From the sequence record MH051915: a DNA stretch of 64,000 nucleotides; one strand, written 5' to 3'. The notes beneath the pieces were generated by a model. The model had not been told where the DNA came from and ran no database searches. It saw only the letters and a list, made by a program, of their open reading frames with translations. The position numbers and the translations under genes were made by a program. Positions 1 to 64,000 of the stretch are shown in pieces. Position 1 is the stretch's first letter. The number at the start of each line of letters is the position of its first letter. Source of the stretch: Enterobacteria phage vB_EcoM_IME339.

Positions 1-275
1 TATTGGGTAAAATTATTTGCTTTAGATTATCTTGATAAATTTAACTCAGGTTATGATTATTATATCGTTCCTGATACTCGTCAAGATCATGAAATGGATG
101 CGGCTAGGGCGATGGGTGCTACAGTAATTCATGTAGTTCGTCCTGGTCAAAAATCCAATGATACTCATATTACAGAAGCTGGATTGCCAATTCGTGATGG
201 CGATTTAGTAATTACAAACGATGGTTCTCTTGAAGAACTTTTTTCTAAAATTAAAAATACACTAAAGGTACTATA

Positions 276-276
<1 letters not shown>
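1..276 (+). CDS. 1: dNMP kinase (gp1), C-terminal part; 5' end lies outside window
   Basis: Frame-1 ORF open from window start; ends ...GATVIHVVRPGQKSNDTHITEAGLPIRDGDLVITNDGSLEELFSKIKNTLKVL; matches remembered T4 gp1 C-terminus and gene order 1-57A-57B-ipI. Confidence 0.8.
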
Positions 277-973
<697 letters not shown>

Positions 974-979
974 TTTCAC

Positions 980-1018
980 AAAGTTGTTTACACGTTGATG
1001 AGGTAGTGATACTATTAT
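980..1018 (+). promoter_or_regulatory. T4-type early promoter (GTTTACA -35, TG-extended TACTAT -10)
   Basis: atttcacaaagttGTTTACAcgttgatgaggtagTGaTACTAT upstream of ipI; same architecture recurs about 18 times in window; coordinates approximate. Confidence 0.6.
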
Positions 1019-1045
1019 CTCATCAAAATTAATTAGGAAAATAAA

Positions 1046-1333
1046 ATGAAAACTTTCAAAGAATTTACTACAAAAACTACCCCGGTTTCTACTATTACTG
1101 AAGCTACTCTTACTTCTGAAGTTATTAAAGCAAATAAAGGACGAGAAGGTAAACCAATGATTAGTCTGGTTGATGGCGAAGAAATCAAAGGTACTGTTTA
1201 CCTAGGTGATGGGTGGTCTGCTAAAAAGGATGGTGCTACAATCATTATCTCTCCTGCTGAAGAAACTGCGTTGTTTAAAGCTAAACACATTTCTGCGGCA
1301 CATCTCAAGATTATTGCTAAAAATCTTTTGTAA
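1046..1333 (+). CDS. ipI: internal protein I precursor (capsid-targeted, injected; anti-restriction in T4)
   Basis: 95 aa; N-terminal capsid targeting sequence MKTFKEFTTK... with prohead-protease-type site ...ITE/A; mature part matches remembered IPI*. Confidence 0.75.
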   Translation: MKTFKEFTTKTTPVSTITEATLTSEVIKANKGREGKPMISLVDGEEIKGTVYLGDGWSAKKDGATIIISPAEETALFKAKHISAAHLKIIAKNLL

Positions 1334-1344
1334 TAAATATTTCA

Positions 1345-1383
1345 CAAAGTTGTTTACATAGGGTTTTAGTTGTGATACTATTA
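1345..1383 (+). promoter_or_regulatory. T4-type early promoter
   Basis: tttcacaaagttGTTTACAtagggttttagttgTGaTACTAT; near-duplicate of promoter at 980; coordinates approximate. Confidence 0.6.
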
Positions 1384-1409
1384 CCCTATCAACTACCGAG
1401 GAGAATAAA

Positions 1410-1595
1410 ATGAAACGTTGTGAATTAATTAGAAATGTTGCTATTGCAATTTCTGCTTCTGCTTTTAGTTTTTCAATGTTTGTTGGATTTATATGTGGAT
1501 TATTAACTACAGCAGAAAATGTGTTTTCACTTGTAGTAGCATTTTTAATTGGTTTAATTGCTATCGTTATGGATAAAATTTCTAAAGGTGAATAG
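1410..1595 (+). CDS. small hydrophobic (2-TM) protein
   Basis: 61 aa ORF downstream of early promoter; RBS gaggagaataaaATG; hydrophobic stretches. Confidence 0.5.
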   Translation: MKRCELIRNVAIAISASAFSFSMFVGFICGLLTTAENVFSLVVAFLIGLIAIVMDKISKGE

Positions 1596-1596
1596 A

Positions 1597-1980
1597 ATGT
1601 ATAAAGTGTATGCGGATTATCAGGCTAATCCATCTGAAAAGCCAGGTTGTCAAATTGGATGGGCTCATGATACTTTGCTTGAAGCAGTAGATGCTGCTCA
1701 AAAATTAGGATATAAATATGTAGAGATTGTTCAACTACCATCAGGAAAAGTTATTACTCTTGAAGAGTTCAATAATATTAAACCAAACTTTTTACTTTTT
1801 GCAGGTGATAATTATTATCCTCGCGGTGGATATGCTGATTTAATCGCGAAAGCCGCTACCGAAGATGAACTCCGTGATATTATCAAAGAAAATGAAAACA
1901 AACCGATGTATGGTTCTAATCGCTTTGATTGGTGGCAAATCGTAAATGCCCATACTCATACTATTGTTGATGAAGGTTGA
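1597..1980 (+). CDS. hypothetical protein
   Basis: ORF in track from 1558; internal ATG at 1597 preceded by aaaggtgaatag RBS chosen as start. Confidence 0.5.
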   Translation: MYKVYADYQANPSEKPGCQIGWAHDTLLEAVDAAQKLGYKYVEIVQLPSGKVITLEEFNNIKPNFLLFAGDNYYPRGGYADLIAKAATEDELRDIIKENENKPMYGSNRFDWWQIVNAHTHTIVDEG

Positions 1981-2270
1981 TAATGATTCTTTACGCGAAA
2001 GTATCATCCATTGAAAATGGATATAAATATGATCAAGAAGCAGCTAAATCCTTGATTGATGATTATGGCATTTTAACATATTTTGAAGTTGAAAAGGTTT
2101 ACATTGACCGTTCATCTTCTCAGGTTAAATTAGTAAAGGAAGACCGTAAATTTAACACAGTTAACTTTGATTTCTTTATTGAAACAGAAAAAGGTCCTCT
2201 TGAATATGATATTTTCAAGAATCCTTTGGGTCTTGAATGCATCGTAAATATGTATCACCATAAATGGTAA
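1977..2270 (+). CDS. hypothetical protein
   Basis: 97 aa ORF; ATGA start/stop overlap with upstream gene. Confidence 0.5.
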   Translation: MIMILYAKVSSIENGYKYDQEAAKSLIDDYGILTYFEVEKVYIDRSSSQVKLVKEDRKFNTVNFDFFIETEKGPLEYDIFKNPLGLECIVNMYHHKW

Positions 2271-2367
2271 ATATGCTTTAAGAATTATTTGTTATTATTA
2301 ACTCATACCGCACTGATTAATACCCTCTATCACCAAGGGCTCTTATTTGAGAGCCTTTGTTAATAAT

Positions 2368-2440
2368 TGGGAATTAGCCAAGTTGGTAAGGCACTGGATT
2401 TTGATTCCAGGATGCAAAGGTTCGAGTCCTTTATTCCCAG
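2368..2440 (+). tRNA. tRNA-Gln (anticodon UUG)
   Basis: Cloverleaf: acceptor tgggaat/attccca, anticodon loop tTTGat, T-arm ggttcgagtcc; CCA not encoded. Confidence 0.85.
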
Positions 2441-2441
2441 C

Positions 2442-2528
2442 GCGAGAATGGTCAAATTGGTAAAGGCACAGCACTTAAAATGCTGCGGAATGATTTCCTT
2501 GTGGGTTCGAGTCCCACTTCTCGCACCA
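2442..2528 (+). tRNA. tRNA-Leu (anticodon UAA), long variable arm
   Basis: Acceptor gcgagaa/ttctcgc perfect 7 bp, anticodon loop cTTAAaa, T-arm gggttcgagtccc, encoded CCA. Confidence 0.85.
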
Positions 2529-2533
2529 AATTT

Positions 2534-2607
<74 letters not shown>

Positions 2608-2617
2608 ATTTAATTTA

Positions 2618-2691
2618 CTCCGTGTAGCTCAGTTTGGTAGAGCGCCTGATTTGGGATCAGGAGGTCCAAGGTTCAAATCCTTGTATGGAGA
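2618..2691 (+). tRNA. tRNA-Pro (anticodon UGG)
   Basis: Anticodon stem cctga/tcagg with loop tTTGGGa, T-arm caaggttcaaatccttg; acceptor with two G-U pairs. Confidence 0.8.
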
Positions 2692-2693
2692 CT

Positions 2694-2783
2694 GGAGGCG
2701 TGGCAGAGTGGTTTAATGCACCGGTCTTGAAAACCGGCAGTCGCTCCGGCGACTCATAGGTTCAAATCCTATCGCCTCCGCCA
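2694..2783 (+). tRNA. tRNA-Ser (anticodon UGA), long variable arm
   Basis: Acceptor ggaggcg/cgcctcc, anticodon stem accgg/ccggt loop cTTGAaa, T-arm ataggttcaaatcctat, encoded CCA. Confidence 0.85.
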
Positions 2784-2788
2784 GTTTT

Positions 2789-2864
2789 GCTGATTTAGCT
2801 CAGTAGGTAGAGCAACTCACTTGTAATGAGAAGGTCGGCGGTTCGATTCCGTCAATCAGCACCA
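2789..2864 (+). tRNA. tRNA-Thr (anticodon UGU)
   Basis: Acceptor gctgatt/aatcagc, anticodon loop cTTGTaa, T-arm ggcggttcgattccgtc, encoded CCA. Confidence 0.85.
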
Positions 2865-2865
2865 A

Positions 2866-2940
2866 GGCCCTGTAGCTGGAAGGTTCAAGCAAGCGACTCA
2901 TAATCGCCAGATGGTGGTTCAATTCCACCCAGGGCCACCA
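2866..2940 (+). tRNA. tRNA-Ile (anticodon CAU, T4-type AUA reader; software may call it tRNA-Met)
   Basis: Acceptor ggccctg/cagggcc, anticodon loop cTCATaa, T-arm ggtggttcaattccacc, encoded CCA. Confidence 0.8.
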
Positions 2941-3045
2941 AATTAAGAATTAAGGGGAGTTATCCCGTAGAGGTAGCGGTGTGGACTGTAAATTCATTGT
3001 CATTGCGACTCGGGTGGTTCGACTCCCATCGGTCCCCCCCAATTA
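2941..3045 (+). ncRNA. candidate small stable RNA or degenerate tRNA-like element between tRNA-Ile and tRNA-Arg
   Basis: 105 nt spacer with T-arm-like gggtggttcgactccca and C-run, but no canonical cloverleaf could be drawn. Confidence 0.3.
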
Positions 3046-3121
3046 CGGGGCATAGCTCAGAAGGAAGAGCAAGGACCTTCTAAGTCCTAGGTCGTAGGTT
3101 CGATCCCTACTGCCTCGACCA
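3046..3121 (+). tRNA. tRNA-Arg (anticodon UCU)
   Basis: Acceptor cggggca/tgcctcg, anticodon stem aggac/gtcct loop cTTCTaa, T-arm gtaggttcgatccctac, encoded CCA. Confidence 0.85.
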
Positions 3122-3137
3122 ATTAAGTGAGGAAAAT

Positions 3138-3488
3138 ATGAAAGGTAATGTTTATTTAGTAGTTCATGATTTAACATTTTATTTTAATCACAATGACACT
3201 GTTATTTCTGAACGTGTAATTAATTTGCTTTATCAACATGCGGATTATGTTTATGTCGAAAACGAATATGGTCATTGGCAATTTCTCAAAAATCGTTCAT
3301 TTGGCTTAGATGGTTACGAATACTTTGAACGTAAAGACCTTTTAGATAAAATTTCGTTATCTACGCAATATCAAAATCACAAGTCTTTACACAAATGCCG
3401 ACTAATTCGAAATGCTGAATCTGCGTATGAAGCAATTGATTTATGGCGTAAACGCCGTGAACAGATTGATGCTTTAAAAGAATATTAA
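3138..3488 (+). CDS. hypothetical protein
   Basis: 116 aa ORF with gtgaggaaaatATG RBS immediately after tRNA-Arg. Confidence 0.5.
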   Translation: MKGNVYLVVHDLTFYFNHNDTVISERVINLLYQHADYVYVENEYGHWQFLKNRSFGLDGYEYFERKDLLDKISLSTQYQNHKSLHKCRLIRNAESAYEAIDLWRKRREQIDALKEY

Positions 3489-3489
3489 G

Positions 3490-3800
3490 AAACCGGGTCG
3501 CTACCGGTAAGTCGTCGGACTGATGTTCCCTGGGTAAGGACTGGCATTAACAAATCTTTACGATCTGTTAATGTCCCCTTACATCACAGCAGAAACGGCG
3601 CACAGAATTATCGATTCGAGGAAATATCTTTGCCGTAAGCCGAGTAGCGTTTTTGACGGAACGTTCGGATATGGTCGAGATATGGCCTTTTAAAAATATT
3701 GAGTAGCGTCAACTGCTTAATAACCGGGTTCGAATCCCGGCGTTTCGTACAAACACTTGCCTTAGCAGGTGGAACCCCGACAAGGTTGCCGCAAGGCTTA
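3490..3800 (+). ncRNA. candidate structured small RNA(s), analogous to T4 species 1/2 RNAs of the tRNA region
   Basis: About 310 bp without a credible ORF, relatively GC-rich, repeated gagtagcgt, tRNA-like T-arm aaccgggttcgaatcccgg, followed by terminator. Confidence 0.4.
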
Positions 3801-3829
3801 GCCCCGACCGAAAGGTTGGGGCTTTTTAG
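3800..3829 (+). terminator. intrinsic terminator hairpin
   Basis: agccccgaccgaaaggttggggc followed by ttttt. Confidence 0.6.
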
Positions 3830-3837
3830 TATAAATA
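3830..3837 (+). promoter_or_regulatory. T4 late promoter TATAAATA
   Basis: Exact TATAAATA about 40 bp upstream of the internal-protein-like gene at 3878. Confidence 0.55.
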
Positions 3838-3877
3838 TAGTAGTATATTAAATCCACGAATTAAAACAGGAAATAAG

Positions 3878-4351
3878 ATGAAATCATATGCTCAATTTTT
3901 AAATGAAGCGGTGTTAAATGAAGCATCTAGCACCGAAATTCAAGCTGTCGCAAAAGCAGCCATTGCAGCGGGTAAATATTCCTATAAAGATGCTTCTGAC
4001 GAATCACGATTCCAATTTGCTCGCGACATGAAAGCAGAAGGATTTACGGGAAATGCAGTTAGTATGGCCTGGAAAAGTTTAGTTGCTACTGGCGCTGCTT
4101 TTGCAAAGGCTTCGGGTAAACCTGCTCCTAAAGCAGATCCTAAAGCTGCACAAGAAAAAAATATCGTTAAAGGAATTATCTCTAAATATGAAGCTATCCT
4201 TAAAGAGCTTTTAGTAATCAAAACCGAAGGCCAAAAGCTAGCCCGTGCTTATAGTTTCAAAGATAATCCGCATGTTCACTCTCTTGAGTATGTTGAAGAC
4301 ATCCAAAAAATTATTAAAGACCGCATTTGGTCTGCTAAACAAATCAAATAA
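3878..4351 (+). CDS. internal-protein-like capsid-targeted protein (IP family)
   Basis: 157 aa; N-terminus MKSYAQFLNEAVLNEA resembles T4 capsid targeting sequence with LNE/A-type cleavage sites; Ala/Lys-rich body; late promoter upstream. Confidence 0.65.
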   Translation: MKSYAQFLNEAVLNEASSTEIQAVAKAAIAAGKYSYKDASDESRFQFARDMKAEGFTGNAVSMAWKSLVATGAAFAKASGKPAPKADPKAAQEKNIVKGIISKYEAILKELLVIKTEGQKLARAYSFKDNPHVHSLEYVEDIQKIIKDRIWSAKQIK

Positions 4352-4360
4352 CATTCTTAA

Positions 4361-4386
4361 CCCCAGCCGAAAGGTTGGGGCTTTTT
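4361..4386 (+). terminator. intrinsic terminator hairpin
   Basis: ccccagccgaaaggttgggg + ctttttgg. Confidence 0.65.
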
Positions 4387-4509
4387 GGTATCTAGGCCTT
4401 TCTGGACCTCTCTAGTCATCATTTGGTTTATACCCTTTATAATATATTATCCTATCTTTTAATTGCCCCTCCCTGCCCTAGAATTCCCTAAAACTTTTTA
4501 AAAAATTTT

Positions 4510-4552
4510 TCACAAAACGGTTTACATCTCTGTTCTTCCATGGTACTATACA
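4510..4552 (+). promoter_or_regulatory. T4-type early promoter within a repeated promoter-leader cassette
   Basis: ttttcacaaaacgGTTTACAtctctgttcttccaTGgTACTAT. Confidence 0.6.
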
Positions 4553-4592
4553 ACTATCAACTACTGATACAGAAAACAACTTGGAGAATGAA
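4538..4592 (+). repeat. conserved promoter-leader cassette (PeSL-like), copy 1
   Basis: tggtactatacaactatcaactactgatacag...ttggagaatgaaATG; near-identical copies at about 19695, 21135 and 45905. Confidence 0.6.
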
Positions 4593-4856
4593 ATGGATAA
4601 TTACGGCGAACTGTTCAACTTCTTTATGAAATGCGTTTCAGAAGATTTCGGTCGTACAGTGAATGATATTAAAGTTATCGGTCCTGATCATCCGATGTTT
4701 GAAACTTACGCAGTAATGGGTAATGAAGATGGTCAGTGGTATACTGTAAAGGTTGTGATTAACATGTTTACAGCAGAAGGTTATGTTAAACTGTCTTCTA
4801 AAGTTTACCACGATAACGACGAAATCGCAGAAGAATATTTCAATAATATGAAATAA
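4593..4856 (+). CDS. hypothetical protein
   Basis: ORF track starts at in-frame TTG 4581; ATG 4593 with GGAG RBS 6 nt upstream chosen. Confidence 0.5.
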   Translation: MDNYGELFNFFMKCVSEDFGRTVNDIKVIGPDHPMFETYAVMGNEDGQWYTVKVVINMFTAEGYVKLSSKVYHDNDEIAEEYFNNMK

Positions 4857-4911
4857 GTTTACACAGGCTCATGATTGAGATATTATGAGCCTGTAACTTG
4901 AGGAGAACATA

Positions 4912-5310
4912 ATGAATATTGAAGATAAAGAAATGCGAGAGTTATATAATTCATTAACACCCGAACAACAAAAAGCTGCCAAAGAATTAGAGAAAGCTCT
5001 TAGTTTAAGCTTGACAAAAACTGATTGGGCCGCCGTGTATGAAGAAAAAATGAGGTCTGAAAATGAAGCTATCGAGAGAAATGAATGGATTGTAAACACC
5101 AAGATTAGTTCTGATGGCTGCTCTGTTGAGGTGTCAGCTGTAGTTAAAGGTACTCATGGCGAAGAATCATGGGGCTGGCATAATGAGGCAAACAAATATA
5201 TTGTTCTCTCAACGTCAAAAACTTATGGTCAAAAGGTTCCTGTATCCAAAGCTATTATTAAGCAAGCTCAATGGGAAGCCAATGAAATCTGTCTCGCAAA
5301 AATGAAATAA
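4912..5310 (+). CDS. hypothetical protein
   Basis: 132 aa ORF with gaggagaacataATG RBS. Confidence 0.5.
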   Translation: MNIEDKEMRELYNSLTPEQQKAAKELEKALSLSLTKTDWAAVYEEKMRSENEAIERNEWIVNTKISSDGCSVEVSAVVKGTHGEESWGWHNEANKYIVLSTSKTYGQKVPVSKAIIKQAQWEANEICLAKMK

Positions 5311-5384
5311 CATGTTTACATTTCTCAAATAACAGGATATAATTCTACACGGATTTTAAATCTTAATCAACCTAAGGAAATATT

Positions 5385-5978
5385 ATGAACACACTGAAGA
5401 AAATTGTTGAGTTTATTCGCACTAAACTTGGTTCTGCTATGGCTAAAAATCTATCTGTCGAAGAACAGTATACTGCTGCAGCAGCAAAACTACTTGATAA
5501 AATTAAAGATCTAAAAACTGCTTCTGTTAAATCTATTAATGAAGAAAAACGTATTCGTGAACTTATTGTCGAAAAGAATCGACAGGCTGAATCAAAAGAG
5601 CGTGAAATTCGTAAACTTCTTTCCGAAGGTCAAGATGTAACAATGCACGCTAAACTCGGCTTGCTATATCGTCGAACGGCTGAGCAGTTGACTACTAAGG
5701 CTGACGGTTATGCTGAAATGCGAATTGAAATCGCTAAGAAAGTAGTTGAGTTAGATGATGCTCGTCAAGAACTTGCAGTTAAATTGGAATATATCCGTGA
5801 AACTCGTGCAGCAAATGCCCTTGGAATTAGTACTGCAGATGATGTAGTTGAAATCGCAGCGCTGACTAAGGTTGATATTGAAGATACCCTTGCTCGAGTT
5901 GAAACCTTTAACGGTAATATTTCCGGGGTTGAAACTACCTCTGCCGATGTCCAGGAATATATTAATTCTCTGAAATAA
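5385..5978 (+). CDS. coiled-coil protein with weak PspA/IM30-like character
   Basis: 197 aa; N-terminal amphipathic segment then long heptad-like K/E/R-rich helices; resemblance to PspA is by eye only. Confidence 0.5.
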
Positions 5979-5982
5979 TGAT

Positions 5983-6000
5983 AAGGGGCTTCGGCCCCTA
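5983..6000 (+). terminator. UUCG-tetraloop hairpin (terminator or RNA-stability element)
   Basis: aaggggcttcggcccct; no long T-run. Confidence 0.45.
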
Positions 6001-6019
6001 TTACTTGGAGTAAATAGGA

Positions 6020-6625
6020 ATGAAAATGCAAAGTGATTTCAATTCAATGTTTGAAGAGTTCCAAAGACAGGTTGATGTTCCAGACCAATTACTAAATGCT
6101 CTTAAACGTATGGCAGAAGGACGTAATTATTATTGGGGGTCTTCATATGAAACTGATGAAAGTCTTTCTGGATTTTATAAAGGTAAAAAGTCTTTAATAC
6201 GTCCTGGAATACTTATTAAAAGTATTGAATCAATTCATTCATTGACATGTGATTTTGATGTTGAATTTACTGATTTCATTTCTCCTGAATGGACAGTTTG
6301 TTATTTAAATGACGATTATGATTATCTTGGCGTTTATAGTTTAAGTGACGCATGGTTTAAACGTAATTTACAAAAGTCAAATTTGTTCTATATTGATACT
6401 ACGGTAAAATTTCAGGGAAAGAAATATTTCTTTACTCTTATAGTTGATTCTGAAACAAAGCATGAAAATAAACGTATTCTTAGCAAAAAGAATATCTTAA
6501 CTATTGTTGATGATCTTTTTGATAAATTCGTGGAAAATCCTAATTTTGAAAGCGATTTATTATTAGAAAAATTTGTTAAGGAATGTAGAGAATATGTCAA
6601 AGCCATCACTATACCTTCCAAGTAA
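6020..6625 (+). CDS. hypothetical protein; C-terminus carries ..FVKECREY.. motif shared with next three genes
   Basis: 201 aa ORF; start could alternatively be ATG 6026. Confidence 0.5.
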   Translation: MKMQSDFNSMFEEFQRQVDVPDQLLNALKRMAEGRNYYWGSSYETDESLSGFYKGKKSLIRPGILIKSIESIHSLTCDFDVEFTDFISPEWTVCYLNDDYDYLGVYSLSDAWFKRNLQKSNLFYIDTTVKFQGKKYFFTLIVDSETKHENKRILSKKNILTIVDDLFDKFVENPNFESDLLLEKFVKECREYVKAITIPSK

Positions 6626-6986
6626 ACCTGTGAAGTATGAATTAAAGCGCCAGCTAATTTCTACTGATGTATTAATAGGTCCTGTTATACTCATATCATT
6701 TGTAATTCTATTGATTATTGGAGGTGTTTTAGATGTTATGACTGATATTGATTCTGGCGAAATACTTGTGTTAATGCTAATTCTTCCATTAATAGTTCCA
6801 CTTTTATTAGTACCTGTAAATTGGATAGGATATTGGTATCAAGGAAGACATTATCGTAAACGTGTACGTGATTGGAAAGCACAGTGTAAAAAGATTAAAA
6901 AGGAACACCAGCTTAAACTTGTTGAGTATGAATTTAATGAAATTATGAAATTTGTTAAGGAATCACGATGCAAAAGCCAAAACTAA
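6594..6986 (+). CDS. membrane protein, tandem paralog family member 1
   Basis: ORF track 6573; ATG 6594 chosen; hydrophobic helices; C-terminal ...IMKFVKESRCK. Confidence 0.5.
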   Translation: MSKPSLYLPSKPVKYELKRQLISTDVLIGPVILISFVILLIIGGVLDVMTDIDSGEILVLMLILPLIVPLLLVPVNWIGYWYQGRHYRKRVRDWKAQCKKIKKEHQLKLVEYEFNEIMKFVKESRCKSQN

Positions 6987-7330
6987 ATAAAGTCAAATAT
7001 TCGTTCCCCGAGGCACTATTAATTCTTGCCGTGTCAGTATTTGCAGCTCTTGCTGGTAGTCTTATTGGATTGTTAATTGACTGTATTATTTTAAACATCG
7101 ATGGTTCAGCAATTATAACAGAGGTTTGGAGTGAACTTCGTTTTACTATAGCGATTACATTATTTTCATTCTTTGGTACCATGCTATATTTTCATTATGA
7201 TAATTTTAAAATAAATTGGCAAAGAAAAAAGGATTACAAAATACAATTAAAAGAATATAATAGCTACATGTCTTATATTGAAAATGAATCAATGAAAGAG
7301 TTTGTGAGTGATTGCAGGAAAATCAAATGA
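6968..7330 (+). CDS. membrane protein, tandem paralog family member 2
   Basis: 120 aa; hydrophobic helices; C-terminal ...MKEFVSDCRKIK; start overlaps upstream gene end. Confidence 0.5.
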   Translation: MQKPKLNKVKYSFPEALLILAVSVFAALAGSLIGLLIDCIILNIDGSAIITEVWSELRFTIAITLFSFFGTMLYFHYDNFKINWQRKKDYKIQLKEYNSYMSYIENESMKEFVSDCRKIK

Positions 7331-7815
7331 TTTTAAAAACTCGCTGGTATGATTTAGATGACGGGGATGATGGCATTTCAGTTGATAGAGTTGACTGGAA
7401 TGGCTGTTCCGAAGATATGAAAAATTTGCTGATTAGGGAGTTTAGAATGGGATATCAACCAGTTAAGCCATCTACTGCAACAGATGATAAATTCGTGTGT
7501 ATTCATAATGGTCGCGCTAAATTAACGAACGCTGATTGGTTCACAGATAAGATTATGATTCTGTGGTATATTATTAGTTTTCCTGTGACATCATTTGTAT
7601 TTTGCTTCTTTGGAGAAAGTCCAGTAGGCAGAACGGAAGATTGGATTCTTTTAATTATACTTGTTAATATTTTTACAGCAGCAGTACTATCAGGAATATG
7701 GTGCGTGTTCATTGAAATGCCATGGCGGTTACGTAGGCAGCAAAAGATTTTTGATGAAAAGAAATATACTCAAAATTTAAATAATTTTATCACTGAATGC
7801 AGGAAATTAAAATGA
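7327..7815 (+). CDS. membrane protein, tandem paralog family member 3
   Basis: ORF track 7312; ATG 7327 overlaps upstream stop (ATGA); C-terminal ...NNFITECRKLK. Confidence 0.5.
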   Translation: MILKTRWYDLDDGDDGISVDRVDWNGCSEDMKNLLIREFRMGYQPVKPSTATDDKFVCIHNGRAKLTNADWFTDKIMILWYIISFPVTSFVFCFFGESPVGRTEDWILLIILVNIFTAAVLSGIWCVFIEMPWRLRRQQKIFDEKKYTQNLNNFITECRKLK

Positions 7816-8252
7816 AAACATTATCAGCTGGTATTATCTTTATGACAGAAGATAAAGATTTATTTATGGGACGAGTTACTGGTTCTCGTAAGCCTGGAAT
7901 GATGGCACATCGTTGGGATATTCCAAAGGGGCGTGTAGAAAGTTCTGATTTGAATGCACTGGAAGCTGCAAAAAGAGAATGTTTAGAAGAGACTGGCTTT
8001 AGTAATTATAATCCAGACCTTCTAGAAGACCTAGGTGTATTTAAATATTCTAGTAATAAAGACTTACAGTTGTTTTATTATACGATTCCAGTAGAGCATG
8101 AGATGTTTAGAAATTGCCATTGTGAGTCTTATTTTGAAAATAAAGATGGCGTTATGATTCCAGAGATGGATGCTTTTGCTCTTATTCCTCGTACTCAGTG
8201 GCAATATGTGATGGCTCCTTCACTTTACCGAATAATGAACAGCCTCTTTTAA
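7812..8252 (+). CDS. nudE: Nudix hydrolase NudE
   Basis: Nudix box GRVESSDLNALEAAKRECLEETGF; lies immediately upstream of e as in T4; start ATG 7812 overlapping upstream stop. Confidence 0.8.
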   Translation: MKTLSAGIIFMTEDKDLFMGRVTGSRKPGMMAHRWDIPKGRVESSDLNALEAAKRECLEETGFSNYNPDLLEDLGVFKYSSNKDLQLFYYTIPVEHEMFRNCHCESYFENKDGVMIPEMDAFALIPRTQWQYVMAPSLYRIMNSLF

Positions 8253-8783
<531 letters not shown>

Positions 8784-8784
8784 A

Positions 8785-8818
8785 GTTGTTTACTTTCTCC
8801 TAGAATTGTGATAGTATA
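8785..8818 (+). promoter_or_regulatory. T4-type early promoter upstream of denV
   Basis: aaagttGTTTACtttctcctagaattgtgaTAGTAT. Confidence 0.5.
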
Positions 8819-8842
8819 TTCACAGTTACTTGGAGGGATAAA

Positions 8843-9259
8843 ATGACTCGTATTAATTTGACTTTAGTATCTGAACTTGCTGATCAACATTTAATCGCAG
8901 AATACCGTGAACTGCCGCGTGTTTTTGGTATAGTTCGTAAACATGTTGCAAATGGTAAACGGGTTAAAGATTTTAAAATATCTTCCGAGTTTATTTTAGG
9001 TTCTGGTCATGTTACGTTCTTTTATGATAAGTTAGAATTTTTGCGAAAGCGTCAATCAGACATTATAACGGAATGCTTAAAACGTGGGTTTAGTATAAAA
9101 GATACTGAAGTTCCTGACATCAGCGATATTCCAGCAGAATGGAAAAATGATTATAATCCATGCAAATCAGCTATTAAGTTGAGTCAACAACGACTCGATG
9201 AAAAAATTTTAATGAAGCCACACTGGTATAAATACTACGGTAAAAATATTTACATTTAA
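8843..9259 (+). CDS. denV: endonuclease V (pyrimidine dimer DNA glycosylase/AP lyase)
   Basis: 138 aa [29 protein letters not shown]...; matches remembered T4 endo V. Confidence 0.95.
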
Positions 9260-9268
9260 AGGAAACAC

Positions 9269-9742
9269 ATGAAAACATATCAAGAATTTATCACTGAAGC
9301 AGCTATTAATTCTCAAATTATTGCTGAATCTTTTACTGATCTTTTGAAATTTAAAAAAGGTCAAAAAATCACTGCTGTATTGGATGATGGTACAGAAGTT
9401 GAGATGGATGTACAGGGATATAATTATGCAGTAGATGGAAAACTGTATAATAAATCTCACGCTAAATTTGATTCATTTGACGACTTTGTTAATACAGTTG
9501 AAGATGAAAAAACTCGTAGATCAATTTCAACTGGCGATGCTAAGGTTCTTATGGCGCACGGCCATGAACGTATCCGCGCCAAACAGAATAAAATGGGTGA
9601 AGATAATTTTGCATTAGTTGGTTATCAATCTGGTAAGCAAACTTATGGCTATCAGCGTACTGCTACCATGTATAACAAAAATGGTAAAATCGCTTTCGTG
9701 AATAGCAAAGGCTCTATTCAGTACGTCAAATCATTCAAATAA
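9269..9742 (+). CDS. internal-protein-like capsid-targeted protein (IP family), at the ipII/ipIII position
   Basis: 157 aa; N-terminal MKTYQEFITEAAINSQIIAE capsid targeting sequence; body unlike T4 IPII/IPIII by recall. Confidence 0.65.
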   Translation: MKTYQEFITEAAINSQIIAESFTDLLKFKKGQKITAVLDDGTEVEMDVQGYNYAVDGKLYNKSHAKFDSFDDFVNTVEDEKTRRSISTGDAKVLMAHGHERIRAKQNKMGEDNFALVGYQSGKQTYGYQRTATMYNKNGKIAFVNSKGSIQYVKSFK

Positions 9743-9895
9743 GCAAATAAGAAATATGGGAACAAGCTGGACCTCATGATTCTATGAGGGATTCCCGCCA
9801 ACCTGTAATAAGGTCGAGCCTGAGTGCGGTAATGGGTAAATACAGAAATGGACAATTCATGCGCCATGGAATGGCCCAAATTTAGAGAGAATAAA

Positions 9896-10435
9896 ATGAG
9901 AACATTTTTAACTGGTCCTTATCTATCCCTGATGAATGCTTTTACACACCATTCTGATGCTAGAGTAGAAGAAATTTGTAAAAACGATTATATCCCACCA
10001 TTTGAAGACTTACTCAAACAGTATTGCACACTTCGACTAGATGGTGGACGTCAATCTGGTAAATCAACTGCTGTGACTAACTTTGCTGCTAATTGGCTGT
10101 ATGACGGTGGAACAGTTATTGTTCTTTCTAATACTTCAGCTTACGCTAAAATTTCTGCGGGCCACATTAAAAAAGAATTTTCGCGTTATTCTAATGATGA
10201 TATTCGATTCCGCTTATTTACTGATTCTGTGCGCAGTTTTATTGGCAATAAAGGAAGCAAGTTCAGGGGTTTATTGCTTTCGCGAATTTTGTATATAATT
10301 GATGAGCCTGTTAAAGCTCCCGATATGGATAAAATTTATGATATTCATATTGACACTGTACATTACTGTTGCAATAGCAAGTGTTGCATTGGTGGTATTA
10401 CTCGCCCGCAGTTTTTCGTAATTGGAATGCAATGA
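9896..10435 (+). CDS. P-loop NTPase (terminase-like Walker A)
   Basis: Walker A LDGGRQSGKST and Walker B-like ILYIIDEP; ORF track starts 9848, ATG 9896 with RBS chosen. Confidence 0.5.
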   Translation: MRTFLTGPYLSLMNAFTHHSDARVEEICKNDYIPPFEDLLKQYCTLRLDGGRQSGKSTAVTNFAANWLYDGGTVIVLSNTSAYAKISAGHIKKEFSRYSNDDIRFRLFTDSVRSFIGNKGSKFRGLLLSRILYIIDEPVKAPDMDKIYDIHIDTVHYCCNSKCCIGGITRPQFFVIGMQ

Positions 10436-10761
10436 TGACAGATACGCAACTTTTCGAATATCTTTATTTTTCGCCAAAAACTATTAAAAATAAATTGGTG
10501 AATCATTTTGAAATTTTGGCAAATAACAACGTCTTGAGCGAATTTTATCCTAAGCAATACAAATTACAAAAAGGTGTATTCAAAGGATGCAGAGTTTTGT
10601 GTACTGCTCCTAATGCAAGATTAATGAATAAAATTCCATATTTTACCATGGAATTTATTGATGGACCTTTTAAAGGACTAATCACCCAAAGTTTAATGGC
10701 ATATGATTCTGAGCCATTTTTAATTAAAGAACAATCTTGGATAAATTTATTTTCTAATTGA
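10432..10761 (+). CDS. hypothetical protein
   Basis: ORF track 10381 overlaps upstream gene; internal ATG 10432 at upstream stop chosen. Confidence 0.45.
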
Positions 10762-10769
10762 GAGGTTAT

Positions 10770-11132
10770 ATGAAAGCATATCAAATTCTTGAAGGCACGC
10801 ATAAAGGTACTATTTATTTTGAAGATGGTATTCAAGCGCGAATTATTGTTTCTAAAACCTTTAAAGAGGACTCTTTTGTAGACCCAGAAATTTTCTATGG
10901 TTTGCATGCCCGTGAAATTGAAATTGAAACACAACCTACAGTTAAAATTGAAGGTGGTCAACACCTGAACGTTAACGTTCTGCGTCGTGAAACTCTGGAA
11001 GATGCAGTTAAGCATCCGGAAAAATATCCGCAGCTGACCATCCGTGTATCCGGTTATGCAGTTCGCTTTAACTCTCTGACTCCGGAACAGCAACGCGACG
11101 TTATTGCTCGTACCTTTACTGAGAGTTTGTAA
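10770..11132 (+). CDS. autonomous glycyl-radical cofactor (GrcA/YfiD-like; T4 Y06I equivalent)
   Basis: C-terminal ~60 aa [60 protein letters not shown] matches E. coli GrcA incl. glycyl-radical motif RVSGY. Confidence 0.85.
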
Positions 11133-11353
11133 TGGCAAAGATAATTATTGAAGGTTCTGAAGATGTGTTAAATGCTTTCGCCGAATGGTTTAGTAATTCA
11201 GGCGAACAGCAATTTAATGAAGCGTGGAACATGGGTGATATTAGTGGAATTTATCCTACGACAGAAATTTCTGTTCAAGGATATGGAATTCATGAACCTA
11301 TTCGTTTAGTTGAATATGATTTATGTACTGGTGAGGAAGTCAAATATGATTGA
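11132..11353 (+). CDS. hypothetical protein
   Basis: 73 aa ORF, TAATG junction with GrcA-like gene. Confidence 0.45.
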   Translation: MAKIIIEGSEDVLNAFAEWFSNSGEQQFNEAWNMGDISGIYPTTEISVQGYGIHEPIRLVEYDLCTGEEVKYD

Positions 11354-11612
11354 AGATATTAAGGGTTATAAGCCACATACTGAAGAGAAAATCGGTAAAG
11401 TGAATGCTATCAAAGATGCTGAAGTTCGTTTAGGACTTATCTTTGATGCTTTATATGATGAATTCTGGGAAGCACTAGATAATTGTGAAGACTGTGAATT
11501 CGCGAAGAATTATGCTGAAAGCCTTGATCAGTTAACTATTGCTAAAACTAAACTCAAAGAAGCCAGTATGTGGGCTTGTCGTGCTGTGTTCCAACCAGAG
11601 GAAAAATATTAA
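11346..11612 (+). CDS. small acidic protein at the T4 vs.4 (Acb2 anti-CBASS sponge) position
   Basis: 88 aa from ATG 11346 (ORF track 11310); assignment positional, sequence not verified. Confidence 0.45.
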
Positions 11613-11890
11613 TGGCTCAATTAAGCGCAGGGTTTGGTTATGAGTATTATACTGCCCCTCGTCGTGTATCTGTCGCTCCTAAGAAAATTCAAAGTCTTGA
11701 TGACTTCCAAGAAGTAGTCCGTAAAGCTTTCCAGGACTACGCACGTTATCTTAAAGAAGATTCACAGGACTGTCTCGAAGAAGATGAAATTGCTTACTAT
11801 GAGCAGCGTCTTGAACAGCTTAAAAACCTACATGAGGTTCGTGCAGAAGTTACAAAGTCTATGAATAAATTGATTAGATTTAAAGAATAA
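11612..11890 (+). CDS. hypothetical protein
   Basis: ATG 11612 overlapping upstream stop; 92 aa. Confidence 0.45.
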
Positions 11891-11925
11891 CTGTTTACTT
11901 TTCCTCTTGACTGTGGTATAATTTT
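11890..11925 (+). promoter_or_regulatory. T4-type early promoter upstream of regB
   Basis: ctGTTTACttttcctcttgactgtggTATAAT. Confidence 0.55.
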
Positions 11926-11949
11926 TCTATCAGTTAAGAGGAGAATAAC

Positions 11950-12411
11950 ATGACTATCAACACAGAAGTTTTTATCCGTCGAAATAAGCTCCGTCGTCAC
12001 TTTGAGTCGGAGTTTCGTCAAATTAACAATGAGATTCGTGAGGCATCAAAAGCAGCAGGGGTCTCATCGTTTCATCTAAAATATTCTCAACATCTTCTTG
12101 ATCGTGCAATTCAACGGGAGATTGATGAGACATATGTTTTTGAATTATTCCACAAAATAAAAGACCATGTTTTAGAAGTTAATGAATTCCTGAGTATGCC
12201 TCCACGCCCTGATATTGACGAAGATTTTATTGATGGTGTTGAATATCGTCCTGGGCGTTTAGAAATCACAGATGGAAATCTTTGGCTTGGATTTACAGTT
12301 TGTAAACCTAATGCGAAGTTCAAAGACCCGTCGCTTCAATGCAGGATGGCAATTATCAACAGTCGTCGTTTACCGGGAAAGGCTTCTAAGGCAGTAATTA
12401 AAACTCAATGA
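11950..12411 (+). CDS. regB: RegB-like site-specific endoribonuclease
   Basis: 153 aa, size and position (upstream of vs/tk) as T4 RegB; sequence recall moderate. Confidence 0.7.
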   Translation: MTINTEVFIRRNKLRRHFESEFRQINNEIREASKAAGVSSFHLKYSQHLLDRAIQREIDETYVFELFHKIKDHVLEVNEFLSMPPRPDIDEDFIDGVEYRPGRLEITDGNLWLGFTVCKPNAKFKDPSLQCRMAIINSRRLPGKASKAVIKTQ

Positions 12412-12418
12412 GGTAAGC

Positions 12419-12964
12419 ATGAGAAAAGCACTACTCGCTGGTCTATTGGCCATTTCTATGATGGCACATAGCTCCGAGCATACTTTCAGTAATGTCCAAC
12501 TCGATAACATGCGTTACGCGTATCAATTCGGGGAACAATTTTCTAAGGATGGAAAATATAAAACACACAAAAATATCCACAAGAGCGGATTAGGCCATAT
12601 AATGGCTGCTATTTTATGGCAAGAAAGCTCTGCCGGAGTTAATTTAAAATCTAAACCAAAGCATCACGCTTATGGAATGTTCCAAAATTATTTGCCTACT
12701 ATGCGAGCGAGAGTTAAGGAACTTGGTTATAATATGACCGATGCTGAAATAAAAAGAATGTTGAATAAACGGTCCAATTCAGCTTCCTGGGCGTACATTG
12801 AACTTTCTTATTGGTTAAATATACATAAGGGCGATATAAGAAAGGCAATATCCTCTTATAATTCGGGATGGAATGTTAAAGCAGGTTCTAAATATGCTTC
12901 TGAAGTCCTAGAAAAGGCTAATTACCTTAAAAATAATAAACTTTTGGAAATAGTAAATGACTAA
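12419..12964 (+). CDS. secreted protein with lytic-transglycosylase (SLT)-like motifs
   Basis: N-terminal signal peptide MRKALLAGLLAISMMAHS; motifs WQESSAG...YGMFQN resemble SLT-domain E-S ... GLMQ. Confidence 0.6.
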   Translation: MRKALLAGLLAISMMAHSSEHTFSNVQLDNMRYAYQFGEQFSKDGKYKTHKNIHKSGLGHIMAAILWQESSAGVNLKSKPKHHAYGMFQNYLPTMRARVKELGYNMTDAEIKRMLNKRSNSASWAYIELSYWLNIHKGDIRKAISSYNSGWNVKAGSKYASEVLEKANYLKNNKLLEIVND

Positions 12965-13304
12965 AATTTTGGTTTTATGTATAGGATTAATTTCATTTTC
13001 TGCTTCTGCGTTAGCAAATACATCATATACTGAAATTAGAGAGTATGTAAATCGCACTGCGGCAGATTATTGTGGGAAAAATAAAGCATGCCAAGCTGAA
13101 TTTGCGCAGAAATTAATATATGCATATAAAGACGGAGAAAGAGATAAATCAAGCAGATACAAAAACGATACATTATTAAAACGATATGCTAAAAAGTGGA
13201 ATACCTTAGAATGTTCAGTTGCGGAGGAGAAAGATAAAGCCGCTTGTCATTCAATGGTTGACCGTTTGGTAGATTCTTATAATCGAGGATTGAGTACTAG
13301 ATGA
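12957..13304 (+). CDS. small secreted protein at the T4 vs position
   Basis: 115 aa with signal peptide MTKILVLCIGLISFSASALA; Cys-containing; identity with T4 Vs not verified. Confidence 0.5.
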   Translation: MTKILVLCIGLISFSASALANTSYTEIREYVNRTAADYCGKNKACQAEFAQKLIYAYKDGERDKSSRYKNDTLLKRYAKKWNTLECSVAEEKDKAACHSMVDRLVDSYNRGLSTR

Positions 13305-13768
13305 TTGTAAAATATATCAAGGGCGATATTGTCGCCCTTTTCGCTGAAGGTAAAAATATTGCGCATGGATGCAATTGTTTTCATACTATGGGTTCAGGCG
13401 TAGCGGGTCAATTAACCAAAGCTTTCCCTAAAATTTTGGAAGCTGATAAATTACAGACTGAATGGGGTGATGTAACTAAACTTGGTTCTTACTCAGTCTA
13501 TGAAAAATACTTTAGGACTCATAAAGCGTATTGCTTCAACCTTTATACTCAATTTCAACCAGGGCCAAATTTTGAGTATTCCGCTTTAATGAATTGTATG
13601 TTAGAATTAAATGAGTTTGGTGAAAATAAACTGATTAAACCTACAATCTATATGCCTAGGATTGGTGCAGGCATAGGTAAAGGGAACTGGGATATTATTG
13701 AGGGGATTTTAGATACATATTCCTCTAAATTAGAAATTGTGATTGTTGATTGGGAACCATTATTATGA
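13301..13768 (+). CDS. macro-domain protein (putative ADP-ribose binding/hydrolase)
   Basis: KGDIVALFAEGKNIAHGCNCFHTMGSGVAGQL and IYMPRIGAGIGKGNW resemble macro-domain GDI..VNAAN..GGGV and G-I-Y-G motifs. Confidence 0.6.
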   Translation: MIVKYIKGDIVALFAEGKNIAHGCNCFHTMGSGVAGQLTKAFPKILEADKLQTEWGDVTKLGSYSVYEKYFRTHKAYCFNLYTQFQPGPNFEYSALMNCMLELNEFGENKLIKPTIYMPRIGAGIGKGNWDIIEGILDTYSSKLEIVIVDWEPLL

Positions 13769-13977
13769 ATATACATTATCCACATCCATATGACCCAAAG
13801 AATAAGGCAGTAATTATTCGTCAATGGGAACGCATTTGCCGTACTAAATGCCCAATTAATAGTCCACATGACGTAGATAAAGACTACATTGGAACATTCG
13901 TTGAATATACCTTTATTGATAAGAAAGGTCGTAAACAGCATGTAGAAGAATACTGCTTAAAGGTTACATGGTTATGA
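13765..13977 (+). CDS. hypothetical protein
   Basis: ORF track 13750; ATG 13765 overlapping upstream stop. Confidence 0.45.
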   Translation: MNIHYPHPYDPKNKAVIIRQWERICRTKCPINSPHDVDKDYIGTFVEYTFIDKKGRKQHVEEYCLKVTWL

Positions 13978-14180
13978 GCCAAACTAGTATTCTTAAAAAT
14001 GCCCATTGTGAAAAGTGTAAATGGCCAGTTGTTTTTGCTTTATGCAACGATGAAATGGCTTGTGATTTCGATTATTGGTGCTATTGTTCTAATAAAGGAT
14101 GCATCAATCATAAAGGTGAAGGATTTTATTCGGGATTTTATCCTTATCCAGATTTCGTTAAAGAAGGTAAACCGAAATGA
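13968..14180 (+). CDS. small Cys-rich (probable zinc-binding) protein
   Basis: 70 aa with CEKC...C...C..C..C pattern. Confidence 0.45.
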   Translation: MVMSQTSILKNAHCEKCKWPVVFALCNDEMACDFDYWCYCSNKGCINHKGEGFYSGFYPYPDFVKEGKPK

Positions 14181-14350
14181 ATAGTTCTGAGTTACAGTAT
14201 GAAGTGTTACGTGAGCTTGATAATTTAATTGAACTCGCTGTCAATAAAGGTTTTGCCATTGGAATCGGTCAAAAAGATACTGGTCATTTAACTATGGAAA
14301 TATTTAAGCAAAAGCGAATTATTTTAAAACTCCTGGAAATTAATATATGA
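14177..14350 (+). CDS. small hypothetical protein
   Basis: 57 aa ORF not in track; ATGA overlaps on both sides. Confidence 0.4.
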   Translation: MNSSELQYEVLRELDNLIELAVNKGFAIGIGQKDTGHLTMEIFKQKRIILKLLEINI

Positions 14351-14532
14351 GTCTGAGTAAAGAACAAAAAGATAAATTGTTTGAGCTTATCCATGAACTT
14401 CTAGATGAGCATACAGAAGCAAACACCTTTTATGATGAATACGGCCCGCTATCTCCCGAACAGCAAGAAGAATTTGCTGATCGGTTTGATAAGAAAGAAA
14501 ACGAATTAATAGCTTATGTGAATACGCTTTAA
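14347..14532 (+). CDS. small acidic hypothetical protein
   Basis: 61 aa ORF. Confidence 0.45.
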   Translation: MSLSKEQKDKLFELIHELLDEHTEANTFYDEYGPLSPEQQEEFADRFDKKENELIAYVNTL

Positions 14533-14541
14533 GAAGGTGAT

Positions 14542-15123
14542 ATGGCGAGTTTAATTTTTACTTATGCAGCAATGAATGCTGGAAAATCTGCTTCTCTTTT
14601 GACTGCTGCGCATAATTATAAAGAGCGCGGAATGAGTGTATTAGTTCTTAAGCCTGCTATTGATACTCGCGATTCTGTCTGTGAAGTCGTTTCTCGCATT
14701 GGAATTAAGCAGGAAGCAAATATTATTACAGATGATATGGATATTTTCGAGTTCTATAAATGGGCTGAAGCACAAAAAGATATTCATTGCGTATTTGTAG
14801 ATGAAGCCCAGTTTTTAAAAACTGAACAGGTGCATCAATTGAGCCGAATTGTTGATACATATAATGTTCCTGTTATGGCCTATGGTCTAAGGACTGATTT
14901 CGCCGGAAAATTATTTGAAGGTTCTAAAGAACTTTTGGCGATTGCAGATAAACTTATTGAACTAAAGGCAGTTTGTCATTGTGGTAAAAAAGCTATTATG
15001 ACAGCTCGATTAATGGAAGATGGAACACCCGTTAAAGAAGGTAATCAAATCTGTATTGGTGATGAAATTTATGTTTCTTTGTGTAGAAAACATTGGAATG
15101 AATTAACTAAAAAGCTCGGTTAG
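14542..15123 (+). CDS. tk: thymidine kinase
   Basis: 193 aa; P-loop AAMNAGKSASLL; C-terminal zinc-site cysteines; matches remembered T4 Tk. Confidence 0.9.
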   Translation: MASLIFTYAAMNAGKSASLLTAAHNYKERGMSVLVLKPAIDTRDSVCEVVSRIGIKQEANIITDDMDIFEFYKWAEAQKDIHCVFVDEAQFLKTEQVHQLSRIVDTYNVPVMAYGLRTDFAGKLFEGSKELLAIADKLIELKAVCHCGKKAIMTARLMEDGTPVKEGNQICIGDEIYVSLCRKHWNELTKKLG

Positions 15124-15132
15124 TGCAAAAGT

Positions 15133-15140
15133 TATAAATA
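15133..15140 (+). promoter_or_regulatory. T4 late promoter TATAAATA upstream of rI region
   Basis: gtTATAAATAgg 26 bp before ORF 15166. Confidence 0.5.
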
Positions 15141-15165
15141 GGTTTATCTAACTAAAGGGGTATAT

Positions 15166-15378
15166 ATGCTACAATTAACTGAAAAGCAACTTCGCAATCT
15201 TACTGTTCTTCAATTAGATGAAATTCGTAGGGAAGTTGGAAATATCATTTCAGCTTTGCGTCGAGAAGTATCACTCAACCAATCTCCGGCAGACTATACT
15301 AGATTGCGAAATTTTGAAAAATACCTTGATAAAGTTAAGGCCGTGCATCGGCATAAAGTAAATACAGGACAAAAATGA
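15166..15378 (+). CDS. hypothetical protein (rI.1 position)
   Basis: 70 aa ORF with aaggggtatatATG RBS. Confidence 0.5.
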
Positions 15379-15390
15379 TAGGAGGCCTTT

Positions 15391-15684
15391 ATGGCCTTAA
15401 AAGCAACGGCACTATTTGCCATGCTAGGATTAGCGTTTGCTTTATCTCCACCGATTGAAGCGAATGTCGATCCTCATTTTGATAAATTTATGGAATCTGG
15501 TATTAGACACGTTTATATGCTTTTTGAAAACAAAAGCGTAGAATCATCTGAACAGTTCTATAGTTTTATGCGAACGACTTATAAAAATGACCCGTGCTCT
15601 TCCGATTTTGAATGTATAGAGCGAGGCGCGGAGATGGCACAATCATACGCTAGAATTATGAACATTAAATTGGAGACTGAATGA
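15391..15684 (+). CDS. rI: lysis-inhibition regulator RI (periplasmic antiholin)
   Basis: 97 aa with N-terminal signal-anchor MALKATALFAMLGLAFALS; size and position as T4 RI. Confidence 0.8.
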   Translation: MALKATALFAMLGLAFALSPPIEANVDPHFDKFMESGIRHVYMLFENKSVESSEQFYSFMRTTYKNDPCSSDFECIERGAEMAQSYARIMNIKLETE

Positions 15685-16067
15685 AATTCAGCGACTTTTC
15701 ACAAAGTGGAAAACCTTCAAAGGCAGATGAATACTTAGGTTTATTAATGGCTGCACAAGCTTATTTTCATTCTGCGCATTTTGAAACTAAAAATTATGCT
15801 AGACACAAAGCATACGATTTTATTTTCTCCGAGTTGCCAGATTTGATTGATAAATTTGGTGAGCAATATTTGGGGTATTCTGGTAGAAAATACACGCCGT
15901 CAATTCCGGATGCCAGTAAACTTCCTACCGACACAATTAAAATGATTGATCGTATACTAGACCAATCTGACAGCATTTACAAAGAAATGCCTCCAGCCAT
16001 TCAAAGCACGATAGATGATATTACTGGAATGTTTTACCAGAGTAAGTATCTTCTTTCCCTCGAATAA
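15681..16067 (+). CDS. hypothetical protein (rI.-1 position)
   Basis: 128 aa, ATGA overlap with rI. Confidence 0.55.
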
Positions 16068-16073
16068 CATTAG

Positions 16074-16095
16074 TCTCCTTCGGGAGACTTTTTTC
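16074..16095 (+). terminator. intrinsic terminator
   Basis: gtctccttcgggagac + tttttt. Confidence 0.7.
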
Positions 16096-16102
16096 ATTTT
16101 AC

Positions 16103-16136
16103 CGGTTTACTTTCCATTTGAGCTGTGATACTATAC
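16103..16136 (+). promoter_or_regulatory. T4-type early promoter
   Basis: ccgGTTTACtttccatttgagctgtgaTACTAT. Confidence 0.55.
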
Positions 16137-16162
16137 AACCATCGGATAAAGAGGAGAACATC

Positions 16163-16351
16163 ATGAAAATTGAAGCACTTAATCAAGAAGGAAATATCTA
16201 CGTCATCATTAATGGTGATTTTTTCGTCGACATGGATGAAGTTACTAGTGAAGAACTTGTAGAACTTCTTAAGAAACGCTATGATATGTGTGATGAAGCT
16301 GCAACTCATATGGCGTGTGCAATATTCTCTCTTTCATATGTGGTGGAATAA
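16163..16351 (+). CDS. small acidic hypothetical protein
   Basis: ATG 16163 with aagaggagaacatcATG RBS (ORF track 16118). Confidence 0.45.
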
Positions 16352-16533
16352 TGATTAGTATCGAACAAGCAGATAAAATTAAAGAATTGGTAGCTTTAAT
16401 TCGCAAAGCAGATGAGGAACGCGTTAACTTTGCCTTATCAGGTATTGAAGAATTTGAAGCTAAAGTTGATAATGCTTTAGAAGCTTTAGATATGTTTCTT
16501 GATGAAATTATCGATCATAATACGAGAGTTTAA
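16351..16533 (+). CDS. small helical hypothetical protein
   Basis: ATG 16351 overlapping upstream stop (ORF track 16315). Confidence 0.45.
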   Translation: MISIEQADKIKELVALIRKADEERVNFALSGIEEFEAKVDNALEALDMFLDEIIDHNTRV

Positions 16534-16535
16534 GT

Positions 16536-16730
16536 ATGCTAACACGTGAACAGTTTGAAAAAATCATTAAATTAGCACGTGATATTGAAATAGATTCATA
16601 CCAATTGGCAGTTGAGCATTGTGAAGGATATTCATACGATGGTATAGAAGCAGCTAAAAAGGATTTGGATAAATCCAAAGCTAAGTTAGTTCAATATCTT
16701 GAAATGATTAGGTGGAATAATGAAAACTGA
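16536..16730 (+). CDS. small helical hypothetical protein
   Basis: 64 aa ORF. Confidence 0.45.
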   Translation: MLTREQFEKIIKLARDIEIDSYQLAVEHCEGYSYDGIEAAKKDLDKSKAKLVQYLEMIRWNNEN

Positions 16731-16893
16731 AAAGCAGATGTTTTTAATGAAGCTAATTGAAGAATATGCTAACGCAGTTTCTGACTATGAGTATTCTGCT
16801 CGGGAAAGAGGTACAGCTTTCGCAAAGGAAGAAATGAAAATCATGGTTGATGCTCACACAAAGCTTCAGAATTTTATTGAAAACGTCATTTAA
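16720..16893 (+). CDS. small hypothetical protein
   Basis: 57 aa ORF not in track; overlaps upstream stop. Confidence 0.4.
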   Translation: MKTEKQMFLMKLIEEYANAVSDYEYSARERGTAFAKEEMKIMVDAHTKLQNFIENVI

Positions 16894-16927
16894 TAGTTTA
16901 CAGGTTGGCAAGGTTATGGTATAGTAA
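16894..16927 (+). promoter_or_regulatory. T4-type early promoter
   Basis: tagtttacaggttggcaaggttatggtatagt. Confidence 0.5.
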
Positions 16928-17060
16928 TCTTGTCAACTGTCAAGGAGAAGAGAATGAAAGTTTTGTTTGTTGTGTATGTGATGATTCAATATAATTACCC
17001 AATGTTTACTTATAATCTGGTGAACAACATTATTGATATTATTCAAAGGAGTATGTAATT

Positions 17061-17618
17061 GTGAGTGAGTCGAAGAGAATCAATATGAAACGATTGGTAT
17101 TAGAAGTTAGTCCGCTTTTTGGCGAATTGGCTATAGAAAAAGTAAATAATATGTATCGTTTGACGCAAGAAGACGATATGCTATATTTTACGCCCAGTGA
17201 AATCATTCATTTAACCCAAATTGAAAATCCTTATACTGATAAAATTGTAAGCATTAATGATGAGCATAAAATTCATTTTTATTCTTCATGCCCAGGATTT
17301 AATATTGAAAGCGAGTCAATATGCTTATCAGTTATCCATTGGGACAGTTTTATAGATAAGATTAAATATTTTTATTATTCTAATGAAAGAAAACATAGTT
17401 TAAAATGGTTTAAAAATTGCAATGCTATTATTACTAACGCTTGCAATCAGAATGATGAAACTGTTTTAAACGTATCAAAATGTTATGAAGATGGAGACGT
17501 CTTAACTATTCGTCAAATTGACGATTTTCGATCGCATATTGTCACATTTACCAAAGACGAAGCTATTGCGCTAAAGACTTATCTTGATTCTGTCATTCCA
17601 ACTATGATTTCAAAGTGA
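17061..17618 (+). CDS. hypothetical protein, tandem paralog A
   Basis: 185 aa (GTG start in track); C-terminus FTKDEAIALKTYLDSVIPTMISK parallels next ORF. Confidence 0.5.
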   Translation: MSESKRINMKRLVLEVSPLFGELAIEKVNNMYRLTQEDDMLYFTPSEIIHLTQIENPYTDKIVSINDEHKIHFYSSCPGFNIESESICLSVIHWDSFIDKIKYFYYSNERKHSLKWFKNCNAIITNACNQNDETVLNVSKCYEDGDVLTIRQIDDFRSHIVTFTKDEAIALKTYLDSVIPTMISK

Positions 17619-17624
17619 GGAAAT

Positions 17625-18146
17625 ATGTTTATTTCAAGTGGAAGTGGTTTAATTCGTGTTGAATTTAAAAATGACATCTTCCTTATTCAAGGAGACGATA
17701 TTATTAAAATGAGTTATGATGAAATTAAGAAAATTTGTAATGCTCTTGAAAATCATGGAAAGGTGAATGCTGTCATTGATATTGGCGATTTATGGGTGAC
17801 ACTTTATGAAGTATCCGAAGGATTTAACATTGAAGATGAAAACAACATCTTAGCTATTGATAAAAGAAGCGATTTGTTTGATGTGTTAAAAGTTTATGAA
17901 CAGTCAAACGGTGGAAGAAAAGCTGCATTGATTTATCAAAAACCACATTCATGTGGAACTGCTTCAATTATTTCAGATATTGAAGATGAAACTGATACTT
18001 ATATGTGTATTTTAAAAGCTGGTGGTGACCGTCATCCGGATTTTATTTCTATTCGTCAAAACAATGGAGAAATTTCATTATCAAAATCAGAAGCTGAAGC
18101 TATGATTAAGTATTTAACAACTGTTACACCTTCAATGAAAGGATGA
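17625..18146 (+). CDS. hypothetical protein, tandem paralog B
   Basis: 173 aa; C-terminus LSKSEAEAMIKYLTTVTPSMKG parallels upstream ORF. Confidence 0.5.
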   Translation: MFISSGSGLIRVEFKNDIFLIQGDDIIKMSYDEIKKICNALENHGKVNAVIDIGDLWVTLYEVSEGFNIEDENNILAIDKRSDLFDVLKVYEQSNGGRKAALIYQKPHSCGTASIISDIEDETDTYMCILKAGGDRHPDFISIRQNNGEISLSKSEAEAMIKYLTTVTPSMKG

Positions 18147-18154
18147 TTATAATT

Positions 18155-18616
18155 ATGGTTATTAATGAAAACTCTTGGCATTATAAATTATTCAAAATGT
18201 TTAACGACGAATGGAAACGACCTAAGACACTGTGCGCGTATTTTTGGTCTATTGTTATCCCTACATTTTTCGTTTCTTTATTCGGATGTACTATGCTCGC
18301 AGGTCTAACTATTATCTGCGCAGAAATCATACAGAAATGGCTTATTTTTGGTAGTTTATGGACTCTTATTCCATCAGCATTTATACTTGCCATTTTGCTT
18401 GTTTTACTTATTATTGGTTCATTTGTTATTCCTGCACAACTGCATGAAAAATATAAAGATTATAAATGGAAAAAGGATTATGCTTTACATGTAGAAAATA
18501 TTGATAGGGCGTATAAAGGTTTACCTCCTATTCAACCCAAGAAATCTATTATCGTCGAATTTTTAAAAGCGCGCAAAGCTAAAGTATGTCCTGTTATTGA
18601 ATATAAGGCTGAATGA
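18155..18616 (+). CDS. membrane protein
   Basis: ORF track 18143; several hydrophobic helices. Confidence 0.5.
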   Translation: MVINENSWHYKLFKMFNDEWKRPKTLCAYFWSIVIPTFFVSLFGCTMLAGLTIICAEIIQKWLIFGSLWTLIPSAFILAILLVLLIIGSFVIPAQLHEKYKDYKWKKDYALHVENIDRAYKGLPPIQPKKSIIVEFLKARKAKVCPVIEYKAE

Positions 18617-19626
18617 TGAAAACAGTAATGAAAAGCTATTTTGGTAGTCATCTTTATGGAACTTCTACTCCAGAATCTGATGTAGATTTTAAAGAAATCT
18701 TTGTTCCTCCTGCTCGCGATATTCTTATCGGAAATGTTAAAGAGCATATGAGTAAAAACACTAACAACACATCATCTAAAAACACTAAAGATGATATTGA
18801 CCACGAACTATACAGTCTTAAGTATTTCTTTAAATTAGCAGCAGATGGTGAAACTGTAGCATTGGATATGCTCCACACTCCACCTGAACTTGTAGTTAAA
18901 TCTGATTTGCCTGATGTATGGAAGTTTATTCAAGATAATCGTTCTCGTTTTTATACGACTAACATGAAATCCTATTTAGGGTATGTTCGCAAGCAAGCTT
19001 CTAAATACGGTGTTAAGGGTTCTCGTTTGGCCGCATTACGTGATGTATTGAAAGTAGTTAATCAAATCCCTGAGCAATGGGTTGATTACCAAGAAGACGG
19101 CTCCATTAAGCAGCGTCGCACTAAAGTTGAAGATATTAAGCATCGTCTTCCAGAGAACGAATTCTGTGAATGGGTATTCCATAATCATGAGAAAACAGGT
19201 CCACAAACGTTCTACACTGTGTTGGGTCGTAAATATCAAACAACGCTTTCTCTTATTGAGCTTAAGCAGTCACTGAATAAATTAGATGCTGAATACGGCG
19301 AACGTGCTCGTAAGGCTGAAGCGAATGAGGGCATCGACTGGAAAGCTCTGAGTCATGCTTGTCGTGGTGGACTCCAACTATTGGAAATTTACAAAACTGG
19401 TGACTTAGTCTATCCACTTCAAGACGCTCCATTTATTCTCGACGTGAAGTTGGGTAAACATCCATTTAAAACTGTTCAAGAGTTTTTGGAAGATGTGGTC
19501 GATCAAGTAGAAGCAGCATCCATTGAAGCTTCTAAGAACGGTATGCAGCAAAAAGTAGACATGGGTTTCTGGGATGACTTCCTTGAGAGGGTTTATCTTG
19601 AAAACCATCGAAGTTATTATAAATGA
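18613..19626 (+). CDS. nucleotidyltransferase-fold protein (Pol-beta-like NTase motif), function unknown
   Basis: 337 aa; N-terminal GSHLYGTSTPESDVDF fits minimal NTase G[SG]-x9-13-[DE]x[DE]; ATGA overlap with upstream gene. Confidence 0.6.
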   Translation: MMKTVMKSYFGSHLYGTSTPESDVDFKEIFVPPARDILIGNVKEHMSKNTNNTSSKNTKDDIDHELYSLKYFFKLAADGETVALDMLHTPPELVVKSDLPDVWKFIQDNRSRFYTTNMKSYLGYVRKQASKYGVKGSRLAALRDVLKVVNQIPEQWVDYQEDGSIKQRRTKVEDIKHRLPENEFCEWVFHNHEKTGPQTFYTVLGRKYQTTLSLIELKQSLNKLDAEYGERARKAEANEGIDWKALSHACRGGLQLLEIYKTGDLVYPLQDAPFILDVKLGKHPFKTVQEFLEDVVDQVEAASIEASKNGMQQKVDMGFWDDFLERVYLENHRSYYK

Positions 19627-19651
19627 TAGGGAGCCTTCGGGCTCCCTTTTT
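19627..19651 (+). terminator. intrinsic terminator
   Basis: agggagccttcgggctccc + tttttt. Confidence 0.7.
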
Positions 19652-19669
19652 TATTTCAAAATTTTTTCA

Positions 19670-19708
19670 CAAAACGGTTTACAAGCATAAAGCTTTATGG
19701 TACTATAC
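19670..19708 (+). promoter_or_regulatory. T4-type early promoter in repeated cassette
   Basis: ttttcacaaaacgGTTTACAagcataaagctttaTGgTACTAT. Confidence 0.6.
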
Positions 19709-19740
19709 AACTATCAACTGATACGGATTTGGAGAATAAA
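19695..19740 (+). repeat. conserved promoter-leader cassette (PeSL-like), copy 2
   Basis: tggtactatacaactatcaactgatacggatttggagaataaaATG. Confidence 0.6.
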
Positions 19741-20709
19741 ATGAAAACTGTAACTATCAATAAGGGTATCTACTTCGGTAAAGAAATCTCTGGAACTTTT
19801 GAGCTCTTAGGCGAATGGTTCCCAGATAATGCTCCGGTAGATGCACAAGGAGATGGTAAAGTTTTTGTTGAAATTGACGGTAAACGTCGCGGTGTTTGGG
19901 TTTACAAATCAGATATTTCATATGATGGTGTAAAGGTTGAAGAAGTTAAAGAATCGTATGAAGATATGAAAACCCGCATTAATAAAAGATTTAATGTTAT
20001 GGGAATGATGACGAATGGTATTATTAATGGAAATATTCGTTCATTAATTATCTCTGGCGCAGCAGGTATTGGTAAAACGTATTCTTTAGATAAAGCTTTG
20101 AATAAAGCAAATGATATTGGATACATTGAATATAAAAGCATTAATGGTAAAATCTCTGGTATTGGTCTTTATGAGCAGCTTTGGAATAATCGTGAAGAGA
20201 ATTCTGTCCTTTTGATTGATGATGTGGATGTTTTCTCTGATATGGACATTCTTAATCTTCTAAAAGCCGCTCTGGACACCGGAGAGACCCGTAAAGTCTG
20301 CTGGAGCACTGCGTCTTCTTACTTAGAAGAAAAAGGCATTGAGCGTGAGTTTGAATTTAAAGGAACGATTGTTTTTATCACAAACGTTGACATTGACCGC
20401 GAATTAGACCGTGGTACTAAACTTGCTCCACACTTACAAGCATTAGTGTCCCGCTCGGTTTATTTAGATTTGGGTGTTCACACTAATGAAGAAATTATGG
20501 TCAGGGTTGAAGATGTTATTCTTTCAACTGACATGATGCAAAAGCGCGGTCTTTCTGATGAAGAAACTTATAAAGCATTATCATGGATGAAAGTTAATGT
20601 TAATCGTTTACGCAATGTTTCACTGCGTACTGCTCTTTATCTTGCTGACTTTATTATGACCGATAAAAACGGTTGGGAAGAAATCGCTGAGGTTACTCTT
20701 CTGAAATAA
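19741..20709 (+). CDS. P-loop ATPase (AAA+-like)
   Basis: Walker A SGAAGIGKT, Walker B LLIDDVD, sensor-like FITN; ORF track starts at in-frame TTG 19729. Confidence 0.6.
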   Translation: MKTVTINKGIYFGKEISGTFELLGEWFPDNAPVDAQGDGKVFVEIDGKRRGVWVYKSDISYDGVKVEEVKESYEDMKTRINKRFNVMGMMTNGIINGNIRSLIISGAAGIGKTYSLDKALNKANDIGYIEYKSINGKISGIGLYEQLWNNREENSVLLIDDVDVFSDMDILNLLKAALDTGETRKVCWSTASSYLEEKGIEREFEFKGTIVFITNVDIDRELDRGTKLAPHLQALVSRSVYLDLGVHTNEEIMVRVEDVILSTDMMQKRGLSDEETYKALSWMKVNVNRLRNVSLRTALYLADFIMTDKNGWEEIAEVTLLK

Positions 20710-20810
20710 TTCATAAGAGGACTTCTATGACAAAAAGGCAGTTCAGAAATAGATTATATGGACTGCCATTAAAAAGATGACTAGAATTAAACTGGTGAAT
20801 GGAGGTAGTG

Positions 20811-21113
20811 ATGTTATACTCAAAGGCTCGTGAAATTTACGAAACTAAAATTAAAGAAGCAGTATTTCAGTTCGCAACGACAATGCGATGGACAAATGAC
20901 TGGGAGTATTCAAAAAATCATAAGAAGCCCATGGTGACAAGAAAGGCTCATATGTTAGTGTTAATAGACCGTGAGCAGATTAAAGCCCGAGAAGCCCTCC
21001 AGAATCATAAAAAGGCTGCCTTTGAATGGTTTATGGATAACACTGCTCCTGAGACCAAGAAAGCGGTAAGTGCATGGTTCAGTGGAAAAAATTGTGAAAG
21101 AAGTTTCTTTTAG
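20811..21113 (+). CDS. hypothetical protein
   Basis: ATG 20811 with ggaggtagtgATG RBS (ORF track 20799). Confidence 0.5.
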   Translation: MLYSKAREIYETKIKEAVFQFATTMRWTNDWEYSKNHKKPMVTRKAHMLVLIDREQIKAREALQNHKKAAFEWFMDNTAPETKKAVSAWFSGKNCERSFF

Positions 21114-21147
21114 TGGTTTACAAGACTGTTCCTCTGTGGTACTATAC
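21114..21147 (+). promoter_or_regulatory. T4-type early promoter in repeated cassette
   Basis: gGTTTACAagactgttcctctgTGgTACTAT; overlaps 3' end of upstream ORF. Confidence 0.55.
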
Positions 21148-21173
21148 AACTATCAACTACGGAGGAACACAAA
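21135..21173 (+). repeat. conserved promoter-leader cassette (PeSL-like), copy 3
   Basis: tggtactatacaactatcaactacggaggaacacaaaATG. Confidence 0.55.
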
Positions 21174-21701
21174 ATGAACGCTAAAGATATTTTCAACTTG
21201 GTAAATTACAACGATGGTAAATTTAAATCTGAAGCGCAAAGCAAGTTCTTTAACGACATCTCAATCGGAGGTGAAATCACTGTTGATGGAGGACAAATTT
21301 ACAAATCCCGTTGGAATTGGATCGTTATTATTGATGAGATCGGTATTGTAGAAATTTACAAAAATACGAATAAAAATCGTACATTGCACTGGTCTCGTGA
21401 TACTAACGAACAGTACAAAAAGGATAAAGCATCTAAATTATCTCGTGTAACTCAAGAAGATATTGAGTTCATCAAGAAAGATATTTTAATGTATGATAAT
21501 TTAATTGCTGAAGAGCAAGCTGTTATTGATAAATTTGACGAGATTAAAGCTTCTCGTGAAATTCCTGATTTTATGAAAGAATCGGTAAATGAACGATACA
21601 CTCTCATTTCAGAGCGTATTGAAACTTACAAAAAGCAAAGAGCTGAACGCCAAAATACTCTTCGGAAGTTTGAAGAACGGTTAAAGACGGTACTCGCATA
21701 A
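21174..21701 (+). CDS. hypothetical protein
   Basis: 175 aa ORF following cassette. Confidence 0.55.
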   Translation: MNAKDIFNLVNYNDGKFKSEAQSKFFNDISIGGEITVDGGQIYKSRWNWIVIIDEIGIVEIYKNTNKNRTLHWSRDTNEQYKKDKASKLSRVTQEDIEFIKKDILMYDNLIAEEQAVIDKFDEIKASREIPDFMKESVNERYTLISERIETYKKQRAERQNTLRKFEERLKTVLA

Positions 21702-21756
21702 CCGCTTTATACCAAGGATGGTATAATGGTTCTAAGCCCTTTTAATTGAGATTATT

Positions 21757-22164
21757 ATGAAACAGTTGATAATTAAAAGATTGAATTTATTGATATGTTG
21801 TTTATGTGTAGTAGTTGCATATGGTTATTACGCAATTAATGATTATATGCATTATAAAGATTATGATGTTACTGTAGTTAATACCATTACAGGAACACAA
21901 GGAAAAGGGTCTAGTTTATCGTTTATTGCCGTATATGAACTCAAAGATGGTTATAGATTTGGTGAATATATTTCCCCAGAGATGTATTCTTCAATAGAAA
22001 AAGGTGATAATATTACTGTAAGTTTACGTCCTTTCGACGTAAAACAGACATGGTTTGATAATATTGTTTGGTTCTTTGGAATGGTATTAGTTCAATCTGT
22101 GTGTGGTGCTTATATAGTCTGTTCCATCTTATTCTGTATATTTAGTAAAATTGAAATTGAGTGA
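21757..22164 (+). CDS. membrane protein
   Basis: 135 aa with N- and C-terminal hydrophobic helices. Confidence 0.5.
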   Translation: MKQLIIKRLNLLICCLCVVVAYGYYAINDYMHYKDYDVTVVNTITGTQGKGSSLSFIAVYELKDGYRFGEYISPEMYSSIEKGDNITVSLRPFDVKQTWFDNIVWFFGMVLVQSVCGAYIVCSILFCIFSKIEIE

Positions 22165-22229
22165 GGAAAATATGTCAGTAGTAATTAATAATGTCAATGC
22201 AGTAATTAAATCTTTAGTTAATAAAAAAA

Positions 22230-23063
22230 ATGATGAATGAATGGACTGTATTTCGTCGTGGAGAGCCAGATAAATTTTTTCATAGATTTAACCCAACTTT
22301 GGATTTGAATGTTATCGACAGAGATGTTCATGCTGAAATTTTAGATAAGTTTAAAGTTGATATTGGATTTGGATTAGAAAAACATTTACAGCGAACAAAT
22401 GGATCTGGAATGAGTTTATCTAATCGCATTATGAAAGCCCTTAATAAAATTGGAGCGTTGTCTCGTATTAACGCGAGTGAAATTCTTCGTAATTATAATA
22501 AAGGATATGACCTTTATGGTCGACTAATGCCGAAGTTATCATTTGACCAAATGATTGCAGATTTGTGGGAAAATCAAAGACGATTATTAGCATTAGGCGC
22601 TCGATTAGCTAAAGGTCTAGATAAACAAATGATTTTTAAGACCAATAATACAGAAGACCTTAAATGCTTTAAATTTAGTATTCGTGGAGATGATTATTAC
22701 ATCAGAGCTCACTCTACAGATTATGTTAATATGGGTCATCATCTCTGTTTAGCTTTTGAAGTTTTAAAAGAAGCTGGAACATTAGAATATTCATCTGGGG
22801 CAAAATGTCCTATTGGTTCAAGTTGTATTTTAATTTATCGCCCGGATGAATCCAGTTCAACTACATTGCCTACGAAACCTGTACCAGTTCGTAGTAACGA
22901 AAAACATTCTGAACAAATTGATTATTTTAATAAACAGATTGAAGAGCTGAATATTTCTATTCAACAATATGACGATGAAATTTTCAGACTATCTGGATTG
23001 AGTAGTAAAGCTAAATCTGAGCGTGAAAAGTTAATTAAAATCGTTGATTTACTTAAATCTTAA
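22230..23063 (+). CDS. coiled-coil-tailed protein, tandem paralog family member 1
   Basis: 277 aa; internal LWENQRRLLALGARLAKGL box and C-terminal coiled coil. Confidence 0.55.
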   Translation: MMNEWTVFRRGEPDKFFHRFNPTLDLNVIDRDVHAEILDKFKVDIGFGLEKHLQRTNGSGMSLSNRIMKALNKIGALSRINASEILRNYNKGYDLYGRLMPKLSFDQMIADLWENQRRLLALGARLAKGLDKQMIFKTNNTEDLKCFKFSIRGDDYYIRAHSTDYVNMGHHLCLAFEVLKEAGTLEYSSGAKCPIGSSCILIYRPDESSSTTLPTKPVPVRSNEKHSEQIDYFNKQIEELNISIQQYDDEIFRLSGLSSKAKSEREKLIKIVDLLKS

Positions 23064-23071
23064 GGAATACC

Positions 23072-24100
23072 ATGAAAACTCGTTCTCAAATTGAAGATAT
23101 GGTTCGTAATGCCAGCTATACTCGTGATGTTATGACATTTTTGTGTGAAAATAATTTAGACCCTGATAAAGTTAATCATGTTATTCATCACTTTAAGTAT
23201 ACAAATAGCAGTGAATGGATACGTAATTTTAGTAAAGCAGGGTATATTACACAAATGACGGCTCGTGAGCAGCTCACAGATTTCTGTAAAACTATTGATT
23301 ATAAAAATCCTCTATTTGTTCAAGGCGTTGGTCAAAGTAAGGTCGATTTATCATCTGGATTTTTCAATCCAAATCATTATCGTATTGAATGGAGATTTAT
23401 TGCTCTGTTCCGTAGACAATTAAAGCAAATTTTATCAACTGCGAGTCGATTGAAAGGTTCTGATATTAACTTAAAGAACCTGAAATTTGATGGTTATACT
23501 CTTCAGATGGAAGTAAGACCATTAAAAGAAAATAACAGAACTGCACGAATTAGCTTTAAACCTAATACAAAAAATTCTCTTTCAATTTGCGAATGCCTTA
23601 AATCGCAGTTGACAGAAGCATTTAAGTATATGGATGTTGTTGCTGCAGTTCATTCTAAGATTTTACCTCGTTTTGAGCGAAATTGGGAACATACAACAAC
23701 GTATGAACTTGATATGATCGTTTCATTTAAATATGAATTTTTGAGAAAGGACGAAGTTACACAAGAGAAAAAGCAAGAAGTGCAAGATAACTTAAATTTA
23801 AATTTATCCAATTACTCATCAAACGATCCTAAATGTTGGATGTACAGTTCAAGTAGTACAGATGCATGGAAACTTAATAAAGTGAGTTTTCTTCCTACTG
23901 AAAATTCAAATTTTAAACCTGTAGAAAAATGGCACGCCGATGCGATTGAGAAGTCTCTTAAAGCAGTAGATGATGAACTTGTTAAAGCAACTAATGAAAT
24001 GTTAGAAGCTGAAAAGGTGTTAGAACAAGCACAATCAAGAGTTCAAAATCTGACAAAGCAACGTTCTAAACTGAACAATGCACTAAATGCACTGAACTAG
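23072..24100 (+). CDS. coiled-coil-tailed protein, tandem paralog family member 2
   Basis: 342 aa; MKTR N-terminus; box WRFIALFRRQLKQILSTASRLKG; C-terminal coiled coil. Confidence 0.6.
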   Translation: MKTRSQIEDMVRNASYTRDVMTFLCENNLDPDKVNHVIHHFKYTNSSEWIRNFSKAGYITQMTAREQLTDFCKTIDYKNPLFVQGVGQSKVDLSSGFFNPNHYRIEWRFIALFRRQLKQILSTASRLKGSDINLKNLKFDGYTLQMEVRPLKENNRTARISFKPNTKNSLSICECLKSQLTEAFKYMDVVAAVHSKILPRFERNWEHTTTYELDMIVSFKYEFLRKDEVTQEKKQEVQDNLNLNLSNYSSNDPKCWMYSSSSTDAWKLNKVSFLPTENSNFKPVEKWHADAIEKSLKAVDDELVKATNEMLEAEKVLEQAQSRVQNLTKQRSKLNNALNALN

Positions 24101-24131
24101 TTTACTTTGCCACAAGGATGTGGTATAATGT
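24098..24131 (+). promoter_or_regulatory. T4-type early promoter
   Basis: taGTTTACtttgccacaaggatgtggTATAAT. Confidence 0.55.
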
Positions 24132-24157
24132 TCTTACTTTCTACTGAGGAGATTATT

Positions 24158-25159
24158 ATGACTCGTAACGAATATATCAAATCATTCAATAGCGTTATTG
24201 ATGATAAAGTTAAACCCATGTCTAGTCAGAATGCTGTTCTTTCTATTATCAATCAATGGCTCAGCAGTATTGATGCAAGTATTGTTTCTTCCAGTAAATT
24301 TATTCATGAAGTTCGTGAAATTTCTAGCCGCGTAGATAAAGATGATATTAAGATAACCTTTAAAGGGTCTCGTCTTCTTTCATATTTGGTTAATCGGGAT
24401 ATTCTTGGTAATTTTGGGAAAGAAATTAAACGAACTAAAGGTGTAATAGGATACAATTGGTTCGGTGATGTTAATTCTTATCATCTTAATATTAAAGAAG
24501 ACCCTAAGAATATTTTTACTCGTCGTTGGATTAGTAATTTCAGACTTTTCAAGAAGCAACTTTTAAAATCAGCTTCTAAATTATGTTATGGTGATTATCG
24601 TCAAATTCATCCTTTGGCTTCTGATATGATTATCGTAAAAGAATATGAGCTTGATAAAAATAAAGTAGCTATTTTTGTGAATTATGAATTTTTTACACCA
24701 GAAGCTAACCAAAAGAATATTAATAAATTTTTCTCAATTGCTAGCACTATAACTCATCAATTAGAAACGGCTTTGGATTGTATGGAAACTGTAAAAAGTA
24801 TTCATACATATCCTTTCAAAAATATGGGTGGTTGGGAAGGATATAAAATTGTAATTAGTCTTCGTGAAGTGAAATGTGCGTACTCACCGACTGATAAAGA
24901 AATTTACCAACAAAAATGTGAAGAAATTGTGAATACTCCTAAAGAAGAAACTACCCTTGAGGAACTAATGGAATGTCTTGACGATTCACCTGAACCGGTA
25001 GAAATTCGTCCAGAAGTTATTGCACTAGAAAAAGCTTATAAAGAAGTTCTAGAAATTTCTAATAAAGCGCAGAAAGAATATGAGCAGGCTAAAAGGATTT
25101 GGGAAGAATCTGTTAATCGCCTGGATCGTCTTGAACAAGCTTTACAGTTAATTAAGTAA
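24158..25159 (+). CDS. coiled-coil-tailed protein, tandem paralog family member 3
   Basis: ATG 24158 downstream of promoter (ORF track 24107); box WISNFRLFKKQLLKSASKLCYG; C-terminal coiled coil. Confidence 0.6.
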   Translation: MTRNEYIKSFNSVIDDKVKPMSSQNAVLSIINQWLSSIDASIVSSSKFIHEVREISSRVDKDDIKITFKGSRLLSYLVNRDILGNFGKEIKRTKGVIGYNWFGDVNSYHLNIKEDPKNIFTRRWISNFRLFKKQLLKSASKLCYGDYRQIHPLASDMIIVKEYELDKNKVAIFVNYEFFTPEANQKNINKFFSIASTITHQLETALDCMETVKSIHTYPFKNMGGWEGYKIVISLREVKCAYSPTDKEIYQQKCEEIVNTPKEETTLEELMECLDDSPEPVEIRPEVIALEKAYKEVLEISNKAQKEYEQAKRIWEESVNRLDRLEQALQLIK

Positions 25160-25211
25160 TTTAAAGCCAAGGATGGCTCGGAGTATAAATCATTAACCAA
25201 GTGAGAAGAAC

Positions 25212-26141
25212 ATGAAAACTCGTAAACATTATATTGATTATTTTGACAGTCTTATTACTAAACACCGTAATTATCAGATCGGACACAGAGCAGTAATCAA
25301 TAATATTCTTCGTGATTTCCTTCAATATGTTGGCCAGGAAAATCATATCTGTAAAGATACTCAAAACGCTTATTCTCATTCGTTAGGCAATTTGCTTGAA
25401 TGGTTTAAACGTTCTCGTATGTTATCTTCTACTGTAGCTCGCGATAACATTAAAAACTTTATGAAGCCAAGCTTCATTAAATCTGCGACATCTATAACCG
25501 ATTTGGTTGAATTTACTATTGTTAACGATGTTAAAAAGACCCATTTAGCCGATTGGTTATCTACCATTCCTGAAACTAAATTTGCTGATAAATTTGCTTG
25601 TCAGTTCAATGACCAAGTGAATATGCTTTTTAAGCATGCTCGCAAACTATTTACCGCAGGCGATGACCGTACAAATACAGTTCATGTTAAGGATTGGGTT
25701 ATTGCTGATGAAGTAACACACAAGCCAGGTGGTTCATCAGTGGTAATTAATATCCAAGTTCCTTATTATTACTCACGTAATCTTGGCACCATGAACTCTA
25801 AAGAAATTAATAAGCACAACAAAACTATTCGTTCGTTGTCTTATAAACTCCGCATGATGTTAAAAATCATGGACGTAGTAGAAATGTATGACGAAATCGA
25901 AGATAATGGTTCAATGTTATACAGTTCACGTATTCTAATTAAACTGAAGAACCCTAATACATATAAGACAGTTGTAAAAGAGCCTAAAGTAGAAAAAATT
26001 GATAACTTGAGCGAAGAACGTGAATATCTCAATGCTCGTTTGATTGAAGTTGAAGCCCAGATTGCCGAACACACCAAATTGTTAAAAGCTCTTAATGCAA
26101 AAGCAAATGGTTTACGTAATGCTATTGAGGTATTGAAATGA
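25212..26141 (+). CDS. coiled-coil-tailed protein, tandem paralog family member 4
   Basis: 309 aa; MKTR N-terminus; C-terminal coiled coil [37 protein letters not shown]. Confidence 0.6.
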   Translation: MKTRKHYIDYFDSLITKHRNYQIGHRAVINNILRDFLQYVGQENHICKDTQNAYSHSLGNLLEWFKRSRMLSSTVARDNIKNFMKPSFIKSATSITDLVEFTIVNDVKKTHLADWLSTIPETKFADKFACQFNDQVNMLFKHARKLFTAGDDRTNTVHVKDWVIADEVTHKPGGSSVVINIQVPYYYSRNLGTMNSKEINKHNKTIRSLSYKLRMMLKIMDVVEMYDEIEDNGSMLYSSRILIKLKNPNTYKTVVKEPKVEKIDNLSEEREYLNARLIEVEAQIAEHTKLLKALNAKANGLRNAIEVLK

Positions 26142-26506
26142 AAAAGCGTCTATTAGAAGATATTGCCGAAGCTTCAGATTTTCCTGAATGGACTCCATGC
26201 GCTGGGTTTGATAAAGGACTGTTAGTTACTGACGATTTAGATTTTAAACCTCCAGCCTGGGATGCTATTATGGCTATGGTTGAACGTCGCGAAAGGGCTT
26301 CTAAAAACGTTCCTAATTGTCCTGAATGCGGTACTGAACAGGTTCAATTGATTAACTGGCGTAAACCGGAACTTGAATATAAATGCCGTCATTGTAAACA
26401 CAAATTTAGCAAGCATGCTCCGGAAATGGTTAAATTACCTGACTCTACTGAGTTCTTTAAAGAACTTGCGAGTGTTCAACCAATGCCTAATAATATTTTG
26501 GATTAA
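26138..26506 (+). CDS. zinc-ribbon protein
   Basis: 122 aa with CPECG...CRHCKHKF pattern. Confidence 0.5.
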
Positions 26507-26507
26507 A

Positions 26508-26750
26508 ATGACCAAGCGTAAAGAATATATGGAGACTGCTGAAAAAGCAGTCCGTGAATTAGCAATAGCGTATTATAATGAACATGGTAAATTTCCTGAT
26601 AGATACAGCGTGCTTAAATCTGCTTTAACTCGTTCATATAAAAATATGCTATCAGAAGTAAGTGATATTATATACAAACATAAAGAACAAACGGGCCAAA
26701 GTCTTGATTACGACGAGACTTTTAAACAAGTACTAGGAATTAAGGAATAA
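26508..26750 (+). CDS. hypothetical protein
   Basis: ATG 26508 (ORF track 26373 overlaps upstream gene). Confidence 0.45.
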
Positions 26751-26751
26751 T

Positions 26752-27015
26752 ATGTTTAAAGTATATGGTTATGATAGCAACATCCATAAATGTGTGTATT
26801 GCGATAATGCAAAACGTCTTTTGACCGTGAAGAAACAGCCGTTTGAATTTATCAACATTATGCCGGAAAAAGGTGTTTTTGATGATGAGAAAATCGCTGA
26901 GCTTCTGACGAAACTGGGTCGTGATACTCAAATTGGACTGACGATGCCACAAGTATTTGCTCCTGATGGAAGTCATATTGGTGGATTTGACCAATTGCGG
27001 GAATACTTTAAATGA
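26752..27015 (+). CDS. nrdC: glutaredoxin/thioredoxin NrdC
   Basis: 87 aa with VYCDNAKRLL active-site CxxC-type motif (CVYC); matches remembered T4 NrdC. Confidence 0.85.
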   Translation: MFKVYGYDSNIHKCVYCDNAKRLLTVKKQPFEFINIMPEKGVFDDEKIAELLTKLGRDTQIGLTMPQVFAPDGSHIGGFDQLREYFK

Positions 27016-27227
27016 TGCTCGAAGGAACTGATTATATCCATGACTACCGCGGAAGCGCGGTATATGTAGGTGATGAGGTTGCAGTTTACTATGGGTATGG
27101 AACTTTGATGACAGCCAAGGTTATTCAAATTAAAAATAATCGTGCTAAACTCGAAGTTTATTATTCTAACGGTGAAAAGTCTATTTCTAAATGGAAATAT
27201 GGCGATTGTATGGTCAAACTGGGGTAA
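27012..27227 (+). CDS. hypothetical protein
   Basis: 71 aa ORF, ATGA overlap with nrdC. Confidence 0.45.
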   Translation: MMLEGTDYIHDYRGSAVYVGDEVAVYYGYGTLMTAKVIQIKNNRAKLEVYYSNGEKSISKWKYGDCMVKLG

Positions 27228-27229
27228 AT

Positions 27230-27400
27230 ATGATTTACGATATTAATGTATCAAGAACTCCGTCAATGGTTACTATTCCTGCTGAAGAATTAGATCGTCT
27301 TCAGAAAATTGAAGAACTTCTTTGGGAAATTGAATCTGATTTGCCATCAGGATTAGAATCCTGGATTGATTATGAAGAACTTAATAAATTGCGAAATTAA
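27230..27400 (+). CDS. small acidic hypothetical protein
   Basis: ATG 27230 (ORF track 27191). Confidence 0.4.
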   Translation: MIYDINVSRTPSMVTIPAEELDRLQKIEELLWEIESDLPSGLESWIDYEELNKLRN

Positions 27401-27410
27401 TTGGTGAAAA

Positions 27411-27731
27411 ATGAATATTGAAAATAAATTAGATGTTGATGCAGTTCTGAGTGAAATCATCGAAGACCATGATGCATTTTCAGAAAATTATGATTTCGAT
27501 TTTTCGGATTATCTTAAACCTATCGAAATAGAAGACTGGGTGCAAGATGGTAAATGCCAATATCGCCAGTGTGTTTATTTTAGTCCAAAACACAATGTAC
27601 ATGTTTCCGTAAATGAAACTCGCTCAGGTTCTTATCATTCTGACTGGTATTATGCAGTTCCGACTGTTGAACTAGTCGAGCCCCGTGAACGTGTAGTAAC
27701 TCAGACAGTACGAGAATGGATTACGCTATAA
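27411..27731 (+). CDS. hypothetical protein
   Basis: 106 aa ORF. Confidence 0.5.
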   Translation: MNIENKLDVDAVLSEIIEDHDAFSENYDFDFSDYLKPIEIEDWVQDGKCQYRQCVYFSPKHNVHVSVNETRSGSYHSDWYYAVPTVELVEPRERVVTQTVREWITL

Positions 27732-27854
27732 AACCTTGGTGGGCGGCTAGATGGGAAACTGTAGAGCCAGAGCCGGAAGAACCGGTTTACACTGATGAAG
27801 AAACAGTATATAATGAACCGACGATAAATGACATAATTGATATGGAGATGGGAC

Positions 27855-28301
27855 ATGATTACAGTAGATAAGTGGTTTAGAATTAATCGTGCTGATAAAG
27901 GGTTGTGTAATTACTGGCCTGAACTTAGTGCAGGTACTGTCTTTAAAGTTCGTGAACTTGCAAAAGAATGTGAAGATGACATAGAACCTGATACTGGAAT
28001 TATTGAAATTGAACTTTCTGATGGAAAGATTATTAACATCTATGATAAGCCAATTACGTATTGGTGCTTGTGGAATACTGAATCCGCAGAAAATGGCGAA
28101 ATTGAAGAAGTTGTAGAACGAATTGATCAAGTTATTCGGAAGCCTGAAGCCGCTTTTCAAGGTGAACGTATTTCATACGCATTATCTAAATTAGCTGCAC
28201 AAGAAAATAACGATGGCTATGAAGGAAATTTAATGCAAGCCGCGGCAGAATATATTGAATGGCTTGAAACCCAAATTTCTTTTTCTGACCGAGCGTTTTA
28301 A
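27855..28301 (+). CDS. hypothetical acidic protein
   Basis: ATG 27855 (ORF track 27837). Confidence 0.5.
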   Translation: MITVDKWFRINRADKGLCNYWPELSAGTVFKVRELAKECEDDIEPDTGIIEIELSDGKIINIYDKPITYWCLWNTESAENGEIEEVVERIDQVIRKPEAAFQGERISYALSKLAAQENNDGYEGNLMQAAAEYIEWLETQISFSDRAF

Positions 28302-28349
28302 TACTTGAAATAATAAATACCCTTATCTATTTAAGGTAAGGGTTTTATT

Positions 28350-28823
28350 ATGTTATTGACTGGCAAATTATACAAAGAAGAAAAACAGAAATTTTATAAT
28401 GCACAAAACGGTAAATGCTTAATTTGCCAACGAGAACTAAATCCTGATGTTCAAGCTAATCACCTCGACCATGACCACGAATTAAATGGACCAAAAGCAG
28501 GAAAGGTGCGTGGATTGCTCTGTAATCTTTGCAATGCAGCGGAAGGTCAAATGAAGCATAAATTTAATCGTTCTGGCTTAAAGGGACAAGGTGTTGATTA
28601 TCTTGAATGGTTAGAAAATTTACTTACTTATTTAAAATCCGATTACACCCAAAATAATATTCACCCTAACTTCGTTGGAGATAAATCAAAGGAATTTTCT
28701 CGTTTAGGAAAAGAGGAAATGATGGCTGAGATGCTTCAAAGAGGATTTGAATATAATGAATCTGACACTAAAACACAATTAATAGCTTCATTTAAGAAGC
28801 AGCTTAGAAAGAGTTTAAAATGA
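28350..28823 (+). CDS. 49: endonuclease VII (Holliday junction resolvase, gp49)
   Basis: 157 aa; zinc-site CLICQ...C..C; HNH-like LDHDHELNG; matches remembered T4 endo VII. Confidence 0.92.
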   Translation: MLLTGKLYKEEKQKFYNAQNGKCLICQRELNPDVQANHLDHDHELNGPKAGKVRGLLCNLCNAAEGQMKHKFNRSGLKGQGVDYLEWLENLLTYLKSDYTQNNIHPNFVGDKSKEFSRLGKEEMMAEMLQRGFEYNESDTKTQLIASFKKQLRKSLK

Positions 28824-30637
28824 CAATTGAAAAAGAAATTGAAGGATTGATTCATAAAACTAATAAAGACCTTTTGAACGAGAATGCTAATAAAGATTCT
28901 CGTGTTTTTCCAACTCAACGGGACCTTATGGCTGGTATTGTGTCTAAACACATTGCCAAAAATATGGTCCCGTCTTTTATTATGAAAGCGCATGAAAGCG
29001 GAATTATCCATTTCCATGATATTGATTATTCCCCTGCTCTTCCATTTACTAATTGCTGTTTAGTAGATTTAAAAGGAATGCTTGAAAACGGATTTAAGCT
29101 CGGTAATGCGCAGATTGAAACTCCTAAATCAATCGGCGTTGCTACTGCAATTATGGCACAAATTACTGCACAGGTTGCTTCCCATCAATATGGCGGAACG
29201 ACTTTTGCGAATGTAGATAAAGTACTTTCTCCTTATGTTAAACGCACCTATGCAAAACATATTGAGGATGCAGAAAAATGGCAAATCGCTGATGCGTTGA
29301 ATTATGCCCAATCTAAAACAGAAAAAGACGTATACGATGCATTCCAAGCTTATGAATATGAAGTAAATACTCTCTTTAGTTCAAATGGACAAACGCCTTT
29401 TGTAACAATTACATTTGGTACGGGAACTGACTGGACTGAACGAATGATTCAGAAAGCAATTCTGAAAAATCGTATTAAAGGCCTTGGCCGTGATGGAATA
29501 ACTCCTATTTTCCCTAAGCTTGTTATGTTCGTTGAAGAGGGTGTCAATCTTTATAAAGATGATCCGAACTATGATATTAAGCAGCTTGCGTTAGAATGTG
29601 CAAGCAAAAGAATGTATCCTGATATTATTTCAGCTAAGAACAATAAAGCTATCACCGGTTCATCTATTCCTGTTTCTCCAATGGGTTGCCGTAGTTTCTT
29701 AAGCGTATGGAAAGATTCGACTGGTAATGAAATTCTTGATGGACGTAATAATCTCGGTGTTGTAACACTGAATCTTCCTCGCATTGCGTTAGATTCTTAT
29801 ATTGGAACACAATTCAATGAACAGAAATTTGCCGAATTGTTCAATGAACGAATGGATTTGTGTTTTGAAGCTTTGATGTGTAGAATTAGTTCCTTAAAAG
29901 GAGTTAAAGCGACCGTTGCTCCTATTCTTTACCAAGAAGGTGCATTCGGGGTTCGTCTTAAACCTGATGACGACATAATTGAGTTATTTAAAAACGGTAG
30001 AAGTTCAGTGTCCCTAGGATACATTGGTATTCACGAATTGAATATTCTTGTCGGTCGTGATATTGGACAGGAAATTTTGACTAAAATGAATGCTCGTCTT
30101 AAACGGTGGACTGAAAGAACCGGTTTTGCTTTTAGCTTGTATTCTACTCCTGCTGAAAACCTGTGCTATCGCTTCTGTAAACTTGATACTGAAAAATATG
30201 GAAGTGTAAAAGATGTTACTGATAAAGGCTGGTACACTAATAGTTTCCATGTTTCAGTAGAAGAAAATATTACTCCGTTTGAAAAGATTTCTCGCGAAGC
30301 CCCATATCATTTCATTGCGACAGGTGGTCACATTTCTTATGTTGAACTTCCTGATATGAAAAATAACTTAAAAGGTCTTGAGGCTGTATGGGATTATGCT
30401 GCACAACATTTAGATTATTTTGGTGTTAACATGCCAGTAGATAAATGTTTTACATGTGGAAGTACCCATGAAATGACTCCTACTGAAAACGGATTTGTTT
30501 GTTCTATTTGTGGAGAAACTGATCCTAAAAAGATGAATACGATAAGAAGAACTTGTGGTTATTTGGGAAATCCGAACGAACGCGGATTTAATCTCGGCAA
30601 AAATAAAGAAATCATGCATAGGGTTAAACACCAATGA
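28820..30637 (+). CDS. nrdD: anaerobic ribonucleoside-triphosphate reductase NrdD (intron-free)
   Basis: 605 aa contiguous ORF; C-terminal zinc ribbon CFTCGS...CSICG and glycyl-radical motif RRTCGYLGN. Confidence 0.95.
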   Translation: MTIEKEIEGLIHKTNKDLLNENANKDSRVFPTQRDLMAGIVSKHIAKNMVPSFIMKAHESGIIHFHDIDYSPALPFTNCCLVDLKGMLENGFKLGNAQIETPKSIGVATAIMAQITAQVASHQYGGTTFANVDKVLSPYVKRTYAKHIEDAEKWQIADALNYAQSKTEKDVYDAFQAYEYEVNTLFSSNGQTPFVTITFGTGTDWTERMIQKAILKNRIKGLGRDGITPIFPKLVMFVEEGVNLYKDDPNYDIKQLALECASKRMYPDIISAKNNKAITGSSIPVSPMGCRSFLSVWKDSTGNEILDGRNNLGVVTLNLPRIALDSYIGTQFNEQKFAELFNERMDLCFEALMCRISSLKGVKATVAPILYQEGAFGVRLKPDDDIIELFKNGRSSVSLGYIGIHELNILVGRDIGQEILTKMNARLKRWTERTGFAFSLYSTPAENLCYRFCKLDTEKYGSVKDVTDKGWYTNSFHVSVEENITPFEKISREAPYHFIATGGHISYVELPDMKNNLKGLEAVWDYAAQHLDYFGVNMPVDKCFTCGSTHEMTPTENGFVCSICGETDPKKMNTIRRTCGYLGNPNERGFNLGKNKEIMHRVKHQ

Positions 30638-31104
30638 ATTATGATAGATTTTATCCTTGCGATTTTGTGAATGGCCCTGGATGCAGGGTCGTTCTTTTCG
30701 TTACAGGTTGTTTGCATAAATGCGAAGGGTGTTATAATAAATCAACATGGAATGCTAGAAATGGCGTTCCATTCACTGGTGAAACACTGGAACAATTAAT
30801 TGAATGTTTGAATAATGATTATATAGAAGGATTAACTATAACTGGAGGAGACCCTCTCTATCCTGATAACCGAGATGTTATTCACTCTGTGGTTCAAACA
30901 GTAAAAAATCTTTATCCAAATAAAAGCATTTGGTTGTGGACAGGATATAAATTTGAAGATATTAAACAACTAGAAATGCTTAAATATGTTGATGTTATTA
31001 TTGATGGGAAGTATGAGAAAAATCTTCCTACCAAAAAGCTGTGGCGAGGATCAGATAATCAGCGACTTTGGTCAAATACCGATGGGGTGTGGAAACATGA
31101 TTAA
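30634..31104 (+). CDS. nrdG: anaerobic RNR activating enzyme NrdG (radical SAM)
   Basis: 156 aa; radical-SAM-like CLHKCEGCYN cluster; ATGA overlap with nrdD. Confidence 0.9.
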   Translation: MNYDRFYPCDFVNGPGCRVVLFVTGCLHKCEGCYNKSTWNARNGVPFTGETLEQLIECLNNDYIEGLTITGGDPLYPDNRDVIHSVVQTVKNLYPNKSIWLWTGYKFEDIKQLEMLKYVDVIIDGKYEKNLPTKKLWRGSDNQRLWSNTDGVWKHD

Positions 31105-31219
31105 ATTGAATTATATTATGGACACTATAAATGATATGATTTTTCATTTTGGTCCAGAATTTTATTCGCAATATAGTTTAGTGCTTATCAATGCTTGGTT
31201 AATCAATTAAGGGTAAAAT

Positions 31220-31432
31220 ATGTATAAATTTCGTAAAGGTTTAGCTGATTTTCTTACAACCGTAACATTCTTTTTGTTTATGGCAGTTGGAGCTATTTTC
31301 CTTATTCCTTTTATTGTTATATTTTTCGTGATTAGTTTGATTTCTCCAGAAAAAGGACTGTCTTCTAGCGAGTTCAATGAGCGTTTGGATAAAATTACTA
31401 ATAAGCTGAATGCTGCTCTTAGTAAGGAATAG
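31220..31432 (+). CDS. small membrane protein
   Basis: 70 aa, central hydrophobic helix. Confidence 0.45.
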   Translation: MYKFRKGLADFLTTVTFFLFMAVGAIFLIPFIVIFFVISLISPEKGLSSSEFNERLDKITNKLNAALSKE

Positions 31433-31434
31433 TT

Positions 31435-31743
31435 GTGAAACAAAACAAGATTGAAGTCTATGGAATTCCAGATGAAGTAGGTCGTTGTCCTGGATGTCAA
31501 TCAGTTACAAAACTTCTAAAGGAGCTCAATGCTCCTTTTACTTTCTATAAAGTTCTTACAAATAATGGTAAGATCGAGTATGATCGTCCACTGATTGTAT
31601 CTCTTGCTAAACGCGCTGGATTCACATCTCTTAACATTCGTTATCCAGTCATTTTCATCAATGATTCTAGACAAAAGAACATTAAACACTTCAAAGAAAC
31701 TCTCATTTCACTTGGATATGATAGAGATATCATAGAAGACTAA
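31435..31743 (+). CDS. nrdH: glutaredoxin-like protein NrdH
   Basis: 102 aa (GTG start in track) with CPGC redox motif. Confidence 0.7.
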   Translation: MKQNKIEVYGIPDEVGRCPGCQSVTKLLKELNAPFTFYKVLTNNGKIEYDRPLIVSLAKRAGFTSLNIRYPVIFINDSRQKNIKHFKETLISLGYDRDIIED

Positions 31744-31745
31744 GA

Positions 31746-31770
31746 CGGGCCCTCTGGGCCTTTCTTTCTA
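31746..31770 (+). terminator. terminator-like hairpin
   Basis: gggccctctgggcc followed by T-rich tttctttc. Confidence 0.4.
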
Positions 31771-31839
31771 ACATTCTGTATATTACCATTCTAAGCTATC
31801 GTTCCCTTCTTATCATTCCCTAAAATAATTTTCACAAAG

Positions 31840-31873
31840 TTGTTTACAACAAGTTCAAACTGTGGTATTATTA
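31840..31873 (+). promoter_or_regulatory. T4-type early promoter
   Basis: ttttcacaaagttGTTTACAacaagttcaaactgtggTATTAT. Confidence 0.55.
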
Positions 31874-32069
31874 ACATATGAATTGCCTTTGAGGAATTGA
31901 TATGGTTGATAAAGAGATTAAAAAGATCAGTATTATCGTGTTAACGGACATATTGTTATTGTTACAGCAGTAGATGATTTTGAGGTTCACTATACTTTAC
32001 TTAAATGGAATAAACGCTTGATTTGTGATCGTGCTGTATTTAGTTCAGTTGCTAAGGAAATTAAACTCC

Positions 32070-32363
32070 ATGGGTAAAACGTATCGTCGTAAAGACTTGA
32101 AAGTTTGTGATTATGACTATTTTGGAAAGCGTAAAGCTCCTGATGGTGTAAGTCATAAAGATATGGTCGAAAACATTTTTCGCTCTGATAAATGGCGTAG
32201 AATGAAAGGCATTGATTCAGAAGTTAAAGATGAGCTAAATCGCCAATTACGTGGTGAAGTAAGAAAGTTGAAAAAATCAGTTTACATTGACGATGATTTT
32301 GATTACAATACTTCTCAACGAGTTGCTAAGCGTAAATCAAACGAGTGTTATCGTTATAACTGA
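32070..32363 (+). CDS. basic hypothetical protein
   Basis: ATG 32070 (ORF track 32025); Lys/Arg-rich. Confidence 0.45.
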   Translation: MGKTYRRKDLKVCDYDYFGKRKAPDGVSHKDMVENIFRSDKWRRMKGIDSEVKDELNRQLRGEVRKLKKSVYIDDDFDYNTSQRVAKRKSNECYRYN

Positions 32364-32502
32364 GGAAAATATGAATATCAAACGCATGCTTTTTAAACAA
32401 GGATTATACACTTTAAATGTTGCTCCAAAAGGCGATACGACCAAGTGGTCAGTAAATGACTGGATTAAATTTATTGATGAAAATGGTAACTGGAAAATTT
32501 AA

Positions 32503-32703
32503 ATGAATCCTGAATCTAAATTATCGCAACGAATTGCTGAAGCTCGTCGTCAGTTCTTTGAAAATATGATAGCCCAAGGTATTGATGACGAAGTTTTTCT
32601 AAACTGGTTTTGGAATCACAAATATTCAAAATGCGCAGGAGCAATATTAATATCAGCTGCAATGATGTACGAAGGCTGGAAGGGTGCCAAAAAAATTAGC
32701 TAA
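32503..32703 (+). CDS. hypothetical protein
   Basis: 66 aa ORF. Confidence 0.45.
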   Translation: MNPESKLSQRIAEARRQFFENMIAQGIDDEVFLNWFWNHKYSKCAGAILISAAMMYEGWKGAKKIS

Positions 32704-32720
32704 GGGCTTCGGCCCTTTTG
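32701..32720 (+). terminator. intrinsic terminator
   Basis: aagggcttcggccc + ttttgg. Confidence 0.65.
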
Positions 32721-32754
32721 GATAATAAAATTTTAATGTAATTGAGGATAATGT

Positions 32755-33081
32755 ATGACTATTCAAATTAAAAACGCCATCAATTCTTATGCATATGATA
32801 AAGTAGTTTCTTTGCTAGAAAAAGGTGATATTGTAACTCCTCAAATTTTGGATAAATGGGAAAAAGAGCTTCATCAGACGATGAAACAGAATGATCAGAA
32901 GATTGGGCGCAATACTGTCCGTGAATTGTTGGTTCAATATATCTTGTCAGAATTTGATGTTAAAGCTTTTGGCGTAGAATCTAAAGCTTATCAAAAGCAT
33001 GAAATTTCCGATAAAACTATTCGTCGTATGAAAAATCAACGCAAGAAAAAATTTGCTGACCTGAAAATTGCTAAGGTATGA
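32755..33081 (+). CDS. hypothetical protein
   Basis: 108 aa ORF with gaggataatgtATG RBS. Confidence 0.5.
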   Translation: MTIQIKNAINSYAYDKVVSLLEKGDIVTPQILDKWEKELHQTMKQNDQKIGRNTVRELLVQYILSEFDVKAFGVESKAYQKHEISDKTIRRMKNQRKKKFADLKIAKV

Positions 33082-33299
33082 ATATGAACGAAGCTCTTAT
33101 TAACGATTTGCGTCTTGCCGGATATGAAGTAAATACAAATGGCATTGGTTTAACTCAAATTGAAGGAAATGGATTCATCCTTGAGTATGAATTTAGCCAA
33201 TGGTGGTTATACGCTAATTATGGCGAATTGATTGAATACGTTGACCAGTTTGATTCACTAGATGCAGCTCTTGAAGCGGCTAAGTTGATGAATGTATGA
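33078..33299 (+). CDS. hypothetical protein
   Basis: 73 aa, ATGA overlap. Confidence 0.45.
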   Translation: MNMNEALINDLRLAGYEVNTNGIGLTQIEGNGFILEYEFSQWWLYANYGELIEYVDQFDSLDAALEAAKLMNV

Positions 33300-33565
33300 A
33301 ATTAATTAATATTTCTATTACTATTGAAAATTATGGAATTTTCTACGTTGATCAATACATGAAAATTTCATTTTTCCCAAATAAGACTGGTGTTGGATAT
33401 TGGGAAAGCCATGTTTCTGAATTAAATGAAAGTGAATATGCTAGCACACATGAAAAGTTTTTAGACTTTTTATATCATGCTGATTTAACTAGTCATTACA
33501 TAGATATTCATGAATTTAAAAAGATGATGGAAAAAGTGTTCCAAGCATACTGCTTACTTAGATAA
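33296..33565 (+). CDS. hypothetical protein
   Basis: 89 aa, ATGA overlap. Confidence 0.45.
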   Translation: MKLINISITIENYGIFYVDQYMKISFFPNKTGVGYWESHVSELNESEYASTHEKFLDFLYHADLTSHYIDIHEFKKMMEKVFQAYCLLR

Positions 33566-33643
33566 CTGATATCCTCTATGCTTTAAGATAGATCTTCAAA
33601 TATTATGATATAATAGATCTATGAATTGAGCTAAGAGGTGAAA

Positions 33644-34201
33644 ATGTCAGAAACTAAGCCTAAATATAATTACGTAAACAATAAAGAGCTTTTACAAGCT
33701 ATTATTGATTGGAAAACAGAATTAGCAAATAATAAAGACCCAAATAAAGTAGTTCGTCAGAATGATACTATCGGATTAGCCATTATGCTTATCGCAGAAG
33801 GCTTATCTAAACGTTTCAACTTTTCAGGATACACCCAATCCTGGAAACAAGAAATGATTGCAGATGGTATAGAAGCTTCTATTAAGGGGCTTCATAATTT
33901 TGATGAAACGAAATATAAAAACCCACATGCATATATAACTCAAGCTTGTTTTAATGCATTCGTCCAACGTATTAAAAAAGAACGTAAGGAAGTTGCAAAG
34001 AAATACAGTTACTTCGTTCACAATGTCTATGACAGTCGTGACGACGATATGGTTGCGTTAGTAGATGAAACTTTTATTCAAGACATCTACGATAAAATGA
34101 CGCATTACGAAGAATCAACCTATAGAACACCGGGGGCTGAAAAGAAAAGTGTTGTAGACGATTCTCCTAGTTTGGATTTTTTATATGAGGCTAACGATTA
34201 A
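33644..34201 (+). CDS. 55: late-transcription sigma factor gp55
   Basis: 185 aa from ATG 33644: [26 protein letters not shown]...; matches remembered T4 gp55. Confidence 0.9.
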
Positions 34202-34403
34202 CCTCTCCGGATTCTTGGAAGAAATACCTGAAGTTGAAGCTATTCCCTATTTACTTAAAATGTATCTCAGGGAAGTTTTAGCTCTTGACATTGATATTGA
34301 TCCAGAAAATCCGTATGATACCGCTTTTAAATCTAATGGTGTAGAATTAAACTATCGGTATCATTTAACAGATGATGATTTTTATTTTATATTAGAGAAA
34401 TAA
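34185..34403 (+). CDS. small acidic hypothetical protein
   Basis: 72 aa ORF overlapping 3' end of gene 55 by 17 nt. Confidence 0.4.
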
Positions 34404-34404
34404 T

Positions 34405-34722
34405 ATGACTGATAAACCCGAAATTAATGATGAAGTGGAAAAGCTTATTTCTTCTATTGAAGAAAAGAACCGTCTTGAAGCAGAAAGAAAAGCAAATAAG
34501 TTATTGTCTAAAAACAAACGCGAACTGAACCGTCTTTATAAGCACGCTCAGATTGCAGCTGAAAACAATAATTTTGCTCAATACGAATATGCTATCAAGA
34601 AAAGTCGGGATATTCTAAAACAGCCATATAACGATGAACTCATTAGTATTCTTTGGAAGACTACTAGATCGCAGATTGAGGATATGATTGATGCTTACAC
34701 GCGTAAAATTCAAGCGTCTTAA
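34405..34722 (+). CDS. coiled-coil hypothetical protein
   Basis: 105 aa ORF. Confidence 0.5.
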   Translation: MTDKPEINDEVEKLISSIEEKNRLEAERKANKLLSKNKRELNRLYKHAQIAAENNNFAQYEYAIKKSRDILKQPYNDELISILWKTTRSQIEDMIDAYTRKIQAS

Positions 34723-34894
34723 AATTAATGCAGGATTTACTGAATCTTTGAACGGTCATCTTTGTGTGAAAATTTCTGAAAAAGAATACCATGATAGTTC
34801 AATTAAAGAAGTTAATCCTCCTATTGTAAGAGCAGACCCTAATATGAAAGTGTGGGTTGATTCCTATCAAGTCAAAAAATGGTGGCAGCTGTGA
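34688..34894 (+). CDS. small hypothetical protein
   Basis: 68 aa ORF; start uncertain (34688 or 34691). Confidence 0.4.
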   Translation: MMLTRVKFKRLKINAGFTESLNGHLCVKISEKEYHDSSIKEVNPPIVRADPNMKVWVDSYQVKKWWQL

Positions 34895-34897
34895 AAG

Positions 34898-35071
34898 ATG
34901 AACGCCCAGACTTGTGAAATAGATTATAATAAAATTCGTTCCTCTAAAGTAGAAATGATGAGGCGCTTTAAAGAGTCTCATGATAAAGCTAAAGCAGAAG
35001 GAACTATAACACATAAACGTATAAAATTTAGAAGCTCTAATGAGCCTCTGTATGGTGTATTATGCGGATAG
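34898..35071 (+). CDS. small basic hypothetical protein
   Basis: 57 aa ORF not in track. Confidence 0.35.
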   Translation: MNAQTCEIDYNKIRSSKVEMMRRFKESHDKAKAEGTITHKRIKFRSSNEPLYGVLCG

Positions 35072-35087
35072 GAGCTTTGGCTCCTAT

Positions 35088-35113
35088 ATTGCTTTATAAA
35101 TTTTTGGTAAAAT
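35088..35113 (+). promoter_or_regulatory. T4 middle promoter (MotA box + -10) for a-gt
   Basis: atTGCTTTAtaaatttttggTAAAAT; MotA box TGCTTTA, 11 bp spacing to -10. Confidence 0.55.
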
Positions 35114-35137
35114 AAACCAAAACAATGAGGATATTAA

Positions 35138-36340
35138 ATGAAAGTATGTATTTTTATGGCTCGAGGTCTTGAAGGTTGCGGTGTAACTAAATTTTCTCTT
35201 GAGCAACGTGATTGGTTTATTAAAAATGGTCATGAAGTAACTTTGGTTTATGCTAAAGATAAATCATTTACACGTAATTGCGCGCATGATTATAAATCAT
35301 TTTCAATTCCGGTTTTATTGGCAAAAGAATACGATAAAACACTTAAGCTGGTAAATGATTGTGATATTCTAATTATCAATTCAGTTCCTGCTACTTCAGT
35401 CGAAGAAGACACTATTAATAACTATAAAAAAATTATTGATAACATTAAACCTTCAGTTCGTGTTGTAGTTTATCAACATGACCATTCTTCTCTTTCTTTG
35501 CGCCGAAATTTGGGATTAGAAGAAACTGTTCGTCGAGCTGATGTTATTTTTAGTCATTCTGATAATGGTGATTTTAATAAAGTTCTGATGAAAGAATGGT
35601 ATCCAGAAACAGTTTCTCTGTTTGATGATATTGAAGAAGCACCGACTGTATACAACTTTCAGCCTCCTATGGATATTGCGAAGGTTCGATCAACCTACTG
35701 GAAAGATGTTTCTGAAATTAACATGAATGTCAACCGTTGGATTGGTCGTACGACTACATGGAAAGGTTTTTATCAGATGTTTGATTTTCACGAAAAACAT
35801 CTTAAACCTGCTGGACTAAGTACTATTATGGAAGGTCTGGAACGTTCTCCAGCGTTCATTCCTATTAAAGAAAAAGGAATTCCATACGAGTATTATCGTC
35901 TTCATCAAGTAGACCAAATTAAAATTGCTCCTAATTTGCCAACGCAAATTCTCGACCGTTATGTAAATAGCGAAATGCTTGAACGCATGAGTAAATCCGG
36001 ATTTGGTTATCAGTTGAGTAAGTTGGACAAAAAATATCTACAACGTTCTTTAGAATATACTCATCTCGAGCTTGGCGCGTGCGGAACAATTCCAGTATTT
36101 TGGAAATCTACTGGCGAAAATTTAAAATTCCGTGTTGATAATACTCCGTTAATTTCTCATGATAGTGGTATCGTTTGGTTTGATGAAAATGACATGGAAT
36201 CAACATTTGAGCGTATTAAAGAACTGTCATCTGACCGAGCTCTTTATGACTGTGAACGCGAAAAAGCTTATGAATTTTTGTATCAGCATCAAGATTCAAG
36301 CTTCTGCTTTAAAGAACAGTTTGACATTATTACAAAATAA
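35138..36340 (+). CDS. a-gt: DNA alpha-glucosyltransferase
   Basis: 400 aa MKVCIFMARGLEGCGVTKFSLEQRDWFIKNGHEVTLVYAKDKS...; matches remembered T4 alpha-gt. Confidence 0.92.
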   Translation: MKVCIFMARGLEGCGVTKFSLEQRDWFIKNGHEVTLVYAKDKSFTRNCAHDYKSFSIPVLLAKEYDKTLKLVNDCDILIINSVPATSVEEDTINNYKKIIDNIKPSVRVVVYQHDHSSLSLRRNLGLEETVRRADVIFSHSDNGDFNKVLMKEWYPETVSLFDDIEEAPTVYNFQPPMDIAKVRSTYWKDVSEINMNVNRWIGRTTTWKGFYQMFDFHEKHLKPAGLSTIMEGLERSPAFIPIKEKGIPYEYYRLHQVDQIKIAPNLPTQILDRYVNSEMLERMSKSGFGYQLSKLDKKYLQRSLEYTHLELGACGTIPVFWKSTGENLKFRVDNTPLISHDSGIVWFDENDMESTFERIKELSSDRALYDCEREKAYEFLYQHQDSSFCFKEQFDIITK

Positions 36341-36358
36341 AGGGCTTCGGCCCTTTAG
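36341..36358 (+). terminator. UUCG-tetraloop hairpin terminator
   Basis: aagggcttcggccc + ttt. Confidence 0.55.
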
Positions 36359-36382
36359 CTTTATACGGAGTTTGATATAATG
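36355..36382 (+). promoter_or_regulatory. candidate T4 middle promoter for gene 47
   Basis: aGCTTTAtacggagtttgaTATAAT; MotA-like box with 12 bp spacing. Confidence 0.45.
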
Positions 36383-36520
36383 ATATTTCTTGGATATGTG
36401 ATACTTTTTCTCGCATTTTATCTATTCACTAGAGCATGTTGGATTGGGTTCTTTAGCACTCCAGATGGATTTATTTCAATAATTTTATTTTGCATTTCAA
36501 TGACGGTTCTTGATATATGA
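36380..36520 (+). CDS. small hydrophobic peptide
   Basis: 46 aa ORF not in track; stop overlaps gene 47 start. Confidence 0.35.
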   Translation: MIFLGYVILFLAFYLFTRACWIGFFSTPDGFISIILFCISMTVLDI

Positions 36521-37536
36521 AAATTTTAAATTTAGGTGATTGGCATTTAGGTGTTAAAGCCGATGATGAGTGGGTTCAATCCATTCAGTTGGATGGAATT
36601 AAACAAGCAATAGAATATTCTAAGAAAAACGGAATTACTACATGGATTCAATACGGCGATATTTTTGATGTGCGAAAAGCCATCACGCATAAAACTATGG
36701 AGTTCGCTCGTGAAATAGTTCAAATGCTTGATGATGCTGGTATTACCCTACATACTGTCGTAGGAAACCATGATATGCACTTTAAAAATACTTTAACTCC
36801 AAATGCTTCTACCGAGCTTTTGGCTAAATATCCTAATGTTAAAGTATATGATAAGCCTACTACAGTAGATTTTGACGGATGTTTGATTGATTTAATTCCT
36901 TGGATGTGCGAAGAAAATACTGGTGAAATTCTTGAACATATTAAAACTTCATCTGCTTCTTTTTGTGTTGGTCACTGGGAACTGAATGGATTTTATTTTT
37001 ATAAAGGAATGAAATCTCACGGTCTTGAACCTGATTTCCTTAAGACTTATAAAGAGGTATGGTCTGGTCACTTCCATACTATCTCTGAGGCTGCTAACGT
37101 CAGATATATTGGGACACCATGGACACTAACTGCAGGTGACGAGAATGACCCTCGCGGGTTCTGGATGTTTGATACAGAAACAGAACGAATGGAATTTATT
37201 CCAAACAACACTACCTGGCATCGTCGAATTCAATATCCATTTAAGGGAAAAATTGACTATAAAGATTTTACAAATCTATCAGTGCGTGTTATAGTAACTG
37301 AAGTAGACAAAAATCTAACGAAGTTCGAATCTGAACTAGAAAAAGTTGTGCATTCATTACGAGTTGTGTCAAAGATTGATAACTCAGTCGAGTCAGATGA
37401 TAGTGAAGAAGTTGAAGTTCAATCTCTTCAGACGTTGATGGAAGAATACATTAATGCAATTCCAGACATCACTGATTCTGACCGCGAAGCACTTATTCAA
37501 TATGCAAATCAGTTATATGTAGAGGCAACACAATGA
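36517..37536 (+). CDS. 47: recombination nuclease subunit gp47 (Mre11/SbcD-like)
   Basis: 339 aa; phosphoesterase motifs LGDWHLG, GNHD; matches remembered T4 gp47. Confidence 0.92.
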   Translation: MKILNLGDWHLGVKADDEWVQSIQLDGIKQAIEYSKKNGITTWIQYGDIFDVRKAITHKTMEFAREIVQMLDDAGITLHTVVGNHDMHFKNTLTPNASTELLAKYPNVKVYDKPTTVDFDGCLIDLIPWMCEENTGEILEHIKTSSASFCVGHWELNGFYFYKGMKSHGLEPDFLKTYKEVWSGHFHTISEAANVRYIGTPWTLTAGDENDPRGFWMFDTETERMEFIPNNTTWHRRIQYPFKGKIDYKDFTNLSVRVIVTEVDKNLTKFESELEKVVHSLRVVSKIDNSVESDDSEEVEVQSLQTLMEEYINAIPDITDSDREALIQYANQLYVEATQ

Positions 37537-37796
37537 CTTTTGATGAATTTAAAAATGTTATGATGAGTCAGCATTTTGAATGCGAAGTAAAAGATGATAT
37601 TGGGCATAAAGAAATTATTGAATACTGGTTTGAACCGCTAGAGGTTGAAGATGATTGTATTAAAAAGGTTACGGTCTGCACTGACTGGGCTGTATCTTTT
37701 AACTTCAACATTTTAGATAATGACACACCTAAATCATTACAAGATATGGCTGTATCTTGTATTAAGGATGCATACTGTGAAGTTTTCGACATTTGA
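37533..37796 (+). CDS. hypothetical protein (46.2 position)
   Basis: 87 aa, ATGA overlap with 47. Confidence 0.5.
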   Translation: MTFDEFKNVMMSQHFECEVKDDIGHKEIIEYWFEPLEVEDDCIKKVTVCTDWAVSFNFNILDNDTPKSLQDMAVSCIKDAYCEVFDI

Positions 37797-37983
37797 CATT
37801 AACGATGAATTCGTAGCAAATATTGATTACACCGAAGAAGATTCTAGATATGTTGGAATAATTTATATCACATCAAAAGCAGCGCAAGGTGTTGTTTGCA
37901 TGGCTGAATTTGATGAATACTTTTTAGATTATGATGATATGATAGAATGGTCTAAAAGATACATTAAAAGGAATCTTTTGTGA
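37720..37983 (+). CDS. hypothetical protein (46.1 position); start uncertain
   Basis: ORF track 37720 overlaps upstream gene; true start probably internal. Confidence 0.4.
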   Translation: MTHLNHYKIWLYLVLRMHTVKFSTFDINDEFVANIDYTEEDSRYVGIIYITSKAAQGVVCMAEFDEYFLDYDDMIEWSKRYIKRNLL

Positions 37984-39662
37984 AGAATTTTAAACTAAAC
38001 CGAGTTAGGTATCAAAATATAATGTCAGTAGGTGGAAATCCTATTGACATTCAACTAGATAAGGTTCAAAAAACTCTTATTACCGGGCGAAATGGCGGTG
38101 GTAAGTCTACTATGTTAGAAGCCATCACATTTGGGCTTTTTGGCAAGCCATTCCGTGATGTAAAGAAAGGTCAATTAATAAACAGCACGAATAAGAAAGA
38201 ACTTTTAGTTGAACTGTGGATGGAATATGATGAGAAAAAGTACTATATCAAAAGAGGACAAAAACCAAACGTTTTCGAAATCACCGTTAACGGTACACGT
38301 CTTAATGAATCTGCCAGCAGTAAAGATTTCCAAGCAGAATTTGAACAGCTTATCGGAATGTCATATGCCAGTTTCAAGCAGATTGTTGTACTTGGTACAG
38401 CAGGGTATACCCCTTTCATGGGTTTGTCGACCCCTGCACGAAGAAAGCTTGTGGAAGACCTGCTCGAGGTAGGAACATTAGCTGAAATGGATAAGCTTAA
38501 TAAAGCACTAATACGTGAATTAAATTCACAAAACCAAGTGCTTGATGTTAAAAAAGATAGTATTATCCAGCAAATTAAAATATATAATGATAACGTTGAA
38601 CGCCAGAAAAAATTAACTGGTGATAACCTTACTCGTCTACAGAATATGTATGATGATTTGGCAAAAGAAGCTAGAACGTTAAAATCGGAAATAGAAGAAG
38701 CTAATGAAAGATTAGTTAATATTGTTTTGGATGAAGACCCGACTGATGCATTTAATAAAATCGGTCAAGAAGCATTTTTAATTAAATCAAAAATTGACTC
38801 GTATAATAAAGTCATTAATATGTATCACGAAGGTGGATTATGTCCAACCTGTTTGTCACAATTAAGTTCCGGTGATAAAGTTGTTTCTAAAATTAAAGAT
38901 AAAGTTTCTGAATGCACGCATTCGTTTGAACAGCTTTCAACACATCGTGATAATTTAAAAGTTCTCGTTGATGAATACCGAGATAATATTAAAACCCAGC
39001 AGACGTTGGCGAATGATATTCGCAATAAAAAGCAATCTCTAATCACGACTGTAGATAAAGCTAAAAAAGTTAAAGCGGCTATAGAAAAAGCATCATCCGA
39101 GTTTATTGACCATGCTGATGAAATAGCACTGCTTCAAGAAGAACTTGATAAAATTGTTAAGACAAAAACTAATTTAGTAATGGAAAAATACCACAGAGGA
39201 ATTTTGACTGATATGCTCAAAGATTCTGGTATTAAAGGTGCTATTATTAAAAAGTACATTCCATTATTTAATAAGCAGATTAACCATTATCTTAAAATAA
39301 TGGAAGCGGATTATGTGTTTACATTAGATGAAGAATTTAATGAGACAATTAAATCCCGTGGTCGTGAAGATTTTAGTTATGCTTCATTTAGTGAAGGTGA
39401 AAAAGCACGAATTGATATTGCTCTTTTATTTACTTGGCGTGATATTGCTTCTATTGTATCTGGTGTTAGTATTAGTACATTAATACTCGATGAAGTGTTT
39501 GATGGGTCATTTGATGCCGAAGGTATTAAAGGTGTAGCTAATATTATAAATTCAATGAAAAATACTAATGTTTTTATAATTTCACATAAAGACCATGACC
39601 CACAAGAATATGGTCAGCATCTTCAAATGAAGAAAGTTGGTCGATTTACTGTAATGGTTTAA
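37980..39662 (+). CDS. 46: recombination ATPase gp46 (Rad50/SbcC-like)
   Basis: 560 aa; Walker A GRNGGGKST, zinc hook CPTC, ABC signature SEGE, Walker B LILDEVF. Confidence 0.92.
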   Translation: MKNFKLNRVRYQNIMSVGGNPIDIQLDKVQKTLITGRNGGGKSTMLEAITFGLFGKPFRDVKKGQLINSTNKKELLVELWMEYDEKKYYIKRGQKPNVFEITVNGTRLNESASSKDFQAEFEQLIGMSYASFKQIVVLGTAGYTPFMGLSTPARRKLVEDLLEVGTLAEMDKLNKALIRELNSQNQVLDVKKDSIIQQIKIYNDNVERQKKLTGDNLTRLQNMYDDLAKEARTLKSEIEEANERLVNIVLDEDPTDAFNKIGQEAFLIKSKIDSYNKVINMYHEGGLCPTCLSQLSSGDKVVSKIKDKVSECTHSFEQLSTHRDNLKVLVDEYRDNIKTQQTLANDIRNKKQSLITTVDKAKKVKAAIEKASSEFIDHADEIALLQEELDKIVKTKTNLVMEKYHRGILTDMLKDSGIKGAIIKKYIPLFNKQINHYLKIMEADYVFTLDEEFNETIKSRGREDFSYASFSEGEKARIDIALLFTWRDIASIVSGVSISTLILDEVFDGSFDAEGIKGVANIINSMKNTNVFIISHKDHDPQEYGQHLQMKKVGRFTVMV

Positions 39663-39717
39663 TTTATAAGAGATTATGCTTTAATTTATTAGAGTATAAT
39701 CTCTATGGAGGAAAAAT

Positions 39718-39906
39718 ATGGAATATTCAACTGGACAGCATCTATTAACTATTCCTGAAATAAAACGATATATTCTGAGAAATAATTTTTCTAATGAAGA
39801 GCATATAGTTACTGAATCTATGCTTAAGAATGCATTTAAAGCAGAATATACGAAAATAATGTCCAACAGAAATGAAGCTTGGACTGTTACTGATTATTAT
39901 GACTAA
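39718..39906 (+). CDS. hypothetical protein (45.2 position)
   Basis: 62 aa ORF with ggaggaaaaatATG RBS. Confidence 0.5.
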   Translation: MEYSTGQHLLTIPEIKRYILRNNFSNEEHIVTESMLKNAFKAEYTKIMSNRNEAWTVTDYYD

Positions 39907-39915
39907 AGGTGTATT

Positions 39916-40305
39916 ATGACTAAAATTACTGTGAATTATACTGTTGATGTAAAAGATATTCAGCCAAAACACGTGCGTTCTGATTCAAATCCACAAAACC
40001 AAAATAAAATTCGTCGAGCATGGGTTTTGTCTCTTTCTGATAACGCGATGGAAGTTATTCAGAGCAAAATTAAATCTGCACCTGCTCGTCATGCGTATTA
40101 TGAAGCTATCGATCGTGAAGTAAGTAATAAATGGATTGAACTAATGCGCAAACATACGACAGAATCTCTAAATGCCGGTGCTAAATTTATTATGACTTCA
40201 TGTGGTGAACGTCTTGAAGATGATTATTGTGGTAATGCAGATGAACGTCTAATTGTTGCTGCTCAAATTGTTGCAGAAACAATTGCTGCTGATTTTAATC
40301 GTTAA
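39916..40305 (+). CDS. rpbA: RNA polymerase binding protein RpbA
   Basis: 129 aa, size and position between 46 and 45 as in T4. Confidence 0.7.
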
Positions 40306-40330
40306 TTGCTTTATTAAATTAGTTATAAAA
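40305..40330 (+). promoter_or_regulatory. T4 middle promoter (MotA box + -10) for gene 45
   Basis: aatTGCTTTAttaaattagtTATAAA. Confidence 0.5.
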
Positions 40331-40360
40331 TTAAATCTCATTTGAATTGAAGGAAATTAC

Positions 40361-41047
40361 ATGAAACTGTCTAAAGATACTACTGCTCTGCTTAAAAATT
40401 TCGCTACTATTAACTCTGGTATTATGCTTAAATCCGGTCAATTTATTATGACTCGCGCGGTTAATGGTACAACTTATGCAGAAGCAAATATTTCTGACAC
40501 TATTGATTTTGATGTAGCAATTTACGATTTGAACGGTTTTCTCGGTATTCTGTCTCTAGTTAATGACGATGCAGAAATTTCCCAATCAGAAGATGGAAAT
40601 ATTAAAATTGCTGATGCCCGTTCAACAATTTTTTGGCCAGCAGCTGATCCGAGTACAGTAGTTGCTCCTAATAAACCAATTCCATTCCCGGTAGCATCTG
40701 TTGTTACTGAAATTAAAGCTGAAGACCTTCAACAACTGTTGCGTGTATCTCGTGGTCTGCAGATTGATACAATTGCTATCACAGTAAAAGAAGGTAAAAT
40801 CGTAATTAACGGTTTTAATAAAGTAGAAGATTCTGCTTTGACTCGTGTTAAATATTCTTTGACTCTTGGTGATTATGATGGTGAAAATACATTTAATTTC
40901 ATTATCAATATGGCAAATATGAAAATGCAACCAGGAAATTATAAACTTCTACTCTGGGCAAAAGGTAAACAAGGCGCTGCTAAATTTGAAGGTGAACACG
41001 CGAATTATGTAGTAGCTCTTGAAGCTGATTCTACCCACGATTTTTAA
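40361..41047 (+). CDS. 45: sliding clamp gp45
   Basis: 228 aa MKLSKDTTALLKNFATINSGIMLKSGQFIMTRAVNGTTYAEANISDTIDF...; matches remembered T4 gp45. Confidence 0.95.
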   Translation: MKLSKDTTALLKNFATINSGIMLKSGQFIMTRAVNGTTYAEANISDTIDFDVAIYDLNGFLGILSLVNDDAEISQSEDGNIKIADARSTIFWPAADPSTVVAPNKPIPFPVASVVTEIKAEDLQQLLRVSRGLQIDTIAITVKEGKIVINGFNKVEDSALTRVKYSLTLGDYDGENTFNFIINMANMKMQPGNYKLLLWAKGKQGAAKFEGEHANYVVALEADSTHDF

Positions 41048-41049
41048 TA

Positions 41050-41067
41050 AAGGGCTTCGGCCCTTTA
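41050..41067 (+). terminator. UUCG-tetraloop hairpin terminator
   Basis: aagggcttcggccc + ttt. Confidence 0.55.
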
Positions 41068-41098
41068 TAATTTACACTAAAACTTGAATGAGGAAATT

Positions 41099-42058
41099 AT
41101 GATTACTGTAAATGAAAAAGAACACATTCTTGAACAGAAATATCGTCCATCTACTATCGATGAATGTATTCTTCCCGCCTTTGATAAAGAAACCTTTAAA
41201 TCTATTACAAGTAAAGGTAAGATTCCACATATTATTCTTCATTCTCCTTCTCCAGGAACAGGTAAAACAACTGTAGCAAAAGCATTGTGTCATGATGTAA
41301 ATGCTGATATGATGTTTGTGAATGGATCAGATTGTAAAATTGATTTCGTTCGTGGTCCTTTGACTAATTTTGCCAGTGCAGCTTCATTTGATGGTCGTCA
41401 AAAAGTAATCGTTATTGATGAATTTGACCGTTCAGGGTTAGCAGAGTCTCAGCGACATCTTCGTTCCTTTATGGAAGCTTATAGTTCAAACTGCAGCATT
41501 ATTATTACTGCTAACAATATTGATGGTATTATTAAACCGCTTCAGTCACGCTGCCGAGTTATTACGTTCGGTCAACCGACTGATGAAGATAAAATTGAAA
41601 TGATGAAGCAGATGATTCGTCGATTGACTGAAATCTGTAAGCATGAAGGAATTGCTATAGCTGATATGAAAGTTGTAGCAGCTTTGGTTAAAAAGAATTT
41701 TCCTGATTTTCGTAAAACTATTGGTGAGCTCGATAGTTATTCATCTAAAGGTGTTTTGGATGCTGGTATTTTATCACTGGTTACTAATGATCGTGGTGCT
41801 ATTGATGATGTTCTTGAATCTCTCAAAAATAAAGATGTTAAACAGCTCAGAGCTTTAGCGCCAAAATACGCAGCTGATTATTCGTGGTTCGTAGGTAAAC
41901 TTGCCGAAGAAATTTATACACGCGTAACTCCGCAAAGTATTATTCGTATGTATGAAATTGTTGGTGAAAATAACCAGTATCATGGAATTGCGGCTAATAC
42001 GGAATTACATTTAGCATATCTTTTCATTCAATTAGCATGCGAAATGCAGTGGAAGTGA
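41099..42058 (+). CDS. 44: clamp loader large subunit gp44 (AAA+)
   Basis: 319 aa from ATG 41099: [17 protein letters not shown]...; Walker [11 protein letters not shown], Walker B VIVIDEFD. Confidence 0.93.
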
Positions 42059-42059
42059 T

Positions 42060-42623
42060 ATGAGCTTATTTGAAGATGATATTCAATTAAACGAGCATCA
42101 AGTTGCTTGGTATTCAAAAGATTGGACAGCTGTCCAATCTGCTGCTGATTCTTTTAAGGAAAAAGCTGAAAATGAATTTTTTGAAATAATTGGAGCTATT
42201 AATAATAAAACTAAATGCTCTATTGCTCAAAAAGATTATTCAAAATACATGGTTGAGAATGCATTATCACAATTTCCTGAATGCATGCCAGCTGTATATG
42301 CGATGAATTTAATTGGATCAGGTTTAAGCGATGAAGCCCATTTTAATTATCTGATGGCTGCTGTTCCTCGGGGTAAAAGATATGGTAAATGGGCAAAACT
42401 GGTCGAAGATTCTACTGAAGTATTGATTATTAAGTTACTTGCTAAGCGGTATCAAGTTAATACAAATGATGCAATTAACTATAAATCAATTCTTACTAAA
42501 AATGGAAAACTTCCTTTAGTATTAAAAGAACTAAAAGGTTTAGTCACGGATGATTTTTTGAAAGAAGTGACTAAGAATGTAAAAGAACAGAAACAACTCA
42601 AAAAACTAGCATTGGAATGGTAA
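42060..42623 (+). CDS. 62: clamp loader small subunit gp62
   Basis: 187 aa immediately after 44. Confidence 0.9.
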
Positions 42624-42624
42624 A

Positions 42625-42993
42625 ATGATTGAAATTACTCTTAAAAAACCTGAAGATTTTCTGAAAGTAAAAGAAACTTTGACTCGTATGGGAATTGCTA
42701 ATAATAAAGATAAAGTTCTATATCAGTCCTGCCACATTCTTCAGAAAAAAGGACTATACTATATCGTTCATTTTAAAGAAATGCTTCGTATGGATGGCCG
42801 TCAGGTTGAAATGACAGAAGAAGATGAAGTTCGTCGTGATTCGATTGCGTGGCTGTTAGAAGATTGGGGATTGATTGAAATCGTTCCTGGTCAAAGAACT
42901 TTTATGAAAGATTTGACCAATAACTTCCGAGTTATTTCTTTTAAACAAAAACACGAATGGAAACTCGTTCCTAAATATACGATTGGTAATTAA
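42625..42993 (+). CDS. regA: translational repressor RegA
   Basis: 122 aa MIEITLKKPEDFLKVKETLTRMGIANNKDKVLYQSCHILQKKGLYYIVHFKEM...; position after 62. Confidence 0.9.
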   Translation: MIEITLKKPEDFLKVKETLTRMGIANNKDKVLYQSCHILQKKGLYYIVHFKEMLRMDGRQVEMTEEDEVRRDSIAWLLEDWGLIEIVPGQRTFMKDLTNNFRVISFKQKHEWKLVPKYTIGN

Positions 42994-42995
42994 GC

Positions 42996-43016
42996 AAGGG
43001 GCTTCGGCCCCTTATT
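42996..43016 (+). terminator. UUCG-tetraloop hairpin terminator
   Basis: aaggggcttcggcccctt + atttgg. Confidence 0.55.
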
Positions 43017-43029
43017 TGGAGTATAATAT

Positions 43030-43071
43030 ATCAAGAGCCTAATAACTCGGGCTATAAACTAAGGAATATCT
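43030..43071 (+). promoter_or_regulatory. candidate gp43 translational operator (hairpin next to Shine-Dalgarno)
   Basis: gagcctaataactcgggctataaactaaggaatatctATG; short stem with 8-10 nt loop just 5' of the RBS. Confidence 0.4.
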
Positions 43072-45768
43072 ATGAAAGAATTTTATATCTCTATCGAAAC
43101 AGTCGGAAATAACATTGTTGAGCGTTATATTGATGAAAATGGAAAGGAACGTACTCGTGAAGTAGAATATCTTCCAACTATGTTTAGGCATTGTAAGGAA
43201 GAGTCAAAATACAAAGACATTTATGGTAAAAATTGTGCTCCTCAAAAATTTCCATCAATGAAAGATGCACGAGATTGGATGAAACGAATGGAAGACATCG
43301 GTCTCGAAGCTCTCGGTATGAACGATTTTAAACTCGCTTATATCAGTGATACATATGGTTCAGAAATTGTTTATGACCGAAAATTTGTTCGTGTAGCTAA
43401 CTGTGACATTGAGGTTACTGGTGATAAATTTCCTGACCCAATGAAAGCAGAATATGAAATTGATGCTATCACTCATTATGATTCAATTGACGACCGTTTT
43501 TACGTCTTTGACTTGTTGAATTCAATGTACGGTTCAGTATCAAAATGGGATGCAAAGTTAGCTGCTAAGCTTGACTGTGAAGGTGGTGATGAAGTTCCTC
43601 AAGAAATTCTTGACCGAGTAATTTATATGCCATTCGATAATGAGCGTGATATGCTTATGGAATATATTAATCTCTGGGAACAGAAACGACCGGCTATTTT
43701 TACCGGTTGGAATATTGAGGGATTTGACGTTCCGTATATCATGAATCGCGTTAAAATGGTTCTGGGTGAACGTAGTATGAAACGCTTCTCTCCAATCGGT
43801 CGAGTAAAATCTAAACTAATTCAAAATATGTACGGTAGCAAAGAAATTTATTCTATTGATGGCGTATCTATTCTTGATTATTTAGATTTGTACAAGAAAT
43901 TCGCATTTACTAATTTGCCATCGTTCTCTTTGGAATCAGTTGCTCAACATGAAACCAAAAAAGGTAAATTGCCGTACGATGGTCCTATTAATAAACTTCG
44001 TGAGACTAATCATCAACGATACATTAGTTATAACATTATTGACGTAGAATCAGTTCAAGCAATTGATAAAATTCGTGGGTTTATCGATCTAGTTTTAAGT
44101 ATGTCTTATTACGCTAAAATGCCTTTTTCTGGTGTAATGAGCCCTATTAAAACTTGGGATGCTATTATTTTTAACTCACTGAAAGGTGAACATAAGGTTA
44201 TTCCTCAACAAGGTTCGCACGTTAAACAGAGTTTTCCAGGTGCATTTGTGTTTGAACCTAAACCGATTGCTCGTCGATACATTATGAGTTTTGACTTGAC
44301 GTCTCTGTATCCTAGCATTATTCGTCAGGTTAACATTAGTCCTGAAACTATTCGTGGACAGTTTAAAGTTCATCCAATTCATGAATATATCGCAGGAACA
44401 GCTCCTAAGCCAAGTGATGAATATTCTTGCTCTCCGAATGGATGGATGTATGATAAGCACCAAGAAGGTATCATTCCAAAGGAAATCGCTAAAGTATTTT
44501 TCCAGCGTAAAGATTGGAAAAAGAAAATGTTCGCGGAAGAAATGAATGCCGAAGCTATTAAAAAGATTATTATGAAAGGTGCAGGGTCTTGCTCAACTAA
44601 ACCAGAAGTTGAACGATATGTTAAGTTCAATGATGATTTCTTAAACGAATTATCGAATTACACCGAATCTGTTCTTAATAGTCTGATTGAAGAATGTGAA
44701 AAAGCTGCTACACTTGCTAACACAAATCAGCTGAACCGTAAAATTCTTATTAACAGTCTTTATGGTGCTCTTGGTAATATTCATTTCCGCTACTATGATT
44801 TGCGAAATGCTACTGCTATCACAATTTTCGGTCAAGTTGGTATTCAGTGGATTGCTCGCAAAATTAATGAATATCTAAATAAAGTGTGTGGAACTAATGG
44901 TGAAGATTTCATCGCAGCAGGTGATACTGATTCGGTATATGTTTGTGTAGATAAAGTTATTGAAAAAGTAGGTCTTGATCGCTTTAAAGAACAAAATGAT
45001 TTAGTTGAATTTATGAATCAGTTTGGTAAGAAAAAGATGGAACCTATGATTGATGTTGCATATCGTGAGTTATGTGATTATATGAATAACCGCGAGCATC
45101 TGATGCATATGGACCGTGAAGCTATTTCTTGCCCTCCGCTTGGTTCAAAGGGTGTCGGTGGATTTTGGAAAGCGAAAAAACGTTATGCTCTGAACGTTTA
45201 TGACATGGAAGATAAGCGATTTGCCGAACCGCATCTAAAAATTATGGGTATGGAAACTCAACAGAGTTCAACACCAAAAGCAGTACAAGAAGCTCTCGAA
45301 GAAAGTATTCGTCGTATTCTTCAGGAAGGTGAAGAGTCTGTCCAAGAATATTACAAGAACTTTGAGAAAGAATATCGTCAACTTGATTATAAAGTTATTG
45401 CTGAAGTAAAAACTGCGAACGATATAGCGAAATATGATGATAAAGGTTGGCCAGGATTTAAATGCCCGTTCCACATTCGTGGGGTGCTAACTTATCGTCG
45501 AGCTGTTAGTGGTTTAGGTGTAGCTCCAATTTTGGATGGAAATAAGGTAATGGTTCTTCCATTACGTGAGGGAAATCCATTTGGTGACAAGTGTATTGCT
45601 TGGCCGTCGGGTACGGAACTTCCAAAAGAAATTCGTTCTGATGTACTGTCTTGGATTGACTACTCAACTTTGTTCCAAAAATCGTTTGTTAAACCGCTTG
45701 CGGGTATGTGTGAATCGGCAGGTATGGACTATGAGGAAAAAGCTTCGTTAGACTTCCTGTTTGGCTGA
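43072..45768 (+). CDS. 43: DNA polymerase gp43 (family B)
   Basis: 898 aa; exonuclease and polymerase motifs incl. SLYPS, KILINSLYG, GDTDS. Confidence 0.97.
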   Translation: MKEFYISIETVGNNIVERYIDENGKERTREVEYLPTMFRHCKEESKYKDIYGKNCAPQKFPSMKDARDWMKRMEDIGLEALGMNDFKLAYISDTYGSEIVYDRKFVRVANCDIEVTGDKFPDPMKAEYEIDAITHYDSIDDRFYVFDLLNSMYGSVSKWDAKLAAKLDCEGGDEVPQEILDRVIYMPFDNERDMLMEYINLWEQKRPAIFTGWNIEGFDVPYIMNRVKMVLGERSMKRFSPIGRVKSKLIQNMYGSKEIYSIDGVSILDYLDLYKKFAFTNLPSFSLESVAQHETKKGKLPYDGPINKLRETNHQRYISYNIIDVESVQAIDKIRGFIDLVLSMSYYAKMPFSGVMSPIKTWDAIIFNSLKGEHKVIPQQGSHVKQSFPGAFVFEPKPIARRYIMSFDLTSLYPSIIRQVNISPETIRGQFKVHPIHEYIAGTAPKPSDEYSCSPNGWMYDKHQEGIIPKEIAKVFFQRKDWKKKMFAEEMNAEAIKKIIMKGAGSCSTKPEVERYVKFNDDFLNELSNYTESVLNSLIEECEKAATLANTNQLNRKILINSLYGALGNIHFRYYDLRNATAITIFGQVGIQWIARKINEYLNKVCGTNGEDFIAAGDTDSVYVCVDKVIEKVGLDRFKEQNDLVEFMNQFGKKKMEPMIDVAYRELCDYMNNREHLMHMDREAISCPPLGSKGVGGFWKAKKRYALNVYDMEDKRFAEPHLKIMGMETQQSSTPKAVQEALEESIRRILQEGEESVQEYYKNFEKEYRQLDYKVIAEVKTANDIAKYDDKGWPGFKCPFHIRGVLTYRRAVSGLGVAPILDGNKVMVLPLREGNPFGDKCIAWPSGTELPKEIRSDVLSWIDYSTLFQKSFVKPLAGMCESAGMDYEEKASLDFLFG

Positions 45769-45780
45769 TAGAATAAATCT

Positions 45781-45803
45781 AGGGACCTCCGGGTCCCTTT
45801 TTC
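45781..45803 (+). terminator. intrinsic terminator
   Basis: gggacctccgggtccc + tttttc. Confidence 0.7.
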
Positions 45804-45884
45804 ATACAAGTAATATAAATCTATACTTAGGAAAAATAGATGATTCTGGACCTCTGGAATTCATTAAAAATTTTTTTCACAAAA

Positions 45885-45918
45885 TGGTTTACATCCCGGT
45901 TCCTTTGTGGTACTATAC
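45885..45918 (+). promoter_or_regulatory. T4-type early promoter in repeated cassette
   Basis: tttttcacaaaatgGTTTACAtcccggttcctttgTGgTACTAT. Confidence 0.6.
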
Positions 45919-45953
45919 AACTATCAACTACTGATACAGATTTGGAGAATGAA
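45905..45953 (+). repeat. conserved promoter-leader cassette (PeSL-like), copy 4
   Basis: tggtactatacaactatcaactactgatacagatttggagaatgaaATG. Confidence 0.6.
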
Positions 45954-46334
45954 ATGAAAATCGCTATTTTGGTTATTGCATTGGGTCTTACTGGTTGTGT
46001 AGCTCAAGGACCAGTAGTAAATCAGTCTGATGCAGGAAAAATTGTAAACTGTTCAAGCAAATTTTATAATCCTAACGTCAAGTGTTATAAAGAAGCTCCA
46101 AAACAGACAGTAGAACAAATGCAGGCGAATTTTGACGAAGCTATTCGTTCAGATGAATCTGCCCAAGCATATCGTAATTCAGATGTAATTACACGCGAAG
46201 AAAAAATTGAAAATTACTGCGCCGTTCTTTGGGCAAATTGGGCTAATAATTACCAATGGCGTACAGGTAAAAACGCTCCGATGGAGTATGTAGTGAATTC
46301 TTATAATTCATGTGTAAAAAATTTGACTAAGTGA
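45954..46334 (+). CDS. predicted lipoprotein
   Basis: ATG 45954 after cassette (ORF track 45840 runs through promoter); signal peptide with lipobox LTGC. Confidence 0.55.
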   Translation: MKIAILVIALGLTGCVAQGPVVNQSDAGKIVNCSSKFYNPNVKCYKEAPKQTVEQMQANFDEAIRSDESAQAYRNSDVITREEKIENYCAVLWANWANNYQWRTGKNAPMEYVVNSYNSCVKNLTK

Positions 46335-46341
46335 GGAAAAC

Positions 46342-46593
46342 ATGGAAACTTTAGTAGCAGGTTCAATTTTTATGGTTTTAGTTTCAGGCGTGTTGGCTAT
46401 TATTATATACATGCTTCCGTGGTTCATCGCCTTGATGCGTGGGTCAAAATCGACAGTAGGAATCTTTTTCACATCTTTACTGTTTAACTGGTCAATCATT
46501 GGTTGGTTTATTACATTTATTTGGTCAATTGCGGGTGAAACTAAAAAATCTGTACAGCAAAATCAAGTAATTATCATCAGAGAGAAGGAATGA
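46342..46593 (+). CDS. imm: immunity (superinfection exclusion) membrane protein Imm
   Basis: 83 aa two-TM protein, size and position between 43 and 42 as T4 Imm. Confidence 0.8.
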   Translation: METLVAGSIFMVLVSGVLAIIIYMLPWFIALMRGSKSTVGIFFTSLLFNWSIIGWFITFIWSIAGETKKSVQQNQVIIIREKE

Positions 46594-46739
46594 AAAGCAA
46601 AATTTTAGCAGTATTGCTTTTAATCTTGATGATTATAATAAGTATATACTATAGCGTAACGGTTCCTTGCATGATTCCGACACTTATTATAGGTTGGGGT
46701 TTATTACTGTTACAAGTTAAATATGAATGTATCAATTGA
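46590..46739 (+). CDS. small membrane peptide
   Basis: 49 aa hydrophobic ORF not in track; ATGA overlap with imm. Confidence 0.4.
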   Translation: MKSKILAVLLLILMIIISIYYSVTVPCMIPTLIIGWGLLLLQVKYECIN

Positions 46740-46746
46740 GGTTTAA

Positions 46747-47487
46747 ATGATTAATGACTCTATGACAGTTGAAGAAATCCGTCTTCATTTGGGAATTGCA
46801 TTAAAGGAAAAAGATTTCGTAGTTGATAAAACTGGTGTTAAAACTATTGAAATTATTGGTGCATCATTTGTAGCAGATGAACCTTTTATTTTTGGCGCTC
46901 TTAATGATGAATACATTCAGCGTGAACTTGAATGGTATAAGTCTCAAAGTTTGTTTGTTAAAGATATTCCAGGTGAAACACCAAAGATTTGGCAGCAGGT
47001 AGCATCTTCTAAAGGCGAAATTAACTCGAATTATGGTTGGGCTATCTGGTCAGAAGATAACTATGCTCAGTATGATATGTGTTTAGCTGAACTTGGTCAA
47101 AATCCTGATTCTCGGCGTGGTATCATGATTTATACTCGTCCATCCATGCAGTTTGACTACAACAAAGATGGTATGTCAGATTTCATGTGTACGAATACAG
47201 TACAGTACCTGATTCGTGATAAGAAAGTCAATGCAGTAGTAAGCATGCGTTCAAATGACGTGGTCTTCGGATTCCGTAATGATTATGCATGGCAAAAATA
47301 CGTACTAGATAAATTAGTATCTGATTTGAATGCAGGTGATTCAACTCGCCAGTATAAAGCAGGTTCCATTATATGGAATGTCGGGAGCCTTCATGTGTAT
47401 TCTCGTCATTTTTATTTGGTTGACCATTGGTGGAAAACCGGCGAAACTCATATTGCGAAAAAAGATTATAATGGTGAGTGGAAATGA
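46747..47487 (+). CDS. 42: dCMP hydroxymethylase gp42
   Basis: 246 aa thymidylate-synthase-like protein; matches remembered T4 gp42. Confidence 0.93.
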   Translation: MINDSMTVEEIRLHLGIALKEKDFVVDKTGVKTIEIIGASFVADEPFIFGALNDEYIQRELEWYKSQSLFVKDIPGETPKIWQQVASSKGEINSNYGWAIWSEDNYAQYDMCLAELGQNPDSRRGIMIYTRPSMQFDYNKDGMSDFMCTNTVQYLIRDKKVNAVVSMRSNDVVFGFRNDYAWQKYVLDKLVSDLNAGDSTRQYKAGSIIWNVGSLHVYSRHFYLVDHWWKTGETHIAKKDYNGEWK

Positions 47488-48326
47488 TTCAATTTGTAAT
47501 TCCAAGCTATCAACGCGTAGGGGCAGTTTCTGCCCTTGATATGTTTCCGACTGATTATGAACCTCATATTGTAGTACGTGAACATGAAGAAAAAGCTTAT
47601 TATGACGCTTACGGGTCTAGAGCTAAAATTATAACTATTCCTGATGATGTTAATGGAATTGCTGGAACTCGTAAAGCAATTACTGATATGTATGCAGGTC
47701 AACGAATTTGGATGATTGATGATGATACTACTATTCGTATGAGTTCAATGCGAAAGAAAGATGATCGTCGCTGCGTAGATAAAATTAATCAATTAACTCG
47801 TGAACAGTTCTATGAATTGATTCAATACGTGGAAGATGCCATGGATTGCGGGTATTATCACGGTCATGCTCGTCTACCTATTTTTAAAATTACTTCATCT
47901 TGGGGTAATTATCGTGAAAATTCATATGGATTCACGAATACATGGTATGACCTCGGAAAACTTACTACAGAACAAATTGGGTATGGAAAAATTGATTTAT
48001 GCGAAGATATGTATGCATTTCTCAATTTAATTAACCAAGGTTATCCGCATTTGGCTTTGTTCAAATATCTGGTTGTGTCTGGAAAAGCGCAGGCTCCTGG
48101 CGGATGTAGTTCAATTCGTAGTAATTCAAAACATAATAGAGCTCTTGAGCAAATCAATAGAGAGTTTCCAGAGCAAGCTCGTTGGAAAACTTCTAATATT
48201 GAAAAACGAAAATCATTAGGTGAAGAAGACGAGCCATTAAAGGTTCTTCGTATGTGTGTTTCGCGCAAAGAAAAATCAGAAGCGTTTCATAAGTTTAATG
48301 CTATTCATCCAATAGCAGTCGATTAA
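47478..48326 (+). CDS. GT-A-like glycosyltransferase in the beta-gt slot (possibly beta-alpha-glucosyl-HMC transferase as in T2/T6)
   Basis: 282 aa; DxD-type motif IWMIDDDTTIRM; unlike remembered T4 beta-gt (GT-B, 351 aa). Confidence 0.65.
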   Translation: MEMIQFVIPSYQRVGAVSALDMFPTDYEPHIVVREHEEKAYYDAYGSRAKIITIPDDVNGIAGTRKAITDMYAGQRIWMIDDDTTIRMSSMRKKDDRRCVDKINQLTREQFYELIQYVEDAMDCGYYHGHARLPIFKITSSWGNYRENSYGFTNTWYDLGKLTTEQIGYGKIDLCEDMYAFLNLINQGYPHLALFKYLVVSGKAQAPGGCSSIRSNSKHNRALEQINREFPEQARWKTSNIEKRKSLGEEDEPLKVLRMCVSRKEKSEAFHKFNAIHPIAVD

Positions 48327-48403
48327 TGCCTAAATTTATTGTGTTATAATTACCCTATCTTTAACCAGTGAGGAAAATATAATGATGCCTATGGAAAAAA
48401 TGA

Positions 48404-49585
48404 ATGTCTATTGCAGATTTAAAATCCCGTTTGATTAAAGCTTCCACTTCTAAAATGACTGCTGAACTGACTACATCTAAATTCTTTAATGAAAAGGATG
48501 TAATCCGTACAAAAATTCCAATGCTTAATATCGCTATTTCCGGCGCGATTGATGGTGGTATGCAGTCTGGTTTAACTATTTTTGCAGGTCCTTCTAAACA
48601 CTTTAAATCAAATATGTCTTTGACTATGGTTGCGGCGTATTTGAACAAATATCCTGATGCGGTTTGTCTATTTTATGATAGCGAATTTGGTATTACTCCA
48701 GCTTATTTGCGATCCATGGGAGTTGACCCGGAACGAGTAATTCATACACCAATCCAGTCAGTTGAACAACTGAAAATTGATATGGTGAATCAGCTTGAAG
48801 CTATTGAGCGCGGTGAAAAAGTTATTGTATTCATCGACTCAATCGGTAATATGGCTTCTAAGAAAGAAACGGAAGATGCCTTGAATGAAAAATCTGTGGC
48901 AGATATGACTCGTGCTAAATCACTGAAGTCATTATTCCGTATTGTTACTCCTTATTTTAGTATTAAAAACATTCCGTGCGTTGCGGTTAACCATACAATT
49001 GAAACAATTGAAATGTTTAGTAAAACCGTGATGACAGGTGGTACAGGCGTAATGTATTCGGCTGATACTGTATTCATTATCGGTAAGCGTCAGATTAAAG
49101 ATGGTTCTGATCTTCAGGGGTATCAATTTGTTCTAAATGTAGAAAAATCTCGTACCGTTAAAGAAAAAAGTAAATTCTTTATTGATGTTAAATTTGACGG
49201 TGGTATCGATCCTTATTCTGGATTGTTAGATATGGCTCTTGAATTAGGATTTGTAGTAAAACCTAAAAATGGCTGGTATGCTCGTGAATTTCTTGATGAA
49301 GAAACCGGCGAGATGATTCGCGAAGAAAAATCTTGGCGTGCAAAAGATACCAACTGTACTACATTCTGGGGTCCTTTATTTAAGCATCAACCATTCCGAG
49401 ATGCTATTAAACGCGCTTATCAGTTGGGTGCTATTGATAGTAATGAAATTGTTGAAGCTGAAGTTGATGAATTGATTAACTCAAAGGTTGAAAAATTTAA
49501 ATCTCCAGAAAGTAAAAGTAAATCAGCAGCTGATTTAGAAACTGACCTAGATCAGTTAAGTGATATGGAAGAATTTAATGAATAA
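48404..49585 (+). CDS. uvsX: recombinase UvsX (RecA-like)
   Basis: 393 aa MSIADLKSRLIKASTSKMTAELTTSKFFNEKDVIRTKIPMLNIAISGAIDGG...; Walker A GPSKHFKSN. Confidence 0.95.
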   Translation: MSIADLKSRLIKASTSKMTAELTTSKFFNEKDVIRTKIPMLNIAISGAIDGGMQSGLTIFAGPSKHFKSNMSLTMVAAYLNKYPDAVCLFYDSEFGITPAYLRSMGVDPERVIHTPIQSVEQLKIDMVNQLEAIERGEKVIVFIDSIGNMASKKETEDALNEKSVADMTRAKSLKSLFRIVTPYFSIKNIPCVAVNHTIETIEMFSKTVMTGGTGVMYSADTVFIIGKRQIKDGSDLQGYQFVLNVEKSRTVKEKSKFFIDVKFDGGIDPYSGLLDMALELGFVVKPKNGWYAREFLDEETGEMIREEKSWRAKDTNCTTFWGPLFKHQPFRDAIKRAYQLGAIDSNEIVEAEVDELINSKVEKFKSPESKSKSAADLETDLDQLSDMEEFNE

Positions 49586-49916
49586 AGATGATTTAGATCT
49601 AGAAATTATCGATGAATCCCCCTCTTCGGAGGGGGAAGAAGAAAGAAAAGAACGTCTTTTTAATGAATCTCTTAAGATAATTAAATCTGCCATGGAAAAT
49701 GTTATCCAGGAGATTGTCATTAAACTAGAAGATGGTTCTACACACATTGTGTATGTGACAAAATTAGATTGGGTTGATGGAAAAGTCGTAATGGACTTTG
49801 CTGTTCTTGACCAAGAAAGAAAAGCTGAGTTAGCTCCTCATGTAGAAAAATGTATTACAATGCAACTACAAGATGCATTTAATAAAAGGTCAAAGAAAAA
49901 ATTTAAATTCTTTTAA
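49560..49916 (+). CDS. 40: gp40 (head vertex assembly chaperone)
   Basis: 118 aa ORF between uvsX and 41; start overlaps uvsX 3' end. Confidence 0.65.
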   Translation: MIWKNLMNKDDLDLEIIDESPSSEGEEERKERLFNESLKIIKSAMENVIQEIVIKLEDGSTHIVYVTKLDWVDGKVVMDFAVLDQERKAELAPHVEKCITMQLQDAFNKRSKKKFKFF

Positions 49917-49925
49917 GGAGTAAGT

Positions 49926-51353
49926 GTGGTAGAAATTATTCTTTCTCATCTCATATTTGATCAAGCTTATTTTTCAAAAGTTTGGCCATATATGGATTCA
50001 GAATATTTTGAAAGTGGTCCAGCTAAAAATACATTCAAATTAATTAAATCTCATGTCAATGAGTACCATAGCGTTCCATCTATTAATGCGTTAAATGTTG
50101 CATTAGAAAATAGTTCATTTACTGAAACAGAATATTCTGGTGTAAAAACACTTATTTCAAAACTGGCTGATTCTCCGGAAGACCATAGCTGGTTAGTAAA
50201 AGAAACAGAAAAATATGTTCAGCAAAGGGCGATGTTTAATGCTACGTCTAAAATAATTGAAATTCAAACTAATGCTGAGCTTCCTCCGGAAAAACGAAAT
50301 AAGAAAATGCCAGATGTAGGTGCTATTCCTGACATCATGCGTCAAGCATTATCAATTTCATTTGATAGTTACGTTGGTCATGATTGGATGGATGACTACG
50401 AAGCGCGTTGGCTATCTTATATGAATAAAGCTCGTAAGGTTCCATTTAAACTCAAAATTCTAAATAAAATTACTAAAGGCGGAGCTGAAACTGGAACACT
50501 GAACGTTTTAATGGCTGGTGTTAACGTTGGTAAGTCATTAGGTCTGTGTTCATTGGCAGCAGATTATTTACAGCTCGGTCATAATGTTCTTTACATTTCA
50601 ATGGAAATGGCAGAAGAAGTCTGTGCTAAGCGTATTGACGCTAATATGCTCGATGTTTCTCTTGATGACATTGATGATGGGCATATTTCTTACGCTGAAT
50701 ATAAAGGAAAAATGGAAAAATGGCGTGAGAAATCTACTCTTGGACGTTTAATCGTTAAACAGTATCCTACTGGTGGAGCAGACGCTAATACATTTCGATC
50801 GCTTTTAAATGAATTAAAGCTCAAGAAGAATTTTGTTCCAACAATCATTATTGTTGACTATCTGGGTATTTGTAAATCTTGCCGCATTAGAGTTTATTCA
50901 GAAAATAGTTACACAACTGTTAAAGCCATCGCAGAAGAATTGCGTGCTCTGGCTGTTGAAACCGAAACTGTTCTTTGGACTGCAGCACAGGTTGGTAAGC
51001 AAGCTTGGGATTCTTCTGATGTTAACATGAGCGATATTGCAGAATCTGCCGGTCTTCCAGCAACAGCCGATTTTATGCTTGCGGTCATTGAAACCGAGGA
51101 GTTAGCAGCTGCTGAACAACAACTAATTAAGCAAATCAAATCACGATATGGTGATAAGAATAAATGGAATAAGTTTTTGATGGGTGTTCAAAAAGGAAAT
51201 CAGAAATGGGTAGAAATTGAACAAGATTCTACTCCAACTGAAGTGAACGAAGTGGCAGGTTCACAGCAGATTCAAGCTGAGCAGAATCGCTATCAAAGAA
51301 ATGAATCGGCTCGAGCTCAGTTAGATGCTTTGGCAAATGAATTAAAATTTTAG
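49926..51353 (+). CDS. 41: replicative DNA helicase gp41 (DnaB-like)
   Basis: 475 aa MVEIILSHLIFDQAYFSKVWPYMDSEYFESGPAKNTF...; Walker A GVNVGKS; GTG start in track. Confidence 0.95.
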   Translation: MVEIILSHLIFDQAYFSKVWPYMDSEYFESGPAKNTFKLIKSHVNEYHSVPSINALNVALENSSFTETEYSGVKTLISKLADSPEDHSWLVKETEKYVQQRAMFNATSKIIEIQTNAELPPEKRNKKMPDVGAIPDIMRQALSISFDSYVGHDWMDDYEARWLSYMNKARKVPFKLKILNKITKGGAETGTLNVLMAGVNVGKSLGLCSLAADYLQLGHNVLYISMEMAEEVCAKRIDANMLDVSLDDIDDGHISYAEYKGKMEKWREKSTLGRLIVKQYPTGGADANTFRSLLNELKLKKNFVPTIIIVDYLGICKSCRIRVYSENSYTTVKAIAEELRALAVETETVLWTAAQVGKQAWDSSDVNMSDIAESAGLPATADFMLAVIETEELAAAEQQLIKQIKSRYGDKNKWNKFLMGVQKGNQKWVEIEQDSTPTEVNEVAGSQQIQAEQNRYQRNESARAQLDALANELKF

Positions 51354-51384
51354 TTTACAAGCTGACAAGACTATGGTATAGTAG
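51351..51384 (+). promoter_or_regulatory. T4-type early promoter upstream of dmd
   Basis: taGTTTACAagctgacaagactatggTATAGT. Confidence 0.55.
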
Positions 51385-51411
51385 TCTTGTTGGTTAAATG
51401 GGGAGATTGTT

Positions 51412-51594
51412 ATGGAATTGGTAAAGGTAGTTTTTATGGGGTGGTTTAAGAATGAAAGCATGTTTACTAAAGAAATCACAATGATGAAAGATGACGTTCA
51501 ATGGGCTACTACTCAATATGCTGAAGTTAATAAAGCATTAGTTAAAGCTTTCATTGATGACAAGAAAGTATGTGAAGTTGATTGTCGAGGATAA
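51412..51594 (+). CDS. dmd: Dmd-like antitoxin (inhibitor of RnlA/LsoA toxins)
   Basis: 60 aa ORF immediately downstream of 41, the T4 dmd position; size matches. Confidence 0.65.
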   Translation: MELVKVVFMGWFKNESMFTKEITMMKDDVQWATTQYAEVNKALVKAFIDDKKVCEVDCRG

Positions 51595-51595
51595 T

Positions 51596-51838
51596 ATGCA
51601 TATTGTTTTATTTAAACCTACTCCGTATAATGTCAGGAAAAATACTCAATTCAAAGCACTTGTTGCAGATACGTGGGAATTGGTGTTAGATATTCCAGCA
51701 GAAGAAAGTCCTCCATTTGGTCGAGTGGAATTTATTAAGTTTGCTGTGCGCCCTACGAAGCGACAGATTCGCCAATGCAAAAGATACTTTCGTAAAATCG
51801 TCAAGTTAGAGAAACAGTTATTGATGCTAGTAAAATAG
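51596..51838 (+). CDS. basic hypothetical protein
   Basis: ATG 51596 (ORF track 51554). Confidence 0.5.
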   Translation: MHIVLFKPTPYNVRKNTQFKALVADTWELVLDIPAEESPPFGRVEFIKFAVRPTKRQIRQCKRYFRKIVKLEKQLLMLVK

Positions 51839-51872
51839 TAGTTTACAAGCTGATAGAGTTGTGTTATAGTAA
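51839..51872 (+). promoter_or_regulatory. T4-type early promoter
   Basis: aGTTTACAagctgatagagttgtgtTATAGT. Confidence 0.55.
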
Positions 51873-51901
51873 TTCTATCAGCTAATCGCGGAGAAAAGAA
51901 A

Positions 51902-52156
51902 ATGATGCTAGTTAATAGAGAATATCAGTTTAAATCAGAAGAAGATTTGGAAAAATTCGCGAGTGGTTGTGAACTGAATAGACGCACAGCTAAAGTCATA
52001 GGATTAAAACCCTTTACAGTTCTAGATTGTGAAGTTTCTAAATTCCGCAGAGGGTGTTCTATTAGCGGTCATGCTCTGGTTGATGGGAACACATTTTTCT
52101 TTGTTTTTAGCGTCAGAGAACTTTTATTGATTAACGAACTTGAGGAAATAAAATAG
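51902..52156 (+). CDS. hypothetical protein
   Basis: 84 aa ORF after early promoter. Confidence 0.5.
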   Translation: MMLVNREYQFKSEEDLEKFASGCELNRRTAKVIGLKPFTVLDCEVSKFRRGCSISGHALVDGNTFFFVFSVRELLLINELEEIK

Positions 52157-52208
52157 TTTACTTTTATTTTAAACATGTTATTATAGACCTATCAAAACAA
52201 ACGAGTAA

Positions 52209-52403
52209 ATGGAGAACAAAATGTCTAAAGTATCAGGTTATCAATTATTAACACAAGAACAACGTTCAGAGATGGATTCTTTACAAGAACGGTGTCAGCA
52301 TAGAAATAACGCACTTGATTCATTTTTATTAGTTGAATATGAAAACTTGTGCTCTAGACTTGAAAAAGAATATGTTCATCAACATGAAGGAGGAGAAGAA
52401 TGA
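52209..52403 (+). CDS. hypothetical protein
   Basis: 64 aa ORF. Confidence 0.45.
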   Translation: MENKMSKVSGYQLLTQEQRSEMDSLQERCQHRNNALDSFLLVEYENLCSRLEKEYVHQHEGGEE

Positions 52404-52506
52404 AACTGAAATCACCAATTATTGCAATTTGTCTGTTTGCTTCTACTAGTGTTTACTTTTGTTGAAAATTGAGATACTATAAACATAAACTACTGAGGAG
52501 ATTATC

Positions 52507-52800
52507 ATGAAAAAATTTATCTTTGCTGCAATTTTTGCTTTATCTTCTTGCGCTGCTCAGCCTGCTATGGCGGGTTATGACAAAGATTTGTGTGAATGGT
52601 CTATGACTGCAGATCAGACTGAAGTTGAAACTCAAATTGAAGCAGATATTATGAATATCGTTGAGCGTGATCGTCCTGAAATGAAAGCTGAAGTGCAAAA
52701 ACAGCTTAAGTCTGGTGGTGTAATGCAGTATAATTATGTTCTATATTGCGATAAAAACTTTAATAATAAAAATATCATCGCTGAAGTGGTAGGTGAGTAA
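52507..52800 (+). CDS. sp: periplasmic spackle-like protein (lysozyme inhibitor / superinfection exclusion)
   Basis: 97 aa with signal peptide MKKFIFAAIFALSSCAAQPAMA; size and position as T4 Sp. Confidence 0.6.
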   Translation: MKKFIFAAIFALSSCAAQPAMAGYDKDLCEWSMTADQTEVETQIEADIMNIVERDRPEMKAEVQKQLKSGGVMQYNYVLYCDKNFNNKNIIAEVVGE

Positions 52801-52812
52801 TTAGAGGTTAGT

Positions 52813-53169
52813 ATGTATAGTTCTGAATTTTCATATTTAAAAATGGAAAAAATTTCATACGATTTTATAGATGAAAAGGTTTATTACAGTTTCCATGAAC
52901 CATGTTTTAATAGTGAGGTCGGGTTTATTGTAGTAAAAGACAATTTCATTTTAAAAATATATTCGGCATTAAAGGATTTTCACTACGAAAATATTAACCT
53001 AAAATTTGACAAAGAAAACGTTCGTAATTGCGCAGTAACAATTACAGGAAATAAAGGTACATGCGTTATGCTATCTGATGAAATTAATGATTTGTTAAAT
53101 GATGCCGAAAAGGTTGCTATTCCATCGATTGATGACCAAATTTTTAATGCTTTTATGAATAGAGGTTAA
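52813..53169 (+). CDS. hypothetical protein (61.2 position)
   Basis: 118 aa ORF. Confidence 0.5.
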   Translation: MYSSEFSYLKMEKISYDFIDEKVYYSFHEPCFNSEVGFIVVKDNFILKIYSALKDFHYENINLKFDKENVRNCAVTITGNKGTCVMLSDEINDLLNDAEKVAIPSIDDQIFNAFMNRG

Positions 53170-53170
53170 T

Positions 53171-53335
53171 GTGAAAACATATAAAGAATTTATCAAAGAA
53201 GATATGGTAGCTGGAGATTCGGGTGGTAATCCTGAAAATATCTCCACTGGAACAACATCAGGCGCTGTAGTAAATAAAGGTCCTGAACAGATTCCTAAAA
53301 AGAAAAAAGAGGAATCTAAAGAAAAAGAAGAGTAA
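53171..53335 (+). CDS. small protein with capsid-targeting-like N-terminus
   Basis: GTG-start ORF VKTYKEFIKEDMVAGDSGG...; 54 aa; Lys/Glu-rich tail; start codon uncertain. Confidence 0.3.
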   Translation: MKTYKEFIKEDMVAGDSGGNPENISTGTTSGAVVNKGPEQIPKKKKEESKEKEE

Positions 53336-53337
53336 AA

Positions 53338-54366
53338 ATGTCATCAATACCTTGGATTGATAATGAGTTTGCATATCGTGCATTAGCTCATTTACCTAAA
53401 TTCACACAAGTAAATAATAGTTCAACTTTTAAATTACGGTTTAGATGCCCCGTTTGCGGAGATTCAAAAACCGACCAAAATAAAGCCCGTGGATGGTATT
53501 ACGGCGATAATAATGAAGGAAATATTCATTGTTATAACTGTAACTATCATGCACCAATCGGAATATATTTAAAGGAGTTTGAACCCGATTTATATCGTGA
53601 GTATATCTTTGAAATAAGAAAAGAAAAAGGTAAAAGTCGTCCAGTAGAAAAACTTAAAGAACTTCCTAAACAACCTGAGAAGAAAATAATTAAATCTCTT
53701 CCGTCATGCGTTAGATTAGATAAACTGGCGGAAGACCATCCAATTATAAAATATGTAAAAGCTCGCTGTATTCCAAAGGATAAATGGAAATATCTTTGGT
53801 TTACAACCGAATGGCCTAAATTAGTTAATAGCATAGCACCAGGAACATACAAAAAGGAAATACCTGAGCCTCGTCTTGTTATTCCAATTTATAATGCTAA
53901 TGGAAAAGCTGAGTCTTTTCAAGGACGTGCATTAAAGAAAGATGCTCCTCAAAAATATATCACCATCAAAGCTTATCCTGAGGCAACAAAAATTTATGGA
54001 GTTGAACGAGTCAAAGATGGTGATGTATATGTTCTAGAAGGACCCATAGATTCACTTTTTATTGAAAATGGTATAGCTATTACGGGTGGTCAATTAGACC
54101 TAGAAATTGTTCCATTTAAAGATAGACGTGTGTGGGTTTTAGATAATGAACCTCGTCATCCTGACACTATTAAACGAATGACTAAATTAGTTGATGCAGG
54201 AGAAAGGGTTATGTTTTGGGACAAATCTCCCTGGAAATCAAAAGATGTTAATGATATGATTAGAAAGGAAGGTGCAACCCCTGAACAAATTATGGAATAT
54301 ATGAAAAATAATATTGCTCAAGGGTTGATGGCTAAAATGCGGCTATCTAAATATGCTAAGATTTAA
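53338..54366 (+). CDS. 61: DNA primase gp61
   Basis: 342 aa; zinc ribbon CPVCGDSK...CYNCNYH; TOPRIM-like region. Confidence 0.93.
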   Translation: MSSIPWIDNEFAYRALAHLPKFTQVNNSSTFKLRFRCPVCGDSKTDQNKARGWYYGDNNEGNIHCYNCNYHAPIGIYLKEFEPDLYREYIFEIRKEKGKSRPVEKLKELPKQPEKKIIKSLPSCVRLDKLAEDHPIIKYVKARCIPKDKWKYLWFTTEWPKLVNSIAPGTYKKEIPEPRLVIPIYNANGKAESFQGRALKKDAPQKYITIKAYPEATKIYGVERVKDGDVYVLEGPIDSLFIENGIAITGGQLDLEIVPFKDRRVWVLDNEPRHPDTIKRMTKLVDAGERVMFWDKSPWKSKDVNDMIRKEGATPEQIMEYMKNNIAQGLMAKMRLSKYAKI

Positions 54367-54563
54367 ATTAACCCAACCAAAGCAAATGCTAAATCTACGA
54401 ATGTATCAAGAGTAATTACTGGAATACTAACGCCATGAGCAATAGCAACTGGCGATAAAACAAAATTCCAAAGTAAAATTCCTATCATAGCAGAAATAGT
54501 AAAAGCTATACGTTTTTTATTACCTTTTATGGCATTAACAAGTGCCATTAATTTTTGTACCAT
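54363..54563 (-). CDS. small membrane protein encoded antisense in the 61-56 gap
   Basis: 66 aa minus-strand ORF, two hydrophobic helices, in an otherwise non-coding spacer. Confidence 0.35.
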   Translation of the reverse strand: MVQKLMALVNAIKGNKKRIAFTISAMIGILLWNFVLSPVAIAHGVSIPVITLDTFVDLAFALVGLI

Positions 54564-54574
54564 ATATCCTCCTT

Positions 54575-54600
54575 ATTGCTTTATATATTTATTGTATAAT
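54575..54600 (+). promoter_or_regulatory. T4 middle promoter (MotA box + -10) for gene 56
   Basis: atTGCTTTAtatatttattgTATAAT. Confidence 0.55.
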
Positions 54601-54634
54601 TAATCTACTAATCCATGAATTGAAAGGAAAAATA

Positions 54635-55153
54635 ATGGCATACTTTAATGAATGCGCTCATTTGATCGAAGGTGTTGATAAAGCAAATCGTGCATATGCT
54701 GAGAATATTATGCACAATATTGACCCGCTGCAGGTTATGCTTGATATGCAGCGGCATTTACAAATTCGTTTGGCTAACGATAAACCAGAAACAAATCGTC
54801 ATCCCGATTCACTTGAAACTGCGGGAGAAGTTCTTGCTTGGCTGCGAAACCAAGACGATTATATCGCAGACGAAACTCGCGAGCTATATACTTCTCTTGG
54901 TGGTATGAGCAATGGCGAAAAAGAAGCTTCTGCTGTATGGAAACCTTGGAAGAAACGTTATTCTGAAATGCAATCCAAGAAAATTCAAGATTTATCTCCT
55001 GAAGATCAACTTGAAATTAAATTTGAATTGATTGATCAATTTCACTTTTTCATGAATAAATTCATTGCTCTTGGAATGTCAGCTGAAGAAATCTTTAAAC
55101 TTTATTATTTGAAAAATGCTGAAAACTTCGCTCGTCAAGATCGAGGTTATTAA
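54635..55153 (+). CDS. 56: dCTPase/dUTPase gp56 (MazG-like)
   Basis: 172 aa from ATG 54635: MAYFNECAHLIEGVDKANRAYAENIMH...; ORF track start 54542 runs through promoter. Confidence 0.85.
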   Translation: MAYFNECAHLIEGVDKANRAYAENIMHNIDPLQVMLDMQRHLQIRLANDKPETNRHPDSLETAGEVLAWLRNQDDYIADETRELYTSLGGMSNGEKEASAVWKPWKKRYSEMQSKKIQDLSPEDQLEIKFELIDQFHFFMNKFIALGMSAEEIFKLYYLKNAENFARQDRGY

Positions 55154-55353
55154 TGGCTCGTTTAAATAAACGCCAGCTTAAGAAAGCCCACAAGAAACGT
55201 ATTGACCAGCTATTTAAAAATTATGACAAAGAGCTCGTGTGTGAGCTCTTATCTAATCAGCTTCGTGCGGTTGATTGGGTTGTAGAAGAAGGTCCTGATG
55301 AAATTTTTGTCAGCGAAGAAGCCTTAAAATTAATTATAGAGCATTCAAAATGA
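55153..55353 (+). CDS. basic hypothetical protein
   Basis: 66 aa ORF, TAATG junction with 56. Confidence 0.5.
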   Translation: MARLNKRQLKKAHKKRIDQLFKNYDKELVCELLSNQLRAVDWVVEEGPDEIFVSEEALKLIIEHSK

Positions 55354-55523
55354 AAATATCCAAAGAAGAATTTATTAGACGACAAAAAGCTTTAATTAAT
55401 TTACACGAGTGGTATGCTTACCAGCTTAAAGTAGATAGCTCTAATATAAATGCTGTAATGGCTTTATATAAACAAATTCAAGATGAACACGAATTCCTGG
55501 CACAAGTTTTCATTGAAGACTGA
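55350..55523 (+). CDS. small hypothetical protein
   Basis: 57 aa ORF not in track. Confidence 0.4.
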   Translation: MKISKEEFIRRQKALINLHEWYAYQLKVDSSNINAVMALYKQIQDEHEFLAQVFIED

Positions 55524-55531
55524 TATAAATA
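55524..55531 (+). promoter_or_regulatory. T4 late promoter TATAAATA for soc
   Basis: tgaTATAAATAcacc 30 bp upstream of soc ATG. Confidence 0.6.
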
Positions 55532-55562
55532 CACCTGTAATTAAACAATAAAGGAGTTTATT

Positions 55563-55799
55563 ATGGGTGGTTTCGTTAACATCAAGACCTTTACTCATCC
55601 AGCGGGTGAAGGCAAAGAAGTTAAAGGTATGGAAGTTTCTGTTCCGTTTGAAATTTATTCTAACGAGCATCGTATCGCAGATTCTCATTATCAGATCTTT
55701 CCGTCAGAAAAGGCAGCATATTCTACTGTAGTTTCTGATGCAGCTGATTGGAAAACTAAGAATGCTGCAATGTTTACGCCTACACAAATAGGTGGTTAA
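55563..55799 (+). CDS. soc: small outer capsid protein Soc
   Basis: 78 aa; ...VNIKTF...YQIFPSEKAAYSTV... clearly related to remembered T4 Soc, diverged. Confidence 0.8.
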   Translation: MGGFVNIKTFTHPAGEGKEVKGMEVSVPFEIYSNEHRIADSHYQIFPSEKAAYSTVVSDAADWKTKNAAMFTPTQIGG

Positions 55800-55807
55800 T
55801 AATTCAA

Positions 55808-55832
55808 GGACTCCTCCGGGAGTCCTTTTTTC
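55808..55832 (+). terminator. intrinsic terminator
   Basis: ggactcctccgggagtcc + tttttt. Confidence 0.7.
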
Positions 55833-55839
55833 ATTTTAC

Positions 55840-55873
55840 TGGTTTACTTTCCAAAATGAGTATGGTATAATAA
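55840..55873 (+). promoter_or_regulatory. T4-type early promoter
   Basis: ctgGTTTACtttccaaaatgagtatggTATAAT. Confidence 0.55.
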
Positions 55874-55897
55874 AATTATCTTATAGAGGAGAGCACT

Positions 55898-56104
55898 ATG
55901 TTAAATCGTTGGATTAAACCAAATGAAGATTTAGATATTATCATTTCACGGCATGTAATGAAGAAATATGAACTGCAGCCATGGTCTACAGAAGTTGTTG
56001 TGCATTCATTTATGATGTACGCAGATGGTTCTGTCGAATTTAATGCAGAAATTCGATATGATTATGGCGAGAAGCAAGTCGAATTCAAGAGAGGCTTTTT
56101 GTAA
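55898..56104 (+). CDS. hypothetical protein
   Basis: 68 aa ORF. Confidence 0.5.
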   Translation: MLNRWIKPNEDLDIIISRHVMKKYELQPWSTEVVVHSFMMYADGSVEFNAEIRYDYGEKQVEFKRGFL

Positions 56105-56445
56105 TGTTTATCTTTAATTGGTTTAAAAGCTTCTTTACAGATTTTTTCTCTACAACTCCTGGAGAAGGTGTAGTTCCTATTTCAAATGACTACCTTCCTT
56201 TAACTGTAGTTGAATATGTTTATATGGGAGATGGAACAGTAGAAGCAGTTACTATGACTTATGAAGAAGCCCAAGAATATTATAAAAATCCTTGGCGCTG
56301 GTCAACACCTATTACATCATCTAATACACAGAATACACAGTCTAGTTCTGATTCATATGACACTAATGTTCCTGTTCATGTATGGACGGGCGATTCGTGT
56401 GGAAGTTCTTGTGATTCTAGTTGTTCATCTACATCTTGTGATTGA
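56104..56445 (+). CDS. hypothetical protein with Cys/Ser-rich C-terminus
   Basis: 113 aa; tail [19 protein letters not shown]. Confidence 0.5.
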
Positions 56446-56453
56446 GGAAAATT

Positions 56454-56939
56454 ATGGAAGCGATTTTGTTTGAAATGTATATTAGCAGTAAAAGTATGTC
56501 GTTTGCTAAAGACGTTCCAATTACCGTAGCAGTAATGATTGATAAGGGTTATTGTGACCCAATGTATCTCGTAGAAAATTTCGTTTCAATGCCAGTTCCA
56601 GAAGATGCTGAAATAAAACTTAAAAAGATTGGTATTATTGAAACTGTACCAAATATTCCGTTTAGAGCAATTGAAGCATTTACTAAATCCGAATACATTA
56701 ATGTTAGCGCAGAACAATATAATGATAATCCTCTATCTTTCTATTCGTATGATTCAGTATATAGCTGGAAAATAGATAAAGGAAATAAATTTATAATTGT
56801 GAGTGAAGATGCTTTATCATACTTTATTTCTTCTGTATGGAATAGTTTACATCCAAATTTGCTAAAAATTCATGAATTTGATGATGCTCCTACTGTTGTT
56901 TTAGGTAAAACAAATGAAAGTTCTGAAGAAAATGCTTGA
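56454..56939 (+). CDS. hypothetical protein
   Basis: ATG 56454 (ORF track 56442). Confidence 0.5.
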
Positions 56940-57117
56940 ATGGTTCAGTAGACCAAACCCAATGTACATTGACGATGGTTGGGTTGAACAAGCAAATAAA
57001 GAAATGCAGAACGAATCAGAAGAATGGATGAAATCAATGATTAGCATTGAGAAAGAAAAGAAATTAGAACGCTCAGCGCTTAAATTGATGAGAGACATCT
57101 ATGGGGATAAATCATGA
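56914..57117 (+). CDS. hypothetical protein; start uncertain
   Basis: 67 aa ORF overlapping upstream 3' end. Confidence 0.4.
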
Positions 57118-57278
57118 ACAAAGATATGACGTTAGAAGAGGCCAAGGCTAAAGCAAATGAAGCTTTAGATTTGCTTCTTAAAATTGGCAGTAAAATGATG
57201 GAAGAAAATGAGAAATATATCCAGGAAAACAAAATTCCTGATGGTCCATTAGTAGGCAAAAGGAAATCGCATGATTGA
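57114..57278 (+). CDS. small hypothetical protein
   Basis: 54 aa ORF not in track. Confidence 0.35.
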
Positions 57279-57753
57279 AGTAGCAAAACATTATTCAATA
57301 GAATTTATGTCTAAAGAAGGTAAATCAGTAAATACACTTGATAAAAAGTGCTCATTAATTATTCCTTTAGCAGAAAATCCGGATATTTTAATTAAAGATA
57401 TAAAAGAAAGAAAATATCCAGAAAATGTTATTCTAATTATAAAGCATACTGAAGATATTTTGCAGAATACTGATTCACCGTTTTCTTCTTCTGAAGCTTT
57501 AACTATTAAAGGCTATAAAAGAGCTCATGAATATGGTCTTTTTGACCTGTTTGAAGACGATAAAGTTAAATTAGCACTTAATTTAGCAGGTCAATCTTCT
57601 AAAAGTAAAACATTCATTATTGAAGATATTAAAGATATAAATGCATTTGTTAAGATGGTCTGGGCTCATTTTGACGTTGGACTACGCTGGAGAATGTCCG
57701 AAGAAGAAAGAAAAATTATTGAAGCTAATCGTTATTTTGGTTTTTATCGCTAG
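57271..57753 (+). CDS. hypothetical protein
   Basis: 160 aa ORF. Confidence 0.5.
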
Positions 57754-57761
57754 GAATTAAT

Positions 57762-57944
57762 ATGGATTTATTTGAGATGTTAGAAGATAATCATTCTACG
57801 AATATCCAGAATGATTCTAGTGATTATAAGAAAGAGTACCGTATAGTATTACAGAATTATGGAATTGAAGCCCCAGATGCTCTTCTAGAAGAACTAGCTT
57901 CATACCATCTTGACCCTCCGCCCTGGGCTCCCTGGGCAAAATAA
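57762..57944 (+). CDS. small acidic hypothetical protein
   Basis: 60 aa ORF. Confidence 0.45.
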   Translation: MDLFEMLEDNHSTNIQNDSSDYKKEYRIVLQNYGIEAPDALLEELASYHLDPPPWAPWAK

Positions 57945-57953
57945 TTCAAAAAG

Positions 57954-57987
57954 TTGTTTACTTTCCTTCCTAACAATGATATGATAG
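57954..57987 (+). promoter_or_regulatory. T4-type early promoter upstream of modB-like gene
   Basis: aaagttGTTTACtttccttcctaacaatgaTATGAT. Confidence 0.5.
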
Positions 57988-58011
57988 CTTCTGAAGTATA
58001 TGGAGGCTATC

Positions 58012-58635
58012 ATGATTATTAATCTTGCAGATGTTGAACAGTTATCTATAAAAGCTGAAAGCGTTGATTTTCAATATGATATGTATAAAAAGGTCTGTGA
58101 AAAATTTACTGACTTTGAACAGTCAGTTCTTTGGCAATGTATGGAAGCCAAAAAGAATGAAGCTCTTCATCGGCAGTTGAATAAAATCATTAAAAAGCAT
58201 TTAACTAAATCACCTTATCAGCTATATCGTGGTATATCAAAATCGACAAAAGAACTCATTAAAGATTTACAAGTTGGAGAAGTGTTTTCAACGAATAGAG
58301 TAGATTCATTTACTACTAGTTTGCACACAGCGTGCGGTTTTTCTTATGTTGAGTATTTCACTGAAATAATATTTCGCTTAAAAACTGATAAAGCTTTTAA
58401 TTATTCTGACCATATCAGCGATATTATACTTTCTTCTCCTAATACTGAGTTTAAGTATACATATGAAGATACTGACGGATTAGATTCAGAACGTACTGAT
58501 AACTTAATGATGATTGTGCGTGAACAAGAATGGATGATTCCAATTGGAAAGTATAAAATAACTTCTATTTCAAAAGAAAAATTACACGATTCATTTGGAA
58601 CATTTAAAGTGTATGATATTGAGGTAGTTGAATGA
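58012..58635 (+). CDS. modB: ADP-ribosyltransferase ModB-like
   Basis: 207 aa from ATG 58012; R-S-E ART motifs: LYRG, STN, EQEWMIP. Confidence 0.7.
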   Translation: MIINLADVEQLSIKAESVDFQYDMYKKVCEKFTDFEQSVLWQCMEAKKNEALHRQLNKIIKKHLTKSPYQLYRGISKSTKELIKDLQVGEVFSTNRVDSFTTSLHTACGFSYVEYFTEIIFRLKTDKAFNYSDHISDIILSSPNTEFKYTYEDTDGLDSERTDNLMMIVREQEWMIPIGKYKITSISKEKLHDSFGTFKVYDIEVVE

Positions 58636-59234
58636 AATATTCAGCAATGCAATTAAAAGATTTTAAAATCAAATCAATGGATGCATCGGTGCGTGCTTCT
58701 ATTCGTGAAGAATTACTTTCTGAAGGATTTAATTTATCTGAAATTGAACTTTTAATTCATTGTATTACTAATAAGCCAGACGATCATTCTTGGTTAAATG
58801 AAATAATCAAATCTCGTTTGGTTCCAAACGATAAACCTCTTTGGAGAGGTGTTCCAGTTGAGACTAAGCAGGTGTTAAATCAAGGAATTGATATTATTAC
58901 ATTTGATAAAGTAGTATCAGCTTCATATGATAAAAATATAGCTCTACATTTTGCTTCTGGATTAGAATACAACACGCAAGTTATTTTTGAATTCAAAGCT
59001 CCTATGGTATTTAATTTCCAGGAGTATGCTATAAAAGCTCTACGTTGTAAAGAATATAGTCCGAGTTTTAAGTTTCCAGATAGCCATCGTTATCGTAATA
59101 TGGAATTAGTTTCAGATGAACAAGAAGTAATGATACCAGCTGGAAGTGTATTTAGAATTGCGGATAGATACGAGTATAAAAAGCATTCAACATACACTAT
59201 CTATACTCTTGACTTTGAAGGATTTAATCTATAA
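58632..59234 (+). CDS. modA: ADP-ribosyltransferase ModA-like
   Basis: 200 aa paralog of upstream gene; motifs LWRG, SAS, EQEVMIP. Confidence 0.7.
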   Translation: MKYSAMQLKDFKIKSMDASVRASIREELLSEGFNLSEIELLIHCITNKPDDHSWLNEIIKSRLVPNDKPLWRGVPVETKQVLNQGIDIITFDKVVSASYDKNIALHFASGLEYNTQVIFEFKAPMVFNFQEYAIKALRCKEYSPSFKFPDSHRYRNMELVSDEQEVMIPAGSVFRIADRYEYKKHSTYTIYTLDFEGFNL

Positions 59235-59288
59235 TGGAAGGACTTAGATTCATTATACCATGAAAGTTTTAAAGCATTTTTCATAAAG

Positions 59289-59322
59289 TTGTTTACAAGC
59301 TGAAGTAAAAATGTTATAGTAT
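59289..59322 (+). promoter_or_regulatory. T4-type early promoter
   Basis: aaagttGTTTACAagctgaagtaaaaatgtTATAGT. Confidence 0.55.
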
Positions 59323-59350
59323 AAGTAGTTAACCCGTCCGTGAGAAAAAT

Positions 59351-60097
59351 ATGAAACTGTCTAATAATCAAATTCGTAAAATTACACGTCGCTTAGAGCA
59401 TACTCAGGCATCTGCCAAAAGACGTTCTAAAGATTTTAACTTAGACTTCAATTACATTAAGAACATTTTAGATCAGAAAGTTTGCGCTTACTCGGGAGAA
59501 CCTTTTGATAATCGTATTGAAGGAGAGAAATTATCATTAGAACGTTTTGATAATAACGTTGGATACATTAAAGGGAATGTTATTGCAGTAAAGAAAAAGT
59601 ATAATACATTTCGTTCTGATTATACTTTAGAAGAGTTGATTGAAAAGCGTGATTTATTTGCTTTGCGAATTGGTCGTTCATCTGCGAAAAAAGTTCATAA
59701 ACTAAATTTAGATGAAAAGAAATGGGCTAAAATCAAAAAGACTTATAATCAAATTAAAGCTATACAGAAAAAACGTGAAAACCGAATTGAGCACATTTCT
59801 CAGCTTTCTAAATCAAAACAAACTTCTGACGTTAAGCTAACGATTATAGCACTTAAAGCTCGTATTGATGGTTCTCGTATAGCAGAAGGCGCTGAAGTTG
59901 TTAAATTGAACGTTCTTCTTAAAGGCTCGGATTGGAAAACTGTGAAAAAGCTGTCAGAAGCAGAAATGCAATATGATATGTGTGATAAAATTATTCAAGG
60001 TGTAGAGCGGTATCAAAACTTGTCTTTTATTGATAAACTTAAACTGAAAAGAGGATACCCGCTAAATTGTTCAATTTTTAAACTTATCCGAGGATAA
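59351..60097 (+). CDS. srd: Srd-like protein (position of T4 srd)
   Basis: 248 aa basic protein between modA and dda.1; assignment positional. Confidence 0.55.
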   Translation: MKLSNNQIRKITRRLEHTQASAKRRSKDFNLDFNYIKNILDQKVCAYSGEPFDNRIEGEKLSLERFDNNVGYIKGNVIAVKKKYNTFRSDYTLEELIEKRDLFALRIGRSSAKKVHKLNLDEKKWAKIKKTYNQIKAIQKKRENRIEHISQLSKSKQTSDVKLTIIALKARIDGSRIAEGAEVVKLNVLLKGSDWKTVKKLSEAEMQYDMCDKIIQGVERYQNLSFIDKLKLKRGYPLNCSIFKLIRG

Positions 60098-60098
60098 T

Positions 60099-60410
60099 AT
60101 GTTTTATGTATATGCGATAGTGTATAGAGATAAAGATGGATTTGCGGTGCCTGTTCCTCTTGATGAACATCGCCCTGCTGTATTTTTTGAAAGGGAGATT
60201 GCTGATAAAGTATTTACAACTCTTAAAGAGCAGTATCAACTAGCTTTAGGTATGGGAATTCCGAGATTAGTTGAGACTCCACGCAAGTTTTGGTTTAATA
60301 AAATAGAAGTTAAACATGTTAAGCCTGATGTAGACACGCAAAGATTATATCGGCGAATTTTAGATACTGGGCGTATTGTTAGTATACCAATTGCAGGGAA
60401 TTTACGATGA
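60099..60410 (+). CDS. hypothetical protein (dda.1 position)
   Basis: 103 aa ORF. Confidence 0.5.
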   Translation: MFYVYAIVYRDKDGFAVPVPLDEHRPAVFFEREIADKVFTTLKEQYQLALGMGIPRLVETPRKFWFNKIEVKHVKPDVDTQRLYRRILDTGRIVSIPIAGNLR

Positions 60411-61726
60411 CATTTGATGATTTGACAGAAGGCCAGAAAAATGCCTTTAACATCGTTATGAGGGCTATCAAAGAAAAGAAACATCATGTAACTATTAATG
60501 GACCTGCCGGTACTGGTAAAACTACTCTTACTAAGTTCATCATTGAAGCTTTAATATCTACGGGCGAAACTGGCATTATTTTAGCAGCTCCTACACATGC
60601 AGCTAAAAAGATTCTTTCAAAACTGTCAGGGAAAGAAGCGAGTACTATTCATAGTATTCTTAAAATTAACCCCGTAACATACGAAGAAAACGTTCTTTTT
60701 GAACAAAAAGAAGTACCGGATTTAGCCAAATGTAGAGTATTAATCTGCGACGAAGTGTCAATGTATGATAGAAAGCTATTTAAAATTCTGCTTTCAACTA
60801 TCCCGCCATGGTGTACTATAATTGGAATAGGCGATAATAAGCAAATTAGACCTGTTGACCCAGGGGAAAACACTGCTTATATCAGTCCATTCTTTACACA
60901 TAAAGATTTTTATCAGTGTGAACTCACTGAAGTTAAACGCAGTAATGCTCCTATTATTGATGTAGCTACTGATGTTCGCAACGGTAAGTGGATTTATGAT
61001 AAAGTTGTTGACGGACATGGAGTACGTGGATTTACTGGTGATACCGCTTTACGCGATTTTATGGTAAATTATTTTTCAATCGTTAAATCACTAGATGATT
61101 TGTTTGAAAATCGCGTAATGGCATTTACGAATAAATCTGTTGATAAGTTAAATAGCATTATTCGTAAAAAGATTTTTGAAACTGATAAAGATTTTATTGT
61201 CGGTGAAATTATTGTAATGCAGGAACCGTTAATTAAAACATATAAAATTGATGGAAAGCCTGTGTCAGAAATTATTTTTAATAACGGACAATTAGTTCGT
61301 ATTATAGAAGCAGAATATACATCAACATTTGTTAAAGCTCGTGGCGTTCCTGGAGAATATCTAATTCGTCATTGGGATTTAACAGTAGAAACTTACGGTG
61401 ATGATGAATATTATCGTGAAAAGATTAAAATAATTTCATCTGATGAAGAGCTGTATAAGTTTAACTTATTTTTAGGTAAAACTGCAGAAACTTACAAAAA
61501 TTGGAATAAAGGTGGAAAAGCTCCATGGAGCGATTTTTGGGATGCTAAATCACAGTTTAGTAAAGTGAAAGCACTTCCTGCATCAACATTCCATAAAGCT
61601 CAGGGCATGTCTGTAGACCGTGCTTTTATCTATACGCCTTGTATCCATTATGCAGATGCTGAACTAGCTCAGCAGCTTCTTTATGTTGGTGTAACACGTG
61701 GTCGTTATGATGTATTTTATGTATGA
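60407..61726 (+). CDS. dda: DNA helicase Dda (SF1B)
   Basis: 439 aa; Walker A GPAGTGKTT, Walker B LICDEVSM. Confidence 0.93.
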   Translation: MTFDDLTEGQKNAFNIVMRAIKEKKHHVTINGPAGTGKTTLTKFIIEALISTGETGIILAAPTHAAKKILSKLSGKEASTIHSILKINPVTYEENVLFEQKEVPDLAKCRVLICDEVSMYDRKLFKILLSTIPPWCTIIGIGDNKQIRPVDPGENTAYISPFFTHKDFYQCELTEVKRSNAPIIDVATDVRNGKWIYDKVVDGHGVRGFTGDTALRDFMVNYFSIVKSLDDLFENRVMAFTNKSVDKLNSIIRKKIFETDKDFIVGEIIVMQEPLIKTYKIDGKPVSEIIFNNGQLVRIIEAEYTSTFVKARGVPGEYLIRHWDLTVETYGDDEYYREKIKIISSDEELYKFNLFLGKTAETYKNWNKGGKAPWSDFWDAKSQFSKVKALPASTFHKAQGMSVDRAFIYTPCIHYADAELAQQLLYVGVTRGRYDVFYV

Positions 61727-61747
61727 TTAAATTTGAGGAAGCTATTC

Positions 61748-61993
61748 GTGGAAATAACTAAAGACCAGTTTTATCTACTTCAAGATAAAGTGAGCGAAAT
61801 TTATGAAATAGCTTATAGTAAAAATCGCAGAAATGTAAAAATTGAATCAGGCAAGTTAATGCTTCAATTGGAAGAAATTGAACGAGATTTGATTGCGTTA
61901 GAATTCTTTTGTGGTGAAGTGAAAACTGTTACAATTAGTGATTATGTTTTAGGTGAAATTAGCCATCTTTATAAGGCGGTTATTAATGATTGA
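61748..61993 (+). CDS. hypothetical protein (dexA.2 position), tandem paralog
   Basis: GTG 61748 after gaggaag RBS (ORF track starts TTG 61733). Confidence 0.45.
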   Translation: MEITKDQFYLLQDKVSEIYEIAYSKNRRNVKIESGKLMLQLEEIERDLIALEFFCGEVKTVTISDYVLGEISHLYKAVIND

Positions 61994-62228
61994 ATTAAGT
62001 TTGCATCAGTTTAAATCTCTTATGACAAATGTTAAAGCTGTCATTGAGGAAAATCAAGGACCTGATAATGTTACTATTCGCGAAAAAGCTTCAAAGATAG
62101 TATACAGTCTTGAAGAGATACAAAAAGATATTGAATCTATGGCAAAATTTATTGATGAGCCTATTAATAAAGTTTATATCCAAGATTATACTGTAGGTCA
62201 AATTCGCGATTTAGCGAGGAAAATTTAA
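61986..62228 (+). CDS. hypothetical protein (dexA.1 position), tandem paralog
   Basis: ATG 61986 (ORF track 61953); pattern L.LEEI..D...V.I.DY..G.I similar to upstream ORF. Confidence 0.45.
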   Translation: MIELSLHQFKSLMTNVKAVIEENQGPDNVTIREKASKIVYSLEEIQKDIESMAKFIDEPINKVYIQDYTVGQIRDLARKI

Positions 62229-62911
62229 TGTTTGATTTTATTATAGATTTTGAAACAATGGGAAGCGGTGAAAAGGCAGCTGTTATTGATTTGGCTGTTA
62301 TTGCCTTTGACCCTAATCCAGAAGTAGTTGAAACGTTTGATGAATTAGTTTCACGTGGCATCAAAATCAAATTTGATTTAAAAAGCCAAAAAGGACATCG
62401 TCTTTTTACTAAAAGCACTATCGAATGGTGGAAAAATCAGTCTCCTGAAGCTCGAAAAAATATTGCACCATCAGATGAAGATGTAAGCACTATCGATGGT
62501 ATTGTAAAATTTAATGATTACATCAATGCGCATAACATCGATCCTTGGAAATCTCAAGGCTGGTGCCGTGGAATGTCGTTTGATTTTCCAATTTTAGTCG
62601 ATCTCATTCGCGATATTCAACGTCTTAATGGCGTTTCTGAGAATGAACTTGACACATTTAAGTTAGAACCATGTAAATTCTGGAATCAGCGTGATATTCG
62701 TACCAGAATTGAAGCACTTCTCCTTGTTCGTGATATGACCACGTGTCCTCTTCCAAAAGGAACTTTGGATGGATTCGTTGCACATGATTCTATTCATGAC
62801 TGTGCGAAAGACATCCTGATGATGAAGTATGCTTTGCGATATGCTATGGGTCTTGAAGATGCCCCGTCAGAGGAAGAGTGCGATCCTCTGTCTCTTCCAA
62901 CAAAACGATAA
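62228..62911 (+). CDS. dexA: exonuclease A (DEDD-type 3'-5' exonuclease)
   Basis: 227 aa; N-terminal DFETMG motif typical of DnaQ-like exonucleases. Confidence 0.85.
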   Translation: MFDFIIDFETMGSGEKAAVIDLAVIAFDPNPEVVETFDELVSRGIKIKFDLKSQKGHRLFTKSTIEWWKNQSPEARKNIAPSDEDVSTIDGIVKFNDYINAHNIDPWKSQGWCRGMSFDFPILVDLIRDIQRLNGVSENELDTFKLEPCKFWNQRDIRTRIEALLLVRDMTTCPLPKGTLDGFVAHDSIHDCAKDILMMKYALRYAMGLEDAPSEEECDPLSLPTKR

Positions 62912-62915
62912 AAAG

Positions 62916-62950
62916 TTGTTTACTTCCTCGGTTAGTTGTGGTATTATAAC
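62916..62950 (+). promoter_or_regulatory. T4-type early promoter
   Basis: aaagttGTTTACttcctcggttagttgtggTATTAT. Confidence 0.55.
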
Positions 62951-62974
62951 ACCATAGCTGCTGAGGATAATAAA

Positions 62975-63478
62975 ATGAAAATTTATCGTGTTGAATCATC
63001 ATTTAGTATTCTTAATTGTGAAGATGCTATAACAATACGTCGAAATCTTTGTGTTCAAATAACGCCGTACAGGAGTATAATAGATTCATGGAGCGAAGAG
63101 TGGTTATTACACGTAGGTTATGATAGACCTAATTTTACGCATCATAGTAATGATAACAAAAGAATTCCTCTTCCGCGCGAAGACAAATTATTAGTTAAAA
63201 ATGCTAATATAGCAATTAATACTAACTTTGAGAAAGAAGAATATGTAGGCGTAGATCATTATATTCCCGGATGGTTTATAGCTCTTTATCATTTTGCTTT
63301 CGCTAGTGAATATGATATGATGAGATGGTTCACACGAGAAGAGCGTGAAGAATTATCTTCTAAAGGATTTTATCTTGCTGTATACGAAGTGCCAGATGAC
63401 CAAGTTATCATTGGCGGGCACCAAGTAATGTTCCGCAAATCCCATGCTGAACTTGTAGATTTTATTGAAATGAGATAA
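62975..63478 (+). CDS. hypothetical protein (possibly MotB position)
   Basis: ATG 62975 after ctgaggataataaaATG RBS (ORF track 62936). Confidence 0.5.
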   Translation: MKIYRVESSFSILNCEDAITIRRNLCVQITPYRSIIDSWSEEWLLHVGYDRPNFTHHSNDNKRIPLPREDKLLVKNANIAINTNFEKEEYVGVDHYIPGWFIALYHFAFASEYDMMRWFTREEREELSSKGFYLAVYEVPDDQVIIGGHQVMFRKSHAELVDFIEMR

Positions 63479-63480
63479 TT

Positions 63481-64000
63481 ATGAAATTTAATTATAATCC
63501 TGAATACACCCCAAATCCTATAGATAAAATATTTGATATGGATATAGCAAGCATGTACGGCACTCTTGTTAAACCATTAGAAATTAAGGAAACTTTTATG
63601 ACTGCTCGGACCATCGAAATTGGCAAAATCTACAAACTGGTTGAAACTGAAATTAAAACTACTGAACTAAGTTTGGGTTATAAAGCATTGACTAGTGTTT
63701 TTGGTGAAGGCGAGTTTGTGGTTAAAAGTTTTTCAAAAAGTAACTGGCACGATAAGAATAAAGCTTACGTGATTCGAGCACAACGCTTAGATAATGATGA
63801 AGTAATTAAAACTATAGTCTTTGAAGCAGAGCTTATCCTCTTTCAAGAATGCGATCCTACTGACCTTCTAACTCGTGCAGTAGCTATTAAGACCCCATTT
63901 ATTTCGGTCTGTGGTTGGGTAACAGACCAGTGGATTGAAGATGGTGTTGAACTTCTGAATGTTGTTCATGCAGGTGATTTTAGTGTAGTACCTCGTAGTG
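63481..64000 (+). CDS. hypothetical protein, 3' end outside window
   Basis: ORF starting ATG 63481, open to window end. Confidence 0.5.
   Translation, partial: MKFNYNPEYTPNPIDKIFDMDIASMYGTLVKPLEIKETFMTARTIEIGKIYKLVETEIKTTELSLGYKALTSVFGEGEFVVKSFSKSNWHDKNKAYVIRAQRLDNDEVIKTIVFEAELILFQECDPTDLLTRAVAIKTPFISVCGWVTDQWIEDGVELLNVVHAGDFSVVPRS

Follow-up and report, generated by a model that had tools for sequence, protein, structure and literature searches.

A host-derived patch, probably acquired by gene conversion, in vs.6, the GrcA-like glycyl radical gene of phage vB_EcoM_IME339

How does a phage gene come to encode a protein with the C-terminal half of its host's counterpart and an N-terminal half that is quite different, and which enzyme does such a protein serve? 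The question is raised by an open reading frame of Enterobacteria phage vB_EcoM_IME339 (sequence record MH051915), analysed here within a stretch of 64,000 nucleotides that we refer to as the window. A first-pass annotation of the letters alone had described the product as a GrcA/YfiD-like glycyl radical protein encoded alongside nrdD and nrdG, attributed its host-like C-terminus to recent capture of, or recombination with, the host gene, and suggested a role in the repair of oxygen-damaged glycyl radical enzymes. Our own reading, held with high confidence, is that the frame is vs.6 of a T4-type Tequatrovirus, an orthologue of T4 Y06I and a spare part for PflB, and that its 3′ half has been converted by host DNA. 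The identity with T4 vs.6/Y06I had escaped the first-pass annotation. The vs.6 protein, its homology and its activity are already known, and many phage records annotate it as GrcA; what we add is a map of the patch, the identity of its donor, the range of phages in which it occurs and evidence that it arose after the split of Tequatrovirus and Mosigvirus, which amounts to a modest refinement. The coordinates of the features are collected in Table 1.

Table 1. Features of vs.6 and of the nrdD/nrdG locus in the window (positions are those of the window)
Feature	Coordinates	Strand	Description
vs.6 coding sequence	10770–11132	+	ATG start, TAA stop at 11130–11132, 120 aa; T4 Y06I orthologue, GrcA/YfiD-type autonomous glycyl radical cofactor
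Putative ribosome-binding region of vs.6	10760–10769	+	GAGAGG at 10760–10765 (GAGG Shine-Dalgarno at 10762–10765), 4-nt spacer
Phage-ancestry N-half of vs.6	10770–10947	+	Codons 1–59 and first base of codon 60; GC 0.33, GC3 0.19
Proposed host-derived gene-conversion tract	10948–11122	+	173 of 175 nt shared with E. coli grcA nt 200–374; GC 0.48; residues 60–118
Predicted glycyl radical codon	11052–11054	+	GGT, Gly95 in RVSG95YAVRF; equals GrcA G102 and PflB G734
Phage-type 3′ end	11123–11132	+	Third base of GAG, then AGT TTG TAA
nrdD	28820–30637	+	Anaerobic ribonucleotide reductase; Pfam NRDD 3.2e-171, Gly_radical 1.2e-25
nrdG	30634–31104	+	NrdD activase; Fer4_12, Radical_SAM

The locus reads nudE, e (lysozyme), denV, a 157-aa ORF, vs.8, vs.7, vs.6, vs.5, vs.4, vs.3, regB, vs.1, vs and tk.4. 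The order of ORFs from vs.8 through vs.7, vs.6, vs.5, vs.4 and vs.3 to regB is that of the annotated T4 and PP01 loci, both of which carry between vs.7 and vs.5 a vs.6 gene described as GrcA, an autonomous glycyl radical cofactor. The genes flanking vs.6 are 94–98% identical to those of Tequatrovirus relatives, and the 2-kb vs.6 region is 97.7% identical to that of phage vB_Eco_F25. The profile of the phage vs.6/Y06I orthologue group, phrog_1209, matches the protein at full length (5.4e-63; residues 1–120 on profile positions 1–121), and by this match membership of the group can be regarded as complete. The ribosome-binding region overlaps the TGA stop codon of vs.7 (10759–10761), the TAA stop codon overlaps the ATG of vs.5 in a TAATG junction (11130–11134), and vs.6 appears to be read as a member of the tightly packed vs.8–vs.3 cluster. 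A scan of positions 9700–12500 for consensus promoters and terminators returned counts at or below the shuffled expectation and nothing usable for vs.6. An antisense ORF of 197 aa (10545–11138) was dismissed as mechanical, homology and synteny being found entirely on the + strand.

Two observations on the neighbourhood and annotation of vs.6 may be recorded here. The segment between e and vs.8 (window 8843–9742) varies among relatives, holding denV and the 157-aa ORF in IME339, ip10 and ipIV without denV in PP01, and denV, ipII and ipIII in T4; it looks like a variable internal-protein cassette adjoining the vs cluster. In Escherichia phage vB-Eco-KMB39 (L170:768-1185) vs.6 is annotated as two overlapping CDS with the N-half out of register, which indicates a frameshifting indel and hence either a pseudogene or a sequencing error.

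The GrcA/YfiD kind, tested here by way of TIGR04365 and IPR011140, comprises proteins of ~120–130 aa with a C-terminal glycyl radical domain. The vs.6 protein shares 74 of 100 aligned residues with E. coli GrcA (L001:402-782; BLASTP, E=9e-53). The identical run is exactly 60 residues long, E61–L120 being the same as GrcA E68–L127, and includes the motif RVSGYAVRF with the radical glycine G95 at the position of GrcA G102. The remaining N-terminal part aligns to GrcA only from residue ~20, at ~35% identity (14/40). The first-pass description, of some 60 host-like terminal residues behind a different N-terminal half, has thus proved accurate. Its designation of the product as a stand-alone glycyl radical protein of the GrcA/YfiD type is likewise borne out by the profile and structure matches: Pfam Gly_radical is found at residues 60–101 (2.2e-18) with no other domain, and the NMR structure of YfiD (PDB 6owr) is matched at 4.6e-42. 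Over the C-terminus of PflB (PDB 1h16, residues 697–759) 49 of 63 residues are identical (E=4.8e-26), and it is from the alignment to 1h16, together with PMC8683613, that Gly95 is equated with PflB G734. The GrcA equivalog model TIGR04365 matches residues 20–120 (1.4e-45) with 154.6 bits, below its curated 170-bit cutoff, which is missed because the N-half of vs.6 is divergent. In its small stand-alone size, its predicted radical glycine and its PflB-like C-terminus the vs.6 protein accordingly falls within the GrcA kind, as a phage subfamily and not as a strict equivalog in the sense of TIGR04365.

Amino acid identity alone is no proof of recent transfer, because an RB16-type phage has the same C-terminus at far lower nucleotide identity: in the vs.6 copy of an IMG/VR contig (L096), which serves as a natural control, 61 of 61 C-terminal residues equal those of E. 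coli GrcA, although the underlying DNA is no more than about 82% identical. The nucleotide alignment to E. coli grcA that had been proposed as a check was run and gave 173 identities in 175 positions over 10948–11122. Upstream of this tract the 87 aligned nucleotides are ~48% identical to E. coli grcA, and the step to 99% falls at 10948 (Fisher p=1e-23). Every one of 5426 complete E. coli genomes matches nt 179–363 of the gene at 97.3% (E=2e-81). The left edge is also a compositional boundary, with a GC of 0.33 and a GC3 of 0.19 before it and of 0.48 and 0.38, respectively, after it, the values within the tract being those of E. coli grcA; the GC content of the window is 0.35. The two mismatches to E. 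coli (11093 G>A and 11105 C>T) are both synonymous and are absent from 15 other phage sequences compared.

Of the two edges of the tract, the left one coincides with the start of phage–host homology (GAAGGTGGTCAACA, EGGQH codons), and the right one is reached ~10 nt ahead of the stop codon, so that the TAATG in which vs.6 and vs.5 overlap is left outside. At that point host sequence (TAAGGC) would destroy the start codon of vs.5, so that, to judge from the sequence, the final bases are not replaceable. The states G 11123, T 11126 and T 11127 are common to other T4-like phages, where E. coli has GAA AGC CTG, and in all Tequatrovirus and Mosigvirus copies the final ~10 nt are again of phage type (GAG AGT TTG/CTA). 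Because both the N-half and these last ~10 nt are of phage type and shared with unconverted genera, it is an internal stretch of ~175 bp that would have been replaced by host DNA. The host-identical tract is therefore best understood as gene conversion by homologous recombination within an older phage gene and not as a fresh capture. Of the two origins that the first-pass annotation had left side by side, recombination agrees with the near-perfect nucleotide match, the host composition, the sharp edges and the closeness of E. coli, while capture is contradicted by the phage ancestry of the N-half and of the last ~10 nt. In the open-access literature we found no paper describing a nucleotide-level conversion tract in vs.6; Wagner 2001 is not open access.

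The donor was sought among the grcA genes of 81 bacterial species or strains, which were compared with the last 186 nt of vs.6. The best of them, E. coli, agrees at 180 positions, another Escherichia at 178 and Citrobacter amalonaticus at 166, and in the remaining 78 species the matches are fewer and become steadily scarcer through other Enterobacterales and Pasteurellaceae. This gradient, the even base composition of grcA in the bacterium and the foreign one that the tract has in the phage together point to Escherichia as the donor and to a transfer from host to phage.

Several other explanations of the host identity have to be weighed against gene conversion. The C-terminal identity could reflect nothing more than purifying selection on a domain that changes very little, the host having recently contributed no DNA, and in every phage and bacterial copy the radical domain is indeed extremely conserved, to the point that RB16 retains every residue at diverged DNA. 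As the sole cause, however, selection on the protein is refuted by a nucleotide match that takes in the synonymous sites, is host-like in GC and has a sharp edge, when other T4-like genera show 12–25% synonymous divergence over the same codons, and we regard this explanation as highly improbable. It is also very unlikely, in our estimation, that an ancestor of the phage captured grcA whole and once, and that the N-half then diverged faster with no later conversion. The N-half can still be aligned to GrcA from residue ~20, and in the end vs.6 is homologous to grcA over both halves; but the divergence is abrupt and not gradual, passing from 48% to 99% identity and from a GC3 of 0.19 to 0.38 within one codon, sister genera share the N-half and have an old and diverged C-half, phage-type states are found again in the last ~10 nt, and Tequatrovirus and Mosigvirus differ by 11 fixed substitutions in the N-half and by none in the tract.

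Even less weight can be given to artefact or to transfer in the opposite direction. Phage lysates carry host DNA, and a host-identical stretch of 175 bp could in principle mis-assemble, but the notion of an assembly chimera or of host-read contamination in this record is refuted by the recurrence of the mosaic in independent genomes, with the same edges in the T4 reference, T2, RB27, RB32 and about 600 independent phage records. Moreover, the two substitutions in the tract are unmatched in the 15 other phage copies and in the 5426 E. coli genomes, the best matches of the latter all stopping at 97.3%, and neither the reading frame nor the TAATG junction with vs.5 is disrupted. That E. coli should have acquired the 3′ half of its grcA from a phage is a proposal with nothing specific to recommend it beyond the symmetry of identity as such. 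It is at odds with a tract composition that is E. coli-like and foreign to a 35% GC phage, with the similar GC of the two halves of E. coli grcA (0.47 for the N-half, 0.49 for the C-half) and with the way in which the bacterial matches fall from E. coli to other Escherichia, Citrobacter and distant genera, as for vertical bacterial descent; its probability is negligible.

Gene conversion by the host thus being the preferred reading, the distribution of the tract bears on its age. The tract is present in vs.6 of both Tequatrovirus and Mosigvirus. In CC31-, RB16/RB43-, KP15- and JD18-type phages the N-halves of vs.6 are homologous to those of the two genera, and the C-halves are diverged, being 75–88% identical to E. 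coli. Fixed differences between Tequatrovirus and Mosigvirus were counted in nine and six copies, respectively, KMB39 being left out of the N-half statistics for its frame-shifting indel: 11 lie in nt 1–178 and 0 in nt 179–353, the last of them at 10939, 9 nt before the tract. The tract consequently arose after the two lineages of the N-half had separated. When IME339 is compared with Mosigvirus phages, identity is 66–73% in the flanking genes, 88% in the N-half of vs.6 and 96–99% in the tract, and in copies of both genera (L085 and fHoEco02; L088 and RPN187) nt 179–351 agree with E. coli at 100% of positions. Among 15 phage copies 19 sites of the tract vary, 18 of them synonymously and one nonsynonymously (R73H of T4), with a 2:1 bias towards A/T; the variants are mostly private or limited to a few related copies, and purifying selection can be taken to act on the tract. 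The two genera may have undergone conversion separately, perhaps more than once, or else a single converted tract spread between phages.

The N-half has a distribution of its own. Between the two genera it is 88% identical (IME339 against L164–L167) while vs.7, vs.5 and vs.4 are 66–73% identical, which implies either a strong constraint that would be unusual for a supposedly disordered region or a movement of the whole gene between genera. In Yersinia phage PYps32T (H98), for which the N-half alone was compared, it is 97.2% identical to that of IME339.

A more tentative proposal, which we consider possible but somewhat doubtful, is that the radical domain of vs.6 is repeatedly re-converted by the grcA of the current host, in a concerted evolution of the phage gene and its host counterpart. 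A first, rare conversion would have left the gene with a ~175-bp stretch perfectly homologous to the chromosome and so have made later conversions easy; these would erase phage-specific drift and keep the spare part matched to host PflB and PflA. The lack of fixed tract differences between the genera, the occurrence of E. coli-identical copies in both, the mostly private nature of the variants and a jump in GC within vs.6 of phage JD18 speak in favour of recurrence. Within a genus, L088 and HY126 have identical N-halves and differ at four tract sites, a signal of re-conversion that is suggestive and not significant. Conversion is not automatic, however, since Krischvirus-type and other E. coli-infecting T4-like genera lack the tract. 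Nor was the tract reset by the isolation host in CrRp10 (L169), a Tequatrovirus isolated on Citrobacter that keeps the E. coli version with three differences in nt 179–351. A single conversion followed by spread from phage to phage would be the alternative to recurrence.

The jump in GC just mentioned was observed in the Jiaodavirus copies of vs.6, those of Klebsiella phage JD18 (L171:823-1185) and of an IMG/VR contig (L108), and rises from ~0.37 to 0.55–0.60 at the same codon as in IME339. These genes carry the Klebsiella/Enterobacter-type residues LLDAVEH. In a donor comparison that covered three grcA sequences, the JD18 tract matches a Klebsiella-like ung–grcA contig (L173) at 161 of 174 positions (92.5%), K. 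aerogenes at 158/174 and E. coli at 151/174. When the JD18 C-half was searched against 5.8 billion proteins, most of the matches were truncated pieces of GrcA, ordered by how short they were; two of the matches were useful and had their DNA compared. The JD18-type tract is probably a second host-derived tract, the donor of which would be unsampled or older.

Outside the relatives of T4, GrcA-like stand-alone genes were also seen in T5-like phages of Salmonella, E. coli and Providencia (contigs of 100–120 kb; L120–L150, L158) and in jumbo phages (contigs of 345–357 kb; L107, L109, L110). Their N-halves are quite different, and their C-halves are ~63–72% identical to E. coli in nucleotides; by these matches the predicted spare part has a wide distribution in phages of enterobacteria, not confined to the relatives of T4. 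Several further 'viral' contigs of IMG/VR (L152–L156, L159–L162) encode full-length pflB-like C-termini at bacterial GC and are likely to be bacterial sequence.

Which enzyme the protein serves can be approached from work on its orthologue. According to PMC8683613, which cites Wagner 2001, the PFL activase (PFL-AE) puts a glycyl radical on YfiD and on T4 Y06I, both of ~14 kDa, and the radicalised proteins form a complex with O2-cleaved PFL and restore its activity in vitro; the same article names the two as the only validated spare parts. In YfiD the N-terminus is disordered, helps the installation of the radical by PFL-AE and is dispensable for catalysis (PMC13450708, a 2026 review). The same spare-part mechanism is expected of vs.6 in IME339 because its radical domain is identical to that of YfiD. 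By analogy with the T4 orthologue, for which the mechanism is reported, host PFL activase (PflA) would place the radical on Gly95; the activated protein would then dock on PflB that oxygen has cleaved at Gly734 and stand in for the lost radical domain, so that the conversion of pyruvate to acetyl-CoA and formate is restored. The benefit may be a continued fermentative supply of acetyl-CoA and ATP in an infected gut bacterium whose own expression is shut off and in which oxygen fluctuates. The patch makes the radical domain residue-identical to that of the host spare part and should let it fit host PflB and PflA equally well. In the searchable literature we did not find an in vivo phenotype for a vs.6 mutant.

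The conjecture that the protein repairs oxygen-damaged glycyl radical enzymes accordingly holds for PFL, on the account of T4 Y06I in PMC8683613; the implied link to NrdD and NrdG finds no support. Both of the latter are encoded in the window, as the first-pass annotation had noted, yet not adjacent to vs.6: they lie 17.7 kb downstream and are separate from its unit. One may still ask whether the vs.6 product, activated by NrdG, serves to repair the NrdD of the phage and not host PFL. The phage encodes both partners, NrdD is likewise a glycyl radical enzyme that oxygen damages, and its radical domain, like that of vs.6, matches Pfam Gly_radical; an early comparative paper guessed at a role in nucleotide metabolism from this shared domain (PMC1524935), and whether glycyl radical enzymes besides PFL have spare parts is, according to a recent review, not yet known (PMC13450708). 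A spare part for NrdD should have a radical domain that is specifically NrdD-like, which that of vs.6 is not. Its best BLASTP match to the NrdD of the window has E=9.7 and leaves the radical motifs unaligned, and NrdD carries RRTCGYLG followed by an unrelated tail, unlike the RVSGYAVRF of vs.6. Since there is no specific similarity to NrdD and the two genes are 17.7 kb apart, and with 49/63 residues shared with the C-terminus of PflB, 60/60 with the host's own PFL spare part and a published activity of T4 Y06I on PFL (PMC8683613), we take host PFL as the target and rate the NrdD proposal a very slim one.

The gene and its activity have been known since 2001, so that no new field is opened by these results. 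What vs.6 offers is a clean and datable case of an auxiliary metabolic gene that appears to be kept host-compatible by recombination with the host chromosome: a whole functional domain would have been swapped, with edges that can be placed to a few bases, of which the right one is just short of the overlap with the start of vs.5. The case also carries two warnings, namely that amino acid identity alone does not establish recent transfer, as RB16 illustrates, and that a Pfam domain shared with NrdD does not imply a role in nucleotide metabolism. If recurrent conversion were true, vs.6 would be a natural marker from which the recent hosts of a T4-type phage could conveniently be read.

Among known systems, the vs.6 protein may first be set beside E. 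coli GrcA (YfiD), which is likewise a stand-alone protein of ~14 kDa with the same last 60 residues, radical glycine included. It differs from GrcA in being 7 aa shorter and in its N-terminal 59 residues, of which the part that aligns is ~35% identical, and the gene sits in a phage early-gene cluster, whereas E. coli grcA adjoins ung. The C-terminal glycyl radical domain of PflB is the piece that the spare part replaces, and vs.6 encodes this domain alone, without the 700-residue catalytic barrel of PflB. T4 Y06I (NP_049730) is encoded, as here, by 363 nt between vs.7 and vs.5 and is 97–98% identical in nucleotides and at 118 of 120 residues. The host-derived tract of T4 has the same left edge as that of the IME339 copy and matches E. 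coli one codon further 3′, with GAA in place of GAG. T4 has P54 and H73 where IME339 has T54 and R73, and owing to R73H the radical domain is fully identical to GrcA in IME339 and not in T4. The psbA gene of cyanophages is a further parallel, a phage copy of a host metabolic gene that carries host-type patches introduced by homologous recombination and keeps its compatibility with host partners. In vs.6 the gene, the host and the phage group are different, and the patch is one complete functional domain with a forced left edge.

Follow-up and report, generated by a model that had tools for sequence, protein, structure and literature searches.

Which function is served by the 155-residue protein encoded between vs and tk.3 of Enterobacteria phage vB_EcoM_IME339, and, if this protein is a macro domain as the preliminary description had proposed, on which ADP-ribose mark does it act? 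In this study, a stretch of 64,000 nucleotides from this phage (sequence record MH051915; the whole stretch is called the window) was analyzed. The window as a whole is a T4-type genome oriented along early transcription. The protein is identical to T4 Tk.4 (NP_049723) at 155 of 155 residues (100%), and the gene lies between vs and tk.3 as it does in T4. The open reading frame is thus the tk.4 (adfM) orthologue of a T4-type phage, and its features are collected in Table 1. At the DNA level, matches to tk.4 were found in 646 phage records, 105 of them at a level of at least 99%, and the names given on the matching records include "macro domain protein", "Poa1p-like family protein" and "phosphatase".

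Table 1. Positions in the window of tk.4, its neighbours and the conserved segments of its product
Feature	Position	Strand	Remark
tk.4 (adfM) CDS, single macro domain	13301..13768	+	ATG-to-TGA ORF, 155 aa
ATGA overlap, vs stop and tk.4 start	13301..13304	+	Direct sequence reading
ATGA overlap, tk.4 stop and tk.3 start	13765..13768	+	Sequence; tk.3 lies at 13765-13977
vs	12957-13304		Upstream neighbour, 4-base overlap with tk.4
tk	14542-15123		Downstream of tk.3
Residues 22-36, HGCNCFHTMGSGVAG	13364..13408	+	H-x-C-N motif and G-x-G-x-A loop after strand 2
Residues 80-84, NLYTQ	13538..13552	+	Strand leading to the predicted catalytic position
Residues 119-130, PRIGAGIGKGNW	13655..13690	+	Second phosphate-binding loop, P-x-I-G-x-G...W

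The overlap of vs with tk.4 makes translational coupling of the two genes likely. The overlap of tk.4 with tk.3 is of the same four-base length in the T4 record, where tk.3 occupies 60713-60925 and tk.4 occupies 60922-61389 (RefSeq). A search for a promoter dedicated to tk.4 returned promoter-like sites at chance level (14 found, 14.9 expected), and in a search for a dedicated terminator the sole terminator-like site at the gene lay on the strand opposite to tk.4. Codons 7-13 of tk.4 contain a perfect hairpin of 9 bp (AAGGGCGAC ... GTCGCCCTT) at 13319-13339, which was called terminator-like on the minus strand; the predicted folding of the surrounding 76 nt was no more stable than that of shuffled sequence (z = -1.2), and the hairpin was therefore not counted as a feature. 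In the HIDEN-SEQ preprint (bioRxiv 10.1101/2025.11.20.689424), the upstream gene, vs, is reported as the T4 gene with the strongest depletion in minimal medium.

The phage is closely related to T4 but distinct from it, as is seen from the interval between tk.3 and tk, for which no alignment to T4 was obtained. This interval (13968-14532) carries three small ORFs, a Cys-rich one of 70 aa and two others of 57 aa and 61 aa; blastn gave no alignment of it to the tk.2/tk.1 region of T4, and both of its flanks are 95-97% identical to T4, which suggests that genes were replaced locally in this variable region. Further differences were observed elsewhere in the window. T4 gene 61.2 (208 aa) belongs to the AdfA anti-DarT family, and at its position (52813-53169) the window has an ORF of 118 aa in a region that tblastn matched at only 31% (144 residues), flanked by DNA that is 95-96% identical to T4; the AdfA allele of IME339 may be very different or truncated. 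At 54595-55793, the soc/segF interval of T4 has no blastn counterpart and the adjacent gene 56 shares only about 75% DNA identity with T4, which suggests that the phage lacks the homing endonuclease SegF and that its gene 56 has diverged.

The macro domain of tk.4 and its role against DarTG2 are already known. A match of the tk.4 orthologues to the macro domain, there termed A1pp, was described by Nolan and colleagues in 2006 (PMC1524935), and RefSeq describes NP_049723 as "phosphatase; contains A1pp phosphatase motif". In 2025, T4 lacking adfA and adfN was found to be still resistant to DarTG2, and a further factor was predicted (Nat Commun, PMC11825919). In November 2025, the HIDEN-SEQ study passed a transposon library of T4 through a host carrying DarTG2 and reported tk.4 as the one gene with a significant effect, and a clean tk.4 knockout made T4 sensitive to DarTG2; the authors also described a structural match of Tk.4 to the DarG protein of Mycobacterium tuberculosis, renamed the gene adfM (anti-DarT factor Macrodomain) and inferred, without an assay, that Tk.4 enzymatically removes ADP-ribose from DNA (bioRxiv 10.1101/2025.11.20.689424). 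The published evidence is genetic, and no biochemical assay of Tk.4 itself was found in the searchable literature. Since both the domain and the defence role have been published, the present analysis adds no new biology; its small addition is a comparison of the catalytic centre, in which Gln84 of Tk.4 stands in place of a lysine.

The assignment to the macro domain family was borne out by sequence, profile and predicted fold. The three motifs on which the preliminary description had based it are all present in the product, namely KGDIV at residues 7-11, NIAHGCNCFHTMGSGVAGQL at residues 19-38 and PRIGAGIGKGNW. The proposed Pfam search gave a match of PF01661 at 27.7 bits (E=2.9e-6; profile positions 2-113 of 118), above the gathering cut-off of 22 bits, and Tk.4 also matched PHROG 335 (E=1.3e-65). 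A search with the single sequence found the macrodomain structures of BT1257, Poa1p, SCO6735, DarG and TARG1, and a profile built from 45 homologues found the same five at E=2e-17 to 5e-11. The absence of a macro-domain hit, together with a predicted fold lacking the macro topology, had been named as the observation that would speak against the assignment. The AlphaFold2 model, computed from the alignment of the 45 homologues, instead predicts with very high confidence (pLDDT 95.2, pTM 0.90) an alpha/beta/alpha arrangement in three layers, in which a mixed sheet of six strands is combined with five helices, in agreement with the canonical macro topology (PMC9411070). Both glycine-rich loops of the cleft are present: MGSGVAG after strand 2, with invariant G33 and A35, and PRIGAG, with invariant P119, I121, G122 and G124. 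The nearest neighbours in structure and in sequence (TARG1, DarG, SCO6735 and BT1257) all belong to the ALC1/TARG1-like class, and as judged from the sequence Tk.4 is a stand-alone macrodomain of this class.

Conservation was counted over 119 sequences of the Tk.4 family, in which little or no variation is seen at H22, G23, N25, C26, G33, A35, D49, N80, Y82, Q84, P119, I121, G122 and G124. In the segment of residues 22-36, which would form the pocket for the ribose and diphosphate of ADP-ribose, G33 and A35 are found in 119/119 sequences, G23, N25 and C26 in 118/119 and H22 in 114/119. The N25 column corresponds to N23 of gp104 of phage PhiKZ, whose mutation lowers activity (PMC13309987), and to the asparagine of the DarG, SCO6735 and Poa1p motifs. 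In the strand NLYTQ, Q84 and Y82 are present in 119/119 sequences and N80 in 118/119. The second phosphate-binding loop, which apart from its invariant residues has W130 in 117/119, aligns with PRIGCGLAGG-W of BT1257 and SCO6735 and with PRIGCGLDRLQW of TARG1.

In the joint alignment, the Q84 column holds Gln85 of SCO6735 (numbered by counting along chain 5e3b, with the first 20 residues assumed to be an expression tag), the Gln of BT1257, K84 of TARG1 (the sequence used agrees with PDB 2lgr), K80 of the Thermus aquaticus DarG and the Lys of the PhiKZ FPTK motif. By this alignment, Gln84 takes the place of the catalytic Lys of DarG and TARG1. SCO6735 is a thymidine-ADP-ribose DNA hydrolase that removes DarT-made thymidine-ADP-ribose and rescues DarT toxicity, and its Q85A mutant is inactive (PMC9411070). 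Because Gln84 shares the column of this residue, a Gln-type, water-activated mechanism is most likely in Tk.4, and not the Lys chemistry of DarG. The family profile scored Poa1p, DarG, SCO6735 and TARG1 nearly equally (54-56 bits), so that the assignment of Tk.4 to a subclass depends mainly on this glutamine.

From the fold, the class and the residue pattern observed here, together with the published genetics, a mechanism may be outlined that we consider quite likely, in which Tk.4 serves the phage as an eraser resembling an antitoxin without its toxin and hydrolyzes thymidine-linked ADP-ribose on the single-stranded DNA of the phage. During infection, the DarT2 toxin of the host ADP-ribosylates thymidines in single-stranded phage DNA, by which replication is blocked. 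The ADP-ribose moiety would be bound in the pocket of Tk.4, formed by H22/N25 and the G31-A35 and P119-G124 loops, and hydrolysis of the bond between thymidine and ribose would restore a replicable template. Asn25 would have a part in this activity, and Gln84 probably positions the distal ribose and the water, in the manner of SCO6735 and not in the Lys-dependent manner of DarG and TARG1.

The comparison with known systems places Tk.4 beside the Gln-type proteins and at some distance from each of them. SCO6735 of Streptomyces coelicolor (PDB 5e3b) and BT1257 of Bacteroides (PDB 2fg1) are ALC1-like proteins that share the glutamine with Tk.4, although identity is only 21-29% and the invariant Asp49 of the Tk.4 family is a Tyr in both. 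The mobile loop after the glutamine is about five residues longer in these two proteins, whereas the Tk.4 family shows a gap there. In SCO6735, this loop, which exceeds that of DarG and TARG1 by five residues, has been tied to high activity on DNA (PMC9411070). Its absence from Tk.4 counts against the proposed eraser activity, and because of it Tk.4 is better described as a Gln-type relative than as a clear member of the SCO6735/BT1257 subclass. In human TARG1 (OARD1), the dyad K84/D125 stands where Tk.4 has Q84 and G126. The DarG2 macrodomains of T. aquaticus and M. tuberculosis (PDB 5m31 and 5m3i) have the catalytic Lys of FPTK where Tk.4 has Gln; moreover, DarG has a C-terminal DarT-binding domain and a gene beside darT, and Tk.4 has neither, its gene being flanked by vs and tk.3 and not by darT. 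The DarG equivalog model NF048014 of NCBIfam covered Tk.4 at 30.3 bits, against a curated cut-off of 250 bits, and at model positions 2-146 of 338 only; the PADLOC DarG model matched at positions 2-145 of 329. Membership of Tk.4 in the DarG equivalog family was rejected on this score and on the match to the macro half only, and the same restriction to the macro part indicates that the DarT-binding domain is lacking.

Like T4 Tk.4, gp104 of PhiKZ, also named AdfM, is a stand-alone phage macrodomain that counters DarTG2, and it has been shown to strip DarT2-made ADP-ribose from DNA in vitro (Cell Rep 2026, PMC13309987). However, gp104 is a close relative of DarG (E=9e-25 to the M. tuberculosis protein) with the Lys of FPTK, and BLASTP of Tk.4 against it gave a match of only 23 residues at E=0.005, on which direct orthology was rejected. 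By their sequences, the two proteins are separate and distantly related subgroups under one name. The name AdfM was given independently to these two non-orthologues, one Gln-type and one DarG-like and Lys-type, and this double use is likely to cause confusion in annotation.

Of the roles considered in the preliminary description, the countering of DarT is supported by the published genetics, in which tk.4 of the identical T4 protein is needed on DarTG2 hosts; reversal of ModA/ModB marks is unlikely, and an action on Thoeris signals found no support. Other readings of the protection against DarTG2 have to be weighed. It is improbable that the protection comes chiefly from stoichiometric inhibition, in which Tk.4 would bind DarT2 and block it. 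The inactive mutants SCO6735 (Q85A), DarG (K80A) and TARG1 (K84A) still inhibit DarT in vitro by binding, SCO6735 most strongly (PMC9411070), and for this reason the protection by Tk.4 need not be purely enzymatic. Tk.4, however, covers only the macro part of DarG (2-146 of about 330) and lacks the domain that DarG dedicates to DarT binding. Furthermore, the ADP-ribose pocket and Gln84 are invariant in the 119 homologues, which come from phages of many hosts, and such invariance fits conserved chemistry better than adaptation to the surface of one toxin. Somewhat less probable still is that Tk.4 is an enzyme of small molecules, an ADP-ribose-1''-phosphate phosphatase or an O-acetyl-ADP-ribose deacetylase. 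The database names "phosphatase", "Poa1p-like" and "RNase III inhibitor" point in this direction. Yet the "phosphatase" names go back to the matching of a domain, not to a measured activity (PMC1524935), yeast Poa1p has a Ser opposite the invariant Gln84, and the sole recorded phenotype is specific to DarTG2 (bioRxiv 10.1101/2025.11.20.689424). Poa1p is nevertheless a close neighbour whose mutation-probed residues H23 and S30 align with H22 and T29 of Tk.4, and such an activity could exist as a side reaction beside the activity of Tk.4 on DNA.

We regard it as highly improbable that Tk.4 reverses or tunes the marks that Alt, ModA and ModB of the phage place on host proteins, or that it strips ADP-ribose from RNA. 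The preliminary description had drawn attention to two ModA/ModB-like ADP-ribosyltransferases of the same phage, and modA (58632-59231) and modB (58012-58632) do lie within the window, which speaks for such a role, as does the action of SCO6735 and TARG1 on protein substrates too (PMC9411070). The ADP-ribose marks of Alt, ModA and ModB, however, are linked to arginine, and to our knowledge their removal is the work of ARH/DraG-type enzymes and not of macrodomains, which makes reversal of ModA/ModB marks by Tk.4 unlikely. Moreover, T4 with an insertion in tk.4 grew in the reference library on E. coli K-12 without DarTG2, and such insertions were depleted only with DarTG2 (bioRxiv 10.1101/2025.11.20.689424). 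As for RNA, the mRNA ADP-ribosyltransferase CmdT of CmdTAC defends robustly against T4 despite its tk.4, which argues that Tk.4 does not erase that mark. The hydrolysis of DarT2-made marks on phage DNA is the reading that we prefer.

Tk.4 homologues were found by tblastn in 2,749 of 50,697 phage records, mostly in large myoviruses of enterobacteria, Klebsiella, Pseudomonas, Vibrio, Acinetobacter and Aeromonas, and a Tk.4-type activity is therefore probably common in such phages. A bacterial origin, or a cousin linked to darT, was considered for one homologue (P0072) labelled "Bacilli bacterium MAG" and was rejected, since its contig is that of a T4-like phage; the contig carries genes for Rnl1, a Dda-like helicase, PNKP and a spanin, and neither a bacterial context nor a darT neighbour was found on it. 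In this distant T4-like contig (L004, 41-3739), the homologue lies between the Rnl1 RNA ligase and the Dda-like helicase with a DUF4326 gene upstream, unlike the arrangement at vs-tk.

A broader picture is put forward tentatively, and as one whole. Phages may have drawn on two ALC1-like branches against DarT2, namely the Lys-type, DarG-derived branch of PhiKZ gp104 and the Gln-type branch of the Tk.4 family, in which Tk.4 would be SCO6735-like and water-activated without the long loop. Asp49 may serve as a further residue for catalysis or for contact with the DNA, and Tk.4 might, like SCO6735, erase other linkages, such as Glu/Asp-linked marks on proteins, and so cover more than DarTG2. For the T-even phages, the finding would mean that erasers specific for particular ADP-ribose marks on DNA are stacked in one genome, with AdfN directed against the guanine marks of DarT1 and Tk.4 against the thymine marks of DarT2.

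Follow-up and report, generated by a model that had tools for sequence, protein, structure and literature searches.

A tandem pair of diverged MobD.1 (y05I) genes in the early region of a Tequatrovirus genome, and a candidate Pur-alpha/PC4-like layout for their products

The closest described relative of the gene pair reported here is mobD.1 of phage T4, a single gene encoding 181 aa. Our literature search found no functional study of this mobD.1/y05I family or of its counterparts in the RB phages. The entries for T4 mobD.1 in the HIDEN-SEQ supplement record 58 of its 59 insertion sites as hit and class the gene as non-essential; in one condition comparison listed there, its log2 fold change was -0.04, with no significant change. 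The segment of T4 that runs from nrdC.11 to mobD.3 is deletable.

Proteins of the PC4-like class provide the structural points of comparison. Two beta4-alpha repeats in one domain define type I of this class and a single repeat defines type II; both types are so far combined in Pur-alpha alone, and a lone repeat is unlikely to fold (PMC7549692). The PC4-like ssDNA-binding proteins (the T5 homolog 4bg7, YdbC and SP_0782) are small, single-repeat beta4-alpha homodimers, while the coat proteins of ssRNA phages (PP7/MS2 class) are a five-stranded type II form with unrelated biology (capsid formation and binding of an RNA operator). The PUR domains of Pur-alpha bind nucleic acid by basic and aromatic residues.

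The window analyzed here is a stretch of 64,000 nucleotides from Enterobacteria phage vB_EcoM_IME339 (sequence record MH051915), a segment of a Tequatrovirus (T4-like) genome; a 2.5-kb query around the pair found matches in 639 phage records, with 98% identity for the best of them. Genes at the locus follow the order tk, rI.1, rI, rI.-1, mobD.5 to mobD.2a, mobD.2, ORF1, ORF2, ORF3, nrdC.11 and nrdC.10, and the features of the locus are as follows:

16897..16925, + strand: early-type sigma-70 promoter (TTTACA-17-TATAGT plus TG extension), the best promoter match in the region
16954..17058, + strand: mobD.2 ortholog, 34 aa, starting MKVLFVVYVMIQ, first gene of the unit (from the ORF list and near-identical T4 DNA)
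17061..17618, + strand: ORF1, ortholog of T4 MobD.1 (y05I), with 185 aa if GTG 17061 is the start and 177 aa if ATG 17085 is
17094..17384, + strand: ORF1 N-domain, T4_y05I_N (Pfam, residues 12-108), with two predicted beta4-alpha repeats
17397..17606, + strand: ORF1 C-domain, T4_y05I_C (Pfam, residues 113-182), predicted beta5-alpha, with the conserved FTKxEAxALxxYLxxVIPTM helix at its end
17454..17463, + strand: GATGAAACTG, a 10-mer in ORF1 that is identical and in frame in ORF2 (17985-17994), 531 nt apart
17625..18146, + strand: ORF2, 173 aa, second and more diverged y05I-family paralog (BLASTP against ORF1; PF24449 and PF24448)
17628..17909, + strand: ORF2 N-domain, T4_y05I_N (Pfam, residues 2-95)
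17928..18137, + strand: ORF2 C-domain, T4_y05I_C (Pfam, residues 102-171)
18143..18616, + strand: ORF3, membrane protein of about 155 aa, RB69ORF104c-like (hydrophobic stretches; PHROG 944)
18613..19626, + strand: nrdC.11, Pol-beta-type nucleotidyltransferase of the RlaP family (PF10127; Pfam and PHROG 388)
19628..19647, + strand: intrinsic terminator-like hairpin (8 bp, 6 of them GC, with T-run), closing the unit

ORF1 and ORF2 are two diverged, full-length copies of the T4 MobD.1 (y05I) gene. The original prediction, made from the letters and their open reading frames, had placed two ORFs at 17061-17618 and 17625-18146 and had quoted parallel C-terminal segments for them, both correctly according to the ORF list. 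It had proposed a tandem duplication, and this is now well founded: BLASTP aligns the two proteins over 176 positions (28% identity, E=2e-10), they share their Pfam domains and both match PHROG 1502. The similarity reaches well beyond the last ~20 residues, and when the last ~40 are removed the alignment persists over 106 residues (E=1e-6). T4_y05I_N (PF24449) is found at E 2.8e-38 in ORF1 and 2e-34 in ORF2, and T4_y05I_C (PF24448) at 6e-21 and 4e-23; the scores for N and C (131 and 75 bits in ORF1, 118.6 and 82.1 in ORF2) are all above the curated gathering thresholds of Pfam (24.9 for T4_y05I_N, 27 for T4_y05I_C), and the N-to-C order is kept. A six-frame hmmsearch of the window found no third y05I copy. 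The family itself is already catalogued, through Pfam T4_y05I_N/C, PHROG 1502 and the GenBank names mobD.1a/mobD.1.

At 85% identity, ORF1 is orthologous to T4 MobD.1, and the two are alike in their position after mobD.2 and in their early promoter; ORF2 shares both Pfam domains with T4 MobD.1, arranged in the same order. This orthology is hidden by the naming in the GenBank record of ime09, where ORF1 is called “mobD.1a” and ORF2 “mobD.1.” Other records label ORF2 as RB32ORF097c-like. Annotated regions of ime09, T4, RB27, RB68, PP01, HX01 and IME341, together with the DNA alignment to T4, place y05I after mobD.2 and before nrdC.11. Unlike the window, T4 carries a single y05I copy: homology between T4 DNA and the window ends at 17643 (~19 nt into ORF2) and restarts at 18612 (the start of nrdC.11), and between these points T4 has the HNH homing-endonuclease gene mobD in place of ORF2 and ORF3. 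Because mobD replaces both genes and leaves ~19 nt of ORF2 behind, the single-copy state of T4 is derived.

Across phage records, an ORF1-type gene occurs in 727 and ORF2 in 482 (~430 of them at >90% identity), and mobD in only 47 records of the phage collection; two copies, both under selection and accompanied by the membrane-protein gene, are the common state in Tequatrovirus, and the reference phage T4 is atypical. Outside this genus there is one y05I copy, nearer to ORF1 than to ORF2: the Mosigvirus copy has 45-48% identity to ORF1, and Dhakavirus-type copies have 32-35% to ORF1 and ~26% to ORF2; ORF2 is ~26% identical to the single copies of other genera, against 28% to ORF1. In Tegunavirus the C-domain stands alone as a 74-aa protein. 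When 1.84 billion representative proteins were searched exhaustively with the HMM, only 22 matches came back, among them several stand-alone C-domain homologs (74-83 aa) that carry the FTKxEAxALxxYLxxVIPTM motif. Those that could be placed all belonged to T4-like phages or to phage sequence within bacterial assemblies; two matches in long proteins (1354 and 1208 aa) were disregarded, as they cover 16-29 residues. The y05I family is narrow and restricted to T4-like phages.

The promoter upstream of the pair is a strong one; the sequence around it hardly differs from the DNA upstream of T4 mobD.2, and it is the homolog of Pe57.9/Pe57954, listed among the T4 early promoters (PMC6024815). The ortholog that follows is nearly identical at the DNA level to the gene annotated as mobD.2 in T4, RB27 and RB68. 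The GTG start of ORF1 (17061) is 9 nt past AAGGAG, at the position of the T4 ATG start, and in T2 and P0029 MSESKRINMKRL begins with ATG where ORF1 has this GTG; ATG 17085, the annotated start in ime09, is the alternative. The Shine-Dalgarno sequence of ORF2 (GAGG) overlaps the ORF1 stop, and the stop of ORF2 overlaps the start of ORF3 in the same way as the stop of ORF3 overlaps the start of nrdC.11 (ATGA in both cases). With the promoter at one end, the hairpin after nrdC.11 at the other and coupled genes between them, the unit therefore comprises mobD.2, ORF1, ORF2, ORF3 and nrdC.11.

The small membrane protein predicted to follow the pair is ORF3, which has two long hydrophobic stretches (residues 29-65 and 66-103) and an alternative start at 18155; it matches PHROG 944 (“membrane protein”), and the annotations of related phages likewise give a membrane protein. 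The product of nrdC.11 is 98% identical to that of T4 and matches Pfam RlaP (PF10127, E=3e-11) as well as PHROG 388; those bacterial members of the family that have been characterized extend damaged RNA 3' ends by 1-2 nucleotides and contribute to the recovery of tRNA function (PMC12776372). Four genera share the order y05I gene, membrane protein, nrdC.11, although synteny among such collinear genomes is weak evidence. Moreover, 1516 phage records contain nrdC.11, about twice as many as y05I, and many of them belong to genera that carry no y05I gene, so that any functional coupling between the two is not obligate.

All three genes of the segment from ORF1 to ORF3 are under purifying selection as proteins in natural isolates, with dN/dS of 0.25 for ORF1, 0.14 for ORF2 and 0.17 for ORF3 (9-11 Tequatrovirus isolates, dS up to 0.3). 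The y05I copies are also dispensable in the laboratory and have repeatedly been lost, fused or frameshifted. Both copies are frameshifted in T2, and ORF2 of BMB16 contains an internal stop codon. A natural hybrid gene in P0011 joins the N-part of ORF1 to the C-part of ORF2, with its junction at GATGAAACTG; in phage TadeuszReichstein mobD.5 is fused to the C-terminus of ORF2, and one other contig joins the N-terminus of ORF1 to the C-terminus of nrdC.11. In RB27 and ESh25 the ORF1 allele is a mosaic, with DNA identity of 50-65% up to ~17500 and ~100% from ~17520.

AlphaFold2 models of ORF1 and ORF2, built with an 18-sequence alignment, have the same order of predicted elements (b4-a, b4-a, b5-a), so that the two proteins, as expected of duplicates, are not predicted to have unrelated folds. 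The N-domain has a pLDDT of ~90 in these models. The ORF1 model has an overall pLDDT of 79, and its N-domain scores ~82-93 by 10-residue block; in ORF2 the N-domain reaches ~84-94 by the same measure and the C-domain stays below 65 in the monomer model (42-78 for the C-domain across both monomer models). BFVD models of the stand-alone C-domains match at TM 0.74-0.83, and a Foldseek search of BFVD at E<=0.001 returned family members only, save for one Hyperionvirus protein at TM 0.26. In hhalign comparisons, repeat 1 matches the C-domain (P=2e-5) via a shared hairpin-helix motif, and repeat 2 matches neither repeat 1 nor the C-domain (E ~0.1), so that it is mostly the predicted structure that speaks for three repeats. 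Pfam DUF7189 falls on the same hairpin-helix of repeat 1 below threshold (6 of 14 family members, best E=3e-5) and was set aside, its function being also unknown and of no help here.

The predicted element order of y05I fits the PC4-like definition of PMC7549692, as secondary-structure order only. For neither model did Foldseek find a significant match to a PDB structure, the PC4-like matches listed having TM 0.29-0.40 and E of 0.06 or worse. The weak matches, all at E>=0.06, were Drosophila Pur-alpha for one model (3k44_B, probability 0.92, TM 0.38), human PURA for the other (8chv_D, probability 0.69, TM 0.36), the ssRNA-phage coat protein 9has (probability 0.92, TM 0.21-0.29), of a class that PMC7549692 assigns to this fold, and 2it9_D (probability 0.85, TM 0.40). 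We take 2it9 to be a two-repeat beta4-alpha protein of PC4-like fold in SCOP. Beta-rich proteins without any relation to this class, such as sliding clamp, Ctf4 and Pob3, score equal to or above these, and the Foldseek top matches (Ctf4, sliding clamps, Pob3, polo-box, hydroquinone dioxygenase) were rejected as generic beta-rich hits, with TM 0.15-0.37 and rmsd of at least 8 Å, mostly 16-24 Å. Profiles of PurA, Whirly, PC4 and DUF2128 matched none of 14 family members at E up to 10.

The likeness to Pur-alpha (3k44, 5fgp, 5fgo) would be one of layout: three predicted beta-sheet-plus-helix repeats, with repeats 1 and 2 joined in a single domain and repeat 3 set apart as a unit that other proteins have on its own. 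The differences are a TM below 0.4, five predicted strands in the third repeat of y05I, the lack of sequence or profile similarity and the acidic character of y05I as against the basic and aromatic residues of the PUR domains. The stand-alone C-domain proteins resemble the PC4-like proteins in size and predicted element order, but sequence relation to 4bg7, YdbC and SP_0782 is not detectable, the charge is opposite and none of the three was among the 50 structure matches listed per model. The five strands and helix predicted for the y05I C-domain recall the ssRNA-phage coat proteins as well.

The y05I proteins have pI 4.2-5.8, and their N-domains have pI 4.2-5.0 and carry net charges between -4 and -13; where polar positions are conserved in the family, they are mostly Q, D, E and N, and aromatic residues are frequent (8-14 per 100). 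Such a composition would be the opposite of a typical nucleic-acid-binding surface. No recognizable catalytic motif had been seen at the outset, and none emerged from Pfam, NCBIfam, PADLOC or the sequences of the PDB, which pointed to no enzyme family either; NCBIfam and PADLOC gave no match for ORF1-3, nrdC.11 or nrdC.10. Profiles of the whole protein, the N-domain and the C-domain against solved structures brought up hits at chance level only, a superantigen, a lyase and Utp7 among them. A reading of the conserved acids as a PD-(D/E)xK-like or metal site was dropped, with no supporting motif spacing or fold, as was a y05I motif in mobD.5, for which there was no Pfam support.

We put at about 0.5 the probability that the pair are early MobD.1 copies whose products have a three-repeat, dimerizing, Pur-alpha/PC4-like layout, as the models suggest. 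Each y05I protein would consist of three beta-sheet-plus-helix repeats, with repeats 1 and 2 packed into a self-contained N-terminal domain. Repeat 3, the C-domain, would not be satisfied alone and would pair with repeat 3 of a second molecule; we infer such a partner because stand-alone C-domain proteins exist and because the pLDDT of this domain is low in the monomer models. The products of ORF1 and ORF2 would then form homodimers or heterodimers and, early in infection, engage a binding partner. Single-stranded nucleic acid is one candidate; a nucleic-acid-handling protein of host or phage is at least as likely, since the y05I proteins are acidic. Their role would be an accessory one, in host interaction or counter-defense. 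It is with low confidence that we describe them as dimeric, Pur-alpha-like early accessory proteins that may bind nucleic acid or its handler, possibly together with NrdC.11.

Several other accounts of the pair draw on the same observations. The two proteins could be dedicated counter-defense or host-takeover factors that neutralize a host protein, for example as acidic mimics of nucleic acid, with the paralogs covering two variants or targets and the PC4/PUR likeness irrelevant. This is possible, if on the unlikely side: immediate-early expression, acidic composition, non-essentiality on E. coli K-12 and purifying selection on both copies in wild isolates are all consistent with it, as is their place in a hyperplastic stretch of accessory genes, where alleles are swapped and genes come and go, next to an nrdC cluster whose nrdC.1 was recently shown to inhibit Septu. 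Yet the condition comparison for mobD.1 in the HIDEN-SEQ entries gives it no help, we found no likeness to known anti-defense proteins (PADLOC, which covers defense systems only, had no match) and the account overlaps with the Pur-alpha/PC4-like layout instead of excluding it. More doubtful is a role as RNA- or ssDNA-binding cofactors that present damaged RNA ends, such as cleaved tRNA, to NrdC.11, perhaps at the membrane through ORF3. The shared early unit with its stop/start overlaps among ORF2, ORF3 and nrdC.11, the gene order conserved in four genera, the extension of damaged RNA 3' ends by 1-2 nucleotides by RlaP enzymes (PMC12776372) and the single-strand-binding fold to which a PUR/PC4-like topology belongs would suit such a role, but many nrdC.11 records belong to genera without y05I, T4 keeps nrdC.11 without ORF2 or ORF3, the y05I proteins are acidic and the fold assignment is itself a prediction.

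Very unlikely, in our judgment, are DNA-binding transcription factors that modulate host RNA polymerase or phage promoters. The beta4-alpha fold class is named “ssDNA-binding transcriptional regulator domain” in SCOP, and this name probably explains why Pfam describes the family as a “putative transcription factor,” a label that fits a predicted Pur-alpha/PC4-like architecture weakly. Apart from this label, the early timing, when T4 reprograms transcription, and the presence of the cofactors PC4, Whirly and Pur-alpha in the beta4-alpha class speak for such factors; on the other hand, Pfam and NCBIfam show no DNA-binding (HTH or other) or RNA-polymerase-binding domain in ORF1 or ORF2, the proteins and their conserved residues are acidic, and mobD.1 is dispensable even though T4 transcription has been studied intensively. 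We found no support for the label in the literature, nor an experimental basis for it. That the pair is decaying, functionless cargo with a pseudogenizing duplicate has the smallest probability of all. The T2 frameshifts, the internal stop in BMB16, the loss of ORF2 in T4 and the fusion and deletion variants would be expected of decay, but the selection analysis (dN/dS 0.14-0.25, counting both copies) contradicts it, ORF2 is intact at >90% identity in ~430 records and the ribosome-binding sites and coupled starts are conserved. The Pur-alpha/PC4-like layout can also be carried further than we would go: y05I may be the phage counterpart of Pur-alpha and a second known combination of type I and type II, with paralogs that heterodimerize via their C-terminal repeats and that form, with ORF3 and NrdC.11, an early module for RNA-end repair or counter-defense against RNA-cleaving host immunity, but we give this little credence.

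As matters stand, ORF1 and ORF2 are an unexceptional pair of accessory genes from a family already catalogued, with members in hundreds of sequenced phages. The three-repeat, dimer-requiring architecture suggested for their products is a concrete hypothesis that can be tested cheaply. A link to NrdC.11, if true, would be the sign of a new RNA-repair or counter-defense module in phages. The most useful practical point concerns the choice of phage: T4 lost ORF2 and ORF3 to a homing-endonuclease cassette, and T4-based genetics has therefore never probed either gene, so that T4 is the wrong phage in which to study them.

The y05I region, which holds the diverged paralogs ORF1 (the T4 mobD.1 ortholog) and ORF2, is a deletion hotspot. 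The homologous protein P0011 is a natural in-frame hybrid that joins the N-terminal part of ORF1 to the C-terminal part of ORF2, with its junction at a 10-nt microhomology common to both genes (17454-17463 in ORF1; 17985-17994 in ORF2). Natural in-frame hybrids also join mobD.5 to the C-terminus of ORF2 (P0012; phage TadeuszReichstein bas43_0212) and the N-terminus of ORF1 to the C-terminus of nrdC.11 (P0029). In the T2 record AP018813 (locus L006, 1940-3019) both y05I copies are broken by frameshifts that throw the middle section out of the reading frame but keep both terminal parts, N and C, in it; these frameshifts may be sequencing errors, but ORF1 is in pieces in a second T2 record as well. 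ORF2 of BMB16 (locus L015, 1301-1822) carries an internal stop.

In some Tequatroviruses, among them RB27 (locus L007, 2498-3040) and ESh25 (locus L016, 752-1294), the ORF1 allele is a mosaic. Its protein identity is 47-49% overall; compared with the window, DNA identity is only 50-65% from 17061 to about 17520 and then rises abruptly to ~100% inside the final ~100 nt of the gene. So sharp a switch near its end points to cassette exchange, with a breakpoint within the conserved C-terminal motif. The interval from mobD.2 to ORF1 also holds two additional small genes (186 bp and 267 bp) in several Tequatroviruses: both are present in T6 (L009), KMB42 (L010), phiD1 (L012) and BMB16 (L015), only the 186-bp gene is found in RB27 and ESh25, and the window has neither at this position.

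At the 3′ end of the operon, ATGA overlaps at the ORF2/ORF3 and ORF3/nrdC.11 junctions (window 18143-19626) suggest that translation is coupled at both. NrdC.11 is a nucleotidyltransferase of the RlaP family, and recent work has shown that enzymes of this family extend damaged RNA 3′ ends by 1-2 nucleotides (PMC12776372); the nrdC.11 gene occurs in 1516 phage records, often adjoined by a membrane-protein gene.

Just upstream of the y05I pair is a second and larger small-paralog family, whose helical members, each ~60 aa, are the 4 ORFs of the early region that match DUF7438 (PF24219) in Pfam (E 5e-13 to 3e-19):

14347-14532, tk.2
about 16354-16533, mobD.4
16536-16730, mobD.3
16720-16893, mobD.2a

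Two elements together bracket the early units that flank the y05I operon:

16072-16089, terminator-like hairpin 3′ of rI.-1
19678-19706, second early-type promoter (TTTACA-17-TACTAT with TG extension) upstream of nrdC.10

Misleading product names have been propagated in GenBank annotations of the homologous loci: mobD.x genes are labelled [quoted passage not shown] nrdC.11 “thioredoxin,” and rI.-1 “starvation-inducible transcriptional regulator,” while in the T2 and T6 records ORF1, ORF3 or fragments bear the labels “integrase/recombinase,” “prohead core protein” or “prohead core scaffold protein.”

When window 17644-18611 is set against T4 (NC_000866, 56429-57282; locus L002), ORF2 and ORF3 prove to be exactly replaced in T4 by mobD, an HNH homing-endonuclease gene, with the first ~19 nt of ORF2 persisting as a remnant. 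Since mobD is present in only 47 phage records, it is the reference T4 that represents the atypical state at this locus.

Follow-up and report, generated by a model that had tools for sequence, protein, structure and literature searches.

A Tandem Array of Probable Distant Paralogs around the Anti-Dsr1 Gene nrdC.5 in a T4-like Phage

Introduction

Among the foremost candidates for phage therapy are the T4-like phages, whose host range depends largely on accessory counter-defense genes. Do four consecutive genes in such a phage descend from one protein, and do they serve against host defense? This question is raised by positions 22230–26141 of the 64,000-nt stretch of Enterobacteria phage vB_EcoM_IME339 (sequence record MH051915) analyzed here, referred to below as the window. 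In databases, the four genes are spread over three families, regarded as unrelated and without known function.

Results

The window represents a Tequatrovirus (T4-like) genome. By position and 60–97% identity, the four consecutive plus-strand ORFs at 22230–26141 are orthologs of T4 nrdC.6, nrdC.5, nrdC.4 and nrdC.3, called A to D below:

22172..22240, + strand: short ORF encoding MSVVINNVNAVIKSLVNKKNDE and a stop, a peptide that in most relatives is in frame and forms the N-terminus of NrdC.6
22230..23063, + strand: gene A, nrdC.6 ortholog, 277 aa (phrog_2257; relatives carry Pfam PF26899)
23072..24100, + strand: gene B, nrdC.5 ortholog, 342 aa (Pfam DUF7235, phrog_2351)
24100..24129, + strand: T4 early-type promoter-like site, GTTTAC-N18-TATAAT with a TG extension (a sequence match only)
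24158..25159, + strand: gene C, nrdC.4 ortholog, 333 aa (phrog_1435; relatives carry PF26897)
25212..26141, + strand: gene D, nrdC.3 ortholog, 309 aa (phrog_1435 / PF26897)

Gene B sits between nrdC.6 and nrdC.4, as nrdC.5 does in T4, and is 92.8% identical to it over 331 aa. The first-pass annotation had stated that no member could be matched to a characterized protein; this was wrong, because B is NrdC.5. It had rightly read two of the proteins as beginning with MKTR, these being B and D, while C begins with MTRNEY. We place the start of gene C at the ATG that follows a GAGGAG ribosome site; the longest ORF call would begin at TTG 24107. The early promoter assigned to one of the genes most likely corresponds to the promoter-like site, which lies 28 nt upstream of the ATG of nrdC.4, in the 57 nt that separate this gene from nrdC.5. 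No minus-strand ORF within the array region is longer than 78 aa, and an Rfam scan of positions 19000–28500 found no RNA family.

At the upstream end of the array, the MSVVINNVNAVIKSLVNKKNDE peptide is apparently shifted out of frame with gene A by the A run at 22222–22229, which is A8 here versus A7 in T4. The same peptide is in frame with NrdC.6 in the 296-aa relatives P0059–P0068 and also in P0058.

Gene B matched Pfam DUF7235 (PF23882) over its full length with 401.8 bits (E 2.8e-120; gathering score 30 bits). Proteins A, C and D fell short of this family, to which 6 of 90 C/D-family members gave weak matches (best E 0.012). Both C (E 3.7e-166) and D (E 1.1e-116) matched phrog_1435, and PF26897 was present in all C/D relatives found; gene A matched phrog_2257 (E 7.3e-143), and 105/105 of its relatives carried PF26899. 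Apart from DUF7235 for B, the Pfam, NCBIfam and PADLOC scans gave nothing over curated cut-offs. Sub-threshold matches to DUF3905, PHL, integrase SAM-like, BrxC and PgrA families were inconsistent, some of them lying on the coiled-coil tail, and were rejected. We likewise rejected the N-terminal SAM-like domain of tyrosine recombinases (PF02899) for NrdC.3 (14.1 bits against a cut-off of 22.3) and a PRK00283 match (17.7 bits against 279); integrase SAM-like matches occurred in 8/90 family members, with a best E of 0.051.

When the C/D profile was run against PDB sequences, it returned one chance-level match, to a designed protein. With the same profile, an exhaustive HMMER scan of 1.84 billion representatives recovered 11 cluster representatives and no bridge to other kinds of proteins. 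The family is confined to T4-like phages.

All four proteins have the layout recognized in the first-pass annotation, namely a variable N-terminus, a conserved internal box and, as a C-terminal tail, some 45–55 aa with a heptad pattern. Beyond that box, two more common motifs (1 and 3) were found:

22437..22502, + strand: A motif 1 (ALNKIGALSRINASEILRNYNK)
22551..22619, + strand: A box (MIADLWENQRRLLALGARLAKGL), from hhalign columns and core HMMs
22914..23060, + strand: A heptad tail, 49 aa, ending KLIKIVDLLKS; score reached by 0/500 shuffles
23225..23290, + strand: B motif 1 (NFSKAGYITQMTAREQLTDFCK), from hhalign
23387..23461, + strand: B box (EWRFIALFRRQLKQILSTASRLKGS), from hhalign
23597..23650, + strand: B motif 3 (LKSQLTEAFKYMDVVAAV), from hhalign
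23930..24097, + strand: B heptad tail, predicted helix 283–341 (pLDDT 75–93), ending KLNNALNALN
24356..24421, + strand: C motif 1 (TFKGSRLLSYLVNRDILGNFGK)
24521..24595, + strand: C box (RRWISNFRLFKKQLLKSASKLCYGD), helices 119–130 and 132–142 of the model
24749..24802, + strand: C motif 3 (ITHQLETALDCMETVKSI), from hhalign
25010..25156, + strand: C heptad tail, ending RLEQALQLIK
25401..25466, + strand: D motif 1 (WFKRSRMLSSTVARDNIKNFMK), from hhalign
25587..25664, + strand: D box (DKFACQFNDQVNMLFKHARKLFTAGD), from hhalign
25836..25889, + strand: D motif 3 (LSYKLRMMLKIMDVVEMY), from hhalign
26007..26138, + strand: D heptad tail

The box turned out to be the best conserved element: hhalign aligns the four boxes in the same columns, and core-only HMMs of different families match the bridge proteins described below exactly at this point. 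Motif 1 of C includes five residues that are the same throughout the C and D families (F68, K69, S71, R72 and L74). The coiled-coil character of the tails was also borne out, with uninterrupted a/d heptads over the last 49 aa of each protein, a heptad score reached by 0–1/500 shuffles for all four, and the ending L-x-x-A-(L/I)-x-x-L-(K/N) shared by the tails. Conservation within each family is highest in the stretch from motif 1 to the box and in the tail, and lowest in the N-terminus and the linker. NrdC.8, which also has a helical C-terminus, was rejected as a member, its heptad pattern being weaker (14/500 shuffles) and its hhalign E-value 0.33.

The AlphaFold model of C was good (pLDDT 86), comprising a helical domain (1–84), an alpha/beta domain (88–235), a low-confidence linker and a single long helix (285–332). 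That of B, built from its own shallow alignment, was poor (pLDDT 52.9), so that its Foldseek matches are only weakly informative; it shows a long helix at 283–341, the same order of core secondary structure as C, and three BFVD neighbors in common with C. Foldseek with the C model found a 309-aa protein of phage PM2 (E 7e-7). A tail terminator or tail completion fold (lambda gpU-like) was rejected, the scores being low, the identities 3–12%, and the matches mixed with nitroreductases and designed proteins. Unlike gpU-like tail proteins, the array proteins are early and non-structural and have extra domains, and we treat the likeness as a generic two-layer alpha/beta resemblance.

Pairwise alignment detected similarity within the array, as expected for the tandem paralogs proposed at first reading. 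Judged from sequence profiles, the support for paralogy is graded: clear between C and D, by profile for B, and apparently only transitive for A. BLASTP finds C and D alone (27% identity over 159 aa, E 5e-7), and hhalign joins these two with a probability of 98.4% (E 1e-14). Proteins B and C gave an hhalign score of 29.3 (z 4.8), reached by 0/60 column shuffles. Moreover, six C-family members were matched by a tail-less B-core HMM (E 4e-5 to 5e-4), whose alignment with the C protein of the window spans nearly the whole core.

Iterative HMM searches free of the coiled coil converged, whether seeded with C and D or with B, on one set of 274 sequences that includes all four families, and recruited 0 unrelated ORFs from ten loci. 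The negative controls, a recurrent protein of about 260 aa from other genera, Acj61p118 and NrdC.10, were unrelated to the family. Three single-copy proteins of other T4-like genera (PM2, 309 aa; CIP9, 338 aa; fHe-Yen9-01, 292 aa) act as bridges, being matched in the same region by searches that start from A and by those that start from B, C and D. Such evidence points to a homologous core, coiled coil excluded, in B, C and D, with nrdC.6 as the probable weakest member of the superfamily, linked to the others transitively and in one direction. Overall, what databases list as three families would become a single superfamily, which extends known biology modestly.

The content of the nrdC.10-to-nrdC region differs in every genus examined, in agreement with its earlier description as hyperplastic. 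The family itself varies by genus from 0–1 to 4 copies, and Acinetobacter phage Acj61 carries a tandem pair of it in the nrdC.10–nrdC slot. Compared with T4, dN/dS was 0.18–0.30 for nrdC.5, nrdC.4 and nrdC.3, against 0.00–0.07 for the flanking genes; nrdC.6, at 0.05, is conserved like the flanks. Gene D is only 60% identical to the T4 nrdC.3 allele, while the flanks are 98–100% identical, and we conclude that nrdC.3 is a swapped allele. The array had been called diversifying, which holds for the faster change of nrdC.5, nrdC.4 and nrdC.3 and for the allele swap, but not for nrdC.6, nor in the sense of gene-wide positive selection. The divergence reflects relaxed or episodic change together with allele replacement, and dN/dS values below 1 are no proof of an arms race.

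Discussion

In Dsr1, a SIR2 NADase is joined to a TPR sensor as a fusion protein. In T4, nrdC.5 is the gene that overcomes this sirtuin defense, and a T4 deletion mutant plates again on MG1655 with dsr1 of ECOR17 when T4 nrdC.5 is expressed from a plasmid (Srikant, Guegler & Laub, eLife 2022; PMC9391042). A literature search for an anti-Dsr1 mechanism or a renaming of NrdC.5 gave nothing beyond that 2022 paper. The host-interaction or anti-defense function suggested for the whole array is therefore established by published complementation for one member, the T4 allele of nrdC.5, from which the allele of this phage differs at about 7% of residues. For NrdC.3, NrdC.4 and NrdC.6, it is a putative role suggested by homology, locus and protein divergence. 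Since nrdC.5 defeats Dsr1, its three putative paralogs become candidates for a similar task. C and D, and with less certainty A, are distant paralogs of NrdC.5 with the same domain order and tail, although they belong to other families (PF26899 and PF26897; phrog_2257 and phrog_1435).

It is also worth considering the neighborhood, as the array lies in a locus rich in counter-defense genes. Among them are gp49.2, reported as an anti-OLD protein (PMC13096335), and Pin, annotated as a protease inhibitor. Like the array genes, these two are early, dispensable and Straboviridae-specific, occur within the nrdD–mobD stretch and came to light through loss or amplification under defense pressure; they differ in being unrelated in sequence, about 100–160 aa long, single-copy and devoid of a coiled-coil tail. 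A functional analog is DSAD1 (DSR anti-defense 1) of SPbeta-like phages, a small phage protein that blocks DSR2, a SIR2-NADase immune sensor; it is reported to bind this sirtuin directly. No sequence or structural similarity of the array proteins to DSAD1 was found.

Several other explanations deserve attention. One might suppose that only nrdC.5, nrdC.4 and nrdC.3 are true paralogs, nrdC.6 being an unrelated protein of comparable size that also has a coiled-coil tail, and its box being alike by convergence or chance. Indeed, the A–B and A–C hhalign scores did not exceed those of column shuffles, an A-seeded iteration never reached B, C or D (hence a link that is only transitive), and A aligns over only about 85 residues of the superfamily profile. 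We nevertheless regard such a separate origin as unlikely. The A–D hhalign score of 28.3 (z 4.9) was reached by 0/60 shuffles, A is reached from B/C/D seeds with first matches at 2e-4 to 7e-4, and the three bridge proteins are significant from both sides over overlapping regions. The 309-aa PM2 bridge aligns with 190 residues of the A core (E 6e-6), a PM2 protein of 309 aa was found by Foldseek with the NrdC.4 model, and the succession of motif 1, box and tail ending in A matches that in B, C and D.

Even less probable, in our opinion, is that the family comprises general early host-takeover or regulatory proteins, binding, for example, nucleic acids or host machinery, with an indirect effect on Dsr1. 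The literature search yielded no mechanism for NrdC.5, nrdC.6 is conserved like its housekeeping neighbors, and the N-terminal helical region of NrdC.3 weakly resembles the SAM-like DNA-binding domain of integrases (E 0.057 in Pfam and 0.0017 in NCBIfam). Yet all SAM-like matches lie far under curated cut-offs, and phages with the array genes deleted are viable on laboratory E. coli, where these genes are thus dispensable; moreover, the restriction to T4-like phages, with only the 11 cluster representatives mentioned above, and the location among known counter-defense genes speak against a general role. We give the lowest probability to a hetero-oligomeric complex in which all four proteins are subunits, joined by their related tails and having a single function rather than four. 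Adjacent, co-oriented genes with short gaps would suit such a complex, as would tails alike in length class, heptad register and ending. However, the copy number differs between genera, plasmid-borne nrdC.5 alone complemented the T4 deletion clone, the NrdC.6 tail is lost by a frameshift in the T4 reference strain, and a natural phage (P0056) carries an in-frame nrdC.5::nrdC.3 fusion without nrdC.4.

We favor, with a probability of roughly 0.55, a lineage-specific four-copy expansion of one Straboviridae accessory protein, in which B acts against Dsr1 and its paralogs cover other targets. The place of the ancestral protein, between nrdC.10 and nrdC, would be fixed, and its copies would all combine a variable N-terminal helical region, an alpha/beta core (motif 1, box, motif 3), a variable linker modeled with low confidence, and a heptad helix. 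The genes are expressed early, presumably from upstream early promoters, with the extra early-type site before nrdC.4 as a likely addition. As the ortholog of T4 NrdC.5, gene B would neutralize host Dsr1. It is conceivable that the tail oligomerizes the protein while the variable surfaces bind the host immune protein directly and stoichiometrically, ahead of its triggering by late phage proteins; such a block would resemble the action of DSAD1 on DSR2. NrdC.3, NrdC.4 and NrdC.6 may then have diverged to cover other alleles or other defense proteins.

No new kind of system is revealed by this array. What the tie to NrdC.5 yields is three candidate counter-defense proteins, NrdC.3, NrdC.4 and NrdC.6, and, in addition, the family members that occur as one copy in phages of Klebsiella, Enterobacter, Pectobacterium, Yersinia and Acinetobacter. 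These candidates are testable against Dsr1 variants and related sensor-NADase systems, and the domain map (variable head, conserved core, putative oligomerizing tail) offers a basis for chimera design. More speculatively, and as a tentative possibility that still seems to us likelier than any of the explanations argued against above, this ancient Straboviridae protein might be a modular, coiled-coil-oligomerized inhibitor scaffold against pattern-recognition proteins of host immunity, which would be TPR-sensor proteins (Dsr1 and Avs7-type relatives), and repeatedly duplicated. If this is true, the receptor or allele disarmed would differ from copy to copy, and the array could therefore be read as a determinant of host range in T4-like phages.

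Layout of the Array and Its Surroundings

Relative to the T4 map the window is reverse-complemented, and its alignment with the annotated T4 record (AF158101.6) gives the gene order nrdC.11, nrdC.10, nrdC.9, nrdC.8, nrdC.7, the array, nrdC.2, nrdC.1, nrdC, 49.2, 49.1, pin and 49. The four array ORFs, identified by the same alignment, sit where the first-pass annotation had placed them:

22230–23063, + strand, gene A, nrdC.6, 277 aa
23072–24100, + strand, gene B, nrdC.5, 342 aa
24158–25159, + strand, gene C, nrdC.4, 333 aa
25212–26141, + strand, gene D, nrdC.3, 309 aa

Gaps of 8 nt (A–B), 57 nt (B–C) and 52 nt (C–D) separate the genes, and D shares ATGA with the gene that follows it. Within the array there are no minus-strand ORFs longer than 78 aa, and Rfam found no RNA families in the region. 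The region matched 655 phage records, mostly from Escherichia and Shigella phages, and is 97.6% identical to Shigella phage ESh26. The early promoter previously ascribed to one gene corresponds, as a sequence match, to GTTTAC-N18-TATAAT with a TG extension in the B–C gap (24100–24129), which agrees with the T4 early-promoter consensus. Proteins B and D do begin with MKTR, C starts with MTRNEY and a distant NrdC.5 relative with MITREEF; thus, judging from these starts, a short N-terminal motif is common to B, C and D.

Several neighbouring features deserve a comment. Between nrdC.11 and nrdC.10, a perfect 8-bp GC-rich hairpin (AGGGAGCC TTCG GGCTCCCT; 19628–19647) followed by a T-run looks like an intrinsic terminator, and a promoter-like TTTACA…TACTAT comes after it at 19678. 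The nrdC.10 product (19729–20709) carries a GAAGIGKT motif of the kind seen in P-loop NTPases and is conserved far more widely than the array: tblastn matched 1310 phage records, including Vibrio, Aeromonas, Acinetobacter, Xanthomonas and Agrobacterium phages and phages with 320–490 kb genomes; many records wrongly label it "thioredoxin". Between nrdC and 49.2 (27012–27400), the place of T4 gene 49.3, which has no counterpart in the window, is taken by a pair of small ORFs of 71 and 69 aa.

Homology among the Array Proteins

BLASTP among the four proteins detected the C–D pair alone (27% identity over 159 aa, E 5e-7). PHROGs assigns C and D to phrog_1435, B to phrog_2351 and A to phrog_2257, and Pfam also splits the array proteins into three (PF26897, DUF7235/PF23882 and PF26899). 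Profiles were compared using family alignments built from 259 database relatives, with scores judged against 60 column shuffles. The C–D comparison reached 98.4% probability; B–C and A–D scored 29.3 and 28.3, each ~4.8 sd above the shuffles, none of which (0/60) reached them; B–D was marginal, and A–B and A–C scored no higher than the shuffles (n = 60). The alignments were collinear, with the internal box noticed earlier and two further motifs falling in the same columns.

Shared motifs in the profile alignments
Motif 1: A, NFSKAGYITQMTAREQLTDFCK; B, TFKGSRLLSYLVNRDILGNFGK; C, WFKRSRMLSSTVARDNIKNFMK; D, ALNKIGALSRINASEILRNYNK
Motif 3: B, AFKYMDVV; C, ALDCMETV; D, MLKIMDVV

The proposed C-terminal coiled coils were borne out as well. 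An uninterrupted a/d hydrophobic heptad pattern runs across the last 49 residues of all four proteins, its score being reached by 0/500 tail shuffles for A, B and D and by 1/500 for C, and AlphaFold predicts a single long helix at residues 285–332 of C and 283–341 of B. Since the tails end alike (A KLIKIVDLLKS, B KLNNALNALN, C RLEQALQLIK, D similar), they look related, beyond mere similarity of type.

To rule out a coiled-coil artefact, tails were removed before iterative HMM searches of 456 sequences, comprising all + strand ORFs of 100 aa or more in ten loci and the 259 relatives. Seeded with C and D, the search recruited B, then A, and stopped; seeded with B, it immediately matched six C-family members (E 4e-5 to 5e-4) and ended with the same 274 sequences. 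At no stage was an unrelated ORF of the ten loci recruited. From the A seed, nothing was found but A-like proteins and three proteins present as single copies in other genera (PM2, 309 aa, E 1.3e-5; CIP9, 338 aa, E 1.8e-8; fHe-Yen9-01, 292 aa, E 4.5e-4), and these three were matched in the same region from the B/C/D side too. Overall, the paralogy originally proposed for all four is certain for C and D from BLASTP and profiles, and on the tail-less searches B belongs with them. That nrdC.6 is unrelated to the other three would fit its shuffle-level scores with B and C; the transitive links, the only ones available for A, suggest that it is probably a superfamily member.

Predicted Structures

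The NrdC.4 model, from 90 sequences (pLDDT 86, pTM 0.69), comprises a helical domain (1–84), an alpha/beta domain (88–235) whose first two helices form the box, a low-confidence linker and a long terminal helix. Against predicted viral structures, Foldseek returned 18 matches at E <=1e-3, all uncharacterised T4-like phage proteins save three entries without a name, mostly of 300–370 aa (NrdC.4 fragments aside), from phages of Acinetobacter, Klebsiella, Pectobacterium, Erwinia, Serratia, Yersinia and Enterobacter. Two matches from Acinetobacter phage Acj61, E5E4A1 (330 aa) and E5E4A2 (304 aa), have the lengths of the adjacent Acj61p120 and p121, whose genes occupy the slot of the array between nrdC.10 and nrdC. 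Acj61p120 has a heptad tail ending in LNKALEIMML; in sequence, neither protein is significantly similar to those of the window. For NrdC.5 the model is poor (pLDDT 52.9). It repeats the NrdC.4 order, from the box helix through two strands, a helix and a beta hairpin to the linker and the long helix, and has three BFVD neighbours in common with the NrdC.4 model; these points are supportive only.

Distribution and Divergence

When the C/D profile was run exhaustively against 1.84 billion cluster representatives, 11 proteins matched. Every relative recovered for the three families carries the matching Pfam family, and those with names mostly point to T4-like phages or enterobacterial assemblies. 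Members between nrdC.10 and nrdC were counted by sequence methods.

Superfamily members between nrdC.10 and nrdC
Window and T4 (Tequatrovirus): 4
vB_EcoM_CUA3 (genus absent from the record): 3
AV109 (Mosigvirus): 2
PM2, KP1, CIP9 and fHe-Yen9-01: 1 each
Acinetobacter phage DLP1 and Aeromonas phage avDM4: 0 detected

Another protein of ~260 aa recurs at the locus in PM2 (11117–11902), CIP9 (11807–12577), fHe-Yen9-01 (12648–13439) and DLP1 (10408–11217), with no detectable relation to the NrdC.3–6 superfamily; KP1 has an ORF of about this size (12295–13083).

Genes flanking the array are 98–100% identical to T4 at the protein level, with dN/dS <=0.07.

Array proteins compared with T4
nrdC.6: 97.5% protein identity, dN/dS 0.05
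nrdC.5: 92.8% protein identity, dN/dS 0.18
nrdC.4: 90.1% protein identity, dN/dS 0.25
nrdC.3: 60.3% protein identity, dS ~1, dN/dS 0.30

Within families, the stretch from motif 1 to the box and the tail are most conserved, the N-terminus and linker least. At 25212–26506, nrdC.3 (60%) and nrdC.2 (57%) lie amid genes 90–100% identical to T4, which indicates a recombinational allele swap. Matches of NrdC.2 (122 aa) to CxxC zinc-ribbon families were weak and stayed below threshold.

Structural churn is evident at the locus as well: two nrdC.6 frameshifts, an internal duplication and an nrdC.5::nrdC.3 fusion. The first 19 nrdC.6 codons of most relatives (MSVVINNVNAVIKSLVNKK; 22172–22240) are out of frame in the window because of an A8 run (A7 in T4), and the shift may be genuine or may stem from a sequencing error in the homopolymer; as the sequence reads, the start must be ATG 22230. 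In T4 (AF158101.6, ~4800–4930), the coiled-coil tail (…ISIQQYDDEIFRLSGLSSKAKSEREKLIKIVDLLKS) lies in another frame, and unrelated residues close the annotated protein; the NrdC.6 of T4 itself is thus tail-less. NrdC.6 of Shigella phage Sf25 reaches 378 aa owing to an internal direct duplication of ~100 residues (IRAHSTDYVNMGHH … QIEEL). The fusion, 299 aa on a 167 kb metagenomic contig, joins NrdC.5 from ~147 onward to NrdC.3 from the box onward by an in-frame deletion that removed nrdC.4, its junction out of register with the homology.

A Proposed Counter-Defence Family

The first-pass annotation matched none of the four to a characterised protein; this was wrong, as B is the orthologue of the published T4 nrdC.5, the 340-aa gene of the T4 record. 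A T4 clone with compensatory deletions lost plating on ECOR17 and plated again once dsr1 was deleted there; plasmid-borne dsr1 protected MG1655, and T4 nrdC.5 expressed alone restored infection (Srikant, Guegler and Laub, eLife 2022, PMC9391042). Dsr1 is a defence protein with a sirtuin domain, and according to a 2026 preprint (PMC12803255) its TPR sensor, common to Avs7, recognises phage major capsid proteins. The guess of an anti-defense role thus holds, by published complementation, for T4 nrdC.5, and we infer it for the other three. Another counter-defence gene with a published role occurs 1.3 kb downstream: the orthologue (27411–27731, 97% identical to the T4 version) of gp49.2, whose T6 form was shown to inhibit the OLD defence nuclease (2026 paper, PMC13096335).

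The anti-Dsr1 effect, the capsid-sensing TPR and the NrdC.3–6 family, which yielded neither a fold nor a motif typical of enzymes, lead us to favour a stoichiometric binder. A family member would be made early, as an oligomer, and would block the sensor or the NADase before the capsid protein appears, while paralogues would be tuned to other targets. Alternatively, the array proteins might form a hetero-oligomeric complex, or the family might have an indirect or general takeover role; the early, oligomeric binder with retargeted paralogues is the mechanism we prefer.

Overall, the tandem array is real and was well described, and its first interpretation was right in spirit. Beyond that, our analysis apparently unites, on sequence grounds, three database families in a single superfamily specific to Straboviridae, for which it defines the domain layout and gives a history of expansion; NrdC.3, NrdC.4 and NrdC.6 thereby become testable counter-defence candidates.
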